IMG/VR virus record: IMGVR_UViG_3300042564_000253
DNA: 64,000 bases
Origin: a virus
Lineage: Duplodnaviria; Heunggongvirae; Uroviricota; Caudoviricetes
Reading direction: 5' to 3' (one strand)
In this document: one piece after another, positions 1 to 64,000 of the stretch
How positions within the stretch are numbered: the stretch's first letter is position 1
Layout: each line of letters starts with the position of its first letter
Translations under genes and position numbers: made by a program
The notes under the pieces: generated by a model
Seen by the model: the letters and a program-made list of their open reading frames with translations, nothing else
Told to the model about the DNA's origin: nothing
Databases searched by the model: none

Positions 1-3000
1 GCTTCAAAGATACTCTTAGCTTCATCTGGTGTAAACTTTCTATTGTTTAACCACTGCAATGTGTCACCATATTGCAACATTGGTCTTCCTTTAGGGATAT
101 TATAGTTTTCTCCATTGTGAGAAATGATTCCTGTTGTAGAAACTACAATTACATTAGCTTGATTCTTAATCTTCTTTTCAGGGATTAAGTTATCACCAAC
201 ATGATTAGTTTCAGGCTTACCATCTACAGGAGTTTCAACAGCCATACCTCTAGAGATAGAGAAGCTGTATAACTGTGGATTGTTAGGATCTGAAGCAAAC
301 ACATCTGCCCTTGCTTTCTTCCAAGCCTCCATATATGCTTCTGCTTCTGCCTCCTCACCTTTTTTAAATCTAGGCACAGGATTGCCTTGAGCATCTTTGT
401 AATTATAATACAATGATGCTGTAGGCATATTAGCAAATACTAAACTATTAACATCTGCTTGTGTACCATCTACTTTAGATAAACGCTTACCATCTTTATC
501 AACATAATAAAGAGTGCTACCCTCTTGTTCCACATAAACAGCAGTTACCAATCCATTATCTACATCAATAAGCTTTGCTTGCTCCTCAGGTGTAAATGTT
601 TCTTGGCCATAAGCTACATTATCAAGAGTGGTTAATCCTAATCCTTTATATTGTTTAGGAGTGACAAGCATCACTTTGATGTTGTCTCTATTAGGGAAGT
701 TCTTAACATTGTTTAAGAACTGTCTTGTACGTATTTGATATGTCTTAGAAGGAGCAACACCATCATCCATTGAGTCTACAGTGGAGATAAAGAATATATC
801 AACTCTCTTCTTCTTAGGTTCTTTTACTTGTTGTTCTTTGCTTGGGTCATCAGTAGATACTGCTCCAGACTTTATTTCTATTCTAGTTTGAGCAGCTCCT
901 AACTGATTAGCTATCTTCTGTAGTTTCTCTTGATCTGTTTGAACTCTACTGAAACCAGATAACTTTCTAGGATTAATATCATAGATGTCACCATTAACAT
1001 CTTCTATCTTAATTGAACCATCTGGATTAAGAGCCAAAACCTTAATCTTCTGTAAGTTATTAAACTCATCAGTTAGTTCATCAGATCTTTCTTGTGCTTT
1101 TTCTTTGCTAGGAAGTATCTCATATGTTCCATCAGGAGATACAACTTGCCATCTATCATCATCAAGTTTATTAATCTTTGTCTTATACACCTTACCCATC
1201 TCATACTCTCTATCCACTTCAAGATTCTCAGCTTGTTTATTAGCATTGTTGAATCTAAACTTTACAGGTTCTTTAGGTGTCTCTGGTGTAGGAGCAGTTT
1301 CTTCTTTCTTCTCTTCCTCATTTACAACAGCATCTTTATCAGAAGCCATTTCTTCTGCCTCTTTGAAGTATTTCTCAAAGCCTTCTTTAGTAGACATCTC
1401 ATCATAAGCCTTAGATGCATCCTTCTTTCTTTTTTCTAAAGCGTTGATATCTACACTATAATCCATTAATTCTTGAGCATGTAAAGAAGCTACAGATTTA
1501 CCTAATGTAGCATCTTGACCATTCAACTCAAAGTTTAATAAACTATCAAATGTTTTATCATCTACCTTACCAGTATTAAGTGCTTGGGCAATTAGTTCAG
1601 ATCTTGTACGTAATGCTTTGATCTGATCATTTATTTTCTTCTTATCTACAGGTGTAGTGTAATCTGTAATAGTCTTCTTTAAAGATGTAGCTTTCTCTTC
1701 ATAGAACTTAGCTAACTCTGCAAGACCTTGATTATTAGTAAGTTGTGATAATACGTCTGTAGTGATATTAGGATTAATCTTATTAACAGACTCTTGAATA
1801 GATTGAATTCTACTATCTGCAAGCGTTGGCATTGCAGCAAAATAGGTTAAGTCTTTCTTATACTTTTCAAATGTAATATAGTTGTTAGCCTCAACAATAC
1901 TATTTATATCATCAGCATTATAGTTTATCTTAAATGGATTCTTAAATGTATTATTGATAGTTTCATATGTATCTTTAATATCATTTGATTTGGCAATCAT
2001 ACCATCTACATATTCACTTACAGTGGCTCTGTTTGTAGAATTGAAATCCAATTGGAACATACTTTCAAACTGTTCTTTGGATAGATTTTTCAACATATTC
2101 AATTGCTCAACTGTTACATCATGCATTCCTGATGGAAGACGAGATGTTACAAAGTTGAAGAACTCATCAGCCTGTAAGTTTTTATATTTAAATACATCAC
2201 CTGAAGCAGCAGCTTCTTCCATATCTTTTGCAATACCTGCAGAAGTTACAGTGTTATCATAGTTATTCTGTAATGTACTAGTAATACCCACTTGATTAAG
2301 TACATTAGTTGCTGTAGCTAATCTAGCGTCTTTACTTAATCCTCTCTTAGCATCAATCCCACTTTGTACACCACCAACAACAAGACCTGTTAATCCACCA
2401 ATCAACATGTTCTCAAGACCTTCTGTGCTAGTAAATTGTTCATTCAATCCATAGACAGTAGAATTGATTAATTCATTAACACCATTCCATTGTTCCTTAT
2501 ACTTATCACTCTTGTACTTTCTTGTGTAATAATCATATGTTCCTCTCTCAGCTGCAAACTGTCCACCTTCTTCAAACACACCTTCTCTAAATACATTAGC
2601 ACCTGTTGGTCTAACACTTTCCCATACCTTTCCTAAAACAGATGTAGCTGCCTTTTTTTCAAACACATCTAAGCTACCTTCTTTTAATCCTACTTTACCA
2701 AGTCCTTCTAACTCTTGTGTAAGTGATCCAGATATAGCTCTGCTGCCTGGAACACCAACCATTGTTTTAAATAAGTTATTGAACTGTAATGAGTTAGATA
2801 CAGTGAGTAATGCCATGTTAATACCAAACCTGGTATTCATAGCATTTGTAGAAAGGTTTTCTATTTGTTGTAAATCATCTCCTGTAGGCTCTTCTCCTGC
2901 ATGAGTGAGTTTGTATTGGTTAGTTAATTCATCCTTAACCATACTATATCCATTCCTAGACTCAACACCAGCTTCTGTCATAGCAGAACCTAATATAGCT

Positions 3001-3908
3001 GTGGTAGTTCTAAATCCTTTTCCTAATTTTGCAGCTGCTGCCAATTGAGCAAGTTCAGTTACTTTGAACATCTGAGCTTCTGTCTTACCAAGTTGTTCAC
3101 CTAGTTTTTCAAGTCTTCCTAATTTAGAAAGTTGTGTTGCTCCTAATCCTCTACCTACAGCAGTCTCAGCACTAAATAATTTATTTAGATATAATGAAGC
3201 CTTACCAATTTGGTTGGCTAATAATGGAATCTCACCTATACCTTCTGTTACAGCACCTATTGCAATATCTTGTACAACAGCACCACCAACAGCTCCTAAC
3301 ATAAATCCTAGGTTGGGAATAAACTTCTCACCCCACCAATATGCATTTCCTTTCATAAAAGGAATAGCAGATAAGAAAGGATTCTCTCTAACATACTTAC
3401 TAGCATAGTTAGGAAGATCCTCATTTATATTTTTTATCCAGTTATCAATAGATCCTTCATAACCATCTGGATCTCCTGATAACTCAGATAGATCTTTTGA
3501 TCTTGCAGCATCCACTACATTAGGAAAGTTTGTTAAAGATTGAGCAAAGGTTCCAGCTCCTATCAATCCCATCTTAGCAATACCATTACCTAATATCTTA
3601 TACCAAGGTTGGCCCTCTGCATATACATCTTCTAAATCAGGCATATTCCTATCATAGATAGGATAGCGTCTGTTTGCATATATTTCAGCAGCAGAAATAG
3701 AACCAAAAGATTTACCAAATCCTTTTGGAGCTACGTCTGGTAAATTTATTATTTCATCAATACTTAATCCACGTTGTTTTTCAGGACCATATAAAGCCCC
3801 TCCAATAGATAAGTCTACTGGCTTTGCAGAACCTAAAACAGATTTAGGTGCACCTAATTCATTTAAGTAATCATTATCTTGTATAGGTTCTTGCTCAGAT
3901 ATTGCCAT
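1..3908 (-). CDS. Very large virion-associated protein, partial. The ATG is at 3908 and the ORF runs off the window start, so it is more than 1300 aa. The N-terminal third is Gly-rich and hydrophobic. Candidate internal/ejection or tape-measure-like protein.
   Basis: My own translation of the reverse complement starts MAISEQEPIQDNDYLNELGAPKS at 3908 and I met no stop before position 1. The ORF track lists no complete minus-strand ORF here, as expected for a truncated frame. It is co-directional with and adjacent to the structural genes. Confidence 0.6.
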   Translation of the reverse strand, partial: MAISEQEPIQDNDYLNELGAPKSVLGSAKPVDLSIGGALYGPEKQRGLSIDEIINLPDVAPKGFGKSFGSISAAEIYANRRYPIYDRNMPDLEDVYAEGQPWYKILGNGIAKMGLIGAGTFAQSLTNFPNVVDAARSKDLSELSGDPDGYEGSIDNWIKNINEDLPNYASKYVRENPFLSAIPFMKGNAYWWGEKFIPNLGFMLGAVGGAVVQDIAIGAVTEGIGEIPLLANQIGKASLYLNKLFSAETAVGRGLGATQLSKLGRLEKLGEQLGKTEAQMFKVTELAQLAAAAKLGKGFRTTTAILGSAMTEAGVESRNGYSMVKDELTNQYKLTHAGEEPTGDDLQQIENLSTNAMNTRFGINMALLTVSNSLQFNNLFKTMVGVPGSRAISGSLTQELEGLGKVGLKEGSLDVFEKKAATSVLGKVWESVRPTGANVFREGVFEEGGQFAAERGTYDYYTRKYKSDKYKEQWNGVNELINSTVYGLNEQFTSTEGLENMLIGGLTGLVVGGVQSGIDAKRGLSKDARLATATNVLNQVGITSTLQNNYDNTVTSAGIAKDMEEAAASGDVFKYKNLQADEFFNFVTSRLPSGMHDVTVEQLNMLKNLSKEQFESMFQLDFNSTNRATVSEYVDGMIAKSNDIKDTYETINNTFKNPFKINYNADDINSIVEANNYITFEKYKKDLTYFAAMPTLADSRIQSIQESVNKINPNITTDVLSQLTNNQGLAELAKFYEEKATSLKKTITDYTTPVDKKKINDQIKALRTRSELIAQALNTGKVDDKTFDSLLNFELNGQDATLGKSVASLHAQELMDYSVDINALEKRKKDASKAYDEMSTKEGFEKYFKEAEEMASDKDAVVNEEEKKEETAPTPETPKEPVKFRFNNANKQAENLEVDREYEMGKVYKTKINKLDDDRWQVVSPDGTYEILPSKEKAQERSDELTDEFNNLQKIKVLALNPDGSIKIEDVNGDIYDINPRKLSGFSRVQTDQEKLQKIANQLGAAQTRIEIKSGAVSTDDPSKEQQVKEPKKKRVDIFFISTVDSMDDGVAPSKTYQIRTRQFLNNVKNFPNRDNIKVMLVTPKQYKGLGLTTLDNVAYGQETFTPEEQAKLIDVDNGLVTAVYVEQEGSTLYYVDKDGKRLSKVDGTQADVNSLVFANMPTASLYYNYKDAQGNPVPRFKKGEEAEAEAYMEAWKKARADVFASDPNNPQLYSFSISRGMAVETPVDGKPETNHVGDNLIPEKKIKNQANVIVVSTTGIISHNGENYNIPKGRPMLQYGDTLQWLNNRKFTPDEAKSIFE

Positions 3909-3909
3909 G

Positions 3910-6618
3910 TTATTTCCAAGTTTTTTGTGCTTCTGTTATATTATCTTTATTCCAAAGACTCATTATTTGTAACATTTTTCCTTCTCCCTGATATCCATCA
4001 CTTAACTCTTTTCTTTTCCAACCATCTGTTTTAGGATCTTTTACATATCCAACAAATAAAAATTGATCTGTCTCTGATCTTCCTGTATTATTTGGACTTC
4101 CAATAATATCATATCTAAATAAAGGAGCATCTTTAGCTTTTTCTAATTGAGGAAGATCATATCCTGAGTATCTAGCATTCACTGCATTAGTAGGATTATC
4201 ATCTGTTGCACCTGCTAAGTTTGTTGTCTTAGTAGGAGATGTATATATTAAATCTCTTATTTGATTAAATGGACTCACTTGTGTTGCTTGTGGGAAGTAG
4301 TTACGTAAATCTTCAGGAAGTACAGGAATTATTTCTACAGTGGTTCCTTGTGATACTATTATTTGTGCAGTGCCATCTCTAAACTTCTCAAGCTCCCAAC
4401 CAACTTTTGCACCTCCTTCAGCACCACTTTTACGAGTGTTCCATAGCTTAGCTATATTATCAGCATTCCAATTTGGTTTTTGTTCAAGAGCATTGTATCT
4501 ACCTATAGCTTTGGTCAAGAATTTATCAATAGATAATTCATCACCTTTTACAAGATCAGGAGTTAAAGTTGCCTTTTGTGAAACAGTACTTGGACTTATA
4601 CCTACCAAAGCTTCAGATTCATACTTAGGTATATTTCCTGTTTCACGTTTAACTATATCTGATGCTGTATTAAATTTATTTAAAGCATCTGTTTCACTAG
4701 CAGTTAAAGCTTTTCCTGTTTGTCTTTTTAAAAGAGGAGCTACTATTGAATAGTATTTACCACCTTGATAATTTGAAAAGAAATCATTTGCTCCTTTCAC
4801 ATCAAAAGTAGCAGGAATGCCAGGACGACCTGGTACACCATACTCTCCTAATGCAGCTGATGTATAACTTGGAACACCTTCTTTTTTATATTCAGCCATT
4901 CTAACAGCAACGTCTGCTAGTTCTTTTGATGTAAACGTTTTTCCATTAATTACAACATCATTAGTACCAAGAGCAGTTGCTGTTTTATTAATAGCTTTAT
5001 CTATACCTTTTTTCTCTGCGTAGCTTATTGCATTTATTTTTGACTGAGCTGCATTATCTAATGCTTCAGCTTCTCTTATATATGCCTTTTGATTAGCAGT
5101 CAGATTCATTTGAGGATTCTTTCTATAATCATTTAACAATCCTCCAAGAGCAGTTGTATATTGTGTAGCATCTTTTAAATCAGGAAATATATATTTAGCC
5201 CATTTGCTATCTAATGTAGCCTTCTGTGATAATATATCTACTAAATCTTTTCTTTCGCTTCCCACTGTAGGGATGGCTTTACCTGTACCAATTGTTCCCT
5301 CAGTTACATCTAGTAAATTAGTAGGTGCAAGCTCTTGTGCTTTTACTAATTTTTCCCACGCAAGTCTCTCTCTTGTTGTAGCATAATTTAAAGCACGATA
5401 CTTACTTTCATCTTGAAACTGAAGTTGATCTAATTGAAACTTTTGTCTAGCTAATAATGCTTGAGATGCAGGGTTAGCTACTCTTTCTTCTTCATATGTT
5501 TTAAAAGATAACTCTTTAGCAAGACGACTGAAATGATTATCTACATAAACATCATATTTAACTGTATCTAATCCTTGCTCATTAATTTTTTTATCAAGAG
5601 TAGAAAGTTCTTCATTCATTTTTTTATCAAGAACTCCACCATCATACATATCTGTCAAGTTCTTAAGAATTGCATTTCCTTGAGACTTTTGTGCACTTGT
5701 TAATTTAGGATTTTGTAACTCAACAGCTAAATTAGTAATCTGTTCATTTAGCATATCCTTTTTTAACTTATATGTATCTAGTATAGAATCTTGAAAAGTT
5801 TTAGTGTTTGCTCCTTTAAACTTAGCCCAACTTGTAATCTTTAACTGTTCTATATCATCACTAGTTAAGTTATCAGTAAAGGTATCATATATCTGTTGAG
5901 CAGGAGTTCCTTTTACTTTGATCTTAAGCATATCAAGATCAAGTTGTTTTTCTCCTCCTTGTGAAGGATCTATAGAACTTATTGTAACTTTCTTCTTTGT
6001 TGTAGGATCTATAACAGTTTTAAAGTAAAGTGTTTCTCCTTTATCATTTCTTACAAAAGGATTATCAACACTTGTTGATGAAGGATTCTTCTTAAGTTCT
6101 TCTGCCAATCCTCTAAGCTTCTTATCTACATCTGTATAGGGTGTATATCTTCCTTTGAATGGAGTTTTTAAATCTTGATCAGTCATCCAGTTATTTACAT
6201 TAGATTCATAAAAATCTTCATTGTCTTTACCTGACTTACCTGCCTTTCTAGCAGCTTCTATTTCTGAATACCCTTTCTTAATAACACTTGTAGAATATAC
6301 AGCATTTTGAACTATAGGATCTTTAGCCACCTGACCTGTCATACCAGCAACAGAATTAACTAATTGTTGATTAGAGAAATCACCAGCAGCCACAGTCTTT
6401 AATCTACTACCAAGCTCATTCATCTTTGACTCAAGGTACTGCTTATGTTGAGGCTTAGCTATTTCTAGGCCAGATATTCTATCAATATAGCTCTGAACTT
6501 TTCGTACACCTTGGTCATATTGGGCCTGTTTGGCCATACCAACCTGGGCCATGGCCTCAACTGGGAGTTCCTGGATGTAGGGGTTAAACTGTGATATTTG
6601 ATCTGTAAAGGATGCCAT
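3910..6618 (-). CDS. Large virion structural protein, 902 aa, function unknown.
   Basis: An uninterrupted 902-aa ORF tightly packed in the minus-strand late operon. No motif I recognise. Confidence 0.6.
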   Translation of the reverse strand: MASFTDQISQFNPYIQELPVEAMAQVGMAKQAQYDQGVRKVQSYIDRISGLEIAKPQHKQYLESKMNELGSRLKTVAAGDFSNQQLVNSVAGMTGQVAKDPIVQNAVYSTSVIKKGYSEIEAARKAGKSGKDNEDFYESNVNNWMTDQDLKTPFKGRYTPYTDVDKKLRGLAEELKKNPSSTSVDNPFVRNDKGETLYFKTVIDPTTKKKVTISSIDPSQGGEKQLDLDMLKIKVKGTPAQQIYDTFTDNLTSDDIEQLKITSWAKFKGANTKTFQDSILDTYKLKKDMLNEQITNLAVELQNPKLTSAQKSQGNAILKNLTDMYDGGVLDKKMNEELSTLDKKINEQGLDTVKYDVYVDNHFSRLAKELSFKTYEEERVANPASQALLARQKFQLDQLQFQDESKYRALNYATTRERLAWEKLVKAQELAPTNLLDVTEGTIGTGKAIPTVGSERKDLVDILSQKATLDSKWAKYIFPDLKDATQYTTALGGLLNDYRKNPQMNLTANQKAYIREAEALDNAAQSKINAISYAEKKGIDKAINKTATALGTNDVVINGKTFTSKELADVAVRMAEYKKEGVPSYTSAALGEYGVPGRPGIPATFDVKGANDFFSNYQGGKYYSIVAPLLKRQTGKALTASETDALNKFNTASDIVKRETGNIPKYESEALVGISPSTVSQKATLTPDLVKGDELSIDKFLTKAIGRYNALEQKPNWNADNIAKLWNTRKSGAEGGAKVGWELEKFRDGTAQIIVSQGTTVEIIPVLPEDLRNYFPQATQVSPFNQIRDLIYTSPTKTTNLAGATDDNPTNAVNARYSGYDLPQLEKAKDAPLFRYDIIGSPNNTGRSETDQFLFVGYVKDPKTDGWKRKELSDGYQGEGKMLQIMSLWNKDNITEAQKTWK

Positions 6619-6704
6619 AATAATAATGTTAGCAAATGTAATTTAAAAATTTGGATCTACCAAGAGCGATAATGATTTTTGTTAATTTACTCTAACTGAA
6701 ATAG

Positions 6705-9700
6705 TTAGAGGTTTTTTAGAGCTTTGACAATTGAACTATTTCTAGCTTTAGTCTTTGGTGTCTTACCACCATTCTTATTATCTAAGAAGTTATCTAATTC
6801 TGATAGAGAAGGAGTGTTACCTGCCATTTCCTCTTTAGTTAATGTTCTAATTCCAACAGGTTCTCCTGTTACAGAATCTATCGTGAATCTCTTATTAGCT
6901 GGTAAACCTGCACCTGAAAGACCACCTCTTCTTGAACCACTACCTGATAAGTCAAACTGAGCAGGAGCATTCATGTTAATAGCTCTACCACTTGGAGAGA
7001 ATCTGAATCCATACATGTTCTCCATAATAGCTAGCTTTCTATTTGTTGCTCTTTGTTGTGCAGTCTTAGCAGCAATAGAACTTAAAGCAGCTTGGGTTTG
7101 AGCTTTGGTATTAGACTTAGCTTGAGACTGTCTAACGTATTGTTGATCATTGATTGCCAAGTTTTTAAGCTTAGCATCATTTATAATAGCTCTGTTCTTA
7201 TCATATACTCCCATCTTATTTGCCTGATTAACTCTATTTGATTCTCCAAATAACTTATTCTTAGCTTCTATTGTTTGAGCCATGATCATTGCTTGGGCAG
7301 CTGGATTTGAACCTGCAGCTCTAATGGCAGCTCTAGATTGAGAATCAATAGCATTGATTTGGTCATTGAAAGAAATGTCATATGGAGTATCTAACATTGG
7401 TTGATACTGTTGAGCCTGTACAGGTTCTAACTGATTCATAGCCATTGCATAATACTCAGGATACAATTGATCTGGAGGTAAGTCATCATTAGCATTGCTA
7501 GGTCTTAACCAAGGTTCTACATTAGATAAAACTGCTTTACCTATATCTCCTAATTTTTTCCAGTCAATTCCCTTACCTTCACCTTTACCTTGAGGTTCAG
7601 CATAAGCTTGAGCGTTAGTAAAAGGTCCAGGTAAGTCTGGCCATTCTAACAAGCTATAATCTATCTTTGGTTTCTTAGAAGAACTAACTATTGCTTCTGG
7701 AAGCATTGCAGCTTCAGCAGAACCAGGAAGACCTGAAGCTACTGGTATACCTCTTTTTATTTGCTCAAGAACTACAGGATCTATTTCACCTCCAACCTGA
7801 GCCTTCTTCATTTTCTTACCATTCTTTCCCATCATGCTTGGATCTGTTTCTTTTTCTAACTTACCTTCAGCTAACTTGTCACTCTTAACACCTAACTGTC
7901 TAGCTGTTTTGTGAATAGAGTCTTGTACTAATCCTGCTTCTTTAATCTTATCAGCATTAATTTTTTGTTGTGCTTTTGCACCCATAAGATTAGCCATACC
8001 AGAATTCATACCTAATTTATCATAGGAACTATTTCCATCATACTCTTCAATTAAGTCAAGTCCTTTTTGAATAGTCTTTAATTGCTTTGCATCATTCTTA
8101 GCTACATCAGCTATGTATGTTTTAAACTTCTTACCCTTTGCTTTTGGATCTCCTATAAGGTCTGCTATTTCTTTATTAATTTTAATATTACCAAACACAA
8201 CAAGGTTCTCTTTAGATCCACCATCTTCAAAGTTATTATCATCTTCTGAGCTATTGTCTTCTAGGATAGTAAATGGTTCACCACCTTCTACCTCTACACC
8301 ATTTTCACCATACTGAGTTTGGATGCCACCATTGTCATGAGATGCTCCTCTGAACATTCCTATCTCACCACCAGGTAAGTTAGGATTGTATGATAGAGTC
8401 TCTGCGTATCCACCATCTCCTATTTGTAACTCTCCACCTAATGCCATCTTTCCACCATCTTCCATACCTCCCATAGCTCCAAGTAATTGAGGAGTTTTTT
8501 CTAATGCATTTTTTAAACGAGTTCTACCAAACTTATCTATAACATATCCAGTAGCCATATTTGCTGCCATCATTGGAGCTGCCATAGCTAAGCCTACAAA
8601 AGCTTTAGGCATGTCTGGTCTACCAGTGTATAACGCTTCTGCACTAGGAGCTGTATACCCCACTTGTGCAATGTGTCCACCAGCTCTTAACATGTCTGCA
8701 TCATGTGGAGGTTTCAAAAGATCTTTAGCACTATACTCACCAAACTTAGTGAATGTCTGTGGCTGCCAATCATGACTAATCCATCCGCCATTCTTTACGT
8801 TTGCATTAAGAGGACCTTGAGATCTAGCTTGTTCAAATCCCATCATACTTGTATTCATTGCAGTCTTATCTTTCTGCTTTTGTAACTCTCTAGCATTCTT
8901 AGCACCACCTAACAAGTTACCTCCTATCTTACCTACAAGTTCTCCTACTATTGGAGGTAATCCAAACCCTTGAGCAATTGCTCCACCTACAGCACTACCA
9001 ATTTGTGCTTCACCAGAATCTTGGAAGTATTCTCCAAACTCTGCTTTAGGCATATTACCACCACGTCTGTATTGTTTCAATGTTTCTTCCATTGGTTCAT
9101 ATCCAAGGTCTGAATACAAATCCCCAGGAGTATATGTATTTTGTATCTCAGTAGGATTGCCACCTATCATTGTACCATTCTCAGCTTGTAAATAGTTTGT
9201 TTTATTACCATAAGGATTACCTAATTGTCCTGGTTGTACTAATGAATCTTCTGGTCTTACATATTGATTCTTAGGTCTTTCATTAGTTTGTTGAGCTGTC
9301 AAAGCAAGTCCTGATAACTCAGCACTTTGTTGTGCTTTCTTTCTTGCTTTCTTCTGTGCACCAATTGCTTCGATACCACCAATGATTTTACCTATTCCTT
9401 GTAGACCAGCCATACCTGCAGCACCTGCATTAAACCCTCCAGCTGCAGAAGCAACATTACCAAATCCTTCAGGAGGAGGAGTTGATCCATAGCCTGCAGC
9501 CATTGTATCAACTTGACTTACAGAGTTTCCACTCATAGGCATTTGAAACATTCCTGTATTAGGATTAACTGCACCACCACCTTGAAATTTAGTAGGATTG
9601 CCAAAGTCTGTAAGTTGGTGTAACTGATCGTTAACCATCTTACTACCCATAGCAGCTTTTTTAAATGCTTTACCATGAGCTTTCATAAATGCTTCTTCTG

Positions 9701-9767
9701 TAGGATACTTCTTGTAGAAGTCTTTCTCAGATTTTACTTTAGCAATTTTTAATATTTGGTCTTTCAT
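6705..9767 (-). CDS. Large Gly/Ala/Met-rich virion protein, 1020 aa. Candidate internal/ejection or tape-measure-like protein.
   Basis: 1020-aa ORF with low-complexity G/A/M stretches such as AAGGFNAGAAGMAGLQGIGKIIGG, sitting in the structural block. Confidence 0.6.
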   Translation of the reverse strand: MKDQILKIAKVKSEKDFYKKYPTEEAFMKAHGKAFKKAAMGSKMVNDQLHQLTDFGNPTKFQGGGAVNPNTGMFQMPMSGNSVSQVDTMAAGYGSTPPPEGFGNVASAAGGFNAGAAGMAGLQGIGKIIGGIEAIGAQKKARKKAQQSAELSGLALTAQQTNERPKNQYVRPEDSLVQPGQLGNPYGNKTNYLQAENGTMIGGNPTEIQNTYTPGDLYSDLGYEPMEETLKQYRRGGNMPKAEFGEYFQDSGEAQIGSAVGGAIAQGFGLPPIVGELVGKIGGNLLGGAKNARELQKQKDKTAMNTSMMGFEQARSQGPLNANVKNGGWISHDWQPQTFTKFGEYSAKDLLKPPHDADMLRAGGHIAQVGYTAPSAEALYTGRPDMPKAFVGLAMAAPMMAANMATGYVIDKFGRTRLKNALEKTPQLLGAMGGMEDGGKMALGGELQIGDGGYAETLSYNPNLPGGEIGMFRGASHDNGGIQTQYGENGVEVEGGEPFTILEDNSSEDDNNFEDGGSKENLVVFGNIKINKEIADLIGDPKAKGKKFKTYIADVAKNDAKQLKTIQKGLDLIEEYDGNSSYDKLGMNSGMANLMGAKAQQKINADKIKEAGLVQDSIHKTARQLGVKSDKLAEGKLEKETDPSMMGKNGKKMKKAQVGGEIDPVVLEQIKRGIPVASGLPGSAEAAMLPEAIVSSSKKPKIDYSLLEWPDLPGPFTNAQAYAEPQGKGEGKGIDWKKLGDIGKAVLSNVEPWLRPSNANDDLPPDQLYPEYYAMAMNQLEPVQAQQYQPMLDTPYDISFNDQINAIDSQSRAAIRAAGSNPAAQAMIMAQTIEAKNKLFGESNRVNQANKMGVYDKNRAIINDAKLKNLAINDQQYVRQSQAKSNTKAQTQAALSSIAAKTAQQRATNRKLAIMENMYGFRFSPSGRAINMNAPAQFDLSGSGSRRGGLSGAGLPANKRFTIDSVTGEPVGIRTLTKEEMAGNTPSLSELDNFLDNKNGGKTPKTKARNSSIVKALKNL

Positions 9768-9785
9768 ATTGAACTTTTGTATGAT

Positions 9786-12700
9786 TTATTTATATTTATT
9801 CAGCCAGCCACCATCTTTAAATGCTTTGATTTCTCCTTTACCCCCTTTGAACTTAGCAGGTATATCAAACTCATACCAGCTATTCCCCTTGCTATCTATT
9901 ACTGTTTTAGGCTCTACACCAAATGCTTTTTTAATAACCTTAGGTTGTTCTGAGTATTTTTTAAGAATAGTTTTAGCTTCTGGATCATATATCTTACCTG
10001 TTATTTTTCCATCTAAAATTGATTGTACAAACTGTATTTCATTTTCAGATATATCAGCCATGTTTTCTGCTAATTTAACAGGATCTTTTGCTAGCTCTTT
10101 ATATTTTTCTATAAACTCTTCACTATCAATAGCTTTGTAGTTTTGTACTTTAGCTGCAGTTTCTGATGTTGGTACTCTTATTTTATTTATGTCACTTCTT
10201 TTACCAGCATAGTCTATTAGTTCTTGTAAATATCTTTCTTGATGATTTTTATCTAATAAAAATTTTTGAGAGAAGTTTTTAAAAGATTCTTCTTCTAAAC
10301 TCAATTCTGCATCTGTTCTAACAGATGGATTATAATTAGCATAATCTTTTAACTTATTTAATTTAGCATTAGCTTCCTCTAAATTTTTAGGCATTATTCT
10401 ATGTGTACCTTGGAAAGCATCAGATTGTAACTGGGTCATTGTAAGAACATCTGGTGTGTCAGCATCTCTTAAGAAATGAATATGTCCAAGAGTTTCTTCA
10501 GGATTACCATGAGCACTAGAACCTTTACCAAATTTATTTTTATTACTTAATCTAATAGTTTGATTTTCTAAAGGAAGATTATTAAAATCTTTTAAGTCTA
10601 TCTCTAGATTTTCTTTTAATCGTTTTAAATATGTGTCATCACTCTCCCACCAAGAACGAAGGCCTTCTGTTTCTACTTTAAGAATTTCTTCCTTTGTATT
10701 ATTTATACGATCAAGAAGAATATCTTTACCACCTCCACTAGCTTTTGTATATCCTAGTTTATCTATACCATAACCAGAACGATCTGTAGCTACAACTTCT
10801 CTATCCAAAGGAATAAGTTGATCCTGTACTGTTTTTCTAAAGTCATTATAATCCATCTTCTTAGGAATATCTTTTCCTAATACTTGTTTTATCATATCCA
10901 CTTTACTGGCACCACCTGATTCTTTTCCTATAATAGTTAATGCTTGATCTACATTTATAAGTCCTGTTTTAGGTTCTATTATTTTACTAATAGGACCACC
11001 TTCCATTGTAGCTGATAAATGTAATCCTGGAAGTTCTTGTGATTTCCAAGATGGTTTTACATTAGGTGTAACATCATCCATTGTTAAATAAGGAGTCATT
11101 CCTTCAGGAATATCTCTTGAAGCAGACGTATTACCTACAGGACTATTTGCATATGCCTCAGGATTAAAGTTTGGATTTCTTTTAGCAAATCCAGGTTCTT
11201 CCCAATAATTAACAGGACCTCTTGTTACTTTACTAGTTATTACATTCTTTGCTTTTGATTTTAATGCACTTCTAATAGCTCCTACTCCTTCAGCTGCTCC
11301 CATAACATCTAGTGCAAACAAAGCAGCATCTTGCATATTTGCAGCCCCCTTACTAGCAGCCATTCTATTTAATGGAGCATTATTCTCAGCTATTCTTTCT
11401 AACTTCTGTTTATCAAACTTAGCTTGTTCTCCTGGTTTAGGAGTGTATTGAGAGATGGTAGCCTTAGGTGTGTTCATTCTTGCTAATCTTTCTTCAGCTT
11501 CTTCCTTTAATTTTTTATTAATGTTTCCACCATCTTGATACTTATCCAACCAACCACCATCTTGAGCCATAGGAAACTCTGTAACCTTCTTACCATCAAA
11601 CTTATAATCTTGATCAGGATACATCATCTGTGTATCACCTGTATCAGATACACCAAGTACAGGATAATCAACTCCCTGCATAGTGATGTCATTAGAACCT
11701 ATCTCTGTTATTTCACCTGGGTATGCTAACTGACCTCTGTCATCTTTAATCACCCCACCTTTCTGCATCTTCTGTTTAGATTTGATGTAGTCTTGGCCAT
11801 ACTTAGGAACTCCCATTCTTTTATAATCCTCTGGTTTAATATATTCTATTGTACCATCTTTCTTTTTAACTCCCACCACTGCACCACCACCCATAGTTCC
11901 AAAACCCCAACCATTAGGAATAGGAGCCATAAGTTGTTCTCCATCATCATAGTTATATAATTGTTTTGGTTGAGGAGTAGGTTGTTGAATAGGAGTAGTT
12001 ACTGGTTGTTGTTCAACTACTGGAGTTGGTTCAGGTTCAGGTTTTGGTTCAGGTTTTGAAACTATTTTCTGTATAGGTTTTGAAACTGTTTCTTTTATAC
12101 CACTATCTTTTCCATATCTTTTAATTCTAAGTGCTCTCTCCTCTGGAGTAAGCATATTTACTGGTTTTATTAGTATAGGATCGTAATCATATACTGTTAC
12201 ATTTCCTCCTGGATAATCTGAACTTTTAGGAAGATAATTAATCCTTCTTTGTGGAGATATTCGTTTATCAACTATTGCAAATGGAGACATTAAATTTTGC
12301 ATTGGAGTTACAAGATCTCTATAATACTCTTGGTATTCAGAACTACCTTTAGTTTGAGCAAGACCTTTATTTTCTAATTGACGAACTTGTTCAGGAGATA
12401 GATTAAAAATCTTTTTATATTCATTATCAAATGCATATAATTTATTAGCTCTACGTTGTATTTGAGTACGATAAAAATCTAAGTTTGCTTGTCTTAAATC
12501 CTTATCAGTATCTCCATAAAAATCAGAAACCCACTCTTTCATAATCCTACCAGCTTTCATTTCATTTTCATAAAACTTATTAAGAGCTATTTGGGAATTA
12601 TATAAACGAGTACTATCTGCTGTTGTAGGAACAGGTATTGCTTTTCCACTCTGAGCAGAAGCTAATGTCTTCTTAGCATACTTGCCATTACTAGGAGCAG

Positions 12701-12938
12701 GGTCTTGCGTACGTGCGTATGTGAATCCTACAGCACCTGGTAGTGCACCACCCATTGCCATAGTGCCCCCCCATGATCCATTATAGTCAAAGCCTTTGTT
12801 AGTTGTTCCTTCACCCACCCAACCTGGACCAGCAGTGGAATATCCTTCATTGGCATTCTCTCGTTTGCCATAGTTATCCTTAGTCTTTTTCTTTAAGACC
12901 AAGCCTCCTTGTTCGTATTTGTCTAACCAGTTTACCAT
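9786..12938 (-). CDS. Large structural protein, 1050 aa, with a PEPKPEPEP linker and three copies of a (D)GGWL(D/N)KY peptide.
   Basis: The ORF carries the motif at its N-terminus (MVNWLDKYEQGG), mid-protein (AQDGGWLDKYQDGG, encoded around 11548-11580) and extreme C-terminus (KDGGWLNKYK, around 9789-9818). Confidence 0.65.
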   Translation of the reverse strand: MVNWLDKYEQGGLVLKKKTKDNYGKRENANEGYSTAGPGWVGEGTTNKGFDYNGSWGGTMAMGGALPGAVGFTYARTQDPAPSNGKYAKKTLASAQSGKAIPVPTTADSTRLYNSQIALNKFYENEMKAGRIMKEWVSDFYGDTDKDLRQANLDFYRTQIQRRANKLYAFDNEYKKIFNLSPEQVRQLENKGLAQTKGSSEYQEYYRDLVTPMQNLMSPFAIVDKRISPQRRINYLPKSSDYPGGNVTVYDYDPILIKPVNMLTPEERALRIKRYGKDSGIKETVSKPIQKIVSKPEPKPEPEPTPVVEQQPVTTPIQQPTPQPKQLYNYDDGEQLMAPIPNGWGFGTMGGGAVVGVKKKDGTIEYIKPEDYKRMGVPKYGQDYIKSKQKMQKGGVIKDDRGQLAYPGEITEIGSNDITMQGVDYPVLGVSDTGDTQMMYPDQDYKFDGKKVTEFPMAQDGGWLDKYQDGGNINKKLKEEAEERLARMNTPKATISQYTPKPGEQAKFDKQKLERIAENNAPLNRMAASKGAANMQDAALFALDVMGAAEGVGAIRSALKSKAKNVITSKVTRGPVNYWEEPGFAKRNPNFNPEAYANSPVGNTSASRDIPEGMTPYLTMDDVTPNVKPSWKSQELPGLHLSATMEGGPISKIIEPKTGLINVDQALTIIGKESGGASKVDMIKQVLGKDIPKKMDYNDFRKTVQDQLIPLDREVVATDRSGYGIDKLGYTKASGGGKDILLDRINNTKEEILKVETEGLRSWWESDDTYLKRLKENLEIDLKDFNNLPLENQTIRLSNKNKFGKGSSAHGNPEETLGHIHFLRDADTPDVLTMTQLQSDAFQGTHRIMPKNLEEANAKLNKLKDYANYNPSVRTDAELSLEEESFKNFSQKFLLDKNHQERYLQELIDYAGKRSDINKIRVPTSETAAKVQNYKAIDSEEFIEKYKELAKDPVKLAENMADISENEIQFVQSILDGKITGKIYDPEAKTILKKYSEQPKVIKKAFGVEPKTVIDSKGNSWYEFDIPAKFKGGKGEIKAFKDGGWLNKYK

Positions 12939-13804
12939 TACTTATAAGAGATTTGAGCAGGTGTAATAATGAATTGAGAAACAATGTGAGCTGTAGAACT
13001 GTTATCAAGGATATGTCTTACCTTCAAGTCTTTAGCTCTTAATGGTTCTTTCTTAAATGATCTTTTTCCATAATCCATATTCACTTGATTTACAACCTTA
13101 TCTATTGATAAAGATTCACAACTTGTTGTAAATAAAGGTAATGCTTTATTTTTAACTAACCCCCAGAAAGTATTATATTGATAGAAATTATCTGACTTAG
13201 TATAAGTGATAGTTTTGCTTTCAGTATTATAGATTGGGTAGGTTAAGTATTGTTTTAGGTTATGCATTGGCTTAGGTACTAACTCTAGTATACCTGTGGA
13301 CTGTTGGCTATTGTATAATACAGCTTTGTTAAACCATTGATTATCAACAGCTATCTGAGCATTGTCATTAAACACACCATCTACAATAGGTAGGTAGTTA
13401 TATACCTTACTGTAGTCTTTTACATTCTGAAGTATCTCATCATAGCTCTGATAAGAGAATGGATACTCAATGATGTAAGGTTCTACATTGTCATAGTATT
13501 TGTTATAGTGCATTACACTTGTTAAGTGTCTCCACATAGATCCTGTATTACATACAGTGTATCTTAATGCAGCAAGATCTTCTATAGTGGCAGTACCAAT
13601 TGTAACTTCTAAAACTGTATGACATTTACCTGTAGATGTTATAATAATCTTAGTAACAGCATCATCTACACTGACAGTGTACCCATCAATTAGATTTTGC
13701 TTAGTAATGTCAGTGCCCAAGACAGTCCCTAAGTTATCAGTGATATCAAAGGGTCCTGTTCTTCCACCTGAACATGTCAATCTTATTATTACTATTTTAG
13801 ACAT
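12938..13804 (-). CDS. Putative tail fibre / receptor-binding protein, 288 aa.
   Basis: Its N-terminal ~65 aa resemble the N-terminus of the 284-aa protein at 22384..23238 (shared M..IVI.RLT..G.TGPF and GY motifs). It lies in the tail region. Confidence 0.5.
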   Translation of the reverse strand: MSKIVIIRLTCSGGRTGPFDITDNLGTVLGTDITKQNLIDGYTVSVDDAVTKIIITSTGKCHTVLEVTIGTATIEDLAALRYTVCNTGSMWRHLTSVMHYNKYYDNVEPYIIEYPFSYQSYDEILQNVKDYSKVYNYLPIVDGVFNDNAQIAVDNQWFNKAVLYNSQQSTGILELVPKPMHNLKQYLTYPIYNTESKTITYTKSDNFYQYNTFWGLVKNKALPLFTTSCESLSIDKVVNQVNMDYGKRSFKKEPLRAKDLKVRHILDNSSTAHIVSQFIITPAQISYK

Positions 13805-13837
13805 TCTTTTACATATTGTTTTAACTAATATACATCC

Positions 13838-16800
13838 TTAAAGTTGTATGCAATCATCATCCTCACAACTTGATTTAGGTCCATATATTGTTGGTAAATC
13901 GTTTACATTAGATGCTGCTGTTATATCTGTAATTGTATAACACATTCTATCTGGAGGAGACGCTTGGAATGCATATACGTCATACAATGCTAATGATAAT
14001 ATACTTCTATAATCAGTTCCTACACCACCAGTACAAGGTGTAAATGTGTAATAATTATAACTTGGTGGTGTTATAGTGGTGGTAGTACTAGTTGTAGTTG
14101 TTGTTGTAGTACTAGTAGTAGTTGTTGTAGTAGTTGTACAATTTGTACAAGCTGCTGTTCCTTCTAATGTACAAGGAGACTCTGTTACCACTGCTGTACC
14201 AGATAGGTTACAGTAGTATATAACTGTTGTAGTAGTAGTTGTGGTAGGAGAAGGAATCTCTGTTACAGCCACTGCTGAGATGTTACAACCTTCATTTAAT
14301 CCTGAATAGAAGAAATTGTTTTCTCCTATGTAGAAGTTAGGTATGTATGTATGAAAGCTCACCCAACTCTTAGTATTAAAGTTGAAGGATACTGTCCATG
14401 ATTTATTACAGAAATAGTTTAAGTCTGTTATTTCAACATATCTCTTAACTGAAGTGTTTCCAGCTACAGGTTGATTTACATAAAACTCTTTAGTCAACTC
14501 ATCATATAATACGTTCTTATCTGGCTGAGGGATATAGTCTAACTTAGTGATAATCACTCTATCATACTTACTATCATACACACCATGAAGACCAATGTTT
14601 TTAAAATGATTATCTATGTCAACAGTAGGATAGTATCTCAATATCTCAAATGACAAATGGTCTGTAAAGAATCTGTTAAGACCAGAACCATATCCAGATA
14701 TGTCAGTTGCTTGGGTACCAGTTATTAAGAATATCTGTCCTCTCTTAGCATCTACAGTTATTTGTCCTTGAGGTATCTTAAGTAAGAACTTATTCTGACT
14801 ACCCACATATCCAAGATCTGTCTCAGCATAATCTATAGGAGGTGGTTCAACACTGCTGAATAATGAAGGATTACCTAAATAAGCTGCTTGAGGATTGCTT
14901 GTATTCACTGTTAACATGTTACCATATAACAATGTCTTGTTCTCAAATCTAGCTAACGTAGCTCTGTTCTGTATACCATCTAAAGATACTAGATTACCAT
15001 AGTTCTGAGGAAAATCAAAGAAACTTATTGGACGATATATCAACCAGCTATTTATTCTGTTATCAGAATAACTTTCTTGTCTATCAGAGTATATTGCTCT
15101 GAATGGAAAGTATGTATAACATAATTGTTGTTTCCAATCTGAAGGCAAATGAGAAAAGAAATTCTCTGTGTTTTGCTTAGAAAAAGTATTATTGTAATAG
15201 TATGTATTATCAAATGTAATAGGCACCACTGATTCTTGGAACCAAGTATCAGGAATACCTGAGCTTACGTGTGGGTAGAAGTCACCTTCTAAGTTATTAA
15301 AGGCTTGACGTAAGTCTATATTGATAGAAGTTTCTACATAGTAATAAGGAACACCATAAGCAAATGTATACATCTTACCATCATATACATAGTTTTGGTT
15401 ACCAAGTAATGTTGTACCTGGAGCAGGTGTTGTAGAAGAAGTAGTAGTGGTAGTATTAGGATCATCTACTTTAGTATTATTAGGACAGTCTAGATAATTA
15501 GCTTTTACTGATATAATGTTCTTCATCAAAGTACCACCTACATAATAGTCATACAATACAGATCTAGCAGAATACCAATATTGTGGATATGCTACATTAC
15601 CTATCTCATCATAAAATATATCAGAATCATCTGGAGCTCCCACTCTATTATCAATAAAGAATGGTAGTTTAGTTTTAAATCCAAACTTACCAATAAATGT
15701 ATCTCCACCAAATATCACTTCAGGATCAGGAGAAGGCAATGCTCCAAATATTCTTTGGAATCCTGTATCAATAGTTTGATATGAATATATCTGTCCATAT
15801 TGACCATTGTTAATTGTCTTTATAGAACCATAATATGAAACAACCTTTATAGGTTCCTGAAACTCAGGGGCTCCACAATTTCCTCTTTGTGAAAGTGTAA
15901 ATCTTGAGTTATCACTAATCTTACTTGTTCCTGCTACGACAAGAGAAGTTGTTTGGTTAGGGTATGGTAAAGGTGCTACAAATGCACCATTTCTATTTTC
16001 AATACTTTTAGTGTAAACAGATGATTCTCTGTTCCAGTTATTAAGATCAAGATCATCTCCTACATTCTGTACACCAGGGAATACGTATTGATATCTATCA
16101 AGCTCTCTTTGTTTAATTCCTTGATTGTTTTGAATATCTGCACTATAGTCATAGCTAGATATAGAGTTGAAAGAATATGCAAAGTTTCTTCTAGTAGCAC
16201 CATTTACATATATCTGTAAATAAGTTTGGTATGCTGTGAACATTGCTGTGGCACTAAATCCACCTAGATCAGCAATCTTTTTACTAGAGTTCAATGCATC
16301 TATTTGTGCTTGTATAGTAAGAAGTCTATACATTGAATGTTTCTTCACTTGAACAAAGTGAGCTCTACCAGCTCCAAATAATACACTCTCAAGCTTAAGA
16401 ACAGATCCTAATGTAGGTTGTCCAAAAGAAGTTTCTGGTGAATTAAATACTTGTCTATATGGAGATTGAGCATTATTAAATCCATCTAGTTGATCAGGAA
16501 AACAATTCATATTTACACTACTTCCTGCAACTATTGTAAATTTATCACAACCTGATACAAACACAGGAGTACCAATTGAATTAACTGTTTCTGAAGTACC
16601 TTTTTCTACAATTATAAATTCTGTAACTAATGTAACAGGATTTTGATAACTGAAAGTAGGACTTGGTTGAAAACTTAAAAATCCATTACATCCATTTTGT
16701 GCAGAGATTATAAAAGTTTCAGGTGTAACATTTTGAAACGTAGCAGTACCAGTATTTATAACAGGAAGTGTAAGAGAACACACTTCAGTGGTTGCTGTAG

Positions 16801-18838
16801 TAAATTCAAGACTAGTTACTTCTCCTGTATTGCAACTTGTATATTGTAAAGCACCATTAACAGTGGCTGTAACTTTGTATGTATCACATTGAGACATGTA
16901 CGAATTACTATCCTGAAGTAAGAATGGATCTTTAGCAAGATCATTATATGGATAGTTAGGATAGTAGTATTCTGTTTCTTCTCTTTTATATTTACCTACA
17001 TTTCTTAATATACCTTTAGCAATAATAGATTTGTTTGTAGATCTATTACCTCTAACTATTTTAAATCCAACAATAGCATCTTTCTCAGCATCTGTTAAGC
17101 TAGAAGATTGAATAAGAAATCCTACTTGTTGTACATCTATCTTTACACCTATTGGATAAATAGCGTTAGATGATTGCATCACTGGTTCTATTTGACCTCC
17201 AACATATGTAATAGGAGGAGTCTCAAAATAAGGAGAAACTAATACATCAGGAAATTTATGATGTCTAATTGGTTCACCAGCAAGATCTCCCCATACATCT
17301 ACATTACAAGGATATGTATCTGTGGATTCCCAATAAGAAAAGTCTCCAGATTGGTATGGGTAGGCTTCTCCTATTTTACCAGCATCTCCTATAGGAACAG
17401 GATATGTAACTAATACACTACCTGTATTATATATTTTCCAATAAGGAGCTACAGTTCCTTCTCCAATAAAGTCAGCATTAGTATTATATACAGGAGTTAA
17501 ATCAGTAGAAATTGCTGTTCTACCAGGAATGTGAAAACCATCTGTTTGTTTACCATTGTCTAATAAAAAGACTATTTCAAAGGCATACACTTCATCTCTT
17601 AAATATCCTCTAAGATTAGCAGTGTAGAAACCATCAGCATATGTATTGTTAGCTGGTAACTTATATGTCTCCCATTGAAGTTGAATTTGACTAGCAATGC
17701 TTTGATAGTTAATCCTATCAATAGAAGTGAGATTGTCCCAAACTATAACATCTTGTACGTTTGTAAGGTCTTGAGCAATTTCATAATAAGGAAACTTCTC
17801 AAGTATGTCAGGAAGACTTAAAGGAATATTAGTTGAAGCTTGACCTGTATAAGTGATTGTTCTGTCTTTATCTTGGATATTATAAGTACCCATAAGTTCT
17901 ACAGATGTACCACCATTTATAGTTTTAATAATAGCTATATTAAAATATTGGAAGTATCCTGTAATATCTATATTATTTATACTTATTACAATAGATTTTC
18001 CTACAGAATATTGAAAGTCAGGAGTTGTTACTTCTGTATTTGCAATTGATGTAGGATTAGTAATAGAGTAGTAGGATGTATATGCATCACCTGAAGCATT
18101 ACAATATTGAATAGCAAACTGATATGTACCAGCTTGAATATCTCCACCTACAACAATATCAATAATGTCCAAGCTAGGAATGCTAAAGTTAGGTTGTACT
18201 TTTAACTTGTTACAATCAAGTGTAGGAGGAAGTTGGATTTGTGGATTACAATTATCCTCATTAAGATAAGCAGCAATATATGGAACCTGATCAATGTTAA
18301 TAAATCTTCTTGGATTAAGACCATCTGTCCAATAAACCTCAGTGCTACAGTTGGTAATCTTATGTACAGCTTTATGAATAGGATAGTCAATGTTAAAGTT
18401 TAAACAAGTTGAATTTGCACAAACAGTTAAGTCTGTATCAGGGATTGGAGTACACAATGTACGATATACACAGTCATTGTTTTCCATATATCCTATCTCA
18501 CTTCCTCCTGTTTCAGGATTAGCTAAGAAGAATATGTGTTTGTTTTTCTCTTGTATAAAATGTGTTCCAATAAGTTGATAGCCTTCAGGAAACTCTAGAC
18601 AAGCTTCATTACCAGGCTCGTTTTGATAGTTTACAGAATTAGCATCAAAGTTTTCTAGTGCTGCGTTTAGTGCATAGGAAAGTTTTCCCTTCTGTACTTG
18701 ATTTACAGAAGAGTCCATATCTAGTCCAATTCTTCCAAGATTAAATTCTTGTTTTATGTTAGATGGTCCTTCTTGGTTATCTGCCATATCTTGAGCTTCT
18801 GTTTGGTAATTCATATTGTGCAAAACGTTGTAAGTCAT
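13838..18838 (-). CDS. Giant tail/baseplate-associated protein, 1666 aa, with poly-Thr linkers.
   Basis: A 5 kb uninterrupted ORF. The C-terminal region contains T7-T8 runs (TTTTTTTTSTTTTTTTSTTTT) and a Thr/Ser/Pro linker (NTTTTTSSTTPAPGTT). Confidence 0.65.
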   Translation of the reverse strand: MTYNVLHNMNYQTEAQDMADNQEGPSNIKQEFNLGRIGLDMDSSVNQVQKGKLSYALNAALENFDANSVNYQNEPGNEACLEFPEGYQLIGTHFIQEKNKHIFFLANPETGGSEIGYMENNDCVYRTLCTPIPDTDLTVCANSTCLNFNIDYPIHKAVHKITNCSTEVYWTDGLNPRRFINIDQVPYIAAYLNEDNCNPQIQLPPTLDCNKLKVQPNFSIPSLDIIDIVVGGDIQAGTYQFAIQYCNASGDAYTSYYSITNPTSIANTEVTTPDFQYSVGKSIVISINNIDITGYFQYFNIAIIKTINGGTSVELMGTYNIQDKDRTITYTGQASTNIPLSLPDILEKFPYYEIAQDLTNVQDVIVWDNLTSIDRINYQSIASQIQLQWETYKLPANNTYADGFYTANLRGYLRDEVYAFEIVFLLDNGKQTDGFHIPGRTAISTDLTPVYNTNADFIGEGTVAPYWKIYNTGSVLVTYPVPIGDAGKIGEAYPYQSGDFSYWESTDTYPCNVDVWGDLAGEPIRHHKFPDVLVSPYFETPPITYVGGQIEPVMQSSNAIYPIGVKIDVQQVGFLIQSSSLTDAEKDAIVGFKIVRGNRSTNKSIIAKGILRNVGKYKREETEYYYPNYPYNDLAKDPFLLQDSNSYMSQCDTYKVTATVNGALQYTSCNTGEVTSLEFTTATTEVCSLTLPVINTGTATFQNVTPETFIISAQNGCNGFLSFQPSPTFSYQNPVTLVTEFIIVEKGTSETVNSIGTPVFVSGCDKFTIVAGSSVNMNCFPDQLDGFNNAQSPYRQVFNSPETSFGQPTLGSVLKLESVLFGAGRAHFVQVKKHSMYRLLTIQAQIDALNSSKKIADLGGFSATAMFTAYQTYLQIYVNGATRRNFAYSFNSISSYDYSADIQNNQGIKQRELDRYQYVFPGVQNVGDDLDLNNWNRESSVYTKSIENRNGAFVAPLPYPNQTTSLVVAGTSKISDNSRFTLSQRGNCGAPEFQEPIKVVSYYGSIKTINNGQYGQIYSYQTIDTGFQRIFGALPSPDPEVIFGGDTFIGKFGFKTKLPFFIDNRVGAPDDSDIFYDEIGNVAYPQYWYSARSVLYDYYVGGTLMKNIISVKANYLDCPNNTKVDDPNTTTTTSSTTPAPGTTLLGNQNYVYDGKMYTFAYGVPYYYVETSINIDLRQAFNNLEGDFYPHVSSGIPDTWFQESVVPITFDNTYYYNNTFSKQNTENFFSHLPSDWKQQLCYTYFPFRAIYSDRQESYSDNRINSWLIYRPISFFDFPQNYGNLVSLDGIQNRATLARFENKTLLYGNMLTVNTSNPQAAYLGNPSLFSSVEPPPIDYAETDLGYVGSQNKFLLKIPQGQITVDAKRGQIFLITGTQATDISGYGSGLNRFFTDHLSFEILRYYPTVDIDNHFKNIGLHGVYDSKYDRVIITKLDYIPQPDKNVLYDELTKEFYVNQPVAGNTSVKRYVEITDLNYFCNKSWTVSFNFNTKSWVSFHTYIPNFYIGENNFFYSGLNEGCNISAVAVTEIPSPTTTTTTTVIYYCNLSGTAVVTESPCTLEGTAACTNCTTTTTTTTSTTTTTTTSTTTTITPPSYNYYTFTPCTGGVGTDYRSILSLALYDVYAFQASPPDRMCYTITDITAASNVNDLPTIYGPKSSCEDDDCIQL

Positions 18839-19733
18839 TTCTTACTCTTCTTTGCTTTGTCCATGGATCTTGTTTCTTAATCTCAATGTAAGCCATGATA
18901 AAGGCTTCTTCTGAAAGTTGCTTATAGTAGGCTAACTTAGCTTGTATTTGATTGAATGTCTCATCATTAATTTGATTAGATAAGGTTTCAAAAACTTTAT
19001 ATTTAATGAACGCTTCTATATATTCTCTTACACGATAGTTGTCAGGAATTAATTGGTTACCTACAGCATCATAGTCTGTAGCATAGAATATCATATGAAC
19101 TATACCACAGTTAAAGTTAGTAACAAACTTATTGTCTCTAATATCAAAGCTATCATAACCAGCACTTCCTGGAGTAAACTCATGTACAGGAGGAGCAGTT
19201 GAATAGAATTGCCAAGCATCTGTATAACTTACATCACACTTACCTTGACAAGATATATTGCCTGGTTTTAATAGATATTCTTTTCTTATACCTCTAGCTA
19301 CTTGTTGGTTGGTTTTATATACAGCTTGGATGATATCAGGCATACACGTAGGGCATCCTGTTGTACAATTAGGTTCTACGCAAGGAACTCCACCACTAAT
19401 GATAGGAGAGACTTGAATAGTAGTCTGAGATGCAGCTTGAGAATAGAATGAGTTAGCTGTTTGATATGGACGTTGAGGAATCTCTGTACACATCCAAGCT
19501 TCTCTAACAGCAAAGAAGTTGTCAGGAAGTCTAGCTTCATATCCAGAGATATCTAAGGTTTGTTCAGCAATGACATAACTTGACCTACCCATCTTTTGTA
19601 GACACTTGTCTAAATAAGTTGGGAACATCAAATCATCAACAGCTCCTGTGTCAAAATAAGATTTTAATTCTTCTTTAACAATAGAGTAAATTGGCTCAGG
19701 AGAGACAAAGTTGTATTTGTAATAATATGCCAT
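18777..19733 (-). CDS. Cys-rich hypothetical structural protein, 318 aa.
   Basis: An ORF in the operon containing a CVEPNCTTGCPTC cluster. Its 3' end overlaps the listed start of the 1666-aa gene by ~60 nt, so the true downstream start may be an internal Met. Confidence 0.5.
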   Translation of the reverse strand: MAYYYKYNFVSPEPIYSIVKEELKSYFDTGAVDDLMFPTYLDKCLQKMGRSSYVIAEQTLDISGYEARLPDNFFAVREAWMCTEIPQRPYQTANSFYSQAASQTTIQVSPIISGGVPCVEPNCTTGCPTCMPDIIQAVYKTNQQVARGIRKEYLLKPGNISCQGKCDVSYTDAWQFYSTAPPVHEFTPGSAGYDSFDIRDNKFVTNFNCGIVHMIFYATDYDAVGNQLIPDNYRVREYIEAFIKYKVFETLSNQINDETFNQIQAKLAYYKQLSEEAFIMAYIEIKKQDPWTKQRRVRNDLQRFAQYELPNRSSRYGR

Positions 19734-19739
19734 ATTGTT

Positions 19740-20216
19740 TTAATTTTTCCATTCCCTGTAAAGGTGCTGGTATTTTTCGTCTGTGTTTATGTAATGGGAC
19801 AACAATCTAGAAGTTGTACGAGAGGGTTTGAAATACCAAAGATTTATATTTCTAATTCTAGCAGACTCTTTAAACCACATCCATCCAAAGAAGTAACCTT
19901 CTGTATGGTAATTGAAGTTGTAGATGATCTTACCTTTTTCTTTGCTTCTTTTCCAATCAACTGGTAAGTTAACCATCTCTTTACCATCAACTGTTTTCAT
20001 TTTCTTTCTCTTCTTTTTATTAATAGAGAACTCACCAAAGCCAAAAGGAAGTCTTGCTCTTTCTCCTGTTTCTAGAATGTAGTTTTTGAAATGTTCATTA
20101 TATTGATATATAATGTTTTTCCACTGATCAAATGTAATTTTTACAGTGGGGTTTTTTTTGCAGAAGTTGTTGTAGTTTTCTTTACTGGAGCTTCTCCAAT
20201 CAATCTTGGTTCGCAT
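19740..20216 (-). CDS. Hypothetical protein, 158 aa.
   Basis: An ORF packed between neighbours, with an ATGA start/stop overlap to the upstream gene. Confidence 0.5.
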   Translation of the reverse strand: MRTKIDWRSSSKENYNNFCKKNPTVKITFDQWKNIIYQYNEHFKNYILETGERARLPFGFGEFSINKKKRKKMKTVDGKEMVNLPVDWKRSKEKGKIIYNFNYHTEGYFFGWMWFKESARIRNINLWYFKPSRTTSRLLSHYINTDEKYQHLYREWKN

Positions 20217-20953
20217 TAGCTAGTTGGTTTAGCATTAGTAGCTTGACCATCTATACCATCAAATGTCATGTCTGTTTTAATGCTAAAGTAAGTAGATAAT
20301 AGTTTTTGAGATGTTAACTCTAACACTTGTTTCTCTAAGTAACCAGGACATCCAAACTCTTTATCTAAAGGGTTTAAACAGTAATCTTCATTACTTACTG
20401 GAGGAGTAGGACCACATGCACAGTCTGATGGATATAATATATCATTAGGAATATCTTCTTCAAAGAATGCAGCAATTCTTACTGATTGTAAACTAGGATT
20501 ATTAACATATAAATATCCACCATTTGCTATCCAGTAGTATTGCTCTTTCTTAATGATAGGCAGCTTTAATAAATTTAAATATCTGTTAATTGTGATCTCT
20601 TTAAATCTTCTTCCTTTACCACCCATAGCGTTGATAGAGTAAACACCCTGGATAAGATATTGATAGTTTCCTTCACTAATGCGAGGAAGTTTATATTGGC
20701 TTCTTGCTACATTGCAAGGATCTACATACTCACAACAATCAGAAATAGGAACCTCTACCATACTCAAACAAGGAAGTGTCTGGAATACTGTATCAGTAGC
20801 CCAAAGCTTTCTAAGATTTGTTTCTCTCTTAATTAGTAAAAATGTATTGTTCCTGATCTCAGACGCAACAACCCTATCAGTGATAAGGTTATCTGTTGTT
20901 AATAGTTTGTGCATTGCACGAACATCTGAGACCATTTTTCTTAATGTAGCCAT
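20216..20953 (-). CDS. Hypothetical protein, 245 aa.
   Basis: An ORF translationally coupled to both neighbours through overlaps at 20216 and 20953. Confidence 0.5.
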   Translation of the reverse strand: MATLRKMVSDVRAMHKLLTTDNLITDRVVASEIRNNTFLLIKRETNLRKLWATDTVFQTLPCLSMVEVPISDCCEYVDPCNVARSQYKLPRISEGNYQYLIQGVYSINAMGGKGRRFKEITINRYLNLLKLPIIKKEQYYWIANGGYLYVNNPSLQSVRIAAFFEEDIPNDILYPSDCACGPTPPVSNEDYCLNPLDKEFGCPGYLEKQVLELTSQKLLSTYFSIKTDMTFDGIDGQATNAKPTS

Positions 20954-22203
20954 TATAAATACTGTTTGAATATATTTGTTATTCCATCTTCCCCATCTAT
21001 TAGGAAACCTGTCACTTCTGCTTTGGACATAGTGTGACCATTCTTGTCATCCCAAAGACTCTTAGAATTAGAGAATGCTGGGATTTGATAAAACTTAATA
21101 CCATTGAAATCATGACTCACTTCATGATGTTTGTCTCCTGTGAAGATATAGAAGTTCTGATGGAAAGACCATCCTTCTCTATACTCTATTGGAAACAATG
21201 CAGCAAGCTTTGCAGGCTTAATAGCATCTCCATGATTAAACATCAATGCTGATCTACCATAGCTTATGTACTTTCTATACTTAGGAGAACAATCAAATGT
21301 TAATCTCTCTGTATTTCTAAAGTAAGTCTGTAACCAATTAACCATATGCCATCCTACAAACTCATCATGATTACCTGCTACGTACACAACATTCACATTC
21401 TCAGCATATTGTAATAACATTGTAATCATTAACACCTCATGGTCACATATATACTCAAATGAAGTTTGATATGTATGTGTATTCTGTTGAGGGGTTCCTT
21501 TTGTAGTCATTCCTGTAAACTCACTGTTAAACTCATCTGAGCCAATAATGTATGTGATTTCTTCTAGGTTGTTTGAAAGTTGAGCTTGTACAGCAATCAA
21601 CTCCACCTTATACATAATCTTAGCTAATCTATCTAGTACATTGTTATTACCATCTACATCCCATTTGTTTAAGTGAGAGTCTTGTTTGTTGATGACTAAC
21701 ATACCTTTTGGTCTCTCTGGATCAAACTTAGGACTCATAACTTGCTGACTTACAGGCTTATATGAAGCTAAAAAGTCTACAAACGCATCTTGAAAAACTT
21801 GTTCTGTAGACTTCTTCCCTAACCATGCTTTGACTTGCCAATGGGGTGTTTCTCCATTTCCCCAATAATTCTGTACGTACTTTGTAATCTCCCACTTATC
21901 TGTGTCAATCTTACACTTTACTATAAGCTCATCTAAGCTTTTGATTTCATCCTTTGTATTGATGACAATCTCTCCAGTTCCTTTAAGAATGTCTTCTTCA
22001 AATCTTACTATTGTTTCCTCTAACTCAGAAATGTAGTTACCTAATTCTGCTTCTTGTATAATACTTTCTCTAGTTCTCAACTCTTTTAATAACTCATCAA
22101 CGTCTGATTCTGCAATTCCAAGCTTATCAGCGTAGAATTTTTTACTCTTTTTCCAGTGCAAAATCTCTTCTAGCTGGTTCAGCAATGCTTGATAGTCAGG
22201 CAT
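20953..22203 (-). CDS. Calcineurin-like metallophosphoesterase, 416 aa.
   Basis: Motifs VYVAGNHDEF (GNHD/E), FNHGD and GDKHHEVSH, plus an upstream QDSHL/DVDGN pair, fit the metallophosphatase superfamily. It is the first gene after a terminator and an intergenic gap. Confidence 0.5.
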   Translation of the reverse strand: MPDYQALLNQLEEILHWKKSKKFYADKLGIAESDVDELLKELRTRESIIQEAELGNYISELEETIVRFEEDILKGTGEIVINTKDEIKSLDELIVKCKIDTDKWEITKYVQNYWGNGETPHWQVKAWLGKKSTEQVFQDAFVDFLASYKPVSQQVMSPKFDPERPKGMLVINKQDSHLNKWDVDGNNNVLDRLAKIMYKVELIAVQAQLSNNLEEITYIIGSDEFNSEFTGMTTKGTPQQNTHTYQTSFEYICDHEVLMITMLLQYAENVNVVYVAGNHDEFVGWHMVNWLQTYFRNTERLTFDCSPKYRKYISYGRSALMFNHGDAIKPAKLAALFPIEYREGWSFHQNFYIFTGDKHHEVSHDFNGIKFYQIPAFSNSKSLWDDKNGHTMSKAEVTGFLIDGEDGITNIFKQYL

Positions 22204-22311
22204 ATATAGTTTATTTTGGTTAAAATTATTGTAAAGATAGGAACTATTTCTGAAATTCCCAAAAATAATCTAACTATTTTGGTTATATAGAATAACTTTT
22301 TTAGTTAGAGT

Positions 22312-22346
22312 TTAAACAAAAACCCCCAGCCTTGAAAGGCCAGGGG
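22312..22346 (-). terminator. Rho-independent terminator on the minus strand, downstream of the 284-aa fibre gene.
   Basis: The minus-strand RNA reads CCCCUGGCC-UUUCAA-GGCUGGGGG, a 9-bp stem with two G.U pairs, followed by UUUUUGUUU. Confidence 0.6.
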
Positions 22347-22383
22347 ATATCCTGTAAACCAATAAACAGGATTTTTTGGTATC

Positions 22384-23238
22384 TTAAGCAGTACAAGCTT
22401 CAGAGCAGGTTGATCTGCTTGGTGAGCCAAATAAATCTACATTAAAGTAAGGTCCAGCTACAGGGTTTAATATTTCATAAACATCAGTGCTTGCAGGTGG
22501 ATGATAGAAGTAACCAAGGTCTAATGCATTTGTAGCTCTTCCTACAGCAGTTGTTCCTTCTGCACAATCTTGAGTACAATCCAACCTTAGTATGTTGTAA
22601 TAGTAATAGCTATCATTACAAGTGGCAACTAAGCTAAATGTACCAGAGCCATTAGTTGAACAGTTTACTATATCAGTTCTTAAACGATACGTACCTGCAG
22701 GTAGAATGTAATTTGTTAAACTAGATGTCCATGTTCCTGGATTAGAACCTACTTGGACATAGCTAAATGTATATAGTACAGTTGTGTTTGCAGCGTCCAT
22801 GATGTATGCTGAATAGTATCTTGTACCAGTTCCAGAGTAGTAATATCCACCAGGAGTAATAAATGCTGTATTACCTGCTGTCACTGTAAATAATGATGAA
22901 TCACCTGCAGAGCATGTAGCAATTGCGTTTGTATCACCAGTTAAACAACCCAATGGATTTGTAGTAGTTGTACTTGTTGTTGAAGAAGAAGAAGTTGATG
23001 TTGTTGTAGTGGTTATTGTTCCACTGATAAACATATCAATAAAGTTTACACAAGCTCCTTCAGATTGTGTTCTAATGATTGTAGCATTGTCAGGCACACC
23101 TGTAAGACTATATCCTGCTTGCAAAGCAGCTTTTGATATACCAGATGCTAGAGCTGTTGTAAAGCCATCAGCGTCTGAATAAAGATTGAAGGGCCCTGTA
23201 TCTGCCCCAGCTAAAGTTAATGTTACTAATACTGTCAT
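22384..23238 (-). CDS. Putative tail fibre / receptor-binding protein, 284 aa, with a poly-Thr/Ser linker.
   Basis: Its N-terminal domain is paralogous to 12938..13804. A TTTTTSTSSSSTTSTTTT linker follows. A terminator lies downstream. Confidence 0.5.
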   Translation of the reverse strand: MTVLVTLTLAGADTGPFNLYSDADGFTTALASGISKAALQAGYSLTGVPDNATIIRTQSEGACVNFIDMFISGTITTTTTSTSSSSTTSTTTTNPLGCLTGDTNAIATCSAGDSSLFTVTAGNTAFITPGGYYYSGTGTRYYSAYIMDAANTTVLYTFSYVQVGSNPGTWTSSLTNYILPAGTYRLRTDIVNCSTNGSGTFSLVATCNDSYYYYNILRLDCTQDCAEGTTAVGRATNALDLGYFYHPPASTDVYEILNPVAGPYFNVDLFGSPSRSTCSEACTA

Positions 23239-23259
23239 TTTATATTTGGTTTTTTTATA

Positions 23260-24924
23260 TTAAAGTTGAGTCCACGAGATTCCTCCATTATCAGATCTAA
23301 ATAATCCAGTTGTTGATGCAAGTAGTCTTAATGGTCCATTATAACCACCTACAGCACAATCTGTAAATACTTTTAGTCCCATACCAGTAACACCACTAAG
23401 AATAACAGATCCTAAAGTATCACCACCAACAGGAGATGTTTCTGATGGATCAGTTAATTGGCCAGCATAGTCACCTATATAAGTCATTACACTACCATAT
23501 CCAGAAGGAGATGGTCCATAGTCATATAGTTGTCCAACTCTGTACCAGTTTCGTAAGTTAGAGTTTCCAGTTTGAATACTAGTATAAGATGCTCCATAAT
23601 TAGTAGACTTAAAAATCCATCCTCTTGATAAATATCCTCCACCATACCCACTAGTAGCTCCTGTTACAACAACAGTTGAACCATCACTACTACAACTAAT
23701 GTCTCTTACATATTGAGTTCCAACACTTATTGCTTGCCAACTTACACCATAGTTAGACGATCTCAAAACTGTTCCAGTAAAAGTAGTAGTATATGAAAGA
23801 TACATAAATTGACCATCGTTGCTTATTGCCACTCCTTGTACACTAGCATCTGATAATGATAATCCTGGAACATATGACCAAGAGCCATTTGCTCCATAGT
23901 TGTTTGAAATCTTTGTACTAAACTTTGGAGTACCTATTTCTTCATAGCAAACAATTATATACTGTCCATTTCCAGACATTCCTGTTCCTTCAAAATATTC
24001 TGTTGTATGAGCATTTACTCTTAGAGTTATATCAGTATAAGATGCACCATAGTTAGTAGATAAGAAAAGTGGACCATTTAATGAACTAGCAATCATATAC
24101 TGACCTGTATCAGACATTGCTATTCTTTGCCAATAGTATAATGTATTAGTAGAAGATGCTTGCCATGTTGCACCATAATCAATAGATCTATATAAACTTC
24201 CTTGTAAAAAACCTACTCCAAAACCAGAAGATCCAGCACCAGTTGCTACCATTTGATATTGACCAGATCCCCTATTCATAGATACTGCATTTATAGGAAT
24301 TCCTCCATTCTGATCTTGGAAGGTAATATTTATAGGAGTTGCCTGTCCATCAATGATAGTTAATTCTATATCATTAGGAGCATATATAGTTTCATAATTA
24401 AGAGGAATTAAAGTATATTGTGGTCCACTTACATTAAAAAAAGTACCATCAGAGACTACATTTCCATTTACAGATAATGTCACACTAAAAAATCCTGATG
24501 GGCTAGTACTAGTACCATCAACTTCTATATATAAAAAAGGGTCAAGACTACTACCAAATTGAGAATAGTATTGAGAAGTTTGAGTTGAAGATGCAGGAAG
24601 ACTCCAAAGTCCCACTGGTATTTGAGTAGAAAGATCATAATAATATATTCCTGTGAAAGATATACCATAATTAGGAACTAATGTAGCACCTCCATATAAT
24701 GCAACGTTGTCTTTTACAATTAGTTGATTTTGAGACTTATTAGCAAATGGAGGATATTCTGATACACTACTAGGTACAACTATATAATCTTCAAAATCTT
24801 GTTTGGTAATTTGTTCATTACTTACAGGGATAGGTTGACTAAAGAAAAACAATCCTGTGTTACAAGCATCTTGTAAATTATTAAATGATATACACTGATT
24901 AGGTAGTAATGTATTCCAACTCAT
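23260..24924 (-). CDS. BNR/Asp-box repeat (sialidase-like beta-propeller) tail protein, 554 aa.
   Basis: Repeated S-x-D/N-x-G-x-S/T-W/Y boxes: SIDYGATWQ, STNYGASYT, SNNYGANGSW, SSNYGVSWQ, STNYGASYT. Confidence 0.55.
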   Translation of the reverse strand: MSWNTLLPNQCISFNNLQDACNTGLFFFSQPIPVSNEQITKQDFEDYIVVPSSVSEYPPFANKSQNQLIVKDNVALYGGATLVPNYGISFTGIYYYDLSTQIPVGLWSLPASSTQTSQYYSQFGSSLDPFLYIEVDGTSTSPSGFFSVTLSVNGNVVSDGTFFNVSGPQYTLIPLNYETIYAPNDIELTIIDGQATPINITFQDQNGGIPINAVSMNRGSGQYQMVATGAGSSGFGVGFLQGSLYRSIDYGATWQASSTNTLYYWQRIAMSDTGQYMIASSLNGPLFLSTNYGASYTDITLRVNAHTTEYFEGTGMSGNGQYIIVCYEEIGTPKFSTKISNNYGANGSWSYVPGLSLSDASVQGVAISNDGQFMYLSYTTTFTGTVLRSSNYGVSWQAISVGTQYVRDISCSSDGSTVVVTGATSGYGGGYLSRGWIFKSTNYGASYTSIQTGNSNLRNWYRVGQLYDYGPSPSGYGSVMTYIGDYAGQLTDPSETSPVGGDTLGSVILSGVTGMGLKVFTDCAVGGYNGPLRLLASTTGLFRSDNGGISWTQL

Positions 24925-27104
24925 TATTTGTTTAATTTAGCTTCTAATTCTGCAATTCTTTTTTCTAAGGCTGCTATCTTTAATGTATGTACGTCCATAT
25001 AGTTTACAGATAGTTTATCTTCTCCTGTAACTGCGTCTGGAAGTATTGATTGTACTTGTTGAGCAGAATAACCATATCTTACTTTATCTGTGTCATCGTC
25101 AGTTCTTACAAACTTGATTACATCTATTCCTAATAAATCTATTTGAGGATTATATTCTAATACAGTTTTATATCTAATATCAGAAGTTTCATAAAATGCT
25201 GTTGCTGAGATGGATGTATTAGATAACCATCCTGTAGCTGTAATTGCATAAAATGAAAAACCTAATGCTGAGTTATATATACCTTTATCTACAACATCAT
25301 TTACAAAGTGACCACTGCTTTTTACTTCTGTACCACTATATACACCTCCACTACATTCAAGACTTTGTCCTGCTCCACCAACAGCATTAATAGATACATA
25401 TCTAGTAAAATTAACTACAGTTCCATTATCTGTTATGGGAGCATCACCAACTGCTGTAGCACTAGTAAACTTAGCAAGATTATTTGTTGTACCACTAATT
25501 GTACCTGCACCACTAGAACCACTTGATCCAGAAGAACCACTAGATCCACTAGATCCTGATGAACCAGATGAACCTGATGTTCCACTAGATCCACTACCAC
25601 CAGGTCCTCCATTTGCTCCAGAAGAACCTGATGTTCCTGAAGAACCATTGGTTAAACCACTAGTTGCAGAAGATCCACTTGTTCCAGAACTTCCTGATGT
25701 TCCAGATGATCCAGAACTTCCTGATGTTCCTGTGCTACCTGAGGTACCTGATGTACCATTAGTTAAACCACTAGAACCAGATGTACCAGTAGAACCAGAA
25801 GAACCAGAAGATCCAGAAGATCCAGAAGTACCTGATGATCCAGAGGCACCTGTTATACTTACTCCACTTGTACCTGCTGTGCCATTAACTCCAGAAGTTC
25901 CTGTAGTTCCTGAAGTTCCAGTAGCTCCAGTTAAACCACTTGTTCCACTTGTTCCAGTACTTGTACCAGAAGTGGCAGCAGTACCTGATGTACCTGTTGT
26001 TCCTGTGCTACCTGAAGTTCCTGTACTACCTGAAGTGCCTGATGTTCCAGTTGTACCTGTGGTACCTGAGGTACCAGATGACCCTGAAGAACCAGACGAA
26101 CCTGAAGAAGCAGATGTACCAGCTGTACCAGCTGTACCATTTATTCCAGAAGTACCATTACCACCAGCTGCACCAAACAGATTCACTGTCCACACAGCAT
26201 AAGTTCCTGCACCCACTGCTGTGGTGACATTAACCACCATAGCACCTGTTCCACTATTGTAAGAGGTAACAGTTCCTTGCATTGTATTGCTTACATCATA
26301 TACTATGATAACTGTCTGTGCAATACTATATGCTAGTCCTGTTCCTACTGTTAAACTTATTGATCCTGTACCTATTGTTAAAGATGTAACAGAAGATGTT
26401 AAATATCTATCTCCATCTTGACCTGCAGTACCAGAAGATGCTGAAGTGCCAGCTGTGCCAGCTGTACCAGTTAATCCACTAGATGCAGATGTACCTGAGC
26501 TTGCACTCGTACCAGCTGTAGCATCTTGACCAGAAGTTCCTGCTGTGGCATCCTGACCACTAGTTCCAGAACTTCCATCTGTTCCAGTAGTTCCATTAGT
26601 TCCAGAGGTTCCATCAGCAGCAGAAGTACCACTAGTGGCAGAAGTACCTGAAGTACCACTTAAACCATTTGTACCACTTACACCACCAGAGCCACTAGTT
26701 CCATTTGAACCAGCTCTACCAGAAGAACCACTTGTACCACTAGAACCATTTGATGATGTACCAGATGAACCTGTAACTCCAGATGAACCAGAAGTACCAT
26801 TTGATCCAGAAGGACCTGTAGCACCAGAGGTTGCAGATGTTCCATTAGTTCCAGATATACCAGAAGAGCCAGAGGAACCTGAAGTACCAGAGGTTCCATT
26901 CAGTCCTACTACACCATTACATAAAGCATCATCTATTTTTGATAAAGCACAATCTAAATTATCTCCAGTGTGAATTCCTGAACAAGGAAGATTAGGTCCA
27001 TTATATATAACAAGATTTGCTGTAGTTGCACAAGGAAGTGAATTACAGTTTTCATTAGGATGATAATATGCGTTATAACAAGGATCGCCAGGGTTGCAAG
27101 CCAT
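24924..27104 (-). CDS. Collagen-like tail fibre, 726 aa, with a C-terminal intramolecular-chaperone (endosialidase S74-type) domain.
   Basis: Two long Gly-X-Y tracts (GTSGSSGSSGISGTNG...). The C-terminus carries SDIRYK...GYSAQQVQSILPDAV...ALEKRIAELEAKL, which matches the SDxRxK start and G..AQ.V..P core of self-cleaving chaperone domains. Confidence 0.7.
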   Translation of the reverse strand: MACNPGDPCYNAYYHPNENCNSLPCATTANLVIYNGPNLPCSGIHTGDNLDCALSKIDDALCNGVVGLNGTSGTSGSSGSSGISGTNGTSATSGATGPSGSNGTSGSSGVTGSSGTSSNGSSGTSGSSGRAGSNGTSGSGGVSGTNGLSGTSGTSATSGTSAADGTSGTNGTTGTDGSSGTSGQDATAGTSGQDATAGTSASSGTSASSGLTGTAGTAGTSASSGTAGQDGDRYLTSSVTSLTIGTGSISLTVGTGLAYSIAQTVIIVYDVSNTMQGTVTSYNSGTGAMVVNVTTAVGAGTYAVWTVNLFGAAGGNGTSGINGTAGTAGTSASSGSSGSSGSSGTSGTTGTTGTSGTSGSTGTSGSTGTTGTSGTAATSGTSTGTSGTSGLTGATGTSGTTGTSGVNGTAGTSGVSITGASGSSGTSGSSGSSGSSGSTGTSGSSGLTNGTSGTSGSTGTSGSSGSSGTSGSSGTSGSSATSGLTNGSSGTSGSSGANGGPGGSGSSGTSGSSGSSGSSGSSGSSGSSGSSGAGTISGTTNNLAKFTSATAVGDAPITDNGTVVNFTRYVSINAVGGAGQSLECSGGVYSGTEVKSSGHFVNDVVDKGIYNSALGFSFYAITATGWLSNTSISATAFYETSDIRYKTVLEYNPQIDLLGIDVIKFVRTDDDTDKVRYGYSAQQVQSILPDAVTGEDKLSVNYMDVHTLKIAALEKRIAELEAKLNK
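25529..26204. repeat. Collagen-like coding tandem repeat, block 2 (GXY codons).
   Basis: Degenerate 9-nt periodicity (ccagaagaaccagaagatccagaagatccagaagta...). It generates mirror ORFs on the plus strand. Confidence 0.8.
26429..26909. repeat. Collagen-like coding tandem repeat, block 1 (GXY codons).
   Basis: Same periodic G-rich codon repeats as block 2. Confidence 0.8.
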
Positions 27105-27125
27105 TTTATTATTAGTTTAAATAAA

Positions 27126-28301
27126 TTAAGGAATATACATTATATAATACGCAGCAATAACAGGTTGAATGTTTGCATGAGAACCACCACCACCTGTATT
27201 GTCAATTCCAAGAGCTACGTTACCAGGAGTATTAGAACTTACAGTACTCTTAGACAAACTACTTATACCAGCACCAGCTGATTGACTACTATTAGATAAT
27301 CTATAACTACTATTTCCACCAAGAGCAATTTCTCTTACTACAGCATGTGTAGAATCAACAACTGCATTAATTTCTCCACCAGTGGCTGCTACATAATGAA
27401 AATGATCATCTAATGTAACAGTTGTTGTTCCTATTCCACTATGCGAGTGAGAAGGCATTTGTGATGTAATAAGTGTTACACTATTTGCACCTGCTGTGGT
27501 AAATAATGCATAGTTTGGATTTCCTACAAAGTTAGGATCTACAGCAGCATCAAGACCAATATTAATAGGAGGAACATTTGCAATAGCACCAACAGCAACA
27601 CGTCCTCTTTTATCAGGAGTGGCATTAAGACCATTACATAGATACACCTTATAGAAACCAAGATTTGGAATACCAACTCCTGATCCATCAAAGTTAGTTA
27701 ATGGTCCATAGTATTCATATGCTACATAAGGAACCATTTTTAAATATTCTTGTGTACCTCCACCTCCTGCTTGACTAGCTAAATAAGCTGCAATCAAAGC
27801 ATCAAGATCTGATAGTTTAACATAGTTTGTAGCTACATCAAGTTCAAGAGCAGCAAGATCAGCTATAGTATCACATAGTCTTGTTATAATAGCTTGGACA
27901 ATAGCATGTGTATCTGAGCTAGCTGTTACACCAGTCAAACAATCAATTGTATAGTCAGCATTTAGTATAGCTATTTCAGCATCAATTGCATCAATCTGAG
28001 CTTGTAAGTCACAAACTACTTTTACTAAAGCATTGAATAACTGTGCAGATGTCCAAGTATCTGCTTCACTTGGAGTAGGTAAATAACCATTTAAAATAGC
28101 ACAACGTATACTTTCTAATATAACAATGCTATCTCCTTCCCCAGTTAAAAGAGGAACTAAACTATTAATTATATTATCTAAGACAGTCTGAAGATTATCT
28201 CCAGATTGTATATCTAAAGGAATGCTGTCAAGACCTGTATATCTAACACATTGGTCAGATACAGTTTCTACACAACCATTATAGCAACTTTCACAAGACA
28301 T
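27126..28301 (-). CDS. Tail fibre protein with a C-terminal phage tail-collar domain, 391 aa.
   Basis: PNLGFYKV..GRVAVGA...VTLITSQMPSHSHS...GGGGSHANIQPVIAAYYIMYI matches the collar-domain pattern (P.L.G, an HxH metal motif, a terminal QP..a.yyI). Confidence 0.65.
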   Translation of the reverse strand: MSCESCYNGCVETVSDQCVRYTGLDSIPLDIQSGDNLQTVLDNIINSLVPLLTGEGDSIVILESIRCAILNGYLPTPSEADTWTSAQLFNALVKVVCDLQAQIDAIDAEIAILNADYTIDCLTGVTASSDTHAIVQAIITRLCDTIADLAALELDVATNYVKLSDLDALIAAYLASQAGGGGTQEYLKMVPYVAYEYYGPLTNFDGSGVGIPNLGFYKVYLCNGLNATPDKRGRVAVGAIANVPPINIGLDAAVDPNFVGNPNYALFTTAGANSVTLITSQMPSHSHSGIGTTTVTLDDHFHYVAATGGEINAVVDSTHAVVREIALGGNSSYRLSNSSQSAGAGISSLSKSTVSSNTPGNVALGIDNTGGGGSHANIQPVIAAYYIMYIP

Positions 28302-28308
28302 GGTTTAT

Positions 28309-28584
28309 TTATTTATAAATTAACACTTTAACTCTACTTACAACCTGAGATGTAGTGGGAAGACCACATACCATAGCATAGGTTGGGTTACAAAGTCTGT
28401 ATGTTAATATTTGTTTGTAATTTAATAAATCTTGTATTATCTCTCCAGGAATATAATTATTCAAAGAGAAGACAATATTATTATATTGGAGCTTTGCCCA
28501 ATATGTTAATCTTTCATCAATTTGTGTTAATGTAACAGGAATACTGGCATCAATAACACAATCTGTTAATCTTGGTGATAACAT
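28309..28584 (-). CDS. Small hypothetical protein, 91 aa. Possible fibre assembly or accessory protein.
   Basis: An ORF immediately downstream of the collar-domain fibre gene. Confidence 0.4.
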   Translation of the reverse strand: MLSPRLTDCVIDASIPVTLTQIDERLTYWAKLQYNNIVFSLNNYIPGEIIQDLLNYKQILTYRLCNPTYAMVCGLPTTSQVVSRVKVLIYK

Positions 28585-28697
28585 CTTTTATTCTATTTGT
28601 AGCAGTTTTAAGTTTGTTGTTGCATGCTGAACATAGGCCATTAATCAATTGACACCCACATCCCACCTTCATGCCACATCCTCTACAGTTTGCCATA

Positions 28698-29255
28698 TTA
28701 AGGAAAATTAATTATATAGTTGTTTCCTGTACAACCACATTGGTTTGCAATAAAATAATCCAATTGTCTATTAGCTTGGATATATAATTTGTTGGCTGTA
28801 TCAATAGCACAGTTATTAGCTGCTGCTATGGAGCCTTGAATCATAAAGTTGATACTACTTAAAACTACTTTTGCTTGTGTTCTTATAGCTGAATCACATT
28901 CCATCATGTCTAATTTCATAAATGCACCATCAAACTTTTCTTGAATAAGCTCAGTACGCATAATGTTTTTCTCTACAAAGTTTGTAGTAGCTGGAGCAAC
29001 TGAGTATTTCATGAAATAAATTCCATCAGGCAAAGGCGATGTTGCTGGAAATGGAGTTAGTCCTAAAATGATTGAATTATAAACATTGAAGCTGTTAACA
29101 TTAAATGGAACAGCTACAGGTGTTGTGAAACCAGGAACAGTAATTTGCATAGTAGGAGCACTAACAACAGGTGGATTTGTATCATAGACAGATATGTCAG
29201 CTATACCTAGTGTTTGTGTAGTGTATGTATTAATTACTAAAAAATCTAATGTCAT
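28698..29255 (-). CDS. Hypothetical structural protein, 185 aa.
   Basis: An ORF following a terminator and a ~110-bp intergenic region. Confidence 0.5.
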   Translation of the reverse strand: MTLDFLVINTYTTQTLGIADISVYDTNPPVVSAPTMQITVPGFTTPVAVPFNVNSFNVYNSIILGLTPFPATSPLPDGIYFMKYSVAPATTNFVEKNIMRTELIQEKFDGAFMKLDMMECDSAIRTQAKVVLSSINFMIQGSIAAANNCAIDTANKLYIQANRQLDYFIANQCGCTGNNYIINFP

Positions 29256-29270
29256 GGTTTTTTCTAATAA

Positions 29271-29310
29271 AAATGCCAGAGGATTTGAGATATCCTCTCA
29301 CCCTCTGGCA
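29271..29310 (-). terminator. Rho-independent terminator on the minus strand, after the 386-aa gene.
   Basis: The minus-strand RNA forms a 9-bp stem (UGCCAGAGG ... CCUCUGGCA) with a structured loop, followed by UUUUUAUU. Confidence 0.6.
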
Positions 29311-29337
29311 TAGGTTAATATGATGCTACCTTTTTCC

Positions 29338-30498
29338 TTAAGGGATCAAAGTAGTTGTTGTTGAAGTGCTAGGCCATACAGTAGTTGTAGTACTAGTAGT
29401 AGTGATACAAGCTGTGTCACCTGCAACAGCTCCTAAACCAGCTACTAATATAGCTTCGATAGCAGATGTTTGATTCTCAGGAACAGCAATGATCACCATG
29501 CTATCTTCCATAATATAGTCACCCCATTGGTAAGCACTCTTATCATACTCATTGAATTTGATATAGTACAAATCATAGATCTGACCATCAGTTACCCAAG
29601 ACTCAAAGTTCTCGTTGTAACCATTCATTCTGTATAAATGCTTTAAGTAACCAGCTTGGTAGCTATAGAAGTTCTTCTCTAATTGTTGAACTTCAGCAGA
29701 AGTACCAACAGCATAGTTAGAACGTTGTGTGATAACAGGTTGAGCAACTCTATTACAAGGATCGTCAACAATGAAGTCAGCAGTTGTAGCTGGACCAGAG
29801 AAGATGAAAGTTCTAAAGTAGAATCTGTCATACTCCCAAGGGAATGCAGCAACATCACAAGGCTGTCCATAAGCAGTTAATGGTTTACCACTAATACGTA
29901 ACAACGCAGATGAATCGTTACCAATTCTTTGGAATTGATAAAATTGATTTAAAGTGATGTTATCAGGGTTATTACCTGGAGCATCTAACTCTAAATGATA
30001 GATAAGATCATCAATCAATGCAGGAACATCTACATCTGTACAAGGATCATCACCACATCCAAGACATGGAGCATTAACTGTTACAGAACGAGTGAAACCA
30101 TTGAAGTACAATGTGTTTAAGTAGCTAGAGAAACCACGTAAAGTTAATGTTACAATCTCACCAGGTTTTACTGTGAAGTCAACTACATCAGTTACTTGAT
30201 TCACTGGAGTAGGACAACCTAAAGATTTGTACCATTCAGTTACGTTTGTTTTACAAGAGTTACCACTAGGACATCCAGAGATTTTGTCTGAACGCTTAGA
30301 ACCTTGTAAGTAGGTGTTTGTTCTACCTTGAGCTACATAAAAATAAGGGGCAGCAGCAATGTTACCAGCTGTGGCAACACTATAGTCATTTAGGAATATT
30401 CCTACTTGACCTGCTGTTAAATTCTGTGTTGATCCAGAGCTAGGTAATGTATTTCCTACTGGTACAACAAAGAGGGTGGTTAGGGAAAAATCAGCCAT
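29338..30498 (-). CDS. Structural protein, 386 aa. Candidate major tail/tube or tubular protein, with a Thr-rich C-terminus.
   Basis: An ORF ending in TTTSTTTTVWPSTSTTTTLIP. Placing an abundant protein before a terminator is consistent with it being a major structural gene. Confidence 0.5.
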   Translation of the reverse strand: MADFSLTTLFVVPVGNTLPSSGSTQNLTAGQVGIFLNDYSVATAGNIAAAPYFYVAQGRTNTYLQGSKRSDKISGCPSGNSCKTNVTEWYKSLGCPTPVNQVTDVVDFTVKPGEIVTLTLRGFSSYLNTLYFNGFTRSVTVNAPCLGCGDDPCTDVDVPALIDDLIYHLELDAPGNNPDNITLNQFYQFQRIGNDSSALLRISGKPLTAYGQPCDVAAFPWEYDRFYFRTFIFSGPATTADFIVDDPCNRVAQPVITQRSNYAVGTSAEVQQLEKNFYSYQAGYLKHLYRMNGYNENFESWVTDGQIYDLYYIKFNEYDKSAYQWGDYIMEDSMVIIAVPENQTSAIEAILVAGLGAVAGDTACITTTSTTTTVWPSTSTTTTLIP

Positions 30499-30524
30499 TT
30501 TGCTTTATATTTAATTGTTAAAAA

Positions 30525-31256
30525 TTATTCGTTTGTTTGTATTCTGTAAATTGAGCTTTGAACAGCACTTTGGTTTTCTGTATACATTGCCAAGTTTTGT
30601 ACTGTCAGATCTAATAGTTCATCTTCTAGGTATAGTTCAAGTTCACAATCCTGATCGAATGAGGGTAAGCCATCAAGCATGATATATCCTGTCTTATTTA
30701 TATATTGAGGATATCTCATGTAAGAGATATATATATCCTTAGGTGTAAATGTACCATCTGTAAATATAGAGATCTCATCAGAAGATATAAAGTTGAATGT
30801 CTCTTGGTATTCAAAAGAAGGTCTATAGTGGACATTGTTTAAGCAAAACTGTAAATCACCATGCTTAGCAAGATCTCTATTAATCCAAACCTTTCTATCT
30901 ATACATCTTCCTTTATCAGCTAATATATAACTATCTATGTAGAACATATACTGAGGTACAAGAAGATGGATATTTGCAAACCATTGATTTAGTTCAGCAT
31001 TCTTCAATACTAGAGGAAGAGGTTGGTGGTTGTAAGGCTGTACAAGACTTTGTAAGTCTTCGTAACGCTTCTTGAACGCATCCATGCCTAATCCAGAAAC
31101 TGTACTAAATCCATCAACCTTTTGCTTTATAAGCTTAATTTGAGCCTCATTCAACGCTAATATCTTATCTTCTACAGGAATCTCTTGATGCTCATTAGTG
31201 GATAGTTTATTTAGTTTCTGATCAATCTTATATAATAAACTATCTACTGGGATCAT
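30525..31256 (-). CDS. Hypothetical head-tail joining or structural protein, 243 aa.
   Basis: An ORF in the operon with an ATGA overlap to the upstream gene. Confidence 0.5.
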   Translation of the reverse strand: MIPVDSLLYKIDQKLNKLSTNEHQEIPVEDKILALNEAQIKLIKQKVDGFSTVSGLGMDAFKKRYEDLQSLVQPYNHQPLPLVLKNAELNQWFANIHLLVPQYMFYIDSYILADKGRCIDRKVWINRDLAKHGDLQFCLNNVHYRPSFEYQETFNFISSDEISIFTDGTFTPKDIYISYMRYPQYINKTGYIMLDGLPSFDQDCELELYLEDELLDLTVQNLAMYTENQSAVQSSIYRIQTNE

Positions 31257-32218
31257 ATTGCAGCTATTTTTTTACCTTTCAATTTACCTTCTAAAATTAA
31301 TAATTGGTCTTGGTTATCTTCATCTGCTAAGAACTTCACTAAGTCATCCTCATCAGTAGCTATCTCAAACTCACCTTCATAAATCTTACCATTTGGTTTA
31401 GCTCTATATACTGAATGAGCAACAGCTTGTTTGACCAAGTCTTTAATATGGAGTAAGTTTTCTTTCATATCTGCAAATCTACCAAACACTTCAATTGGAT
31501 TTAATCCTTGGTATTTGCCATTCTTGAATTCAGTTTGTTTCAATAGGTTATCCACCTGATTGTAAACTGTTTCTTCTTTGGAATCATCTGATACTGGAAG
31601 ACCAAGTAGACGAGCCACTTTCTTCTTCTTCTCAGGAGTCATACTATCAAACTTAACAATTGCTTTATTAATAAGTTGTTTCTTCTTAAACATCACCTTG
31701 TTCTCAATATCATCATCAGCAACGTAGTACTGAATGTCAGCAGGGAATTCACCACGCTCCCAAGCTTGGTAGCTAGAAGCAATTGTTGGATGAACTCTCA
31801 ACCATGAGAATGCTAACTCTTGTAATGGCAATGTAAAGTCAAAATAGTTATCACCATCTAACAACTTAACTGGTTGAACGTGCATAGAATCATCAACAGA
31901 AGTTGATAAGCCATAATTCCAGAATGTAGAACGAGGACTTAAGTCAGCACTTAATGCTGCTTCAAGTTTGTCCCTTAACTCTGTTACTCTTTCAGTTTCT
32001 AATTCCCTTTCTAAAGGGTCTTGAATTCTTTTGATATAACTAGCTTTAGGATCTAAGCCTGTTCTGTACTGTCCATCTAACTCTTTGTAAGGATACTTAA
32101 ATACACCTGTACCAGGGATTCTTGTGTAACCTTTCATTGCAAGTCCACCTTGCATTGTTTGCAATTGTGAATTGTTGTACTCTTTTTTAATAGTAGAGAT
32201 TTTTCCTATCTTACCCAT
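31253..32218 (-). CDS. Hypothetical structural protein, 321 aa.
   Basis: An ORF downstream of the capsid gene. Confidence 0.5.
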   Translation of the reverse strand: MGKIGKISTIKKEYNNSQLQTMQGGLAMKGYTRIPGTGVFKYPYKELDGQYRTGLDPKASYIKRIQDPLERELETERVTELRDKLEAALSADLSPRSTFWNYGLSTSVDDSMHVQPVKLLDGDNYFDFTLPLQELAFSWLRVHPTIASSYQAWERGEFPADIQYYVADDDIENKVMFKKKQLINKAIVKFDSMTPEKKKKVARLLGLPVSDDSKEETVYNQVDNLLKQTEFKNGKYQGLNPIEVFGRFADMKENLLHIKDLVKQAVAHSVYRAKPNGKIYEGEFEIATDEDDLVKFLADEDNQDQLLILEGKLKGKKIAAI

Positions 32219-32388
32219 ATGTAGTTGTTTTTTGTTGGTTTATTTGCAGATGGTTCCCATCGAAGGGAACACTGTAAGGCATGGAGCCTGTACATGTCCA
32301 TCTGTGTTAGAAGACTCCCCCACTGGGATGTGGGGGGGAATTCTTCTTTGTATTTGTAGAGCGTAGTTCTAACCTTGCTCTAGGTTTT

Positions 32389-33942
32389 TTAGAATTGTGG
32401 TATTTCCTCAATCAAGACTGTACGAGACAAATCTTCAATGAACACATCACAACGATCTTTCATCCAAATCTCATATCCAGGGAATTTGTTCGCAGAACTC
32501 ATACCTTGAGACTTAGCAAAGCCTAAGTGGTGACGAGTACCATCGATATAACCCCAAGTCATAGAAGGTGCACCCTTCATACGTACTTCACGAATATTGT
32601 TGATCATAGAACCATCAGACATTGGAGATACATCAAACACCATAAATACTGGAGTTGACTTCTTGTTTTGTCCAAATTCTAAGTTTGTTTGAGGTAAGTC
32701 TAATTCTTTCAAGTGAATTAATTCAACACGACCAGTCTCACGAGTTACCATTGCATCGAATGCAAAGTTGTAAGTGATATGTTGACCTTCACCTTGCATG
32801 TATCTGTTACCAGAATCAGCCATGAAAGTAAGACCAGAATTCAAAGCATCTGTTTTTAAAGCTTGTTGGAATACGTCAAAGCCAGCTTCATTAGTGTACA
32901 TTTTAACACGTCTGTCTTTAACATCCACACGTCTGTAGAATAAGTCACCAAATACAGAACGAATCAAGTTAGCTGTAAACTCACCACGATTGTATTGTAC
33001 TAAGTTACCATTGTTACGCATTCTGTGATATACACCAGCAGAAGTACGCTTTAATTCTTGCTTAGAACCATTAGTCTTCACAGTTCCAGGACGAGCCCAG
33101 ATCATACGCTTAACTTTTAATTCTAACATAGACTTACGCATCCAGAACTCAATAAATGGTTCCCACTTAACATCATTACGAGTTAAAGGTAATTGGTTAC
33201 GTCTTTGAGGAGCATATACTAAGATATCTAAAGGTTTGCCAGAAGCATCTCTCATCATCTTGTCATCAGCCCACTCAGTGATTTTGTGCTCATAACCATA
33301 TGCAGAACCTAAAGATTCAAACATTGTGATTTGCTCACCTAAACGAGGAAGACCTAATAAGTCTTGATCGAACTCACCAATAGCAGCATCAACTAACTCT
33401 AATTCCACACCCACTTGCAAGAAGATAGGGCTTACGAAATCAACAGTTGGGTTGTCACTTACTAAATTGAAAGTGTATAAGTATCCAACGTTCCAAGGAA
33501 CTGGATCTTTTACTACGTAGAAACGTGGACCATATTGACGTGTACCTACAGAGATAATTGCGTTCTTAGAAAATTCATTAGTGTCAATGATTAATTGAAA
33601 CTCTTGACCATCGATACCAGGCTTGGATAACTCCAAAGTGCTAGTAGGAACGTCAATGATTTTTGGGAACTTGTAAGGTACTTGTACCTGCCATTTCCAA
33701 GCATCACTATTATTGTCGATATAGTAAGGTGTGCTCTTGTTAATCATGTCCAAGAAGTCATTACTATAAAGAGAACTCTGAGTGTACAAGCTGATGATTT
33801 TCTTATCATAATCAGCAGGCTCAGTTGAGTGAAAGCTCTCTAGATGGTTTGAGTCAGTCAATTTACCTACTGCACGCTTGTCCATAGAAGCTACTCTAGC
33901 ATAGGTAAAACCAGTTAAACCTGGGATTGTTTGAATTGCCAT
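32389..33942 (-). CDS. Putative major capsid protein, 517 aa.
   Basis: It sits in the canonical terminase-portal-scaffold-capsid order, right after the acidic scaffold-like gene. A structured intergenic region follows. Confidence 0.55.
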   Translation of the reverse strand: MAIQTIPGLTGFTYARVASMDKRAVGKLTDSNHLESFHSTEPADYDKKIISLYTQSSLYSNDFLDMINKSTPYYIDNNSDAWKWQVQVPYKFPKIIDVPTSTLELSKPGIDGQEFQLIIDTNEFSKNAIISVGTRQYGPRFYVVKDPVPWNVGYLYTFNLVSDNPTVDFVSPIFLQVGVELELVDAAIGEFDQDLLGLPRLGEQITMFESLGSAYGYEHKITEWADDKMMRDASGKPLDILVYAPQRRNQLPLTRNDVKWEPFIEFWMRKSMLELKVKRMIWARPGTVKTNGSKQELKRTSAGVYHRMRNNGNLVQYNRGEFTANLIRSVFGDLFYRRVDVKDRRVKMYTNEAGFDVFQQALKTDALNSGLTFMADSGNRYMQGEGQHITYNFAFDAMVTRETGRVELIHLKELDLPQTNLEFGQNKKSTPVFMVFDVSPMSDGSMINNIREVRMKGAPSMTWGYIDGTRHHLGFAKSQGMSSANKFPGYEIWMKDRCDVFIEDLSRTVLIEEIPQF

Positions 33943-33978
33943 TTGTTATCCTTTTTTAATTTTTGTTATATAAATTGT

Positions 33979-35256
33979 TTATTGAAACCAAGAATTGGAT
34001 TTAGTGATTGGTTTAGATTTCACTGAACTCTTCTGGGCTTGTCTGGCAACTTCACCAAATAATTCATTAGACTTTTTGGTGATACCTGTCTTTTGAATAG
34101 TAGATAATGTAGGATCTTTCTCCATTATCTTCATGATCAACGCAAGCTTTACTTTGGTTGCATGATTCTCAGGACGTTTCAGCTCCAGAATTGTACGATC
34201 AAAATCAGTGAGAGTCTCACCTGAATTTGTTTTGTACTTGTCTGTTACTAGGAAATCTTGTAGTTCACCAGCTAATTTAGTGTTAATTGGTATGCCATCA
34301 AATTCTTTAGCTTTAATCTTCTCTTGTAAAACATTGTTTACATTCTGTAAGTATTGTTGCTTGATGGCTTGTTGCTGTTGTAATTGGACCTCTTTTTGTT
34401 GCTCCATTTGTTGAAGCTTTTGGCCTTCTTTCTTTATTAGAACCTTATGATGTTTAGCAGCAACACTTTCTAAATCACCATAGTTTTTTAATCTTTCTAC
34501 TTCTGTTATAACATCTTCAGGCTCAAATCCTTGATCAGTCAAAGCTTGTTTAATAACAGCCACTTGATTGTTCTCTTGAGTTAAGTCCATTTCAGCAAAA
34601 GATTGTATTTGGCTAAATGCACCAAAGTAATCTTTAGGATCAACTCCTTTTACAAATATGGCATCAAATGCTTTTTGATAATCTTCTCCAAACTGTCCAA
34701 TGAAATTATCTACAATTTCAATAGCTCCTTTTTTCTTTTCTGCTTGGAAGCGTTCTAAGAATGCTTCAGGAGTATCTATTGGAGTTTCTTCTTCTTCATC
34801 CTCTTTAGAGAAAACACCTAGTTTGAAAAGGTCATTTGATAATGCAGTGAATTGACTCTCAGGAGCTCCTTCTTCATCATCATTATTATCTTTACTATCT
34901 TCTTGATTATCAGCAGGTTGCGTAGCTTTTTTAGCTGGTGCAGTTGCTGGTTCGTCATCTTCACCATCCTCATCATCATCTTCACCATATAAGAAATCTT
35001 GAATCCCTTTAATAGGTTCGTCTTTCTTATCTTCTGCAGGATCTGCAGGATCTGGGATAGCGTGTTGCTTAGAAGTAGTTTTCTTTGTTGGAGCAGGAGC
35101 AGGTTCATCTTTGATGTCATGAATGTCATCAGGATTAGATGTAGCACTTTCAGGAGACATTAAATCATTTAATAACTCTTGGTTGCCCATACCCATGTCC
35201 ATAGTATCTTGAATACTAAAGTTGCCTATTTGAGGCATATCTAGATTTTCAGCCAT
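33979..35256 (-). CDS. Putative scaffolding protein, 425 aa, highly acidic with a coiled-coil-like segment.
   Basis: D/E-rich N-terminal half (EDDDEDGEDDEP...) and a Q/E/K-rich helical stretch (QQMEQQKEVQLQQQQAIKQQ). It lies between portal and capsid. Confidence 0.5.
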   Translation of the reverse strand: MAENLDMPQIGNFSIQDTMDMGMGNQELLNDLMSPESATSNPDDIHDIKDEPAPAPTKKTTSKQHAIPDPADPAEDKKDEPIKGIQDFLYGEDDDEDGEDDEPATAPAKKATQPADNQEDSKDNNDDEEGAPESQFTALSNDLFKLGVFSKEDEEEETPIDTPEAFLERFQAEKKKGAIEIVDNFIGQFGEDYQKAFDAIFVKGVDPKDYFGAFSQIQSFAEMDLTQENNQVAVIKQALTDQGFEPEDVITEVERLKNYGDLESVAAKHHKVLIKKEGQKLQQMEQQKEVQLQQQQAIKQQYLQNVNNVLQEKIKAKEFDGIPINTKLAGELQDFLVTDKYKTNSGETLTDFDRTILELKRPENHATKVKLALIMKIMEKDPTLSTIQKTGITKKSNELFGEVARQAQKSSVKSKPITKSNSWFQ

Positions 35257-35374
35257 ATGTAGTTGTATTTATTTGGTTTTCAATGTAAAAGTATATCAAG
35301 TTAAATTAACAGCAAAGAGACAAGGCTCTATATAGGCTATTATTCAATATAATATAGCATTAATATTTTTTACT

Positions 35375-35905
35375 CTAATCTAATTTGTTAGTAAAATTGT
35401 CATTTATAAGCCTATAGCTTCTTATTGGAGCAAGATCTGTAAGCGTAACTTGTTGAACTTCAACTCCCCACTTGCGTGCTTCCACCCTAACTTTCTTTGT
35501 CAAAATATTATCAAGCTCAGAATCTGTACACTCTTCTAAGGTCATGGACATAATAATATTTTTTATAATGCTTTGAGACATGTCTGACAGGGCATCCTGT
35601 GCATCATAGACTTCTAGTAAGAATATCTTAACATCTGCTATCTTATATTTGACAAGTCCTTTGACTACAATATTTTGCTTATCCTTTGTATATAAAGATT
35701 GAGCATCAAGACTAAGTGTTGTTACCACTACGTGTTGATCAATCACCTCATCAAAGAAAGGAATCTTAAAGTGTATACCTGGTAGTAACACTTGATTAAA
35801 CTTTCCAAATCTAAGGAGTACAGCTTGTTCGTAGTCTCTGATAATGATAAATGGTAGAATGTGATTCCACCATTCAATCAATACCTCAATCAGTTTATCA
35901 AACAT
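35375..35905 (-). CDS. SPFH/Band-7 (stomatin/prohibitin-like) domain protein, 176 aa.
   Basis: AVLLRFGKFNQVLLPGIHFKIPFFDEV...LDAQSLYTKDKQNI.V...V.YKIAD...DA.DAL......I......MTLEE matches the SPFH core. Its start overlaps the portal stop in an ATGA. Confidence 0.6.
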   Translation of the reverse strand: MFDKLIEVLIEWWNHILPFIIIRDYEQAVLLRFGKFNQVLLPGIHFKIPFFDEVIDQHVVVTTLSLDAQSLYTKDKQNIVVKGLVKYKIADVKIFLLEVYDAQDALSDMSQSIIKNIIMSMTLEECTDSELDNILTKKVRVEARKWGVEVQQVTLTDLAPIRSYRLINDNFTNKLD

Positions 35906-38490
35906 TATTTAGGTTTTTTAGTAGCTCTTCCTTTAGCGTTTTCTTTAGCAACAGCTAAGTCATTTGCTTGGTTATCTCGTGCCACTTGTAGTTTCTCTTT
36001 CTCTAATTGTAACTTCTCAGCAGCAAGTCTATTCTTAGTCATATTATCTTGCATCTTCATTTGATAATCTCTTGAAGCACTTTCTTTTTGTAATCCTATC
36101 TTTTCAATTTCTAGAACATCAGGAGAGCCAGATTTATCTACATCAGACAATGGACCTGCTTTAGATTCAGCTGCAATAAGAGCAATCTCTTTCTTATTGA
36201 TTCTATCAAGCTCAGCTTGGTAGTTATCATTAGCTATCTTCTCCTCAGATTGTTGTTGAGCCATTTGAAGTTGAGCTTGAGCTTGTTGTTGCTGTTGTTC
36301 AAGTTCTTGTTGCTTTTGTTGCATTTGAGTATTTTGTAATTGCTCTTGTCTCTCCTTAAGTGTCTTAAATACCTTCTTCATTTGTCTCATGGAGTTAGTA
36401 CTGTAAAGCTCAATTACATCATGTAAAGATCCACCATTTTGTAGAACTGCTTGAGACAATCCTCTGATTTCTTCAAATGCTTTTCTATCTTCAGGTCTGT
36501 TAGTTAAATATACTTTTAGATCTCTGAATCTTAAGTCTGTACCATTTACAGTTACAAAAGCAGATTCTCCTTGATTAGTAATATAAGATATAGTTGATTG
36601 TGGTTTCTTAGCTTCTACATATAAAGCTGCATCAATAACAGCTTGATATAACTGACCCATAATATATTCATGTGCTACAAACAAAGGTTCTGTTTGAGAA
36701 TAAGATTGTGTAATAGCTGCATTGGTACCTGTAGCTGATTCACTAGCAGACACAGATCCAAGTCTTTGCTTAGACATACCAATTAATTCCCAACATTCAT
36801 TCTTGATTTGTTGTGCTAGAGTATATCTTGCTTGGATCTCTGTAGTACGTGTAAGATCTAAGCTTGTATATTGGTTGAAACTAGATGGACTCTTTAAGTT
36901 CTCAGGACTATCATCTACAAATACCACACCTCTATTACGTGCTTCCATTTCCCAGATATCTAATGCATCTTGAGCATCACCATCCTTAGGAATAGGAATA
37001 TGTCTAATAGACATTAATTGTACCTTACCCACTTCCTTCTCAAGTAACTTATATAATTGGTTCATACAAACATTGTATATAACTTGGAAAGGTTTCATCA
37101 TATCTACTAAGCTCTTAGCTTCTGTATTCTTAACTTCAAATGTTTGACCTATTATAGGACAATAAGGTAATAACTTATAAGGTTTAACATGATAGATATC
37201 TGGACCAATTTTAATACCTTGGTACCATTGATTAATCCATCCCCACTCTAATGATTCTTGTGTAGGAAGAGTGCCTGACTTATAGTTTTCATCTACAAGT
37301 AAAGACTGCTCATTTCCCATCTCATCTGTATAGATTACTTTACCTATCTTCTTTTTAGAAATCCAATACGCTCTAACCACTACATACTTATAACCAAATG
37401 AAGATACATTAGATGTAAGTCCTAAGAAGTCCTTAAGACCATCATTGTTCTCTTTCATTTCTGATTCAATAAGCATTCTAGTCTGTAAGACTAATGGATC
37501 AAATGTATCGTATTGGATAGAGTCATTGCCTGGAACAGCATTAGGATTACCTAAGTTAGATTCACGTACATTGATTAATCCATAGTCTTGTAATGAACTA
37601 CGTAAGTGATCTATTTCATCTTTAGTTAAGTCTGGAATAGCTTCAATGATTTCAGATAATTCTAACACTTGTACAGTACCAGCAGCATATGCTCCTTGTG
37701 CTCTACCAGTTGTATCAGATATCCATTTTCTATCAGGGGTAGTTAAGAACCAAGTGTTCTTTGGATTAGCTACTTCTATATTAAATCCTAGCTTAGAGTT
37801 GTCCTCATAGATATGAAAGAACTCTCTAGCAGATATCAATAAGTCTCTAAATGAATCTTCTCCTTTTTCTTTAAGATTAAATTCAATCTTTTGAGCTGAA
37901 AGAATATGATTTGCCCATTTCTCTGCTACAGATGTATAGTTATCTATTTCATCTTTCACTTGTTCCATGGTCATTTGATCTAACTCTTCAGGATCAATTT
38001 CTTGACCTTGAGCCATTGCTTGTTCTTCTATCTTTTGTTTTGCTTGATTAATTACATATTCATTTAGTATCTGAGTCTTAAATTGTAACTCTTCAGCTTG
38101 ACTATCATCATCAAATGCTTTTACTAGGAAAGCATCAGGTCGCTTTGATATTTCTCCTACTAACTCGTTAATAGGAGTGGTCATTATAGAATAATGTTTT
38201 ACATAAGCAGGAAGTTCAAGATCTGATGTAAGTACATCTGTAAAACTTCTAACTTCTGGTTCTACAAAGAAATCTTCTCTTCTTAAAATACCTTTAACAA
38301 GATCATAGTTTTTTACAAATGTATCTCTAGCTTTGACGTACTCCGCATACGCTTTGTTTGCAAAGTAGTCCATTGTATTCTTAATCCAGCTTTCATCCAT
38401 CTTTTCCTTCTCAGTTTTAAACTGATCAGGGAAGATATTCAGATAAGCATATCTTATTGTTGCGTCTTTTGTGTACCTTATAATTGCCAT
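35905..38490 (-). CDS. Putative portal protein, 861 aa.
   Basis: A large ORF immediately downstream of, and overlapping, the terminase large subunit. It has a Q-rich coiled-coil C-terminus. The size is typical of crAss-like portals. Confidence 0.6.
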   Translation of the reverse strand: MAIIRYTKDATIRYAYLNIFPDQFKTEKEKMDESWIKNTMDYFANKAYAEYVKARDTFVKNYDLVKGILRREDFFVEPEVRSFTDVLTSDLELPAYVKHYSIMTTPINELVGEISKRPDAFLVKAFDDDSQAEELQFKTQILNEYVINQAKQKIEEQAMAQGQEIDPEELDQMTMEQVKDEIDNYTSVAEKWANHILSAQKIEFNLKEKGEDSFRDLLISAREFFHIYEDNSKLGFNIEVANPKNTWFLTTPDRKWISDTTGRAQGAYAAGTVQVLELSEIIEAIPDLTKDEIDHLRSSLQDYGLINVRESNLGNPNAVPGNDSIQYDTFDPLVLQTRMLIESEMKENNDGLKDFLGLTSNVSSFGYKYVVVRAYWISKKKIGKVIYTDEMGNEQSLLVDENYKSGTLPTQESLEWGWINQWYQGIKIGPDIYHVKPYKLLPYCPIIGQTFEVKNTEAKSLVDMMKPFQVIYNVCMNQLYKLLEKEVGKVQLMSIRHIPIPKDGDAQDALDIWEMEARNRGVVFVDDSPENLKSPSSFNQYTSLDLTRTTEIQARYTLAQQIKNECWELIGMSKQRLGSVSASESATGTNAAITQSYSQTEPLFVAHEYIMGQLYQAVIDAALYVEAKKPQSTISYITNQGESAFVTVNGTDLRFRDLKVYLTNRPEDRKAFEEIRGLSQAVLQNGGSLHDVIELYSTNSMRQMKKVFKTLKERQEQLQNTQMQQKQQELEQQQQQAQAQLQMAQQQSEEKIANDNYQAELDRINKKEIALIAAESKAGPLSDVDKSGSPDVLEIEKIGLQKESASRDYQMKMQDNMTKNRLAAEKLQLEKEKLQVARDNQANDLAVAKENAKGRATKKPK

Positions 38491-40529
38491 TATGAAAACA
38501 ATTTATTTCGTTTATATTTATTTTTTGATTGTCCAAACATGTTATTTCTAGAGTCAGTGAAGAGTATGTTTCCTCTCTTCTTCTTAAACATAGAAGCAAC
38601 TCGTTCATCACCTGTTCCACCTATCTTACCCATAATTGGGTCCATCTTCAAAGCTTGTGCTATGGCTAACTCTGCAGCTATGATTCTATCAAAGTTACCT
38701 TGATCATTGTATTGAATAATCTCTTCAAGCAATACAGGATCAAATATCTTACTCACACCTAACACTTCTCTAATCACTTCACCTGCATCATTCTTCTCTA
38801 CAAATATTGGAGCTTCCATATACTTCTTTAAACAAGTGTGAAGATAGTCAATTATCTTCTGACTTGAACGATGAATACCATAATCTCTTTTAACTGTAGT
38901 GTTTGGTACAATCTCTTTCAACCATTCAGGTTGTCTTTCTAAAAAGTGAGCATCTCCTTTAGCTTTCATATATTCAATAAAGGATATATCATCATTCTCA
39001 CAAAGAGCTCTAGCATTATAATACTTTATAAGAAGTCTAGCTTGTTCTTCCCAAGTTTCTTTCTTATCAGGTCTTGCACAATACGAAGCTACGAACATAT
39101 CTTGATACTTCTCACCACTAATTTCATGCATCCTCTTATATATGTATACAGATCCAAGCGAAGTTGAATATGCAGACTTACCTTGTCTATATGGATCGAC
39201 TCCTGCTACGTACAATCCATAAGGTGGATTATCTATAGGAAATTCATATATAACTACAGGTGCTTCTTTTAAGTCTGAGTTCTTTAGAGGGAAGTTAGAA
39301 ATAGGAAGCTTATCTGTAAATTCATGCTCTATACCAGTCTCTCCAGAAAATAATATAACTGGAGTTCCTGTTCTTTCTTGTTGTAACAACCTAGACTTCT
39401 GTCTCTTAGCACTCTCAATATCAAATATATTTGTGTCCTCGTTTAAGAAGATATCATCTACTTCTTGAGGATAGTACATCTTTTCTTTTAGATAGGCAAT
39501 ACGATCACCAGCTTTCTTAAGTCTTTCTAAATCTCTATTAGTAATTTCTGTAGCCTTATCTTCATTACTTACAAGCATTTTAACATTGTGTAAATCAGAT
39601 TTACCTGATATGTTTAAATATGCTGCTAGTGTAGAATCCTCCTTTGCCTCCATTCTATATTTATGGGAGATAAACAACCCATGTATACGTTTGTCATCTT
39701 TAGCATTATTATATGTAAGGAAATTAAAGTTATCTACGTCAAACATCAAGCTTTTGGCATCCATGAATTTCTTCATGTCACCACCTGTACCAGTAAGAAT
39801 GGGACTACATCCCCAGCCATAGGGTGTAGTGAAACCTGGAATAGCAGCTTGTAAGCCTCTAAGAAAATTCCCTTTACCAATCTCATCTATAATTAATTTA
39901 CGTGGTTTTGTACCTGCAATTGCCTCTTCATTATTACCTTCATCAAGGTTACGTATTAGAATGGAAGAGAATGGGATACGTTCACCAGACTTGGTCTTTA
40001 TACCTAGAGTCACTTGGTTCTTCCAGTTATCCTCAATTCTCTGCCACCTCCAATACTCAGGAATGAAATTCAATCCTTTGTCAATCTTATCAGTAATCAG
40101 TTTTATATCTGGGGCATTTAAGCCTGCTATGATATTCTGACTGTTTTCATCAAAGGTCGCACCCCATGCAATATAGGATGCTTCTAAAACTGACTTGGCA
40201 AAACGTCTAATACCTAGAATGACTAAGCCCCTCTTTTCTTGTTGAGCTCTGTCAATTTCGTTCGTCACAAGCCATTCATTATCTCTCAATAGGGGATTGG
40301 CATATTTCTGTGCAATCCTCCCATAACTATCTATTATATCTACTTCTGTATGCCATATATTAAGGTGCCAGTAAAGGAAAGGATTAATATAAGTTCCTCC
40401 CATCATGGCTCCATTTAAGCATAGCTCTCTGTGAAAGTCAAAGAATGGCTTACATTCCTGAGACTCTTTATCAGGAATACGCTTCTGATTTATAAACCAG
40501 TCTTTGTAGTCTATACTTTGTAGTTCCAT
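38490..40529 (-). CDS. terL: Terminase large subunit, 679 aa.
   Basis: ATPase Walker A variant GIRRFAKS, Walker B LIIDEIG, and a nuclease-domain acidic motif VAGVDPY. Confidence 0.8.
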   Translation of the reverse strand: MELQSIDYKDWFINQKRIPDKESQECKPFFDFHRELCLNGAMMGGTYINPFLYWHLNIWHTEVDIIDSYGRIAQKYANPLLRDNEWLVTNEIDRAQQEKRGLVILGIRRFAKSVLEASYIAWGATFDENSQNIIAGLNAPDIKLITDKIDKGLNFIPEYWRWQRIEDNWKNQVTLGIKTKSGERIPFSSILIRNLDEGNNEEAIAGTKPRKLIIDEIGKGNFLRGLQAAIPGFTTPYGWGCSPILTGTGGDMKKFMDAKSLMFDVDNFNFLTYNNAKDDKRIHGLFISHKYRMEAKEDSTLAAYLNISGKSDLHNVKMLVSNEDKATEITNRDLERLKKAGDRIAYLKEKMYYPQEVDDIFLNEDTNIFDIESAKRQKSRLLQQERTGTPVILFSGETGIEHEFTDKLPISNFPLKNSDLKEAPVVIYEFPIDNPPYGLYVAGVDPYRQGKSAYSTSLGSVYIYKRMHEISGEKYQDMFVASYCARPDKKETWEEQARLLIKYYNARALCENDDISFIEYMKAKGDAHFLERQPEWLKEIVPNTTVKRDYGIHRSSQKIIDYLHTCLKKYMEAPIFVEKNDAGEVIREVLGVSKIFDPVLLEEIIQYNDQGNFDRIIAAELAIAQALKMDPIMGKIGGTGDERVASMFKKKRGNILFTDSRNNMFGQSKNKYKRNKLFS

Positions 40530-40861
40530 TATTTTCTATTTGCTAAGAACTCAGCAGCAGCTCCTGACAACTCACCTTTACCTCTCACTTCCACCTTAGC
40601 TTCTTCCATGTTTCTTAGCTTATCTACCACCTCTATCAATGCTAGATAGTTTTTCATTGTCTCTTGGACAAATTTACCTTGAGCTTCAATAGATGCTATC
40701 ACCATAGGTAATAGTCCTCCTTTTGCTGTAGGTTTCCACTCAATCCTATCTTTTAATTCATGTAGTGGGTTAGCATTCACATAAGCTTTCCATGAAACGA
40801 GTTGTGACTCAGCCCATTCAAGCTCTGTATTTACGTATGTAGTTTTTTTAATAGTTGCCAT
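40529..40861 (-). CDS. Possible terminase small subunit or DNA-packaging accessory protein, about 110 aa.
   Basis: A small basic/helical ORF directly upstream of and overlapping terL. I place the start at the internal MATIKK Met (40861). Confidence 0.35.
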   Translation of the reverse strand: MATIKKTTYVNTELEWAESQLVSWKAYVNANPLHELKDRIEWKPTAKGGLLPMVIASIEAQGKFVQETMKNYLALIEVVDKLRNMEEAKVEVRGKGELSGAAAEFLANRK

Positions 40862-41135
40862 CTTCTTCTTCCTCCTCCTTAAGGATATTATCAAGGTCCA
40901 TGCCTTCTTTAATTATTTTTTCAAGTTCAGAGTCATCTGTGTGTGGGACATCCATCTCAATCTCGCTCTTATATTTACTTAGAGCAAAAGCAAGTTCTTT
41001 ATCTGTTATACCCCAGATATCACCATAATCTGCAAGAGCTGTAGCTAGATGTCTTCCAATATTGTATGTTGGAAAGTCAGCATGTAGTTCTTGTAGTATA
41101 TTAATGACTTCTGTATAGTGAGTCTTTTTACTCAT
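40848..41135 (-). CDS. Small acidic hypothetical protein, 95 aa.
   Basis: An ORF in the operon. Confidence 0.4.
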   Translation of the reverse strand: MSKKTHYTEVINILQELHADFPTYNIGRHLATALADYGDIWGITDKELAFALSKYKSEIEMDVPHTDDSELEKIIKEGMDLDNILKEEEEEDGNY

Positions 41136-41140
41136 TAGTT

Positions 41141-41395
41141 TTATATTAATTCATTTAAATCATCATCTGTTAGCTTTGAAGATATGATCTCTAAATCAAC
41201 CTCTAGTTCTCCAAAGTTTTCTTTTCCATGTTCTGTCATATAGTCTCTTGTAAAGGCTATACCCATTCTATCAAACTCAACCCCAGGAACTCCCACTATA
41301 TCAACATAGTCTATACCTTTATTATATAAGTCAACAAGCGTATCAATTAGCCTGTCCAGTGGAATCCTCTCTATTTTCACTTCCCTGTTTTCCAT
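41141..41395 (-). CDS. Small hypothetical protein, 84 aa.
   Basis: An ORF. Confidence 0.4.
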   Translation of the reverse strand: MENREVKIERIPLDRLIDTLVDLYNKGIDYVDIVGVPGVEFDRMGIAFTRDYMTEHGKENFGELEVDLEIISSKLTDDDLNELI

Positions 41396-41690
41396 ATATT
41401 GTTTGTATTAATTGATCTTCATCTTCCTTAGATTCCATTTCTGGTCCCCATTTGTCTATGGGACAGCTACAAGATAAACACTTAGTTTTTGCTGATAGGA
41501 CACATCCACAATGAGTGCAATGCTTATCAAACCTACGAGGCTTCTTAGGTTTGTTCTCAGAACACCATTCGCATTGATCACAAATGGCCATACGTTCTTT
41601 ACTGACTTGTCTAATCTGTTCTTTTATTTCATCAGCTGGAAAGAGGTTGTTCTTCCACCCCTCGTATATCTGAGAGAAGTTGATCTTCAT
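41343..41690 (-). CDS. Cys-rich zinc-binding protein, 115 aa.
   Basis: CDQCEWC ... CTHCGC ... CLSCSCP cysteine clusters. Confidence 0.45.
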   Translation of the reverse strand: MKINFSQIYEGWKNNLFPADEIKEQIRQVSKERMAICDQCEWCSENKPKKPRRFDKHCTHCGCVLSAKTKCLSCSCPIDKWGPEMESKEDEDQLIQTIYGKQGSENREDSTGQAN

Positions 41691-42033
41691 ATATAGTTTT
41701 TGTTGTTAGCAAATTGATCAGAGCTTCTGTTTTCTCTAGTGTCACCTTAGATGAACGTTTCTTTTGTTCAGATGTAGTTTCATCTATTATTATCTTTTCC
41801 ATTGCCTGCTTCTTAGCATTCAATTGTCCAAGTCGTTTTGTAGCTTTCTTCTCATTGAAATAGAACTTACCAAAGCCAGATATCTCCAGACTATTGTTAA
41901 GATCCATTGCCTCATTGGCAGACTGAAACTGATGGTTTATCACAGCCTCAATCATCTTTTCATTCATCATCATCTTAACTGCAAGCGTCCTAACTAGGAA
42001 GTCTTTGACAGACATGCTTATAGGCTTATCCAT
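41632..42033 (-). CDS. HU/IHF-like histone-like DNA-binding protein, 133 aa.
   Basis: The LEISGFGKFYF motif (the GFGxF arm-base signature of HU/IHF) preceded by a helical N-terminus, with an extended C-terminus as in Bacteroidetes-type HU. Confidence 0.55.
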   Translation of the reverse strand: MDKPISMSVKDFLVRTLAVKMMMNEKMIEAVINHQFQSANEAMDLNNSLEISGFGKFYFNEKKATKRLGQLNAKKQAMEKIIIDETTSEQKKRSSKVTLEKTEALINLLTTKTIYEDQLLSDIRGVEEQPLSS

Positions 42034-42400
42034 GTATTAGACTTATTTGCAATATAATATCTTTGTCGAAGTTGAGCAAGATGAGAGGATTGACCTTCAC
42101 CTTTGTCCCATCCTTTACAAACACACCCATCTTCTTCAGCTTACTAATAATGTTATTGATTGCAGGAGATGTACTGTCGTATTTCTCACAAAACTCCTTA
42201 CGTATGTTAGCATAGGATATATTACCCTTCATAGCAGCAAACGCAATAAGCTGTATCTCCCTGTTTGTCAACTTAAGGTCGTTGACAGATGACAATATTC
42301 TATAATACTTCTCAGCCAGGACGTAACTGTCCTCCACTGATCTTTTCAGTCGTTGTACAATAGGAGATTTAGGTTTGGTTTCCATAATTAGTTGATACAA
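42026..42400 (-). CDS. Hypothetical protein, 124 aa, the first gene of the minus-strand block. Possible HTH regulator.
   Basis: An ORF next to the divergent control region. A helix-turn-helix-like stretch TNREIQLIAFAAMKGNISYANI is present. Confidence 0.4.
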   Translation of the reverse strand: MYQLIMETKPKSPIVQRLKRSVEDSYVLAEKYYRILSSVNDLKLTNREIQLIAFAAMKGNISYANIRKEFCEKYDSTSPAINNIISKLKKMGVFVKDGTKVKVNPLILLNFDKDIILQISLIHG

Positions 42401-42463
42401 AGGTATGTATATCTTACCTATCTACAAATAACTATTTTAGTTATTGCAAAAGTTAATGCTATA

Positions 42464-42709
42464 TTATGCATCAAATCTCCTAAACAGGAAAATAACACTG
42501 AATATCAATAGCCCTATCCTAAGCTCCTGCTCCAATCCTCCATCGTCTAGCTTGTAGTTTCTATTAGACACTCCTAGTTCAAAACTGTTATAGTCTTTAG
42601 GAAGAAACTCTATACCTATCTCATACTCCTCAAAGCAAACTAACCCCCATACAATCACTGCCATACTAAGCAATGTCACTATAACCAACAACACATTTAC
42701 TACTACCAT
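42464..42709 (-). CDS. Possible small membrane protein, 81 aa, with two TM helices.
   Basis: Hydrophobic N- and C-terminal segments. It lies at the edge of the control region. Confidence 0.3.
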   Translation of the reverse strand: MVVVNVLLVIVTLLSMAVIVWGLVCFEEYEIGIEFLPKDYNSFELGVSNRNYKLDDGGLEQELRIGLLIFSVIFLFRRFDA

Positions 42710-43438
42710 ATATCTAAGCTTTGTTTACAGGGAGGTGAATTAACAGGGCCCCCCCTAAATCCCCCCCAAAGATACTGCTAAATAAATTTACCAGCCAAAT
42801 TTATTTTTGCCTATTATCAAAACTTGCAGGATTTTCTAGTTTTGATACAACAGGATATTATATCATAAAGCATATAATATGTAAGATGTAAGATGATTCC
42901 ATCATTATATGTAAAACCATATCATAATGTGTCATAAAAGCAACATTGTTAAGCTGAGCATATCCCTTATAAGACACATTATGTAAAGCTATAGCTTGAC
43001 AAAACGTAAGATGGGTAAAGCCATAGCTTGACTTTTGGCAGAATATAGACTTGTTATATCTTGCCAAATCAGGAAGTGAAACACAGCCAAACCCAGAAGT
43101 CCTTGTTACCTATTTATATAAATATGTCACAAATATTTGAAAAATTGTGACACAATGTGCATGAAGAATTTGGAAAAATTCATGCAAAAAGGTTCCTTGT
43201 GGAAATATCCTGTGCTTTGACTATGTACACAATTTTCTATATGCCCCCAGTCTTATCAGCCCATCCCCTCTAGCCCCCCAAAATTTTACATAGCCCCCAG
43301 TCTTATTGTATCCATGGGAGGAGAGGGTAACCCAGATTGCACCCCCCTACACAAAACAGGGGGTTGACATATCCCCCCTATGGCTCACAATTAACAAACC
43401 TATAGTGGAGACACCACTACAAAACTGTAAAATTCGTT
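42710..43438. promoter_or_regulatory. Divergent control region, possibly an origin, with poly-C tracts and short direct repeats.
   Basis: C6-C7 tracts near 42747, 42759, 43274, 43342 and 43374. A 14-mer GCCCCCAGTCTTAT occurs twice (43243-43256, 43294-43307). (C/T)ATAGCTTGAC occurs twice (about 42991 and 43022), each carrying TTGACA/TTGACT. Tandem TAAGATG occurs at about 42886. TTGACA-N16-CACAAT lies at 43364-43391. Confidence 0.5.
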
Positions 43439-43825
43439 ATGGTAATCAATTCAGGCAACTTCTCACCAAATGGTAACTTCAATGGTTACAACACTAAAGG
43501 CGAAAGAATCCACATCTACAAGCGTCAGATGGATGCATTGGGCATTAAGGTTGATGCAGACTTTAAGCAATTCTTCGCTATAGTTGCAAAGAAAACTTAT
43601 GGTGCAAGACTTGACAAAGATGGTAATGCAATACCTTACGCTGATGGCAAGTTAACAATGACTCGTGATACTGCAACTGCAGTGTTCAAGACCAAGCAAG
43701 AGTACATTGACGCTCACGTGATAGACGCTACATTAGATGCAGAAGTTGCACAGGCTATCAAGAAAGAGTACACTGCTGTGGGCATCACAAGCGAAGCAGA
43801 GCTTGAAGAGTTGGCAGGGGCTTAA
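43439..43825 (+). CDS. Hypothetical early protein, 128 aa.
   Basis: An ORF followed by a terminator. Confidence 0.5.
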   Translation: MVINSGNFSPNGNFNGYNTKGERIHIYKRQMDALGIKVDADFKQFFAIVAKKTYGARLDKDGNAIPYADGKLTMTRDTATAVFKTKQEYIDAHVIDATLDAEVAQAIKKEYTAVGITSEAELEELAGA

Positions 43826-43840
43826 TCTCACACTTAACAA

Positions 43841-43872
43841 GGGCTTGGAACACCATCCAAGCTCTTGTTTTT
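43841..43872 (+). terminator. Rho-independent terminator.
   Basis: GGGCTTGGA-acacca-TCCAAGCTC stem of 7-9 bp followed by TTGTTTTT. Confidence 0.6.
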
Positions 43873-44470
43873 CCTTATTCGTATATAAGGGTGGGTGTTA
43901 TTGCACGTTTGGGTGGGAATAATTATATAACTCACTGAAATTCAATACATTCTGCATGAATGTGAGAGTTGGTGTGTACTCTTTACCCACTTATTACCAC
44001 ATTTTCACACATTATTCATTCACGCTATACAATACAATATATATAGCATTAAATAACATATTACAGTTGTAATGAGACACATTTATAGATATACAATCAT
44101 AAGATGATAAAGTGTACGCTTATATTATATAAGAGTATTACTACAGGCTTGTGATCATTGTAATAGGTATATCTTTGTGGGTTATTAGTCACGTTTTTTG
44201 TGAACTAATAGCCAACTCATTACAGCTGTTCTTTTTATTAATATATTAAATAACATTTATATGTACAACGTTAAAAGATTTCATATACAGCTTACTAAAG
44301 ATAGTGAGTGGACTATTGAGTTAGGGCATTCAATAGGTCATGTTATGCAGACATTAGTATTAGACTATTCTGCTACACCATATTCATATTTTATCACTGA
44401 GTATTAAAATACTAATGTACCATTTCTATTTCCCAAGGATAGACAGATGTAATACTAGAGGAGGACAGTA

Positions 44471-45049
44471 ATGTTCGATGTAAACTGTATTACATCTGAG
44501 TACAGAGGGATTTTATTCACACACATATTAAATAAAAAACACATGAACAAAATTCAAGTCTTAATAGACAATGGCTTTATTACATTACAAGATGTATTTG
44601 ACTATGTTAATTCAGGAGAACCTGAGAACGATGCTGATCAAATGGATTGGTCTGATGACGATTACAAACAAATGGCTGCTGAAAATGAGGCTGCAGAACA
44701 ATTAGCTCATGAGCTTAATCGTACAGATTATATTGATTATCAGCCAGAGTATGTTCTTGCTTCTACAAGTGATCTTATGCAAGAGACAATGGTATTTCCT
44801 TCTAATGCAGATGGAGAAATCACTAGTTATGGTGATCTAGCCTGTTTAGCATTAAGATATGGCTCTGATAATTGGGAAGATCCTATGGCTGCTATTATTC
44901 AATTAAACACTGATGAGTATAAGTATATACATGTCAAGACGCTTGATGGTGGTAATAACATACATAATCTATTTAGAAAAATAAACACAGTTGAAGAACC
45001 ATTAACAGAAACAGACTATTGGGATGGTGATGCATCTCATTCTGAATAA
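44471..45049 (+). CDS. Acidic hypothetical protein, 192 aa.
   Basis: An ORF preceded by the only strong Shine-Dalgarno in the window (AGGAGG, 7 nt upstream). Confidence 0.5.
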   Translation: MFDVNCITSEYRGILFTHILNKKHMNKIQVLIDNGFITLQDVFDYVNSGEPENDADQMDWSDDDYKQMAAENEAAEQLAHELNRTDYIDYQPEYVLASTSDLMQETMVFPSNADGEITSYGDLACLALRYGSDNWEDPMAAIIQLNTDEYKYIHVKTLDGGNNIHNLFRKINTVEEPLTETDYWDGDASHSE

Positions 45050-45136
45050 TATATATCTCTGCTATTAGCCTTTAGCGTGCCAAAGGCGATATATATTTAT
45101 ATAACACATTATTAATCAATTATTTAACACACATTT

Positions 45137-45364
45137 ATGAACTTTATTAAACACATTGCTAATTTATTAGCACTATGGACAATACCATATATAATTGTCC
45201 TATTCTTTTTATTAGTATCAGGATTTGCATTTGTATATCAGGATGCTATTTGTTCTACACCTTACATTATAGCTTATGCATTCTATTTTATGATGATGTC
45301 TATATTATACATGTCAGGTGATGAAAAGGACTTTGAAAGTATTAAATTATTTAAAATCAATTAG
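45137..45364 (+). CDS. Small membrane protein, 75 aa.
   Basis: Two hydrophobic helices. Confidence 0.45.
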   Translation: MNFIKHIANLLALWTIPYIIVLFFLLVSGFAFVYQDAICSTPYIIAYAFYFMMMSILYMSGDEKDFESIKLFKIN

Positions 45365-45366
45365 TT

Positions 45367-45573
45367 ATGAAAATTACTAAAACAAGCTCATTAACAGGTG
45401 TTGAGCACACCATGGACATAGATGTTACATTTGAACAACTATGGAAGATTGATAACAAGACAGATCTTATTCAACGTATTGTTCCTCATCTACCATCTGC
45501 AGAACGTGAGTTCTTAATGACAGGCATTACAGATGAAGAATGGCAATTAGCCTTTGCTGATATGGTAGAATAA
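45367..45573 (+). CDS. Small hypothetical protein, 68 aa.
   Basis: An ORF starting 3 nt after the previous stop. Confidence 0.4.
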   Translation: MKITKTSSLTGVEHTMDIDVTFEQLWKIDNKTDLIQRIVPHLPSAEREFLMTGITDEEWQLAFADMVE

Positions 45574-45600
45574 ATATTTATTAATTACACAATACACAAC

Positions 45601-45795
45601 ATGAAAAAAGCATTTAATTTATTTATAGCCATTATAATGGCTTTAATTACGACATTTATTATCCTATGGATATTATATACCTTTGAAGAGAGTGATCTTG
45701 GATGGGGTATGTTAATACTTGTATCTGTTACAGGTTATTTAACATCTGCATTGTATTTTTACAATCACAGACAGAACACAAAAAAGATTGGCTAG
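45601..45795 (+). CDS. Small membrane protein, 64 aa.
   Basis: Hydrophobic ORF. Confidence 0.4.
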   Translation: MKKAFNLFIAIIMALITTFIILWILYTFEESDLGWGMLILVSVTGYLTSALYFYNHRQNTKKIG

Positions 45796-45874
45796 TTGGT
45801 AATATGTGTGTTAGATTTAGGGCTCTGCTTCCCCTAGCAGGGCTCTATTTTAATCATTATAAAAACAAACAATT

Positions 45875-46507
45875 ATGTTTATATTAGCAAAACTTATATT
45901 TAAATCATATATGCCCAAGCAATTGGAAGTAGGTATGTGGTTTAAAAGAGATCACAGTGATGTGGTCTATGGTAAAGTATATAACTATTTTACCATATAT
46001 GAACTAAAAGAAATACCATATGACATGTATGAATATATGTCTACTAGTGGTGCACCAGTTGAACCATTCATTATTCAACCAATGACTAACCCTGATGATG
46101 TAGAGGATATACTTGTACGTCCTGAATACATAGGTTGGTGGGAAGATAACCTTGCTGAAGAGAATGAAGATGGTACATGGACAGATCACACTACATTAGA
46201 AGACTTGTCACCCAAGATTATCAATGATTGGTTATATGGTGAGAATGGTGATAATGATGGTCTCATAGCCCTTGAAGTGGATGATGAGACTAGAGAGCCA
46301 TTGTTATATGAAGATACCAATAAGGTGATGATTAAACAAGCTGGCTTTGTAGATGAAGACGATTGGGATGATGATTATGATGTCACATCAAATGATGGAT
46401 TAGAAGATGAAGAAAACTTTGATGATATGGATGACCTCACTGATTATGACAATCCTGAATGGCCACACGATCACCCTAAAGACAAGACAGATTATGACCC
46501 AGATTAA
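45875..46507 (+). CDS. Highly acidic protein, 210 aa, with a poly-D/E C-terminal half. Candidate DNA-mimic or anti-restriction-type early protein.
   Basis: C-terminus DEDDWDDDYDVTSNDGLEDEENFDDMDDLTDYD. Confidence 0.5.
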   Translation: MFILAKLIFKSYMPKQLEVGMWFKRDHSDVVYGKVYNYFTIYELKEIPYDMYEYMSTSGAPVEPFIIQPMTNPDDVEDILVRPEYIGWWEDNLAEENEDGTWTDHTTLEDLSPKIINDWLYGENGDNDGLIALEVDDETREPLLYEDTNKVMIKQAGFVDEDDWDDDYDVTSNDGLEDEENFDDMDDLTDYDNPEWPHDHPKDKTDYDPD

Positions 46508-46529
46508 TAAACCCTTTAAAACCAAGGAC

Positions 46530-46685
46530 ATGAAGAAGCTATATGAAATTTTATTTGAAGATAAAAAGCCTGAAGAGCAGCCATTAAAGCTTGAGATAAA
46601 ACTTAAGTCTACAGCTACACCTGAAGAGCAATTAGAGATAAATGAGTGGTATAAACATATCAGTAACTCATTACAAAGAAATTAG
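46530..46685 (+). CDS. Small hypothetical protein, about 51 aa.
   Basis: Internal ATG of listed ORF 46407..46685. The longer form would overlap the previous gene by 100 nt. Confidence 0.3.
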   Translation: MKKLYEILFEDKKPEEQPLKLEIKLKSTATPEEQLEINEWYKHISNSLQRN

Positions 46686-46714
46686 GTTAGATGTGTGTGT
46701 GTTAGTAAGTAAGA

Positions 46715-46740
46715 GCCCTGCAGAAATGTGGGGCTTTTTA
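46715..46740 (+). terminator. Rho-independent terminator.
   Basis: GCCCUGCA-gaaa-UGUGGGGC 8-bp stem with two G.U pairs, followed by UUUUU. Confidence 0.65.
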
Positions 46741-46788
46741 TGCATACATTTAACAAACTCCAGTAAATAACAATTAAACACAATTAAC

Positions 46789-47517
46789 GTGAAAAATCAG
46801 ACATTAAAGAAAGACAGTAAACAATCATTCTCCTATTTAGCAGGTATTAACAGAGCTATTAATCCAGCTCAAGTAACAAAATTAGCAGTATCAGTAAACA
46901 AAATGGGTATTATTAGACCTGTTGTAGTAGCTTACATAGCATTTTTAGATGGTATTAAGAAATTATATATCATTGATGGTCAGCATTTGTTCAATGCATT
47001 GATTAGAAACAACATGGATATTCCATATGTTATAATTGATGTAAAGGATAAGACAGATCTTGTTGAGAAGATAGCATTGCTTAATGCATCCTCAAAGAAT
47101 TGGACAATGTTAGATTATATCACAGCATGGGCATCATTAAGTCAAGATTATATAAAGCTTAATCATTACTATCAGGTGTATGATATTGATCTTGCTACAT
47201 TAGCCACTATATTAATGAATGGTTCAGTAGATGGTAGTGGTACAGTAAGAACTATTAAAAATGGTCAATTTAAGATTGTAGATGAAAAGTTTAATGTATC
47301 AATACTTGATTATGTAACAGATCTATTGAAAGTTATACCAAGAATGGCTAGGAATGACAATAGATATGCTGCAAGAGAATATGTTAAGTTTTTAAGAAAC
47401 ACAAAGACTTACAATCATAAGAAGTTTATAGAAAATCTTAAGAAGAACAAGAAAGAGTTTATATTAGCCACTCAAGAAGATGGCAAACTAGTTGAATTAT
47501 TCACTAAATTAAAATAA
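46789..47517 (+). CDS. ParB-like nuclease (ParB/Srx N-terminal) domain protein, 242 aa.
   Basis: KLAVSVNKMGIIRPVVV...YIIDGQHLFNAL parallels ParB LAESI..GLLQPIVV...YEIIAGERRWRAA. The start is a GTG or a downstream ATG. Confidence 0.5.
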   Translation: MKNQTLKKDSKQSFSYLAGINRAINPAQVTKLAVSVNKMGIIRPVVVAYIAFLDGIKKLYIIDGQHLFNALIRNNMDIPYVIIDVKDKTDLVEKIALLNASSKNWTMLDYITAWASLSQDYIKLNHYYQVYDIDLATLATILMNGSVDGSGTVRTIKNGQFKIVDEKFNVSILDYVTDLLKVIPRMARNDNRYAAREYVKFLRNTKTYNHKKFIENLKKNKKEFILATQEDGKLVELFTKLK

Positions 47518-47522
47518 AACAC

Positions 47523-47810
47523 ATGAAAAACATGAAAATGTACTCTCAAGCAGAGTTATCAACAATGCAAGAAATGGCTAAAAAGCCTATTTCAACAACT
47601 AGATTAGCTAAAAGACTAGCTAAACAGTTCAACAGAACATATGGTGGGGTGTATGCTAAACTATTAGTTATGCGTAAGCATACAAAAGTGGAGCCTGTTA
47701 TCACCAACACTGTACGTACTAAAACAGTAGTGGAAGGTAAGAAGCACACTATTAGTAGCAGACCAACCAAGATAGAGATATCTGATCAAGGTATGACATT
47801 TTATTTCTAA
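47523..47810 (+). CDS. Small basic hypothetical protein, 95 aa.
   Basis: ORF. Confidence 0.4.
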   Translation: MKNMKMYSQAELSTMQEMAKKPISTTRLAKRLAKQFNRTYGGVYAKLLVMRKHTKVEPVITNTVRTKTVVEGKKHTISSRPTKIEISDQGMTFYF

Positions 47811-47828
47811 CTAATAAACTAACACATC

Positions 47829-48077
47829 ATGTCTTACAGCCTAGTCTACAGTGCAAGACCAAATAGCACACATACAATCCAGGTTTACGAACCAAACCAA
47901 CAAGATTCTCCTTATGTTAGGGGACTTAAAGCGTGCTCTAAACTAATAGATGTTATATTTGCTTCCAAAGCAAACTATACACCATCTAAACGTTTACACA
48001 TAAAAGGACGCAAATATATGTACATCAGCTCTGATACATATCAGCTGCTCATCAGGGTAAAAAACTTTGACAAATGA
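47829..48077 (+). CDS. Small hypothetical protein, 82 aa.
   Basis: ORF. Confidence 0.4.
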   Translation: MSYSLVYSARPNSTHTIQVYEPNQQDSPYVRGLKACSKLIDVIFASKANYTPSKRLHIKGRKYMYISSDTYQLLIRVKNFDK

Positions 48078-48212
48078 TATATTTTATTACCTTTGTATTA
48101 CTAGTGTGGATATGGATCATTGCAGAATGGATGAACGCACCACCAGAAGATACAAAACAAGACAAGGATGATTCAATTAAACCTAACGATACCATCAGTC
48201 ACAAAGACTGAT
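48075..48212 (+). CDS. Possible very small membrane protein, about 45 aa.
   Basis: An ATGA-coupled ORF (MIYFITFVLLVWIWIIAEW...) not in the ORF track because it is under 60 aa. It ends inside a perfect hairpin. Confidence 0.25.
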
Positions 48213-48233
48213 GGTATTTAAATACAAAACAAC

Positions 48234-48536
48234 ATGGCAAAAATCAAAGTTCCAAAGGTGAAAGATTTAAGTGGTTATTTCTTTATGAGTATAGAGGGTA
48301 ACACTGTAGATATAGTTTATCATGATAACACAGACAATGGTTTAGCAATTGGTGCTGCATTTGCAAGTGCATTAGAAGAAGATAAACAATTATTTAAGGT
48401 ATTGAGTGCTGCATTTATTACAGTTCTTGATGCAAAAGAGAAAGATAGTTCTAAAAAGAAACCTAATCCTAAGCAAATGAATGGTGTTAAGAGTGATGCT
48501 CCATTTGTAAAGACTAGAAAAACTACAAAGAAATAG
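48234..48536 (+). CDS. Hypothetical protein, 100 aa, Lys-rich C-terminus.
   Basis: ORF. Confidence 0.45.
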   Translation: MAKIKVPKVKDLSGYFFMSIEGNTVDIVYHDNTDNGLAIGAAFASALEEDKQLFKVLSAAFITVLDAKEKDSSKKKPNPKQMNGVKSDAPFVKTRKTTKK

Positions 48537-48688
48537 CTGCAGCATTAAAAATAAATTAACCTACACATTATGAATGAATATTTTAGTTATTATGAGAGCT
48601 TACACAATCTTCCTAAATCAAAACAGAGATATTATCTCTGGGACATGATTAAGTGGTGTATTAAGCAATACATTAAAACATATAAATA

Positions 48689-50641
48689 ATGAATGTACTA
48701 ATCTATGATATTGAAACACTGAAAGAACTGTTTCTTATTGTTATATACAATCCAGAGAGTGATGTAACATACGAGTTTCAGGTGAGTAGGTGGACCAATC
48801 AATTAGATGGATTCATTAGATTCACTGAACAACACGATGAGCATTATTGGGTGGGCTACAACAACTTACGCTTTGATAGTCAGGTTGTTGAGCATATAAT
48901 TAGGAACTATGAGAATTGGCATGAGTTGAGTGGACTAGAGATATGTGCTATGATAGCACAGAAAGCTGCAGACACAATACATGATGCTAATTATGATGTA
49001 TTCCCTGAATATAGAGAGGAATGGTTATCACTAAAACAGTTAGACCTATTCAAGATTAATCATTATGATAACAAGAATAGAATGGTCTCACTAAAAAGGT
49101 TAGAGTTTGAGATGGATCTGGAGAACATTGAAGAGATGCCCATCCATCATACTAAAGAGAACATGACTCAGGATGATATATCTATAACAATAGACTACTG
49201 TCGTAATGATGTTATGGCTACGTATGAATTCTATAAGGTAACAACAGGTAACACTAACCATCCACTATACAAGGGTAATAATCAGATAGAGCTTAGACAA
49301 GATATATACGAAGAGTTTGGCATTCCATGCTTAAACTATTCAGATAGTAAGATTGGTGATGAGATGATTAAGAAATACTATTGCCAAGAGAAAGGTATAC
49401 AGTATTCTGATCTACCAAAGAAAGGACTATTTAGAACTGAAGTTAAGGTGAGAGATTGTATTGCTGATTACATATCATTCCAGACACCAGAGCTGCAAGC
49501 ATTCTTAAAGAAGGTTAGTAGGGAGCGTTTGACAATGAAGGATGAGTTCAAAGAATCATTAATGTTTTATGAAAATATATACACGTTTGCCAAAGGTGGC
49601 TTACATACAGAAAATAAACCCAAAGTATTTGAAGCTGATGATGACAACATTATTGTTGATTGGGATGTTAGCTCTTACTATCCAGCTATTATTATTAATA
49701 ATGGCAGATATCCTGGTCATTTGGGTAAAGAGTTTCTTTTAGGATATAGGGCTATGTTTGAGAAAAGACTTGAACTAAAGCCATTAGCTAAGAAGGATAA
49801 GAAGATAGCAGGTATTGTTGGTGCATTAAAGCTTGCAGTTAACTCTGTGTATGGTAAGTCTAGTGATATGTTGTCTTGGATCTATGATAGACAACTAACT
49901 ATGTTCACCACTATTACAGGTGAATTGAGTCTTCTTATGCTCATCGAAGCATATGAATTAGCTGGTATACATGTTATATCTGCAAATACAGATGGTGTAA
50001 CTATTATGGTTAATAAATCACTAATAGATAAGATGCATGAGATAAACAAGTGGTGGATGAATATAACTAGCTATGAGCTTGAACGCACTGATTATCAAAA
50101 GATTATATTCTCTACAGTAAATGACTATTTAGCAATTAAAACCAATGGAGAAATTAAAAAGAAAGGAGATTTCCTTACTGACTTTGAGCTGCACAAAAAT
50201 AAGAGTGCTAGGATTGTACCTATTGCACTGGAGCAGTTTTTTGTTAATGATGTGCCTGTGGCTACCACTATTTGTAATCACACAAATATTTATGACTATT
50301 GTCTCAGACAGAAAGCTAGTAAAGACTTTCACTATGAAGGCCACTCGAAAGAAAACAGAACAGTCTACAATAAACTTATCAGATATTATGTAAGTAATAC
50401 AGGAGAGAAGTTATTGAAGGTTAAGAATGAGAATTCAGATAGCACAGCTGTTGATGTATCACAAGTGGAAGCAGGTGAATGGGTGATGAAAGTATGTAAT
50501 CATCTATTACCAGATCATCCTCTGGATAACATCAATCATGCATATTATATAGAGCGTGCTGAGAGAATCATGCACAAAATACAGTATGAAGGTAGAAAGC
50601 GTAAAATTATTATTAATCCAAATCAATTAAATTTATTCTAA
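48689..50641 (+). CDS. Family B DNA polymerase with a 3'-5' exonuclease domain, compact at 650 aa.
   Basis: Exo I YDIET, Exo II YNNLRFDSQVV, Exo III YCRNDVMATY, PolB motif A DVSSYYPAII, motif B KLAVNSVYGK, motif C region ISANTDGVTI. Confidence 0.8.
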   Translation: MNVLIYDIETLKELFLIVIYNPESDVTYEFQVSRWTNQLDGFIRFTEQHDEHYWVGYNNLRFDSQVVEHIIRNYENWHELSGLEICAMIAQKAADTIHDANYDVFPEYREEWLSLKQLDLFKINHYDNKNRMVSLKRLEFEMDLENIEEMPIHHTKENMTQDDISITIDYCRNDVMATYEFYKVTTGNTNHPLYKGNNQIELRQDIYEEFGIPCLNYSDSKIGDEMIKKYYCQEKGIQYSDLPKKGLFRTEVKVRDCIADYISFQTPELQAFLKKVSRERLTMKDEFKESLMFYENIYTFAKGGLHTENKPKVFEADDDNIIVDWDVSSYYPAIIINNGRYPGHLGKEFLLGYRAMFEKRLELKPLAKKDKKIAGIVGALKLAVNSVYGKSSDMLSWIYDRQLTMFTTITGELSLLMLIEAYELAGIHVISANTDGVTIMVNKSLIDKMHEINKWWMNITSYELERTDYQKIIFSTVNDYLAIKTNGEIKKKGDFLTDFELHKNKSARIVPIALEQFFVNDVPVATTICNHTNIYDYCLRQKASKDFHYEGHSKENRTVYNKLIRYYVSNTGEKLLKVKNENSDSTAVDVSQVEAGEWVMKVCNHLLPDHPLDNINHAYYIERAERIMHKIQYEGRKRKIIINPNQLNLF

Positions 50642-50829
50642 TGGACAATAAACATAAAGCAGCAGAATTAGTATTGGAATTCCTACCAATTGTAGGACAA
50701 GATCCATATACAGGTATAGATGTAGCTAAAAAGTGTGGTAAAGCAGCTGCAAAGCTATTAATGAAAGCACAACAAGAAGGAGATACGTATGACTACGATG
50801 AAATAGTTAAACTTATAGACACATTCTAA
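50641..50829 (+). CDS. Small hypothetical protein, 62 aa.
   Basis: ORF coupled through ATGs overlapping the neighbouring stops. Confidence 0.4.
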   Translation: MDNKHKAAELVLEFLPIVGQDPYTGIDVAKKCGKAAAKLLMKAQQEGDTYDYDEIVKLIDTF

Positions 50830-51083
50830 TGGCAAAGATAAATAGAGAAAACATAGGCGATCATCTTGTTAGTTATCAACTAGAAATGGTTGGTAAGTCT
50901 ATGCAAGAAGCATATATGACAAAAGAGTGGTACAGCAAATGGACTATGACTCAAGAACAACATGATCAGTTCAAAGCATACGCTATACCATTAATGAAAA
51001 AAGTATTTAAAATAAACAAAGCAAGAGCTGAAGCAAACTTTCAATGGTTTGATTTAGAGTTTGGCTTACGTATTAAAGATTAA
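50829..51083 (+). CDS. Small hypothetical protein, 84 aa.
   Basis: ORF. Confidence 0.4.
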   Translation: MAKINRENIGDHLVSYQLEMVGKSMQEAYMTKEWYSKWTMTQEQHDQFKAYAIPLMKKVFKINKARAEANFQWFDLEFGLRIKD

Positions 51084-51094
51084 AAAACACAATT

Positions 51095-51646
51095 ATGGGA
51101 GCAAGTTGGTTTGAAATGACAGCATATGGTAAAACATTATCAGATGCATATACTAATGCTGTTGCAGAAGCAGAAGTAGAATCAGGAAATGATTCATATA
51201 ATGGTACAATTAGTACAACACATCAATGTTCAGATCTTACAGATCAATTTAGAAGAAGTAAAAAAAGCTTTGATGAGTATGTAAAGATGCAAGTAGATAA
51301 GCTTAGCAAAAGAGACTGTGCTGGCATATGTATATTAGATCCAATTGTTAATAAGAACAAGACAAAGTCTCAAGTGGAGCATGTAGTTACACCAGGTACG
51401 AAGAAATGGGTACTTAAATATGAAGTGGAAAAGTATTTTGAAGATGGAGTGATTGCTTCATGCATGACCAAAGGTGAGGCTGTTAAAATGGCTAGAGCAT
51501 ATACAGAAAAGAATCAACAGTCTACAAGAATTGTAATGCGTAAGGTGTTAATCAAATTTGATCCAACAGTAGCTAAGATAACATACAAGAAGTCTACAAC
51601 AGAGAGAGCAGGTAAATACATACTCTTTGGTTGGGCTGCAGAATAA
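51095..51646 (+). CDS. Hypothetical protein, 183 aa.
   Basis: ORF. Confidence 0.45.
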   Translation: MGASWFEMTAYGKTLSDAYTNAVAEAEVESGNDSYNGTISTTHQCSDLTDQFRRSKKSFDEYVKMQVDKLSKRDCAGICILDPIVNKNKTKSQVEHVVTPGTKKWVLKYEVEKYFEDGVIASCMTKGEAVKMARAYTEKNQQSTRIVMRKVLIKFDPTVAKITYKKSTTERAGKYILFGWAAE

Positions 51647-51663
51647 CAATTAAAATTAAAAAT

Positions 51664-51891
51664 ATGCCAGACATTTCAATGTGCAAAGGTGGTAGTTGTC
51701 TATTAAGACTGAACTGCCACAGATATACAGCTAAAGCTGAAGAGATGGGACAATCATTTTTCTCAGAGCCTCCATATAAAATTGAATTCATGTTTGATGA
51801 ACATCATAATGGTTTTGGTGTTGCAACAGTAGGGTGTCCTTATTTTTGGAACAACAAAGAATACAAAGATGAAAAACCTAAAAATAATTGA
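51664..51891 (+). CDS. Small Cys-containing protein, about 75 aa.
   Basis: Internal Met of listed ORF 51631..51891. Cys residues at CKGGSC..C...C. Confidence 0.35.
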   Translation: MPDISMCKGGSCLLRLNCHRYTAKAEEMGQSFFSEPPYKIEFMFDEHHNGFGVATVGCPYFWNNKEYKDEKPKNN

Positions 51892-52069
51892 GGATTGGGA
51901 GAGAGAATATCTCAAGGATTTCATATATTTGCATGAACAGGGACAGGAGTGGAACGAAGCAATTCAGAAAGAATTAAATCAGAAACAACCTGCTCGTATT
52001 GACGTAATAGACACAGACAAAATCCTAGAGAAACATAATGAACCTCACGCTAACGTTCTCCCATTTTAA
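51869..52069 (+). CDS. Small hypothetical protein, 66 aa.
   Basis: ORF. Confidence 0.35.
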   Translation: MKNLKIIEDWEREYLKDFIYLHEQGQEWNEAIQKELNQKQPARIDVIDTDKILEKHNEPHANVLPF

Positions 52070-52664
52070 GGAGCTGACTAAAGCTGGCTACAGCTTAGAC
52101 ATGTTATGCTTCATAACACTTGTTCAAGAAGGCAATGATGTAGATGAAATGTGTACAGATGATAGTAAGATGAAAATGTTACATCAAACTGTACGCAGAA
52201 AAGGTCTATTGTCAGAGTCAAATAAGATTACTATCATAGGTAATGAAGTTTTGTCTTTTCTTAATGAGAAGATAGAGCAACCTAAGATAGTTAAGAAGAA
52301 GAAAACAGATTCTGACTTTGATAAGTGGTGGATGATGTACCCAGGTACTGACACCTTCACATATAAAAGTCAATCATTTACAGGTACACGTGGTATGCGT
52401 GTAAAGAAAGATGAGTGTAAAATCAAATTCGACAGCATTGTTGGAGAAGGCGAGTACAAACCTACAGAGCTCATAGCAGCATTAGAATACGAAATACTGC
52501 AGAAGAAAGAGAATTCAATTAAGACAAAAGTCAATAGACTTACATTTATGCAGAACAGTCTCACCTATCTCAACCAGAGGTCATTTGAACCATTCATTGA
52601 GTTGATAAGAGATGGTAAGACGATTAAAGAATCTGCTGAACCAATTAAAGGTATGGATATATGA
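52038..52664 (+). CDS. Hypothetical protein, 208 aa.
   Basis: ORF whose end overlaps the helicase start (ATGA). Confidence 0.45.
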   Translation: MNLTLTFSHFKELTKAGYSLDMLCFITLVQEGNDVDEMCTDDSKMKMLHQTVRRKGLLSESNKITIIGNEVLSFLNEKIEQPKIVKKKKTDSDFDKWWMMYPGTDTFTYKSQSFTGTRGMRVKKDECKIKFDSIVGEGEYKPTELIAALEYEILQKKENSIKTKVNRLTFMQNSLTYLNQRSFEPFIELIRDGKTIKESAEPIKGMDI

Positions 52665-53722
52665 GTTTTGAAGATTTAAAACGAGAAGTTCAAGCAGGCC
52701 TAGATGGTAGAAACAATGGTATACCAATGGGCTTTGAAAGATTGAACAGATATATTGGCATCAGAAAGTCTATGTACACACTGATAGGTGGCCTCACTGG
52801 ATCAGGTAAAACTAGCTTCTTAGATGATGCATATGTTTTAAATCCATTTGATTGGTTTATCAGTCAGAAGACTCCAGGTCTTAAGTTAAAGATCATATAC
52901 AGATCTATGGAACGTAGCAGAACATACAAATATGCTAAATGGGTTGCAAGAAAGATATTTCTAGACCAAGGTGTAATCATTCCTGTTCCCAAGCTATTAG
53001 GTTGGACAGAGAAGATGACTCCTGATGAGCATGATCTGTTCCTGATGTATGAGGATTACCTTGAAAGTATGAAAGAGGTAATTACAATTATGGATGGACC
53101 AGAGAATCCAATAGGTATAGCTAAGCATCTAAAAGACCACGCATTGGCTAATGGTACAATAGAAGAAGTAGATCAATACAATAAGAAGTACATTCCTAAT
53201 AATGAGAATGAAATCACTATTGTTGTTATTGACCATATAGGTTTATTAAAGCCAACTAAAGACTATCCTACAAAGAAACAGACAATTGACAAGATGTCTG
53301 ATGAGCTGAGATATGCTCGTGACATGTATGGATACAGTCCTGTAATTGTCAGTCAATTCAACAGAGACATAAACAATCCTATTAGGATCAAAAATGGTGA
53401 TGTAGAACCACAGCTAGAAGACTTTGCTGATAGTTCACAAACACAGAACGATGCTGATGTTGTCCTAGCATTGTTTGATCCCATGCGATATAAAGTAGCA
53501 GACCCTTCAGGATATGACCTGAACAGACTCAGAGATGAGTTTGGTGCTAAGTATTTCAGATCATTAAGACTAATTAAGAATAGTTATGGGGAAGATGATG
53601 TGAGGATTGGTTTGGGGTTCCTTGGCCAGATTGGTATGTTCAAAGAACTACCTAAGGTTAAGTATATGAATGAGAGTATATATAATGATATTATTAGTAA
53701 AACATTCTTTTTAAATAAATGA
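52661..53722 (+). CDS. DnaB-like replicative helicase (RecA-fold C-terminal domain), 353 aa.
   Basis: Walker A LIGGLTGSGKTSFL, Walker B IVVIDHIGLL, and an SQFNRD motif resembling DnaB SQLNR. Confidence 0.7.
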   Translation: MSFEDLKREVQAGLDGRNNGIPMGFERLNRYIGIRKSMYTLIGGLTGSGKTSFLDDAYVLNPFDWFISQKTPGLKLKIIYRSMERSRTYKYAKWVARKIFLDQGVIIPVPKLLGWTEKMTPDEHDLFLMYEDYLESMKEVITIMDGPENPIGIAKHLKDHALANGTIEEVDQYNKKYIPNNENEITIVVIDHIGLLKPTKDYPTKKQTIDKMSDELRYARDMYGYSPVIVSQFNRDINNPIRIKNGDVEPQLEDFADSSQTQNDADVVLALFDPMRYKVADPSGYDLNRLRDEFGAKYFRSLRLIKNSYGEDDVRIGLGFLGQIGMFKELPKVKYMNESIYNDIISKTFFLNK

Positions 53723-53894
53723 TAAATGAAGTTAAATTTTAAAGCATATAATACATTACCCAATGAAAAAAGTCATTGGTGGCAAGTGGTATTATTTCCA
53801 ACAGTATCTGTTATGAATAACATACAGAAACATGATCCATATGTAGCTCTAAATGTAGAGTATCTATTTTGGTCATTAACAACAATAATAAGCT

Positions 53895-54989
53895 ATGGCA
53901 AAAAGCAAGCCCACCCTTACGCTACGAGATAAGAGACAAGTAGAGTTTGCTGATGTATGGCTGAACAATGGTATGTTTGGTATATTAAACCTATGTCCTA
54001 GGTTTGGTAAAATCAATGTGTCCATTAATATATTAGAAAAACTGGACAAAGACATTAACATTCTCATAGCATATCCTGATCTTAAGATTAAGAATGCATG
54101 GGAAGAACATTTCTTGGCTAGGAAGTATAAGAATAGGAATATGACTTATACCACGCATTTGTCTCTAAAAAAGCACACAGCTGCCTTTTATGACATAGTA
54201 ATCCTAGATGAAGTACATTTACTGTCTGAGGCACAAATGGAGGCTGTAAAGGAGCTACAATGCACAAAGGTGTTAGGTCTAACAGGGACCTTATCATCAC
54301 ATACAGAACAAACATTGGGAACAGAGCTTGGACTATCTGTCTTAGCCACCTATTCCATAGAACAAGCAATTAAGGAGGGAGTCATATCTGACTATGAAAT
54401 CACAGTGGTAGGAGTACCATTAGATAACACAAAGCAGAATGACTACAAAGGTAAGTGGAAGACTGAAAAGACTCAGTTTGCTGCATATGGATGGGTTATA
54501 GATCAGCTAGAGAAGCAAGGTAAAGCAACCATGTTCTTACGTCTGGCTAGAATGAGACTCATTCAGAACAGTCTTGCTAAGCTTAATAAGACAAAAGAAC
54601 TATTAGTTAAGCACAAAGATGAGCGTGTACTAGTATTCTGTGGTGTCACAAAGGTAGCAGATGACCTAGGCATTCCTGTCTATCATAGCAAAGCAGGAGA
54701 CAAACAAGTATTTGATGACTTTGCATCTGGTGTTGGTAACCACCTGGCTGTCGTAAAGATAGGTAATACAGGTGTTACATATAAACCACTCAATAGGGTG
54801 ATTATCAATTACTTTGATAGTAATGGTGAGAATCTAGCACAAAAGATTAATAGGTGTATGGCTATGGAGTATAACAATCCAGAAAAGAAAGCCTATATAT
54901 ACATCATATCTTCTGTTGAAGACGTGGAAAGAAAGTGGCTTAGAAAAGCACTGGAATTCTTTGATAAAGACAAAATTAAATATGTATGA
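53895..54989 (+). CDS. Superfamily-2 (DEAD/DEAH-like) helicase, 364 aa.
   Basis: Motif II ILDEVHLL, motif III LGLTGTL, and a degenerate motif I PRFGKI. Confidence 0.55.
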   Translation: MAKSKPTLTLRDKRQVEFADVWLNNGMFGILNLCPRFGKINVSINILEKLDKDINILIAYPDLKIKNAWEEHFLARKYKNRNMTYTTHLSLKKHTAAFYDIVILDEVHLLSEAQMEAVKELQCTKVLGLTGTLSSHTEQTLGTELGLSVLATYSIEQAIKEGVISDYEITVVGVPLDNTKQNDYKGKWKTEKTQFAAYGWVIDQLEKQGKATMFLRLARMRLIQNSLAKLNKTKELLVKHKDERVLVFCGVTKVADDLGIPVYHSKAGDKQVFDDFASGVGNHLAVVKIGNTGVTYKPLNRVIINYFDSNGENLAQKINRCMAMEYNNPEKKAYIYIISSVEDVERKWLRKALEFFDKDKIKYV

Positions 54990-55204
54990 GCGACACAGTA
55001 AAAATTGAAATGGTTGAACAATTAGAACCATTTAGTGACAACCCTTGGTATGGTGTAAGAGTCAATGATAAAACAGTAAAATGGTGCAGAGATAAAGAGA
55101 CTGCACAAGCAATTTATGATGAAATAATTAGTGACCCAAGTGTACTAAAAACTAAGGAAAATATTTTGTATTCTCAAGATATTAGTGTACCTTTAGACAA
55201 ATAA
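54986..55204 (+). CDS. Small hypothetical protein, 72 aa.
   Basis: ORF overlapping the helicase stop (ATGA). Confidence 0.4.
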   Translation: MSDTVKIEMVEQLEPFSDNPWYGVRVNDKTVKWCRDKETAQAIYDEIISDPSVLKTKENILYSQDISVPLDK

Positions 55205-55217
55205 AATCAGTAAAAAC

Positions 55218-55889
55218 ATGGCAAGCAAATTAATTGGAATTGTTGGTGCTACAGGCACTGGCAAATCAACATCAGTAAAACATTTAGATCCAAAAGAAAC
55301 TTACATCATCAATGTTGCTAAAAAGGAATTACCTTTTAAAGGAGCAGAGAAATTGTACAATGCTGAGGCTAAAAATTACAAGGAAGTGGATGATGCTAAC
55401 GAGATTACACGTCTATTAAAGACTATCTCTGACAAGGCACCACACATTAAGAACATTATTATTGAAGACTCTAATTACATTATGGGTTTCAATATGTTAG
55501 CGAGAGCTACAGAAGTAGGATTCACCAAGTTTACCATTATGGCTAAAGATATGGTGGAACTATTCAGAGAAGCAAGACGTTTACGTGATGACTTAAAAGT
55601 GTTCTATTTCACACACCCAGAGACTATTGAAGACTCAGGTGAGATTATAGGATACAAGATTAAGACAGCAGGTAAGTTAATTGATAACCAAATTGTGTTA
55701 GAAGGTTTACTTACTATCTGTTTATATACACACGTAGAAGAAAGCAAAGATGGCACAGCCACGTATAACTTTGTAACTAACAGATTCAAGAAGTATCCAG
55801 CAAAGAGTCCTGATGGAATGTTTGCAGATATCAGAATACCTAACAACTTACAACAAGTAGTCAATTCAATTGATGAATATTACAATTAA
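55218..55889 (+). CDS. P-loop ATPase, 223 aa. Candidate Sak4/AAA_24-like recombination ATPase.
   Basis: Walker A GIVGATGTGKSTS and Walker B NIIIEDSN. The size and RecA-like layout are typical of phage Sak4. Confidence 0.5.
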   Translation: MASKLIGIVGATGTGKSTSVKHLDPKETYIINVAKKELPFKGAEKLYNAEAKNYKEVDDANEITRLLKTISDKAPHIKNIIIEDSNYIMGFNMLARATEVGFTKFTIMAKDMVELFREARRLRDDLKVFYFTHPETIEDSGEIIGYKIKTAGKLIDNQIVLEGLLTICLYTHVEESKDGTATYNFVTNRFKKYPAKSPDGMFADIRIPNNLQQVVNSIDEYYN

Positions 55890-55910
55890 TAACAAATAAA
55901 ATCAGTAAAA

Positions 55911-56786
55911 ATGAGTAACATTGGAGGAGAAAAAAGACAAAGCCCAACATTTGACGACAAAGAGTTTGTCAAGAAGGTTGGCCTATTCGAAGCAAAAGTA
56001 ATTGCAGTTAACCCTACAACAGAGGAATATGCTGATGTATTGGGAAGACAATTAAAAGAAGATAGCAAAGCTACAGAGTATTTAGGTACTAGTAAAGATG
56101 GTAATGCTAGATTGCGTTTAGACTTCTGGTTAGAAGAAGTTAAATCAAAAGAGAAATTCAAATTGACTTTCTTTATTGAGAACAAAGAGAAAGAGAACAA
56201 AGATCTTACAAAGAAACAATACATCAACAACATTGGACGTTGTACATGGGCTGACAGTCCAAACAACTTACCAACATGGTTCAAAGAAAGAGAGAATCGT
56301 GTAGCATTTGTAGGTGAGGAAGACCTTTACAATTTCTTACGCTCTTGGTTAAGTAACATTGACTTTAGCAGCAAGAAATCTACATTACAAGTGGAGTTTA
56401 ATAAGTTGATCAAGGGTAATGTTAAAGAACTTAAAGAGCAAATCAATGGTGAGTGGGCTACAAACATTGTAGCATTGGCCACTATCAATACAAAAGAAAC
56501 AGATGATGGTACAAAAGAGTTTCAGAATATTTATAACAAAGCATTCTTACCTCCATATAGCATCAAAGCATTTAGATTGTTAGATTACAATGCAGCTGGT
56601 ACTATCAGTGGATTACGTCAGAAGGCTTCTAAAGACCTTAAACCTCATGAGCGTTTTGTATTAAACGTAGTGGGTGAGTATGGTTGTAAAGACTACTTTA
56701 CATTTAAGGAATTGAAAGAGTATAGCTCTGAAGATAATTTAGTATCATCTGACAAGGTGATTTCTGAAGACGCAGGAGATTATTAG
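55911..56786 (+). CDS. Putative single-stranded DNA-binding protein, 291 aa.
   Basis: Acidic C-terminal tail ending in an aromatic residue (EDAGDY), as in T7 gp2.5 and SSB tails. It directly follows the Sak4-like ATPase and shares its leader. Confidence 0.35.
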   Translation: MSNIGGEKRQSPTFDDKEFVKKVGLFEAKVIAVNPTTEEYADVLGRQLKEDSKATEYLGTSKDGNARLRLDFWLEEVKSKEKFKLTFFIENKEKENKDLTKKQYINNIGRCTWADSPNNLPTWFKERENRVAFVGEEDLYNFLRSWLSNIDFSSKKSTLQVEFNKLIKGNVKELKEQINGEWATNIVALATINTKETDDGTKEFQNIYNKAFLPPYSIKAFRLLDYNAAGTISGLRQKASKDLKPHERFVLNVVGEYGCKDYFTFKELKEYSSEDNLVSSDKVISEDAGDY

Positions 56787-56810
56787 TATATACCCCTCTA
56801 AATAAGAAAA

Positions 56811-56834
56811 GACCTCACTATTGTGGGGTTTTTT
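56811..56834 (+). terminator. Rho-independent terminator.
   Basis: GACCUCAC-uauu-GUGGGGUU stem followed by UUUUUU. Confidence 0.65.
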
Positions 56835-56848
56835 CATTAACTTAAGTT

Positions 56849-57853
56849 ATGATTACTGGAGAAAGAAAGACAAAGATGTCTATAGAAGCTATTCTAAGTA
56901 GGATATCAGAGTATGATATATTTAGGTATTATATGCCTAATCAAGATTGGAAGATTAACAGAGTAACCTATTCTCCATTCAGGCATGAGAACAATCCATC
57001 ATTTATGATTGGTAACAAGATGGGCTATCTAATGTTTATAGACTATGCTGATACTAGTCTTCGTGGTGATTGTTTTAATTTTGTTCAGAAACTTCATAGC
57101 CTTCCTAGCGTCAGTGATACTTTGAAGATGATAGACAGAGACTTTGGTCTAGGTTTCTCTACAGGTATCATGACAGGAGAGTACAAGAAGATTATATCTG
57201 AATACAAACAGCCTGAGATAGAGAAGAGATATTCCCTGATTCAAGTCAAGACTAGAAAGTTCACTAATAGAGAACTTGAGTATTGGGCAGAGTATCACCA
57301 GGATCTCCAGGACCTCAGAGATAACAATGTGTATTCTATCAAAGAACTATATCTTAATAAGCAAAGGTTCCCATTAGGAGAAGACGAGCTTAGATTTGGT
57401 TACCTTTATGAAGGACAGTATTGGAAGATATATAGGCCATATGCTGATAAGAAGCATAAGTGGATGCCTAATAATGTTCCTATCACAGCAATGGATGGTA
57501 AAGAGAATATAAAAGACTGCAGCGTAGCATTCATCAACAAGAGTAAAAAAGACTTTATGGTGATGAAGAAGATATTCCCATGCAGCTGTGCTGTCCAGAA
57601 TGAAGGACTAGGATGTTTCTCACATGACAATGTAGAATATCTAAAAGCAAACTCTGATAGACAAATACTTAGCTTTGATGCTGATGATGTAGGTGTACAG
57701 AATTCTGTACAGATTACAAAGATGTTTGACTTTGACTATACTAACGTCCCACGTCAGTATCTAGCAGAAGGCATTAAAGATTGGGCAGATCTTGCAAAAG
57801 CCCATGGATTACAAGCAATTGAAGATTATTTAAAAAGTAAAAACCTGTTATAA
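56849..57853 (+). CDS. Putative DNA primase (TOPRIM-domain), 334 aa.
   Basis: ILSFDADDVG fits the TOPRIM DxD motif. It lies in the replication module next to the helicases. Confidence 0.45.
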   Translation: MITGERKTKMSIEAILSRISEYDIFRYYMPNQDWKINRVTYSPFRHENNPSFMIGNKMGYLMFIDYADTSLRGDCFNFVQKLHSLPSVSDTLKMIDRDFGLGFSTGIMTGEYKKIISEYKQPEIEKRYSLIQVKTRKFTNRELEYWAEYHQDLQDLRDNNVYSIKELYLNKQRFPLGEDELRFGYLYEGQYWKIYRPYADKKHKWMPNNVPITAMDGKENIKDCSVAFINKSKKDFMVMKKIFPCSCAVQNEGLGCFSHDNVEYLKANSDRQILSFDADDVGVQNSVQITKMFDFDYTNVPRQYLAEGIKDWADLAKAHGLQAIEDYLKSKNLL

Positions 57854-58614
57854 TGGATACATTTAACACCACAAAGGAACTGTTGATGAATACATCAGTT
57901 CCAGTACAAACACGTACATATAAACCAGTGAGTCATTCATCATTGATTGACCTTACACTAAACAGTATTGAGAAAGCAGGATTTGTCTTAGACAAAGAAA
58001 CTTATTCTTCAGCTAGAGATGGTAGTATTGCTAATGGTAGATTCTCTATCAGCAATGTAGCAGACAGTGAGATGCAATTGCAAATTGGTTGGCAGAATAG
58101 CTATGACAGAAGTATGAGCTTGAAGTTTGCTATTGGTACAAGAATTATGATATGCTCTAATGGTTGTGTATCAGGAGACTTTGGTGCCTTTAAGAAAAGA
58201 CACAAAGGTGACATCCAAGACTTCACACCAGGTGCTATCACTGATTACATCAAAGGTGCAGGTGAAGCGTTCGTTCTTATGCAAACTCAAAGAGAGTCTA
58301 TGAAGCAAATAGAAATCACTAAGCGTACCAAAGCTGAGTTAGTTGGTAGAATGATGCTAGAAGAGCAGTTCATTACATCTACACAGTTAAACATCATCAG
58401 TAGAGAGTTAAAAGCTCCTACACATGATTACAATGCTAAGGATAGTTTATGGGAGTTGTACAACTACACAACATTTGCTATGAAAGAGGCACACCCATCT
58501 CAATGGATGGAAAGTCATATACAAGCACATGCATTCTTCAATAACTATGCGTATGATCAATCAGCACCATGGGAATCAGAAGAAAAGGCATTTACACAAT
58601 TAGAAATATTTTAG
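57853..58614 (+). CDS. Hypothetical protein, 253 aa.
   Basis: ORF with an ATGG overlap to the upstream gene. Confidence 0.45.
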   Translation: MDTFNTTKELLMNTSVPVQTRTYKPVSHSSLIDLTLNSIEKAGFVLDKETYSSARDGSIANGRFSISNVADSEMQLQIGWQNSYDRSMSLKFAIGTRIMICSNGCVSGDFGAFKKRHKGDIQDFTPGAITDYIKGAGEAFVLMQTQRESMKQIEITKRTKAELVGRMMLEEQFITSTQLNIISRELKAPTHDYNAKDSLWELYNYTTFAMKEAHPSQWMESHIQAHAFFNNYAYDQSAPWESEEKAFTQLEIF

Positions 58615-58615
58615 T

Positions 58616-59332
58616 ATGAATTGGGATAAATTTAAAGATCAGTTTCATCCTTCTTGGCATAGGTTTATGCAACCTTTCATTGAAAGTGAAGCATGTGATA
58701 AGATTTATAAATATCTCAAAGCTGAAAGTCAGAGGGGCAAGAAGATTGCTCCTCTCTCTCAGAATGTTTATAGATGCTTTTATGAGACACCTTATGATGA
58801 ACTAAAACTAGTCATGGTAGGTATGTGTCCTTATCACTCTATGAAGAATGGAGAATATGTAGCAGATGGTTTGTTAATGGGCTGTTCAACAACAGGTATA
58901 TTACAACCATCTCTAATAAAATTCTATGATGGTATTGAGAAAGAGATGTTTAATGGTCTTTGCGTAACATGTGAAAGACCACCAGATATATCCTTCTTAG
59001 CCAAACAAGGTATCCTTATGTATAACGCAGCTTTGACTACAGAGATTAATAAAGCAGGCTCTCACATTGATTTGTGGGAACCCTTTACTAAGTATCTGTT
59101 TGAAGAAGTGTTAGCTACTACAGGGGTACCAGTTGTGTTTCTAGGTAAAGATGCAGCTAAATATACAAAATATGTTGCACCATTTACATGGAGTTTCACA
59201 ATGAGTCATCCTGCCAGTGCGTCTTATAAACAAACTGATTGGGATACAGAAGGCACATTCACAAAAATTAACAAATTATTAAAGGAAAACAACAATCTAG
59301 CGATAGATTGGATGTTAGACACACCTTTTTAA
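58616..59332 (+). CDS. Uracil-DNA glycosylase superfamily protein with a variant active-site motif, 238 aa.
   Basis: KLVMVGMCPYHS aligns with UNG KVVILGQDPYHG with Cys in place of the catalytic Asp. VVFLGKDA and SHPASAS align with UNG VVFLLWGS and HPSPLS. Confidence 0.55.
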   Translation: MNWDKFKDQFHPSWHRFMQPFIESEACDKIYKYLKAESQRGKKIAPLSQNVYRCFYETPYDELKLVMVGMCPYHSMKNGEYVADGLLMGCSTTGILQPSLIKFYDGIEKEMFNGLCVTCERPPDISFLAKQGILMYNAALTTEINKAGSHIDLWEPFTKYLFEEVLATTGVPVVFLGKDAAKYTKYVAPFTWSFTMSHPASASYKQTDWDTEGTFTKINKLLKENNNLAIDWMLDTPF

Positions 59333-59343
59333 ACGACACAATT

Positions 59344-59706
59344 ATGTATACAGTTAAACATGGTGGAGATATCCACAGAGGAGATTTAATAGCAGTTTCT
59401 AATGGTAATGATTTTAGTATTGGCATTTATTATGGTAGAGGTTCAGGTAGTACAGTTCAGTATTATACACCTTCAGGAGTAGTTGAATCTAAAAGCTGGT
59501 GGGAAAAATATCAAACAGATAAAGCATATGCTCATAATGGCAAACCTTGGGGATTAACTAGAATTTGGAAGAGTTTTATAAATACACCAAGAGAAACAAG
59601 AATTCTTAAATTGAACAGAGAGAATATTACAGATGAACAAACAATAAAAGATATAATAGAAGCAAAAGAAATACTTAAACAATTTAACATTCCAGTAAAC
59701 TACTAA
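59344..59706 (+). CDS. Hypothetical protein, about 120 aa.
   Basis: Internal Met of listed ORF 59308..59706, preceded by the cacaattATG context. Confidence 0.4.
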   Translation: MYTVKHGGDIHRGDLIAVSNGNDFSIGIYYGRGSGSTVQYYTPSGVVESKSWWEKYQTDKAYAHNGKPWGLTRIWKSFINTPRETRILKLNRENITDEQTIKDIIEAKEILKQFNIPVNY

Positions 59707-59708
59707 TT

Positions 59709-62060
59709 ATGATATTAGAAAAACAAACAGAATCACACATCCTTGAAGAAGGAAGTACACAGGAAACTGTGAAAATGTCACTAGACTTAGATTCTGCACA
59801 AGTATTGATGCAGATGTTAAGTAAGAATCTATATTCAGATTCAATAGGCTCTACTATCAGAGAATGTGCATCTAATGCACTAGATAGTCACAGAAGAGCT
59901 GGATGTGACAAGCCTGTTATTGTTTCATTTAAAAGAAACAATCAGGCAAATACATATGAATTTGCTGTTGAAGACTTTGGTATTGGCTTAGATGCAGATG
60001 ATGTGCGTAACATTATCAGTAAGTATGGTAAGTCAACCAAGCGTAACAGTAATACAGAATTAGGCATGATGGGTCTTGGTTTCAAAGCTCCATTAGCATA
60101 TAGCTCTAGCTTCTACTTTATATGTAGAAAAGATGGTATGGAACGTAAGTATATGATGTACGAAGGAGAGGATACAAACAGTATTGATCTTTTGTATGAA
60201 ACACAAACTACAGAAGGTAATGGTGTAAAGGTTATTGTTCCAGTTGACTATTCTGATAGATATACTTTCCATAATAAGATTAAGGAGCAATTGGCTTATT
60301 TTGAGAGTGTGTATTTTGATGTAGAACCAATGGGTAGCTACAATGTTCCTAATGATTTTACAATACATAGAGCTGCACATTTTCAATATTCTCAAATAGC
60401 TATGAACAGTGACATGCATTTATGTCTAGACAATGTTAGCTATCCAATTGACTGGGAGAAGCTTGGTATTGAAAGAATACGTATGAAGATGGCTTTGAAA
60501 TTTAGTCTTAGTGATGGATTATTTCCTACACCAAACAGAGAAGCTATTAGATATACTAAAGAAGCTAAAGAAACCATTCTAAAGAAGATAGTTACAGTGG
60601 CTAATGTGTTTATGGATAAGTTTAACGAGGCCATCACTACACAAAGTGATATCAAAGCTATTATGGAGTTTTATGGTCAAAATAGTAAACATATAAAATC
60701 CTGGTACAAAGGTACAGATGAAGATATTTGTATAGATGATCTTGTACATCATTCTACTGTAGCTGTAGCACAGCCTAAACTAGATAACATAAAGTTGTTG
60801 AACTTAGAAAGACTTGCTGTAAAGTCTAAAGAGTATGTACTTGCTGAGTATAAGTTTAAATATAGATTTAGCAATGGTAAGTTTCAAAATAGTAAGAACT
60901 ATCACTATGAGCATTTGAGAATTTCAGACTTTACAAGTTATAACTTTGGTGGTGTATATATTTATGATGATTCCCTTCCTAAAGGTAAGCAAGACTATTT
61001 AAGATCTATTTTGCCAGATAATAAAACTATATATTTTGTTAAGAAATCACCATTTAAGCTTAGAAGCAAGACTGGTCAGATTGATTATGCTAAGTATTAT
61101 GATTCTATTTTAGAGCTTAGCAAATGGCCAAGAGTTCAATGGAGACAGCTTATTCAAGAGTTTCAATATGTAATAGGTCTATATTCTAAAGACTTTATAG
61201 ATGCAGATGCTATTGATATACCACAATCATTCAAGGATGCTCAAAAAGCTAAGAGAATGAAGGTAACAATAGCAACAACAGCAGTAAAAGGTCCTAAGAA
61301 GGTTAGATTGAAAGGTGAATTCTCTGGTAAGGTGGGTACAAAAATGCAAATAGATCTATCTGATCAACATTGTAAGTTTGTTCCTACTACATATAAAATG
61401 GAAGACCTCCATAAATTGAAGAAGTTACATGTATATGCTAGAGAAGCTGATAAGAAGACAATGGACAATGCTTGGTCTTGTTTTAATAAACATGCAGTAT
61501 TTGTTATTGTTGCCCAAGCTACATATGACAACTTACAGAAAGCAGATTTACATAACTGGATAACATTAGATAAATTTATGGAAGGTAAAAATAGACCATT
61601 TAAAACAATAGCTACAGAATTCCTAATCAGGGATTTGATTGAAAAATATAGTGATTCATTTAAAAGAATTGAAACAGTTAAAGCTATATCTACTGATTTA
61701 GCAGATAAGCTACAGATACTACATCAGTATCATAATAGTCAATATAGAAGTTATTGTGATGAGATCACTAGAAAAGCAATTATAGAACATGCTATAGCAA
61801 ACAATTTATTTGACCAGCCTACATATCTAGTATATCAGCAGGTTAATGAAGTGTTTGAGAAGCTACCTTTCTTAGATCATATGCTAGGAGTAATCTATTA
61901 TGCAAAACAGAATAGTCCTTTGATCAAAGCTCTTACAGACTTATTTAAGTATCACAAACATAGAGTAAATCTAGAGCATTACAAGCTCATATTAACAGAA
62001 GATGCTCCTTTAGAGGAAGTATTAACACAAGACACAATTACAGAATTAGAAACAATTTAA
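59709..62060 (+). CDS. Hsp90/HtpG-like GHKL ATPase, 783 aa.
   Basis: N-terminal domain NLYSDSIGSTIRECASNALDS vs HtpG [20 protein letters not shown], VIVSF...EDFGIGLDADDVRNIISKYGKSTK vs VSF...SDNGVGMTRDEV..LGTIAKSGTK, and G2 box ELGMMGLGF vs GQFGVGF. Bergerat-fold N, G1 and G2 motifs are in the correct order. Confidence 0.55.
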   Translation: MILEKQTESHILEEGSTQETVKMSLDLDSAQVLMQMLSKNLYSDSIGSTIRECASNALDSHRRAGCDKPVIVSFKRNNQANTYEFAVEDFGIGLDADDVRNIISKYGKSTKRNSNTELGMMGLGFKAPLAYSSSFYFICRKDGMERKYMMYEGEDTNSIDLLYETQTTEGNGVKVIVPVDYSDRYTFHNKIKEQLAYFESVYFDVEPMGSYNVPNDFTIHRAAHFQYSQIAMNSDMHLCLDNVSYPIDWEKLGIERIRMKMALKFSLSDGLFPTPNREAIRYTKEAKETILKKIVTVANVFMDKFNEAITTQSDIKAIMEFYGQNSKHIKSWYKGTDEDICIDDLVHHSTVAVAQPKLDNIKLLNLERLAVKSKEYVLAEYKFKYRFSNGKFQNSKNYHYEHLRISDFTSYNFGGVYIYDDSLPKGKQDYLRSILPDNKTIYFVKKSPFKLRSKTGQIDYAKYYDSILELSKWPRVQWRQLIQEFQYVIGLYSKDFIDADAIDIPQSFKDAQKAKRMKVTIATTAVKGPKKVRLKGEFSGKVGTKMQIDLSDQHCKFVPTTYKMEDLHKLKKLHVYAREADKKTMDNAWSCFNKHAVFVIVAQATYDNLQKADLHNWITLDKFMEGKNRPFKTIATEFLIRDLIEKYSDSFKRIETVKAISTDLADKLQILHQYHNSQYRSYCDEITRKAIIEHAIANNLFDQPTYLVYQQVNEVFEKLPFLDHMLGVIYYAKQNSPLIKALTDLFKYHKHRVNLEHYKLILTEDAPLEEVLTQDTITELETI

Positions 62061-62070
62061 AAAGAAAAAC

Positions 62071-63540
62071 ATGCTAAGTTTGAAATGGTTTAAAGGTGCT
62101 ATTGAACGCACAATTGAAAAGGTAGTAGAAAACAAAATTGAGCAGGCTTTTAACCAGTTGGATAATGAGGAGGGGCAGACAGCCCCTTCTTATCATTCTT
62201 CAGGAAAGCCCTATCTAAACATTAAAATGGTTAATGAAACATTAACTATTGTAATGAATGATGGTAATATCATTACCAAATCTCCAGCAACATCAGAACA
62301 TTTCAATGCTGCTAGAGATTGTAAAACAGAAGCTTGTCTATTTGATCTTGTGAGTACACAGGAGATAAAAGATGAGAGAAGAAAAGCTGAAGCTGCTTAT
62401 GAGAAAGCTAAAGCTATTCAAAGAGGTGCTGAATTCTTAGCTACACTAAAGGAATTTGAGATGAAAAATGGTTCTCTTTATTTAAAGGGTATCAATAGAA
62501 GTCTACCTCCATTACTAGTGGAAGAGTTCTTAGAAGTGGTTGGTAAACATGGTAACACAGATAGTGATGAATTCAATGCTTTGCATAGATTCTTTATGTG
62601 GTGTTGCTTGAACCCAAGAGCTGAAGTTGCAAATGATCTATTCAACTTCTTAAAGAAGAATAGCTTCAGCATCACTAAACAAGGCTTCTTTGTAGCATTA
62701 CGTAATGTTGTTACATTACATGGTTCTACAGAATTAGTACAATTCATAAGCAATGCATATAATAAAGTGAAGGCTGTATGGAAGAAGAAGCCTGATGAGT
62801 ATTTTGTATTCCTAGAGAATGGTGAATATAAAATGGTTCATGGAGAAGCTATGTATAAAAAAGAAACATGCACATGTTCTTATTGTGATGGTACAGGAAC
62901 CATTCCTGAGTGTGATGAGTGGGAAGATAGTGAAGAGTGTTGTGAGTGTGATGGTACAGGTGAATATGAAGATCTTGTTCTTGCAGTTAAAGGTGAAAAT
63001 CTTGGTAACTTAACAGACTTATATCTTGATTTGCCTAATAGAGCAGAGAATAGATTTACAGATGCTCATACAAAAACATTTGACATCAGAATTGGTAGAC
63101 CAGTGAATATGCCTATGGAAGAGTGTAATTGGTCAAGAGCAGATTGTGCACATGCAGGATTACACTTTACTAGTGATGAGATTCATTATGTAGGTTGTGG
63201 TGATACGAGCGTTCTTATACTTATTAACCCAATGAAGGTTGTAGGTATTGGTGAGTCAAAAGGTAGATGTTATGAGTATTTACCAATTATGACTGTGCCA
63301 CGTGAGGAAGCAACAGAAATCTTACATGATCTAGACTTTGATACTCTTGAGTTAGATGAGTCTTATGCTGTACGTGAATTAGATAACCTTGCTGAGAAGG
63401 CTAAGGAAGGATTCACAGCTGAGGCTATGAAATATGATTTCAATCTTCCTGCCCTATCTGCAGTAGAAGTTTATACAATTGTTAAGAGTCTTGATGAAAT
63501 AAAGCAAGAAATATCTAAAAGAATTGTAGAAATTGATTAA
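62071..63540 (+). CDS. Hypothetical protein with DnaJ-type CxxCxGxG zinc-finger repeats, 489 aa.
   Basis: CSYCDGTG and CCECDGTG within TCTCSYCDGTGTIPECDEWEDSEECCECDGTGEYED. Confidence 0.5.
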   Translation: MLSLKWFKGAIERTIEKVVENKIEQAFNQLDNEEGQTAPSYHSSGKPYLNIKMVNETLTIVMNDGNIITKSPATSEHFNAARDCKTEACLFDLVSTQEIKDERRKAEAAYEKAKAIQRGAEFLATLKEFEMKNGSLYLKGINRSLPPLLVEEFLEVVGKHGNTDSDEFNALHRFFMWCCLNPRAEVANDLFNFLKKNSFSITKQGFFVALRNVVTLHGSTELVQFISNAYNKVKAVWKKKPDEYFVFLENGEYKMVHGEAMYKKETCTCSYCDGTGTIPECDEWEDSEECCECDGTGEYEDLVLAVKGENLGNLTDLYLDLPNRAENRFTDAHTKTFDIRIGRPVNMPMEECNWSRADCAHAGLHFTSDEIHYVGCGDTSVLILINPMKVVGIGESKGRCYEYLPIMTVPREEATEILHDLDFDTLELDESYAVRELDNLAEKAKEGFTAEAMKYDFNLPALSAVEVYTIVKSLDEIKQEISKRIVEID

Positions 63541-63548
63541 ATTTGTAT

Positions 63549-63580
63549 TCCCAGGGGTAACACCCTGGGATTATATATAT
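63549..63580 (+). terminator. Putative rho-independent terminator.
   Basis: UCCCAGGG-guaaca-CCCUGGGA 8-bp GC-rich stem followed by UUAUAUAUAUAUU. Confidence 0.5.
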
Positions 63581-63583
63581 ATT

Positions 63584-64000
63584 ATGATAAAAAATGCAAC
63601 AAAGAGAATCTCTAAAAAACCTAGAAGGGTAGTAAGTAAACCAAGATGTGCTGGAACTATGACAGAATCAGCATTCTGGAGCTTTATACGTAGTGCACTC
63701 AGACAGAAGTCTAGGTTTTGGAAGCCTATTACAGAATGTAAGCTTAAAGCACGCAGACTGTACAAGGGTACAAACAAGAGACAAAAGTATGAGTATCAAT
63801 GCAATATGTGTAAGCATTGGTATATAGAGAAGAAGATTAATGTTGATCACATCCATCCTGCAGGTAGTTTGATGAGTTCAAAAGACCTACCAGGATTTGT
63901 AGAGAGACTATTCTGTGAGGTAGACAACTTACAAGTCTTATGTGAAAAATGCCACGACAAAAAAACAAAAGCAGATAAACATGAAAAGGACAATCTTAAA
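63584..64000 (+). CDS. HNH endonuclease, partial. The 3' end lies beyond the window.
   Basis: My translation MIKNATKRISKKPRRV...YQCNMCKHWY...VDHIHPAG...LQVLCEKCHDKKT carries the C-x2-C ... DH ... C-x2-CH HNH zinc-finger signature. There is no stop before position 64000. Confidence 0.65.
   Translation, partial: MIKNATKRISKKPRRVVSKPRCAGTMTESAFWSFIRSALRQKSRFWKPITECKLKARRLYKGTNKRQKYEYQCNMCKHWYIEKKINVDHIHPAGSLMSSKDLPGFVERLFCEVDNLQVLCEKCHDKKTKADKHEKDNLK

Follow-up and report, generated by a model that had tools for sequence, protein, structure and literature searches.

The locus raises a simple question: why do eight of the 14 runs of five or more C's in 64 kb of phage DNA (the window, by which we mean the whole stretch analysed) fall inside 735 nt, right where the genes change strand? 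Counted as runs, such a concentration (8/14 in 735/64000 nt) has a binomial P of 8.5e-13, and because the run positions are conserved among relatives, the runs are not due to chance. Poly-C runs are conserved at this place across hundreds of uncultured crAss-like phages. The initial annotation had listed the poly-C runs, a G5 run and short repeats, all of which we find in place:

42644, 42749, 42761, 43244, 43274, 43294, 43342 and 43373: starts of the runs of at least five C's (those at 42749 and 42761 are C7)
43359: G5 run

The phage is crAss-like by its PHROG matches (large terminase, portal and major head protein) and by a Pfam Crassvirus muzzle domain (crAss_MUZ, E 1e-34); crAss-type terminase, portal, capsid and muzzle, together with two opposed gene blocks, place it among the Crassvirales-like phages. 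Its large terminase (TerL) is closest to those of Leptolyngbya phage Lbo-JY46 (39%) and Cellulophaga phi4:1 (31%), with 25-28% to crAss-like records. The host is Bacteroidota-like, given the rarity of SD-like motifs (upstream of 2 of 45 genes) and the A-rich upstream regions (50% A). A near-identity DNA search with 41000-45500 against a cultured-phage collection gave no match, nor did a protein search of the same collection with p124, the first universal gene of the minus block, so that the clade has no cultured member there.

The region had been taken for a control spacer of about 1 kb at a strand switch. The switch is indeed there, since the long ORFs left of 42709 are all on the minus strand and those right of 43439 all on the plus strand. 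The length does not hold, however, as 42464-42709 is an 81-aa ORF; the true non-coding spacer is 42710-43438, and the C5 run at 42644 sits within that ORF (p81), outside the spacer. The flanking genes are:

42026-42385, minus strand: p124, a DNA-binding protein of winged-helix type (start placed at the ATG at 42385)
42464-42709, minus strand: p81, a small accessory ORF with hydrophobic ends (from the ORF list and its translation)
43439-43825, plus strand: p128, which in this lineage opens the plus (early/replication) block

The family is large, with 1505 homologous protein clusters for p124 alone (60-100% identity among relatives). JGI gives some of these clusters the name MarR-family regulator or biotin operon repressor; the Pfam matches of p124 to HTH families are weak, and so is a sub-threshold resemblance to the N-terminal domain of lambda O (E 0.03). 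By tblastn some of the relatives have p81, at 45-98% identity, and others lack it; p128 has relatives at 48-100% identity, with unrelated genes in its place in other lineages. Farther along, the plus block carries ParB-like, DNA polymerase, DnaB-like, SNF2-like, primase-like and GyrB-like genes.

We compared about 100 related contigs, and two universal elements were resolved in them. In our opinion the region is probably a divergent control region, set between the leftward packaging/structural block and the rightward early/replication block of a phage with a Bacteroidota-type host. We would explain its C runs in two parts, by a leftward promoter fused to an array of G tracts and by a separate conserved core ahead of the plus block. 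We infer the G-quadruplex, the transcription starts and the role of the core alike from sequence. A generic sigma-70-type promoter scan shows no enrichment in the region (15 sites versus 13.6 +/- 3.9 in shuffles), and a terminator scan is likewise at chance level. The TTGACA boxes at 42995 and 43364, which had been suggested as -35 elements, are weak candidates for that role, given the chance-level scan and the Bacteroidota-like host signature.

On the left-hand side lie:

42767-42802, minus strand: P_L, a Bacteroidota sigma-A-type promoter, recognised by its -33/-7 match and its conservation
42749-42767, minus strand: G7-ATTTA-G7 (C7-TAAAT-C7 on the plus strand), a G-quadruplex-type motif in the non-template strand
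42398-42427, minus strand: an internal host-type promoter before p124 (TTTG, 19 nt, TACCTTTG)

A -33/-7 consensus has been described for the Bacteroidota sigma-A, sigma-ABfr (PMC7366714). P_L has this form, a -7 box TAnnTTTG with TTTG about 19-21 nt upstream: its -33 element AAATTTGG (TTTG) is followed after 21 nt by the -7 box TATCTTTG at 42774-42767 on the minus strand. A leftward promoter of the Bacteroidota -33/-7 type stands in every relative, and its -7 box is the one upstream of g110 in phage phi14:2, which supports the proposed divergent promoter hub. Relatives selected on the G7-N-G7 motif itself have, in 35/35 cases, A as second base of the -7 box and both central T's in the -33 element. 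Only the sample found through p124 is unbiased, and there the composite of -33 element, -7 box and G-array was matched in 62 of the 80 loci found through protein alone, with TA[ACT]CTTTG as the -7 box in nearly all relatives. The internal promoter before p124, whose -7 box is perfect and whose -33 element stands at the right distance, is kept by the close relatives L001-L008. A further leftward promoter in tandem, with TAAATTTG at 42803 as its -7 box, was rejected because its -33 spacer is just 14 nt.

The last G of the P_L -7 box opens the G7-ATTTA-G7 array on the non-template strand, and the array spans about -5 to +14 relative to a start predicted at about 42762, within the first G-run. What appeared as 'poly-C tracts' on the plus strand is thus the complement of this element. 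The array is the sole strict (G3+N1-7)x4 match in 64 kb (GGG-G-GGG-ATTTA-GGG-G-GGG) and the top G4Hunter peak of the window (2.2); a three-layer quadruplex is predicted for it (-20.6 vs -10.1 kcal/mol, in an energy model with RNA parameters). G7-N-G7 is kept in 35 unique relatives of the motif-selected set with eight spacer variants (TAAAT, TTTAT, TTATT, TTTTT, TTAT, TTT, TTC and TT), both runs staying at seven or more. The protein-selected relatives have TTTGAGGGTGGAGGGTGGGG, TTTGGGGTGGAGGGTGGG, TTTGGGGAGTGTGGGTGGGGAAGG or TTTGGGGTGGTTGGGTGGG at the same site. Array types other than G7-N-G7 combine three G3+ tracts with one G2 tract (G4Hunter 1.3-2.4), and for them ViennaRNA gives two-layer quadruplexes or none. 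Most loci nevertheless have their highest G4Hunter peak, within the 5 kb fetched, at the array.

Near-identical phages (p124 100% vs 98%) differ in the type of array they carry, which argues against a site for a sequence-specific protein. The conserved property might, instead of a quadruplex, be a G-rich discriminator or initial transcribed sequence, or else contacts of the GGGTGGGG type. As for mechanism, host RNA polymerase would initiate inside the first G-run downstream of the -7 box; initiation within a quadruplex motif has a precedent (PMC3547852). Opening of the duplex, with a stable hybrid of G-rich RNA and C-rich DNA, would let the displaced G-strand fold into a quadruplex, which might tune firing or escape at P_L. 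Under control of this promoter would stand p81, p124 (the winged-helix protein) and the genes for the IHF-like protein and the terminase.

On the right-hand side lie:

43280-43385, plus strand: conserved core, single-copy, in which blocks of C and G alternate over about 115 nt
43280-43287, plus strand: A4T4 of the core, followed by a C-rich spacer, TRTRT and ATGGGAGGAGAGGGTA (43314-43329)
43342-43347, plus strand: CCCCCC of the core
43359-43363, plus strand: GGGGG of the core
43373-43378, plus strand: CCCCCC of the core
43403-43419, plus strand: hairpin TAGTGG-AGACA-CCACTA, shortly before the first gene on this strand

The core occurs once in the 64-kb window. Its spacing is fixed, as seen from a near-gapless alignment and position logo of 61 unique relatives, and across lineages it sits upstream of at least three unrelated first genes of the plus block. 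On its plus strand a sigma-A-type promoter was found in 0/30 relatives, and its TRTnnATG, which looks like a -10 element, is a poor sigma-A box. The core is thus a candidate start element of non-host type for the plus block: rightward early/replication transcription may start here through a polymerase or factor distinct from the host sigma-A holoenzyme, although the search of the window turned up no phage RNA polymerase. All lineages have in the core one hairpin of its G-run with a C-run (a G:C stem of 4-6 bp and a loop of 3-10 nt), which may act as part of the start signal. We also considered the conserved ATG of the core as the beginning of a small ORF and rejected it, as about one quarter of the relatives have no ATG/GTG there and the conservation is not 3-periodic. 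The TAGTGG-AGACA-CCACTA hairpin is another matter; it is lineage-specific, conserved in the close relatives L001-L008 only, and shares sequence with a weak promoter-like site that faces left (TTTTG, 17 nt, TAGGTTTG; -7 box, 43402-43395).

Between the two universal elements lie parts that are not universal:

42815-43188: accessory inverted-repeat modules, from a repeat finder
42815-42824/42838-42847, 42923-42940/42966-42983, 43034-43047/43055-43068, 43125-43137/43140-43152 and 43158-43165/43179-43186: the inverted repeats
about 42882-42896: tandem GTAAGAT
42983-43000 and 43015-43032: two copies of the 18-nt direct repeat GTAAAGCYATAGCTTGAC, spacing 32
43228-43312, plus strand: 50-nt tandem duplication of the core start
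43243 and 43293: the two 14-nt copies of GCCCCCAGTCTTAT, spacing 50

These middle modules are conserved block by block in eight long-type relatives, and a middle part of about 430 nt is absent from the short-type relatives; these have an entire spacer of about 210 nt. The modules are optional and are likely operator sites. Conservation of the repeats had been named as a check, and its outcome is divided. The repeat first noted as (C/T)ATAGCTTGAC extends to the 18-nt GTAAAGCYATAGCTTGAC, and the pair is kept in 8/8 long-type relatives; the short-type ones are without it. The GCCCCCAGTCTTAT pair, on the other hand, is lineage-specific, as it results, like the extra C-runs, from the 50-nt duplication, which is present in the window and in L005-L007 and absent from L001, L003 and L008.

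How else may the two elements be read? The alternative we take most seriously, and to which we would concede a minor but real chance, is an origin primed by transcription. Transcripts from P_L, and possibly from a start at the core, would form persistent R-loops on the G-clusters, and the RNA would prime leading-strand synthesis in both directions, after the model of T4 oriF/oriG, ColE1 RNA II and mitochondrial LSP-CSBII. Both elements are single-copy and universal and adjoin the replication module. Each side has a suitable non-template sequence, the G7-ATTTA-G7 just 3' of the left -7 box and ATGGGAGGAGAGGG 3' of the TRTRT box of the core on the right. An OriFinder origin of Carjivirus communis was placed directly upstream of its first forward-strand gene (PMC10983915). 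Further, the cumulative GC-skew of the 64-kb window has its minimum at about 43.4-43.6 kb, as the initial annotation expected of an origin. But the skew changes exactly where gene orientation switches, so it is not independent evidence for an origin; the check agrees with the idea and is uninformative. Moreover, no initiator gene was identified, the sole AT-rich stretch is 8-11 nt long, and the G-array begins at about -5, nearer to the start site than the G-rich block of known R-loop origins.

It is unlikely, in our judgement, that the core instead encodes a structured RNA (a 5' leader or a stand-alone non-coding RNA) with the C- and G-runs as its helices. The hairpin of G-run and C-run with its variable loop in all lineages would fit, and by eye the outer stem looks compensatory (GCAGG/CCTGC, GACAAG/CTTGTC, GCCAAG/CTTGGC, TTGAG/CTCAA), with stems of 12-14 bp including G.U pairs in some lineages. 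Phage phi14:2 does make abundant early non-coding RNAs from highly transcribed intergenic regions. The core also folds better than shuffles, with a mean z of about -1.2; yet this is modest (about -1.1 to -1.3), and both z and energy are equal on the two strands. RNAalifold returned no consensus structure from the core alignment, in which the most conserved positions are invariant and thus uninformative on pairing. There was no Rfam match for the region, the sole Rfam result being a chance-level miRNA outside it, and a tRNA scan found none.

A more far-reaching combination can be imagined, and we think it quite unlikely. The G-array and the core would both be structure-forming DNA signals; P_L would send its transcripts into an array able to form a quadruplex, the core would be the entry site of a crAss-type virion RNA polymerase, and the two G-rich zones opened by transcription would jointly serve as an origin primed in both directions by R-loops and, at the edge of the mosaic early region, as a hot spot of recombination. 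Relatives of this podovirus inject a virion RNA polymerase. The phi14:2 enzyme needs single-stranded or denatured DNA as its template in vitro and has no known early promoter motif (10.1101/2020.03.07.982082). If the combination were true, the core would be the long-sought entry site of this polymerase. The large virion genes of the window have no DFDxD motif, with a lone DTDKD in a 1050-aa ORF, and a PDB sequence search with three large proteins gave no match. A giant ORF extends past the end of the window.

Very doubtful, in our view, is a packaging signal or genome end (pac/cos, or the edge of a terminal repeat), read by the terminase together with the winged-helix and IHF-like proteins. 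The location invites the idea, as the large terminase gene follows 2.2 kb downstream, beyond p124 and an HU/IHF-like gene, and 25/80 related contigs stop within 2.5 kb this side of p124 compared with 3/80 on the other side; three contigs (L150, L153 and L167) begin exactly at the G-tract array. The linear form of Carjivirus communis has terminal repeats (PMC10983915). Nevertheless the ends of the contigs spread across more than 2 kb and do not stack on one base, and among the 17 full-length contigs listed (102-118 kb) 14 read through the region at arbitrary positions. Such breaks are equally expected from sequencing drop-out at homopolymers or G4 motifs, and from a conserved island beside strain-variable early genes.

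The readings as a phase-variable homopolymer switch or a classical iteron origin, both put forward initially, are hardly credible and largely refuted already: occasional 7/8 tract differences between otherwise identical contigs (L061 vs L064, L162 vs L163) stand against tracts of C7, rarely C8, in dozens of lineages with TerL identity of 53%-99%, outside ORFs and outside the -33/-7 spacer, and where an iteron origin asks for at least three regularly spaced direct repeats there are two 18-nt copies, in a module missing from short-type relatives, and two 14-nt copies that are a private duplication.

To return to the divergent control region with P_L and the core, what does it offer? crAss-like phages are among the most abundant known viruses, and to our knowledge their early promoters, origins and packaging signals are essentially undefined. 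An odd cluster of poly-C runs is now resolved into a pair of cis-elements common to the family, both with precise bounds and both open to synthesis and testing. If the G-array folds, it would be a rare case in a bacterial virus of a conserved G4 embedded in a promoter, and its natural variants are a ready allelic series. The core, single-copy, fixed in spacing and placed before the replication module, has no host-type promoter, which makes it directly testable which polymerase starts early transcription in the clade.

It is helpful to set both elements beside known systems. The lambda origin and plasmid iteron origins also have direct repeats near replication genes, but here there are two, which short-type relatives do without, and an AT-rich unwinding element of any extent is absent (the sole conserved AT block is A4-5T5-6, about 11 nt). 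The early promoters of phage N4 resemble the hairpin of the core in being short G:C hairpins that directly precede the earliest genes. Those read by the N4 virion RNA polymerase come in three hairpin copies with stems of 5-7 bp and 3-nt loops, whereas the core has one copy with a variable loop, and no gene for such a polymerase was recognised in the window. Mitochondrial LSP-CSBII, ColE1 RNA II and T4 oriF/oriG resemble the left-hand element in joining a promoter to a G-rich downstream non-template strand, and the phage element lies in addition at a sign change of the GC-skew. Their G-rich blocks are tens to hundreds of nt downstream and their RNA-DNA transitions have been mapped; the phage array begins at about -5 from the predicted start.

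The pilE G4 of Neisseria gonorrhoeae, GGGTGGGTTGGGTGGGG, is closely resembled by the array variant GGGGTGGTTGGGTGGG. At the pilE G4 and its gar sRNA a promoter abuts a non-template G4 motif with the start inside, as is predicted for P_L, and in Neisseria transcription permits the quadruplex to form (PMC3547852, PMC13463697). The Neisseria element differs in starting RecA-dependent gene conversion and in giving an sRNA without coding function, while the P_L transcript would be an operon mRNA.

Among other phages, the analogous junctions of crAss001 and Lbo-JY46 show no comparable architecture of C- and G-runs. In crAss-like phi14:2, middle promoters ahead of g070, g075, g108 and g110 have been located by primer extension, and it is the host polymerase that reads them (10.1101/2020.03.07.982082). 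The two phages have low sequence identity (TerL <30% to crAss-like records), and phi14:2 has no G-tract array 3' of the -7 box, where TATCTTTGTAGTATG runs into the start codon. Even so, phi14:2 shares a TTGGGG-loop-CCCCAA hairpin as well as the -7 box. Its g110 promoter (TTG, 20 nt, TATCTTTG) is, like P_L, directed leftward from the divergent junction of a crAss-like genome, and both precede small genes ahead of the IHF/structural block.

The 64 kb window covers part of the genome of a crAss-like phage. Starting at the left end, all long ORFs up to 42709 are encoded on the minus strand, and everything from 43439 onward is on the plus strand and belongs to the replication module:

38490-40529, minus strand: large terminase
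Minus block, minus strand: portal and major head protein
Minus block: 1666-aa protein with a Pfam Crassvirus muzzle domain
Plus strand, replication module: ParB-like, DNA polymerase, DnaB-like, SNF2-like, primase-like and GyrB-like genes

The terminase is only 25-39% identical to those of the closest cultured phages, and cultured phage records hold no match for the DNA of the region or for the neighbouring winged-helix protein p124 (42026-42385, minus strand). The host signature is Bacteroidota-like: just 2 of 45 genes are preceded by a Shine-Dalgarno-like motif, and A makes up 50% of the upstream regions. Public metagenomes contain 1505 homologous protein clusters of p124 (named a MarR-family regulator by JGI, whose version is shorter, 103 aa), and since the top 120 are at least 79% identical, the clade is very widespread.

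All of the features listed in the initial annotation of the divergent region are indeed there, and the concentration of C-runs is real, as 8 of the window's 14 runs of at least five C lie within 42644-43378 (P = 8.5e-13). Related contigs have these runs at matching positions, which marks them as selected features. The proposed control region, 42401-43438, has to be narrowed to a non-coding spacer at 42710-43438, because 42464-42709 is an 81-aa minus-strand ORF, present in part of the relatives. A scan for sigma-70-type promoters gave no excess over chance. The idea of a promoter hub is supported by a conserved host-type leftward promoter. The few remaining C5/G7 runs (32317-32338 and 22323-22327) fall in small gaps between genes of the structural block; CCCCCACTGGGATGTGGGGGGG there is hairpin-like and could act as a terminator.

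The minus-strand sequence of 42802-42749 is AAATTTGG, 21 nt, TATCTTTG-GGGGGG-ATTTA-GGGGGGG, and its first part fits the Bacteroidota primary-sigma consensus (-33 TTTG, -7 TAnnTTTG; PMC7366714) at both positions. A pattern scan with C7-N2-5-C7-AAAG returned 90 viral contigs, about 50 of them from relatives of this phage, with TerL identities of 53-99%, in which the motif is always upstream of a p124 homologue, in the same place and orientation; across 35 unique sequences there is little or no variation at -33 and -7, and the spacer that separates the runs is free to vary. Since this sample was selected on the motif itself, a second one was drawn through the p124 protein alone (276 relatives, 80 of them fetched). 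The composite of -33, -7 and G-array was matched in 62 of these 80 loci. Only one third are of the G7-N-G7 type; in the remaining loci precisely this position is taken by TTTGAGGGTGGAGGGTGGGG, TTTGGGGTGGAGGGTGGG, TTTGGGGAGTGTGGGTGGGGAAGG or TTTGGGGTGGTTGGGTGGG, and different types occur in phages with almost identical p124 (100% vs 98%). Such variety at one position argues that the conserved feature is a non-template-strand G-tract array beginning at the last -7 base, and not a particular sequence.

The left array is the sole canonical quadruplex motif in the 64 kb and the strongest G4Hunter peak, and an energy model predicts a three-layer quadruplex for it. For the other array types, with three G3 tracts and one G2 tract, the same model gives a two-layer quadruplex or none. 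Because of this weaker prediction we infer, rather than demonstrate, that the left array would fold as a quadruplex.

Between the left promoter with its G-array and the conserved core at the right are 430 nt of modules, comprising five inverted repeats and two copies of GTAAAGCYATAGCTTGAC, which are kept only in long-type relatives; in short-type relatives the spacer is about 210 nt and consists of promoter/G-array and core alone. The doubled GCCCCCAGTCTTAT stems from a 50-nt tandem duplication of the core start, private to the window and three close relatives (L005-L007). The earlier suggestion of iterons is not supported: the GTAAAGCYATAGCTTGAC module is absent from short-type relatives, where the modules are evidently dispensable, and the GCCCCCAGTCTTAT pair is a private duplication, so we reject these repeats as iterons of an essential origin. 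That they are operator sites is plausible. Operator-like palindromes, kept in most long-type relatives, are TGTCACA..TGTGACA (43125-43152) and TGCATGAA..TTCATGCA (43158-43186).

The core is a block of about 115 nt, in single copy in the window, that aligns nearly without gaps in 61 unique relatives:

5' part: A4-5T5-6, then a 20-nt spacer, often C-rich
Middle: TTrTrT, ATGGGAGrrGAGssTACTyC, AACCCC
3' part: TTG..GGTTGGGG, a 3-10 nt loop, CCCCC at the end

The first plus-strand gene starts 35-110 nt downstream of it; because unrelated families, at least three of them, supply that gene, the core is a property of the module rather than of the gene. Swapping of the first replication or early-block gene among these families in core-sharing phages points to frequent recombination right beside the core. 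In 30 complete spacers a sigma-A-type promoter was found 21 times on the minus strand and never on the plus strand. T-run and conserved ATG are as far apart as the -33 and -7 elements of the left promoter; the core box, TRTnnATG, is a poor sigma-A box. We infer that the core is where rightward early/replication transcription starts, through a polymerase or factor distinct from the host primary holoenzyme.

Early genes of crAss-like phages are transcribed by an injected polymerase, for which no promoter is known; no gene for it was recognised in the window. A giant minus-strand ORF at 1-3907 (at least 1311 aa, start near 3907, continuing past the left end) has no DxDxD motif in its visible part and could encode a virion RNA polymerase of the crAss type or some other cargo. 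Three large minus-strand ORFs downstream of the muzzle protein (902, 1020 and 1050 aa; 3910-12938) have no match in PHROG, Pfam or PDB, and a lone DTDKD motif is at residue 143 of the 1050-aa protein.

As an RNA structure the core is equivocal: RNAalifold finds no consensus structure and both strands fold with z-scores of about -1.2, although the outer stem of the terminal hairpin shows, by eye, suggestive compensatory changes. In close relatives only, a leftward promoter-like site with a short spacer (43395-43427, minus strand; TTTTG, 17 nt, TAGGTTTG) is directed from the start of p128, the first plus-strand gene, back into the core; if used, it would give an antisense, G-rich transcript.

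Cumulative GC-skew does have its minimum here, at 43.4-43.6 kb, but this coincides with the switch in gene orientation and hence is not independent evidence for an origin. A transcription-primed origin is possible, because G-rich non-template DNA lies downstream of both predicted starts. A genome end near the region could be read from contig ends, since 25 of the 80 p124-selected contigs have an end within 2.5 kb of p124 towards the early genes and 3 of 80 have one on its opposite side, and L150, L153 and L167 begin exactly at the G-tract array. However, the ends near p124 are scattered, most full-length contigs read through, and assembly breaks at homopolymers, or at the border of a strain-variable region, explain the excess equally well. 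Phase variation, also proposed initially, is not supported: the tracts are stable at 7, rarely 8, and placed where length could not switch expression. Two otherwise identical pairs (L061 and L064; L162 and L163) differ by one base in a C/G-run (8 vs 7), either by rare slippage or by sequencing error.

Two things are new: across the family a host-type promoter is paired with a quadruplex-type G-array, and the replication module has a conserved, apparently non-host-type start element; the mechanisms are proposed from comparative sequence analysis. Both elements are well bounded and testable. Precedents exist for the left one. In phi14:2, whose leftward genes begin with g110 at the divergent junction, the sequence before g110 is TTG, 20 nt, TATCTTTG, with the same -7 box as the left promoter here; primer extension located phi14:2 middle promoters in front of g110 and three other genes, and they were attributed to the host polymerase (10.1101/2020.03.07.982082). 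Unlike the left element, phi14:2 has no G-array. Further phi14:2 features (L183 2480-2560 and L182 4430-4500) are a hairpin at the divergent junction, TTGGGG-AGTAT-CCCCAA, which lies some 70 nt before g111 and resembles the terminal hairpin of the core, and the motif ATTTGTGTGAC, which precedes both this hairpin and a tRNA-like T-arm (GGGGGTTCGAATCCCCCC) in the long intergenic region that is highly transcribed. Neisseria gonorrhoeae has a promoter directly beside the pilE G4 motif; an sRNA starts inside the motif, and quadruplex formation needs transcription (PMC3547852). This promoter anatomy is that of the left element, whose start is likewise predicted inside the motif.

Follow-up and report, generated by a model that had tools for sequence, protein, structure and literature searches.

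What does a uracil-DNA glycosylase (UDG) fold do in a phage that has replaced the catalytic aspartate of its active site by cysteine? The active site of family-1 enzymes (UNGs), with its motifs GQDPYH and HPSPLS, is a textbook example of near-invariance, and the question is raised by a UNG-like, family-1-derived gene in which motif A reads GMCPYH. The gene lies in a window of 64,000 nucleotides of phage DNA (Caudoviricetes; IMG/VR record IMGVR_UViG_3300042564_000253), where it occupies positions 58616..59332 of the plus strand including the stop codon, begins with ATG, ends with TAA, and encodes 238 amino acids. The original prediction, made from the DNA letters alone, had offered three kinds of function: a non-excising binder of uracil or a modified base, a glycosylase with altered chemistry, or a repurposed fold such as a replication or anti-defence factor. 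A literature search on Cys-bearing motif A or on the characterization of UDGs from crAss-like phages retrieved nothing specific.

Family assignment and fold

The protein matches solved family-1 UNGs in searches of the PDB with phmmer (3tr7 at 5.9e-17, also 9pyv and 3cxm) and the phage family phrog_12143 (1e-30), and barely passes the cutoff of the Pfam UDG model (PF03167; 9.2e-6, 26.2 bits, cutoff 24.3). With its AF2 model (pLDDT 88.2) as Foldseek query, the top 50 PDB matches were all UNGs (probability 1.0, TM 0.72–0.77). The phmmer, Foldseek, and Pfam matches bear out the predicted placement in the UDG superfamily as a family-1-like protein, and judging by sequence and model the protein has a family-1 UNG fold with full-length homology to UNG. 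The ung models of NCBIfam match it down to 2e-33, and it remains under every curated equivalog cutoff of TIGR00628 and NF00358x/NF00359x (bits/cutoff: 116/162, 102/223, 91.7/185.75, 76.6/237, and 74.6/143). Homologues number 1181 in one count and more than 5,500 in another, and the JGI annotation of these phage proteins is 'uracil-DNA glycosylase'.

The residues in common with canonical UNG span the protein: Pro46, Phe55, Pro72-Tyr73-His74, Gly85, Ser99-Leu100, Gln131-Gly132, and Asn137, followed by Leu140-Thr141, His150, Trp154, Phe157, Gly177, and His198-Pro199. By contrast, the phage protein departs from canonical UNG in the catalytic Asp (Cys), the preceding Gln (Met), the uracil-stacking Phe (Met), the Leu finger (Ala), and the Gly-Ser loop (Gly-Lys), and its gene belongs to a phage replication module.

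Cysteine in motif A

Motif A (G69-M70-C71-P72-Y73-H74) was located by sequence, alignments, and a codon survey at 58820..58837 on the plus strand, with the codons of G69 at 58820-22, M70 at 58823-25, C71 (tgt) at 58826-28, and H74 at 58835-37; the underlying DNA, gtc atg gta ggt atg tgt cct tat cac, is present exactly as originally read. In the phmmer alignments to solved family-1 UNGs, GMCPYH lies directly on GQDPYH, as had been proposed, and E. coli Ung, aligned with MAFFT, falls into the identical register, in which Met70 aligns to the Gln and Cys71 to the Asp. The position of Cys71 is that of E. coli D64 and human D145, the water-activating Asp. A true motif A with an intact Asp is present nowhere else in the protein. 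The sole invariant Asp nearby, D84 (in ADGLLMGC), was considered as a compensating replacement and rejected because it is equally conserved in Asp-bearing relatives. A metal site or disulfide involving Cys71, Cys90, and His74 was considered as well and is not supported, because Asp-type relatives conserve Cys90 to the same degree and position 71 can also be Ala or Ser.

Among the 120 closest clusters, motif A is GMCPYH in 107, GMAPYH in 11, and G[LF]CPYH in two, and Asp occurs in none. Cys71 is found in 63/63 relatives from IMG/VR (57–98% identity; codon TGT in 56 and TGC in seven), a sample that may be biased towards Cys because the pattern used for the scan contained MCPYH. Cys71 is neither a chance replacement nor a sequencing error.

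Uracil pocket and motif B

In UNG, specificity is provided by a Tyr that excludes thymine, an Asn that reads N3/O4 of uracil, and a Phe that stacks on the base. The Tyr is present as the invariant Tyr73, and the Asn is kept as Asn137 (aac, 59024..59026, plus strand), which corresponds to human N204 and is invariant with synonymous variation between AAC and AAT. The stacking position, E. coli F77 and human F158, is occupied by Met88 (58877..58879, plus strand), whose ATG codon is invariant in the 63 relatives; in the family-wide alignment, this position holds F in 73, M in 38, and L in 33 sequences. Strict conservation of the uracil pocket in this family would most simply signify continued catalysis, and a description of the protein as mainly structural may understate its role.

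Motif B (S197-H198-P199-A200-S201-A202-S203) was placed by alignments and the codon survey at 59204..59224 on the plus strand. Its His, reported as retained from the outset, is indeed kept (H198, cat, 59207-09), with HPASAS aligned on HPSPLS, an alignment that puts Ala202 at the position of the intercalating Leu finger. His198-Pro199 is invariant in the relatives, as is Tyr204 directly after the motif, which might stand in for the Leu finger as a wedge.

Conservation and selection

The median dN/dS of the gene is 0.096, or about 0.10. Y73, H74, N137, H198, and P199 are invariant in the 63 relatives while their codons vary synonymously, and the close family has 78 invariant positions, which include the Pro-rich loop QPSL and the GK loop. 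The reading frame is intact in every relative examined, and the gene is a real one under selection. A sister subclade with Ala71 retains H74, uses the single codon GCT at position 71, and shows a dS of 0.5–1.2 and a dN/dS of 0.08–0.15. Because purifying selection in this subclade is undiminished, the thiol at position 71 is dispensable.

Genomic context and relation to crAss-like phages

The gene stands alone between primase/DUF932 and rIIA/rIIB genes, at a distance of about 8 kb from the gene for the polymerase, with all of its immediate neighbours on the plus strand. On its upstream side, genes for a DNA polymerase (48689-50641), a DnaB-like helicase (52661-53722), an SNF2 helicase, and a Sak4-like protein are found together with a DNA primase (56849..57853; phrog_12622 at 1.6e-31) and a DUF932 protein (57853..58614; PF06067 at 5.1e-10) that ends 1 nt before the start codon of the UNG-like gene. 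The same DUF932 neighbour precedes the gene in L006-L009, L157, L158, and L163/L164. Directly downstream are a conserved 120-aa ORF with no family match (59344..59706), an rIIA-like gene (59709-62060; phrog_612 at 5.3e-61), and an rIIB-like gene (62071-63540; phrog_609 at 5.4e-16).

The phage was found to encode a portal, a terminase, a major capsid protein, and replication proteins. Its terminase shares 28–39% identity with the corresponding proteins of Leptolyngbya, Cellulophaga, and crAss-like phages, the nearest being that of Leptolyngbya phage Lbo-JY46. A megablast search of the locus against INPHARED phages gave no match, and the identification is based on protein-level searches. By these criteria, the source is a crAss-like environmental phage with the UNG-like gene in its replication module. 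Genes for base modification, dUTPase, or thymidylate synthase were not found in the replication arm (43–56 kb). A close relative encodes a dUTPase downstream, which argues against a phage with dU-containing DNA.

The gene appears, from sequence comparison, to be an orthologue of the UDGs of crAss-like phages (Bacteroides phage crAss001 Gp74, cr111_1, and cr106_1; Flavobacterium phage FpV4 gp54), which are 31–36% identical to its product. The region is syntenic with that of crAss001 (primase ... UDG ... PD-(D/E)XK exonuclease, RNR, dUTPase), although neither flank of the triad of DUF932, UDG, and small ORF has BLASTP similarity in crAss001. In both groups, motif B is of the HPA type and lacks the Leu finger. 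In motif A, however, the UDGs of crAss001, cr111, cr106, and FpV4 retain the Asp and carry Pro at +3 (GQDPYP), whereas the protein studied here has GMCPYH.

Variation in the wider family and loss of the active site

The survey of the motif-A position that the original prediction had proposed, carried out on 150 diverse representatives, recovered D in 58, C in 25, S in 24, E in 16, and other residues in the remainder; Ser is about as frequent as Cys. The identity of this residue is associated with that at +3: Cys, Ser, and Ala pair with His (17/20 for Cys and 9/19 for Ser), and Asp pairs with Pro (42/63; GQDPYP). The Cys/Ala family never departs from H74, a position at which Asp-bearing relatives tolerate other residues. 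Where position 71 lacks an acid, H74 is present or absent in step with H198 (28/1/17/15; Fisher p = 1e-4), an association in the alignments that ties His74 to the active site. The association of positions 71 and 74 is confounded by shared ancestry, and contrasts between sister pairs are mixed; the neighbour-joining tree, on which position 71 undergoes 44 Fitch changes, is star-like, unreliable, and without support values. Roughly one in four of the 50%-identity clusters nearest to the query belongs to the G-[LM]-[CS]-P-Y-H-[TS] class. N-terminal fusions to NADAR, GIY-YIG, and DegV domains occur among the homologues in one case each; they are anecdotal and possibly fusions of gene calls.

Several members of the lineage have lost the active site. 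Relatives at 38–49% identity that share the specific N-terminus of the query have lost the motif-B His but are still full length, and several of them also lack Asn137 and motif A. The motif-B His is absent from 13/24 clusters in the sub-lineage of the query versus 9/115 elsewhere. One such dead orthologue (P0133) lies in identical synteny, between primase and DUF932 on one side and rIIA and rIIB on the other. Because complete decay is frequent in this lineage, catalysis must be dispensable there.

Comparison with other UDG folds

Poxvirus D4 is an active glycosylase that keeps its catalytic Asp and His, and A20 bridges it to the family-B polymerase of the virus. Like D4 (vaccinia D4, mpox E4), a viral UNG fold in the replication machinery, the phage protein is proposed to serve replication, although no A20-like partner was identified in the phage. 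The role of D4 in replication is independent of catalysis (PMC1936997, PMC2630940, PMC3946371). Its verified motifs, GIDPYP and HPAARD, resemble those of the Asp-type phage relatives and differ from GMCPYH and HPASAS. The match between D4 and the phage protein is weak (phmmer; residues 131–233, E about 0.01), and the latter is far nearer in sequence to cellular UNGs.

The polymerase (PolA) of N4-like phages carries a UDG-like domain that lacks the catalytic residues (bioRxiv 10.1101/2025.03.26.645540), so that non-catalytic UDG folds in phage replication have a precedent. In contrast to this N-terminal, polymerase-fused domain, the protein studied here is stand-alone, with its uracil pocket and the His of motif B retained. 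The active PolA-UDG fusions of SP15-like phages were set aside as a model, because their polymerase-fused UDG is of type IV or type II (MUG-like) and not UNG-like. UdgX is a family-4-like protein of the Fe-S cluster type, with a GEQPG motif A and a crosslinking His in a dedicated loop. Its family-4 motifs and crosslinking-loop features are absent from the phage protein, whose matches are all to family 1.

Proposed function and alternatives

The most probable role, to which we assign odds of roughly one in two, is that of a DNA and uracil binder of the replication module in which excision is weakened, dependent on His, or absent. By analogy to D4, the protein would probably be mainly a DNA-binding component of replication rather than a fast repair enzyme. 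It keeps the UNG fold, the loops that contact DNA, and the pocket that recognizes uracil; its water-activating GQD element has become G-M-C, and His74 is strictly retained. The role selected throughout the lineage may be that of a non-catalytic accessory of the phage replisome that binds or scans DNA, analogous to D4 and to the dead UDG-like domain of N4-like polymerases. Members of the family of the query would still capture flipped-out uracil via Tyr73, Asn137, and His198, but excision without the Asp carboxylate would be absent or slow, with MUG- or SMUG-like rates at best; in any excision that does occur, His198 would stabilize the leaving group and His74, not Cys71, would position the water. 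Among the functions originally considered, the replication module and the dead orthologues favour the repurposed fold and the non- or weakly excising binder, whereas an altered chemistry of Cys is weakened by the Ala71 subclade and the frequency of Ser. A role on modified bases gained no support, because Tyr and Asn are invariant and a close relative encodes a dUTPase. The link considered here, to the aG/PT-PPlase of thymidine hypermodification, was rejected because that protein has an HhH fold (PMC5889632) and not a UDG fold; neither a 5-HMUDK kinase nor modification genes were found near the UNG-like gene.

UDGs of families 2, 3, and 5 are active without a motif-A Asp, and loss of the Asp alone is therefore no proof of attenuation. 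It is possible, if doubtful, that the protein is a fully functional UDG with a relocated base, in which His74 descends from a GQDPYH ancestor and either activates the water or positions it, a small residue at position 71 (Cys, Ser, or Ala) simply makes room, and the enzyme removes uracil from replicating DNA in complement to dUTPase, as encoded by the close relative. Such a relocation would agree with the strong purifying selection on an invariant uracil pocket and motif-B His, with the invariance of H74 in the Cys/Ala family but not in Asp-bearing relatives, and with the presence of a GQDPYH member (P0162) within the same N-terminal-signature lineage, a plausible ancestor. It would also agree with the presence of a candidate base, be it D/E71, H74, or both, in 87% of the representatives with an intact pocket, given that neither is present in 68% of those with a degenerate pocket; 15 pocket-intact representatives, however, have neither an acid at position 71 nor H74, and the frequent full decay in the lineage shows that catalysis is dispensable there. 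In canonical UNG, Asp-to-Asn and Asp-to-Glu mutants lose about three orders of magnitude of activity despite their native His148 or His67, so that His alone is a poor substitute for Asp in that scaffold. Although His148 has been proposed as a possible helper of Asp145 in water activation, replacement of Asp145 dramatically decreases activity (PMC8730318).

The exchange of Cys and Ser at position 71 next to a conserved His at +3 (17/20 and 9/19, as above) is the typical pattern of a nucleophile-His dyad, and residue 71 adjoins C1' in UNG, by homology. A new chemistry, in which Cys or Ser acts with His74 through a covalent intermediate, a UdgX-like crosslink, or excision of a modified base, is nevertheless highly unlikely, since the Ala71 subclade is long-lived under the same selection with its other residues intact and evidently needs no nucleophile; moreover, the base expected from Tyr73 and Asn137 is plain uracil and not one that is 5-substituted or otherwise modified, and no base-modification genes were found near the UNG-like gene. 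That a UDG-superfamily protein can bind uracil-DNA tightly without turnover and crosslink to it is documented for UdgX of Mycobacterium smegmatis (PMC4787834), a model for a binder of uracil as opposed to a repair enzyme. Quite unlikely, too, is an anti-defence function, in which the protein would bind uracil or AP sites uncleaved and block host Ung or AP-endonuclease, for example after an attack by a host deaminase or a defence acting on the dNTP pool. The retained pocket, the lost Asp, the adjoining rIIA/rIIB genes with their relation to exclusion, and the fusion of one Ser-type homologue to NADAR, which has a theme of DNA de-ADP-ribosylation and anti-defence, would fit such a shield. Shielding would, however, demand a high stoichiometry and leave the persistence of pocket-less orthologues unexplained; the fusion is a single example, and the gene lies among core replication genes rather than early or accessory ones. 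Loss of the Asp and the further decay of relatives could also suggest a functionless UDG remnant in decay, or an artefact of sequencing or assembly, but the probability of either is close to nil. The selection analysis effectively refutes a remnant, with a dN/dS of about 0.10, 78 invariant positions, and intact reading frames in the relatives examined; in addition, both Cys codons are used, and a protein identical to the query is indexed in 122 blocks of a public collection.

Implications

A large and abundant phage lineage has remodelled the UNG active site, replacing the Asp by Cys, Ser, Ala, or Glu as position +3 switched in concert between Pro and His, and has repeatedly erased the site while the gene stayed fixed in the replication module. 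Poxvirus D4, herpesvirus UNG, and the UDG-like domain of the N4 polymerase thereby gain a parallel among bacteriophages, which suggests that viruses repeatedly recruit the UNG fold as a component of their replisomes. The label 'uracil-DNA glycosylase' in crAss-like and related metagenomic phages consequently overstates what is known of these proteins. The variants found in nature (Asp, Cys, Ser, Ala, and dead) form a series with which the contributions of Asp145 and His148 to catalysis by UNG can be dissected.

It is conceivable, though unlikely, that the G-[LM]-[CS]-P-Y-H-[TS] class represents an undescribed functional solution, either a site composed of thiol or hydroxyl and imidazole, with a changed chemistry or substrate, or a non-cleaving 'uracil reader'. 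A uracil reader would allow the phage replisome to sense uracil in the template without creating abasic sites in single-stranded DNA, and either version would constitute a new UDG family, or a new function, with a wide distribution among crAss-like phages from the environment.

A UNG homolog with a remodeled motif A

The UNG-like protein (238 aa) is encoded by an ORF with an ATG start (58616-59332, plus strand). Among all PDB chains, family-1 uracil-DNA glycosylases were the sole significant matches (phmmer), led by the Coxiella protein (3tr7; 5.9e-17) and followed by 9pyv, 3cxm, and the enzymes of E. coli, human, herpesvirus, and poxvirus. An AlphaFold2 model (pLDDT 88.2, pTM 0.87) matches solved UNGs with a Foldseek probability of 1.0 and a TM of 0.72-0.77. 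The phmmer alignments place GMCPYH on GQDPYH and HPASAS on HPSPLS, in agreement with a MAFFT alignment with E. coli Ung, which was also used to map the other catalytic and pocket residues. Motif A (G69-M70-C71-P72-Y73-H74; 58820-58837, plus strand) reads ggt atg tgt cct tat cac; Tyr73, Asn137, and the motif-B His198 are retained, whereas Met88 replaces the stacking Phe and Ala202 the Leu finger. Because the ORF, the DNA, both registers, and the structural matches agree, the original prediction of a UDG-superfamily protein with the motif-A Asp replaced by Cys and the motif-B His (SHPASAS) kept is upheld in full detail; there is no motif A with an intact Asp elsewhere in the protein.

Selection on the gene and its uracil pocket

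The gene is a real, selected feature. The identical protein occurs in 122 blocks of a public assembly collection, with 1181 homologs at E <= 1e-3 in a 90%-clustered database and 5557 in a 50%-representative library. Motif A of the 120 closest clusters is GMCPYH (107), GMAPYH (11), or G[LF]CPYH (2), and never contains Asp. Codon 71 is TGT in 56 and TGC in 7 of 63 IMG/VR relatives (57-98% identity; one search pattern of this survey contained MCPYH), among which Y73, H74, N137, H198, and P199 show synonymous variation and no change. With a median dN/dS of 0.096 (pairwise Nei-Gojobori, 747 pairs), this selection analysis effectively eliminates a pseudogene or artefact. In the query's own family the uracil pocket is still under selection: across dS-saturated divergence, no change is seen in Tyr73, His74, Asn137, His198-Pro199, the QPSL loop, or the G-K loop.

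The 11 GMAPYH clusters are abundant, the largest with 177 members, lie on contigs of up to 114 kb, and are otherwise intact. In all five for which DNA was retrieved, the Ala71 codon is GCT and His74 is kept as CAC or CAT; their dN/dS (0.08-0.15 at dS 0.5-1.2) is the same as in the Cys clade. The persistence of an Ala71 subclade under equal selection argues strongly that the Cys71 side chain is not essential, and opposes an obligatory role of Cys71 as nucleophile, metal ligand, or redox switch. A new, Cys-dependent chemistry is therefore very unlikely.

Active-site variation across the family

When the best 150 of the 5557 representatives (50% identity) were aligned with reference sequences, position 71 was occupied by D (58), C (25), S (24), E (16), G (5), A (4), N (4), K (3), or other residues (6), with a gap in 5. 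The Asn at position 137 is present in 139 of the 150, the motif-B His in 119 of the 137 covering position 198, and Ala replaces the Leu finger in 92. Motif A falls into two classes, G-Q-D-P-Y-P versus G-[LM]-[CSA]-P-Y-H-[TS]: the residue at +3 is His in 17 of 20 sequences with Cys and 9 of 19 with Ser, but Pro in 42 of 63 with Asp. The two classes do not differ in how well they conserve the remaining UNG signature residues, which are the same as in E. coli Ung. GQDPYP with an HPA-type motif B is found in crAss001 Gp74 and in the counterparts from cr111_1, cr106_1, and FpV4, and is closely resembled by the poxvirus protein D4 (GIDPYP/HPAARD, checked against PDB). Since the query's own N-terminal-signature lineage includes a canonical GQDPYH member (P0162), His74 is most simply seen as a retained ancestral residue, with Gln-Asp changed to Met-Cys.

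In representatives that have no acid at position 71, retention or loss of His74 goes with that of His198 (28/1/17/15; Fisher p ~1e-4), a coupling absent from the Asp/Glu sequences. Of the pocket-intact sequences, 87% carry D/E71, H74, or both as candidate bases; 68% of the pocket-degenerate ones carry neither. None of these counts takes phylogeny into account; given a star-like NJ tree and mixed sister-pair contrasts, the coupling is suggestive but not proven. UNG His148 is a possible assistant in water activation beside Asp145, whose replacement causes a dramatic loss of activity (PMC8730318).

Orthologs without catalytic residues

The query's N-terminal signature (FHxSW...KPFIESExCDxIYxxLK) is shared by eight full-length representatives (37-49% identity) in which the motif-B His is deleted or substituted; several also lack Asn137 and motif A. 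One of them (P0133) has GPPPSYV at motif A, His for Asn, and PDIELY for SHPASA, but its synteny is identical (DnaB - SNF2 - AAA_24 - 291-aa ORF - primase - DUF932 - UDG-like), with small ORFs, a LAGLIDADG-split rIIA, and rIIB on the 3' side; an rIIA-like HATPase gene likewise follows in P0135. The motif-B His is absent from 13 of 24 clusters in the N-terminal-signature sub-lineage versus 9 of the 115 others sampled. Retention of the gene in the replication module after loss of every catalytic residue indicates that it must have a selected, putatively non-catalytic function; catalysis is apparently dispensable in the query's lineage. There is viral precedent for such a role: D4 serves the poxvirus polymerase holoenzyme independently of catalysis (PMC1936997, PMC2630940, PMC3946371), herpesvirus UNGs act as structural replisome elements (PMC5934625), and N4-like family-A polymerases contain a UDG domain whose catalytic residues are gone (bioRxiv 10.1101/2025.03.26.645540).

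Genomic context and phage lineage

The minus strand of the window encodes terminase, portal, major head protein, a ~1665-aa virion protein, and tail fibers, and the plus strand represents the replication arm. Three consecutive large minus-strand ORFs (902, 1020, and 1050 aa; 3910-12938) have no PHROG match and adjoin the virion protein (~1666 aa; 13838-18838, minus strand; 'virion structural protein' phrog_37948). Very large virion proteins are carried in the corresponding arm of crAss-like phages.

The replication arm of this presumably lytic phage includes, early on, a ParB-like gene (46789-47517, plus strand; phrog_12305, 3.8e-15; Pfam ParB_N below threshold) and a 650-aa DNA polymerase (48689-50641, plus strand; phrog_1252, 1.5e-140) without a Pfam-A match at E <= 1e-3, whose nearest annotated phage homologs (Acinetobacter, Rheinheimera, and Nitrincola phages) share ~31-34% identity. 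A SET-domain gene (Pfam SET, 9.3e-14) lies between the polymerase region and a 183-aa ORF in the relatives L006 (2078-2479) and L009 (1875-2246) but is missing from L007 and the window (~51083-51095); it is present in some contigs with the identical UNG-like protein and represents an indel polymorphism of a putative methyltransferase. Genes for a DnaB-like helicase, an SNF2-type helicase, a Sak4-like ATPase, and a primase also lie on the plus strand, the last before a DUF932 gene (57853-58614, plus strand) that ends 1 nt before the start codon of the UNG-like gene, which suggests translational coupling. This adjacency is kept in most relatives, including a dead ortholog; in L159, which lacks DUF932, the primase gene directly precedes the UNG-like gene.

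Directly downstream, a 120-aa ORF (59344-59706, plus strand) without Pfam or PHROG match or similarity to crAss001 gp73 occupies the same place in four relatives (L006, L157, L160, L161); in L162 and L163, an ORF of 108-109 aa comes after the dead ortholog, and that of L163 has marginal similarity to the 120-aa ORF (E = 0.023). The rIIA-like (HATPase_c_3) and rIIB-like genes (59709-63540, plus strand) lie within the replication module; a LAGLIDADG homing endonuclease appears to split the rIIA-like gene in L163 (7625-10875) and L164.

The locus has no nucleotide-level match in INPHARED. The window's terminase shares 39% identity with that of Leptolyngbya phage Lbo-JY46, 31% with Cellulophaga phi17:2 and phi4:1, and ~28% with crAss-like phages. 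Among annotated phages, the tblastn matches to the UNG-like protein (all ~26-37% identity) are mostly 'UDGs' of Crassvirales (crAss001, cr111_1, cr106_1, DAC15, IAS virus) and FpV4-like Flavobacterium phages. Beyond the window's end, contigs with the identical protein encode an HNH endonuclease, a PD-(D/E)XK exonuclease, and RNR, followed by RecA and dUTPase in a close relative (L077; IMGVR_UViG_3300043436_000583, 12097-18415). This order parallels UDG ... exonuclease - RNR - dUTPase of crAss001 and, together with the Crassvirales matches, identifies the gene as the counterpart of the 'UDG' marker of crAss-like phages (PMC7886860); its source lineage is environmental crAss-like phages. The dUTPase speaks against a uracil-DNA phage. 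In L077 its gene is followed by those for three family-2 glycosyltransferases, a SAM methyltransferase, and an NHL-repeat protein, which may form a glycan or DNA modification cassette.

Possible function

Although homologous to family-1 UNGs, the protein lacks the motif-A Asp and Gln and the Leu finger, has Met for the stacking Phe, and apparently falls outside that family on its defining features; it reaches none of the NCBIfam equivalog cutoffs (best 116 vs 162 bits) and barely exceeds the Pfam superfamily threshold. In position and sequence it corresponds to the crAss-like phage UDG, from which it differs in motif A. It belongs neither with D4 nor with the N4 UDG-like domain but, by analogy, may work like them. 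UdgX shares only the superfamily, and the HhH-fold aG/PT-PPlases have nothing in common with it. A literature search found no paper on a GMCPYH-type UNG variant.

We assign a probability of roughly one half to the reading that the protein is a DNA-binding replication accessory with a UNG fold. It would still recognize extrahelical uracil, excision would be slow or nil after loss of the Asp carboxylate, and any residual activity would rest on His198 and His74. The fold, register, selection, synteny, Ala71 subclade, and dead orthologs are observed, whereas an association with the replisome, binding of uracil, and weakened catalysis are inferred. The chief alternative, a competent glycosylase with His74 as relocated general base, seems distinctly less probable; the two are not mutually exclusive, as D4 shows by acting as enzyme and structural component alike. 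That G[LM][CS]PYH constitutes a distinct catalytic or 'uracil-reader' solution is rather improbable, and an anti-defence or uracil-shielding role slightly more so. The latter finds anecdotal support in one fusion of NADAR with a Ser-type UNG-like domain (P0155), which is suggestive of a link to DNA adducts or anti-defence. This fusion, like those of GIY-YIG with a Cys-type UNG-like domain (P0143) and DegV with a partial UDG (P0200), could be a gene-call fusion.

The family provides a clear natural example of an active site being remodeled and erased in a DNA-repair enzyme that ranks among the most conserved, and a phage parallel to the UDG replisome subunits of eukaryotic viruses, a concept that has precedents.
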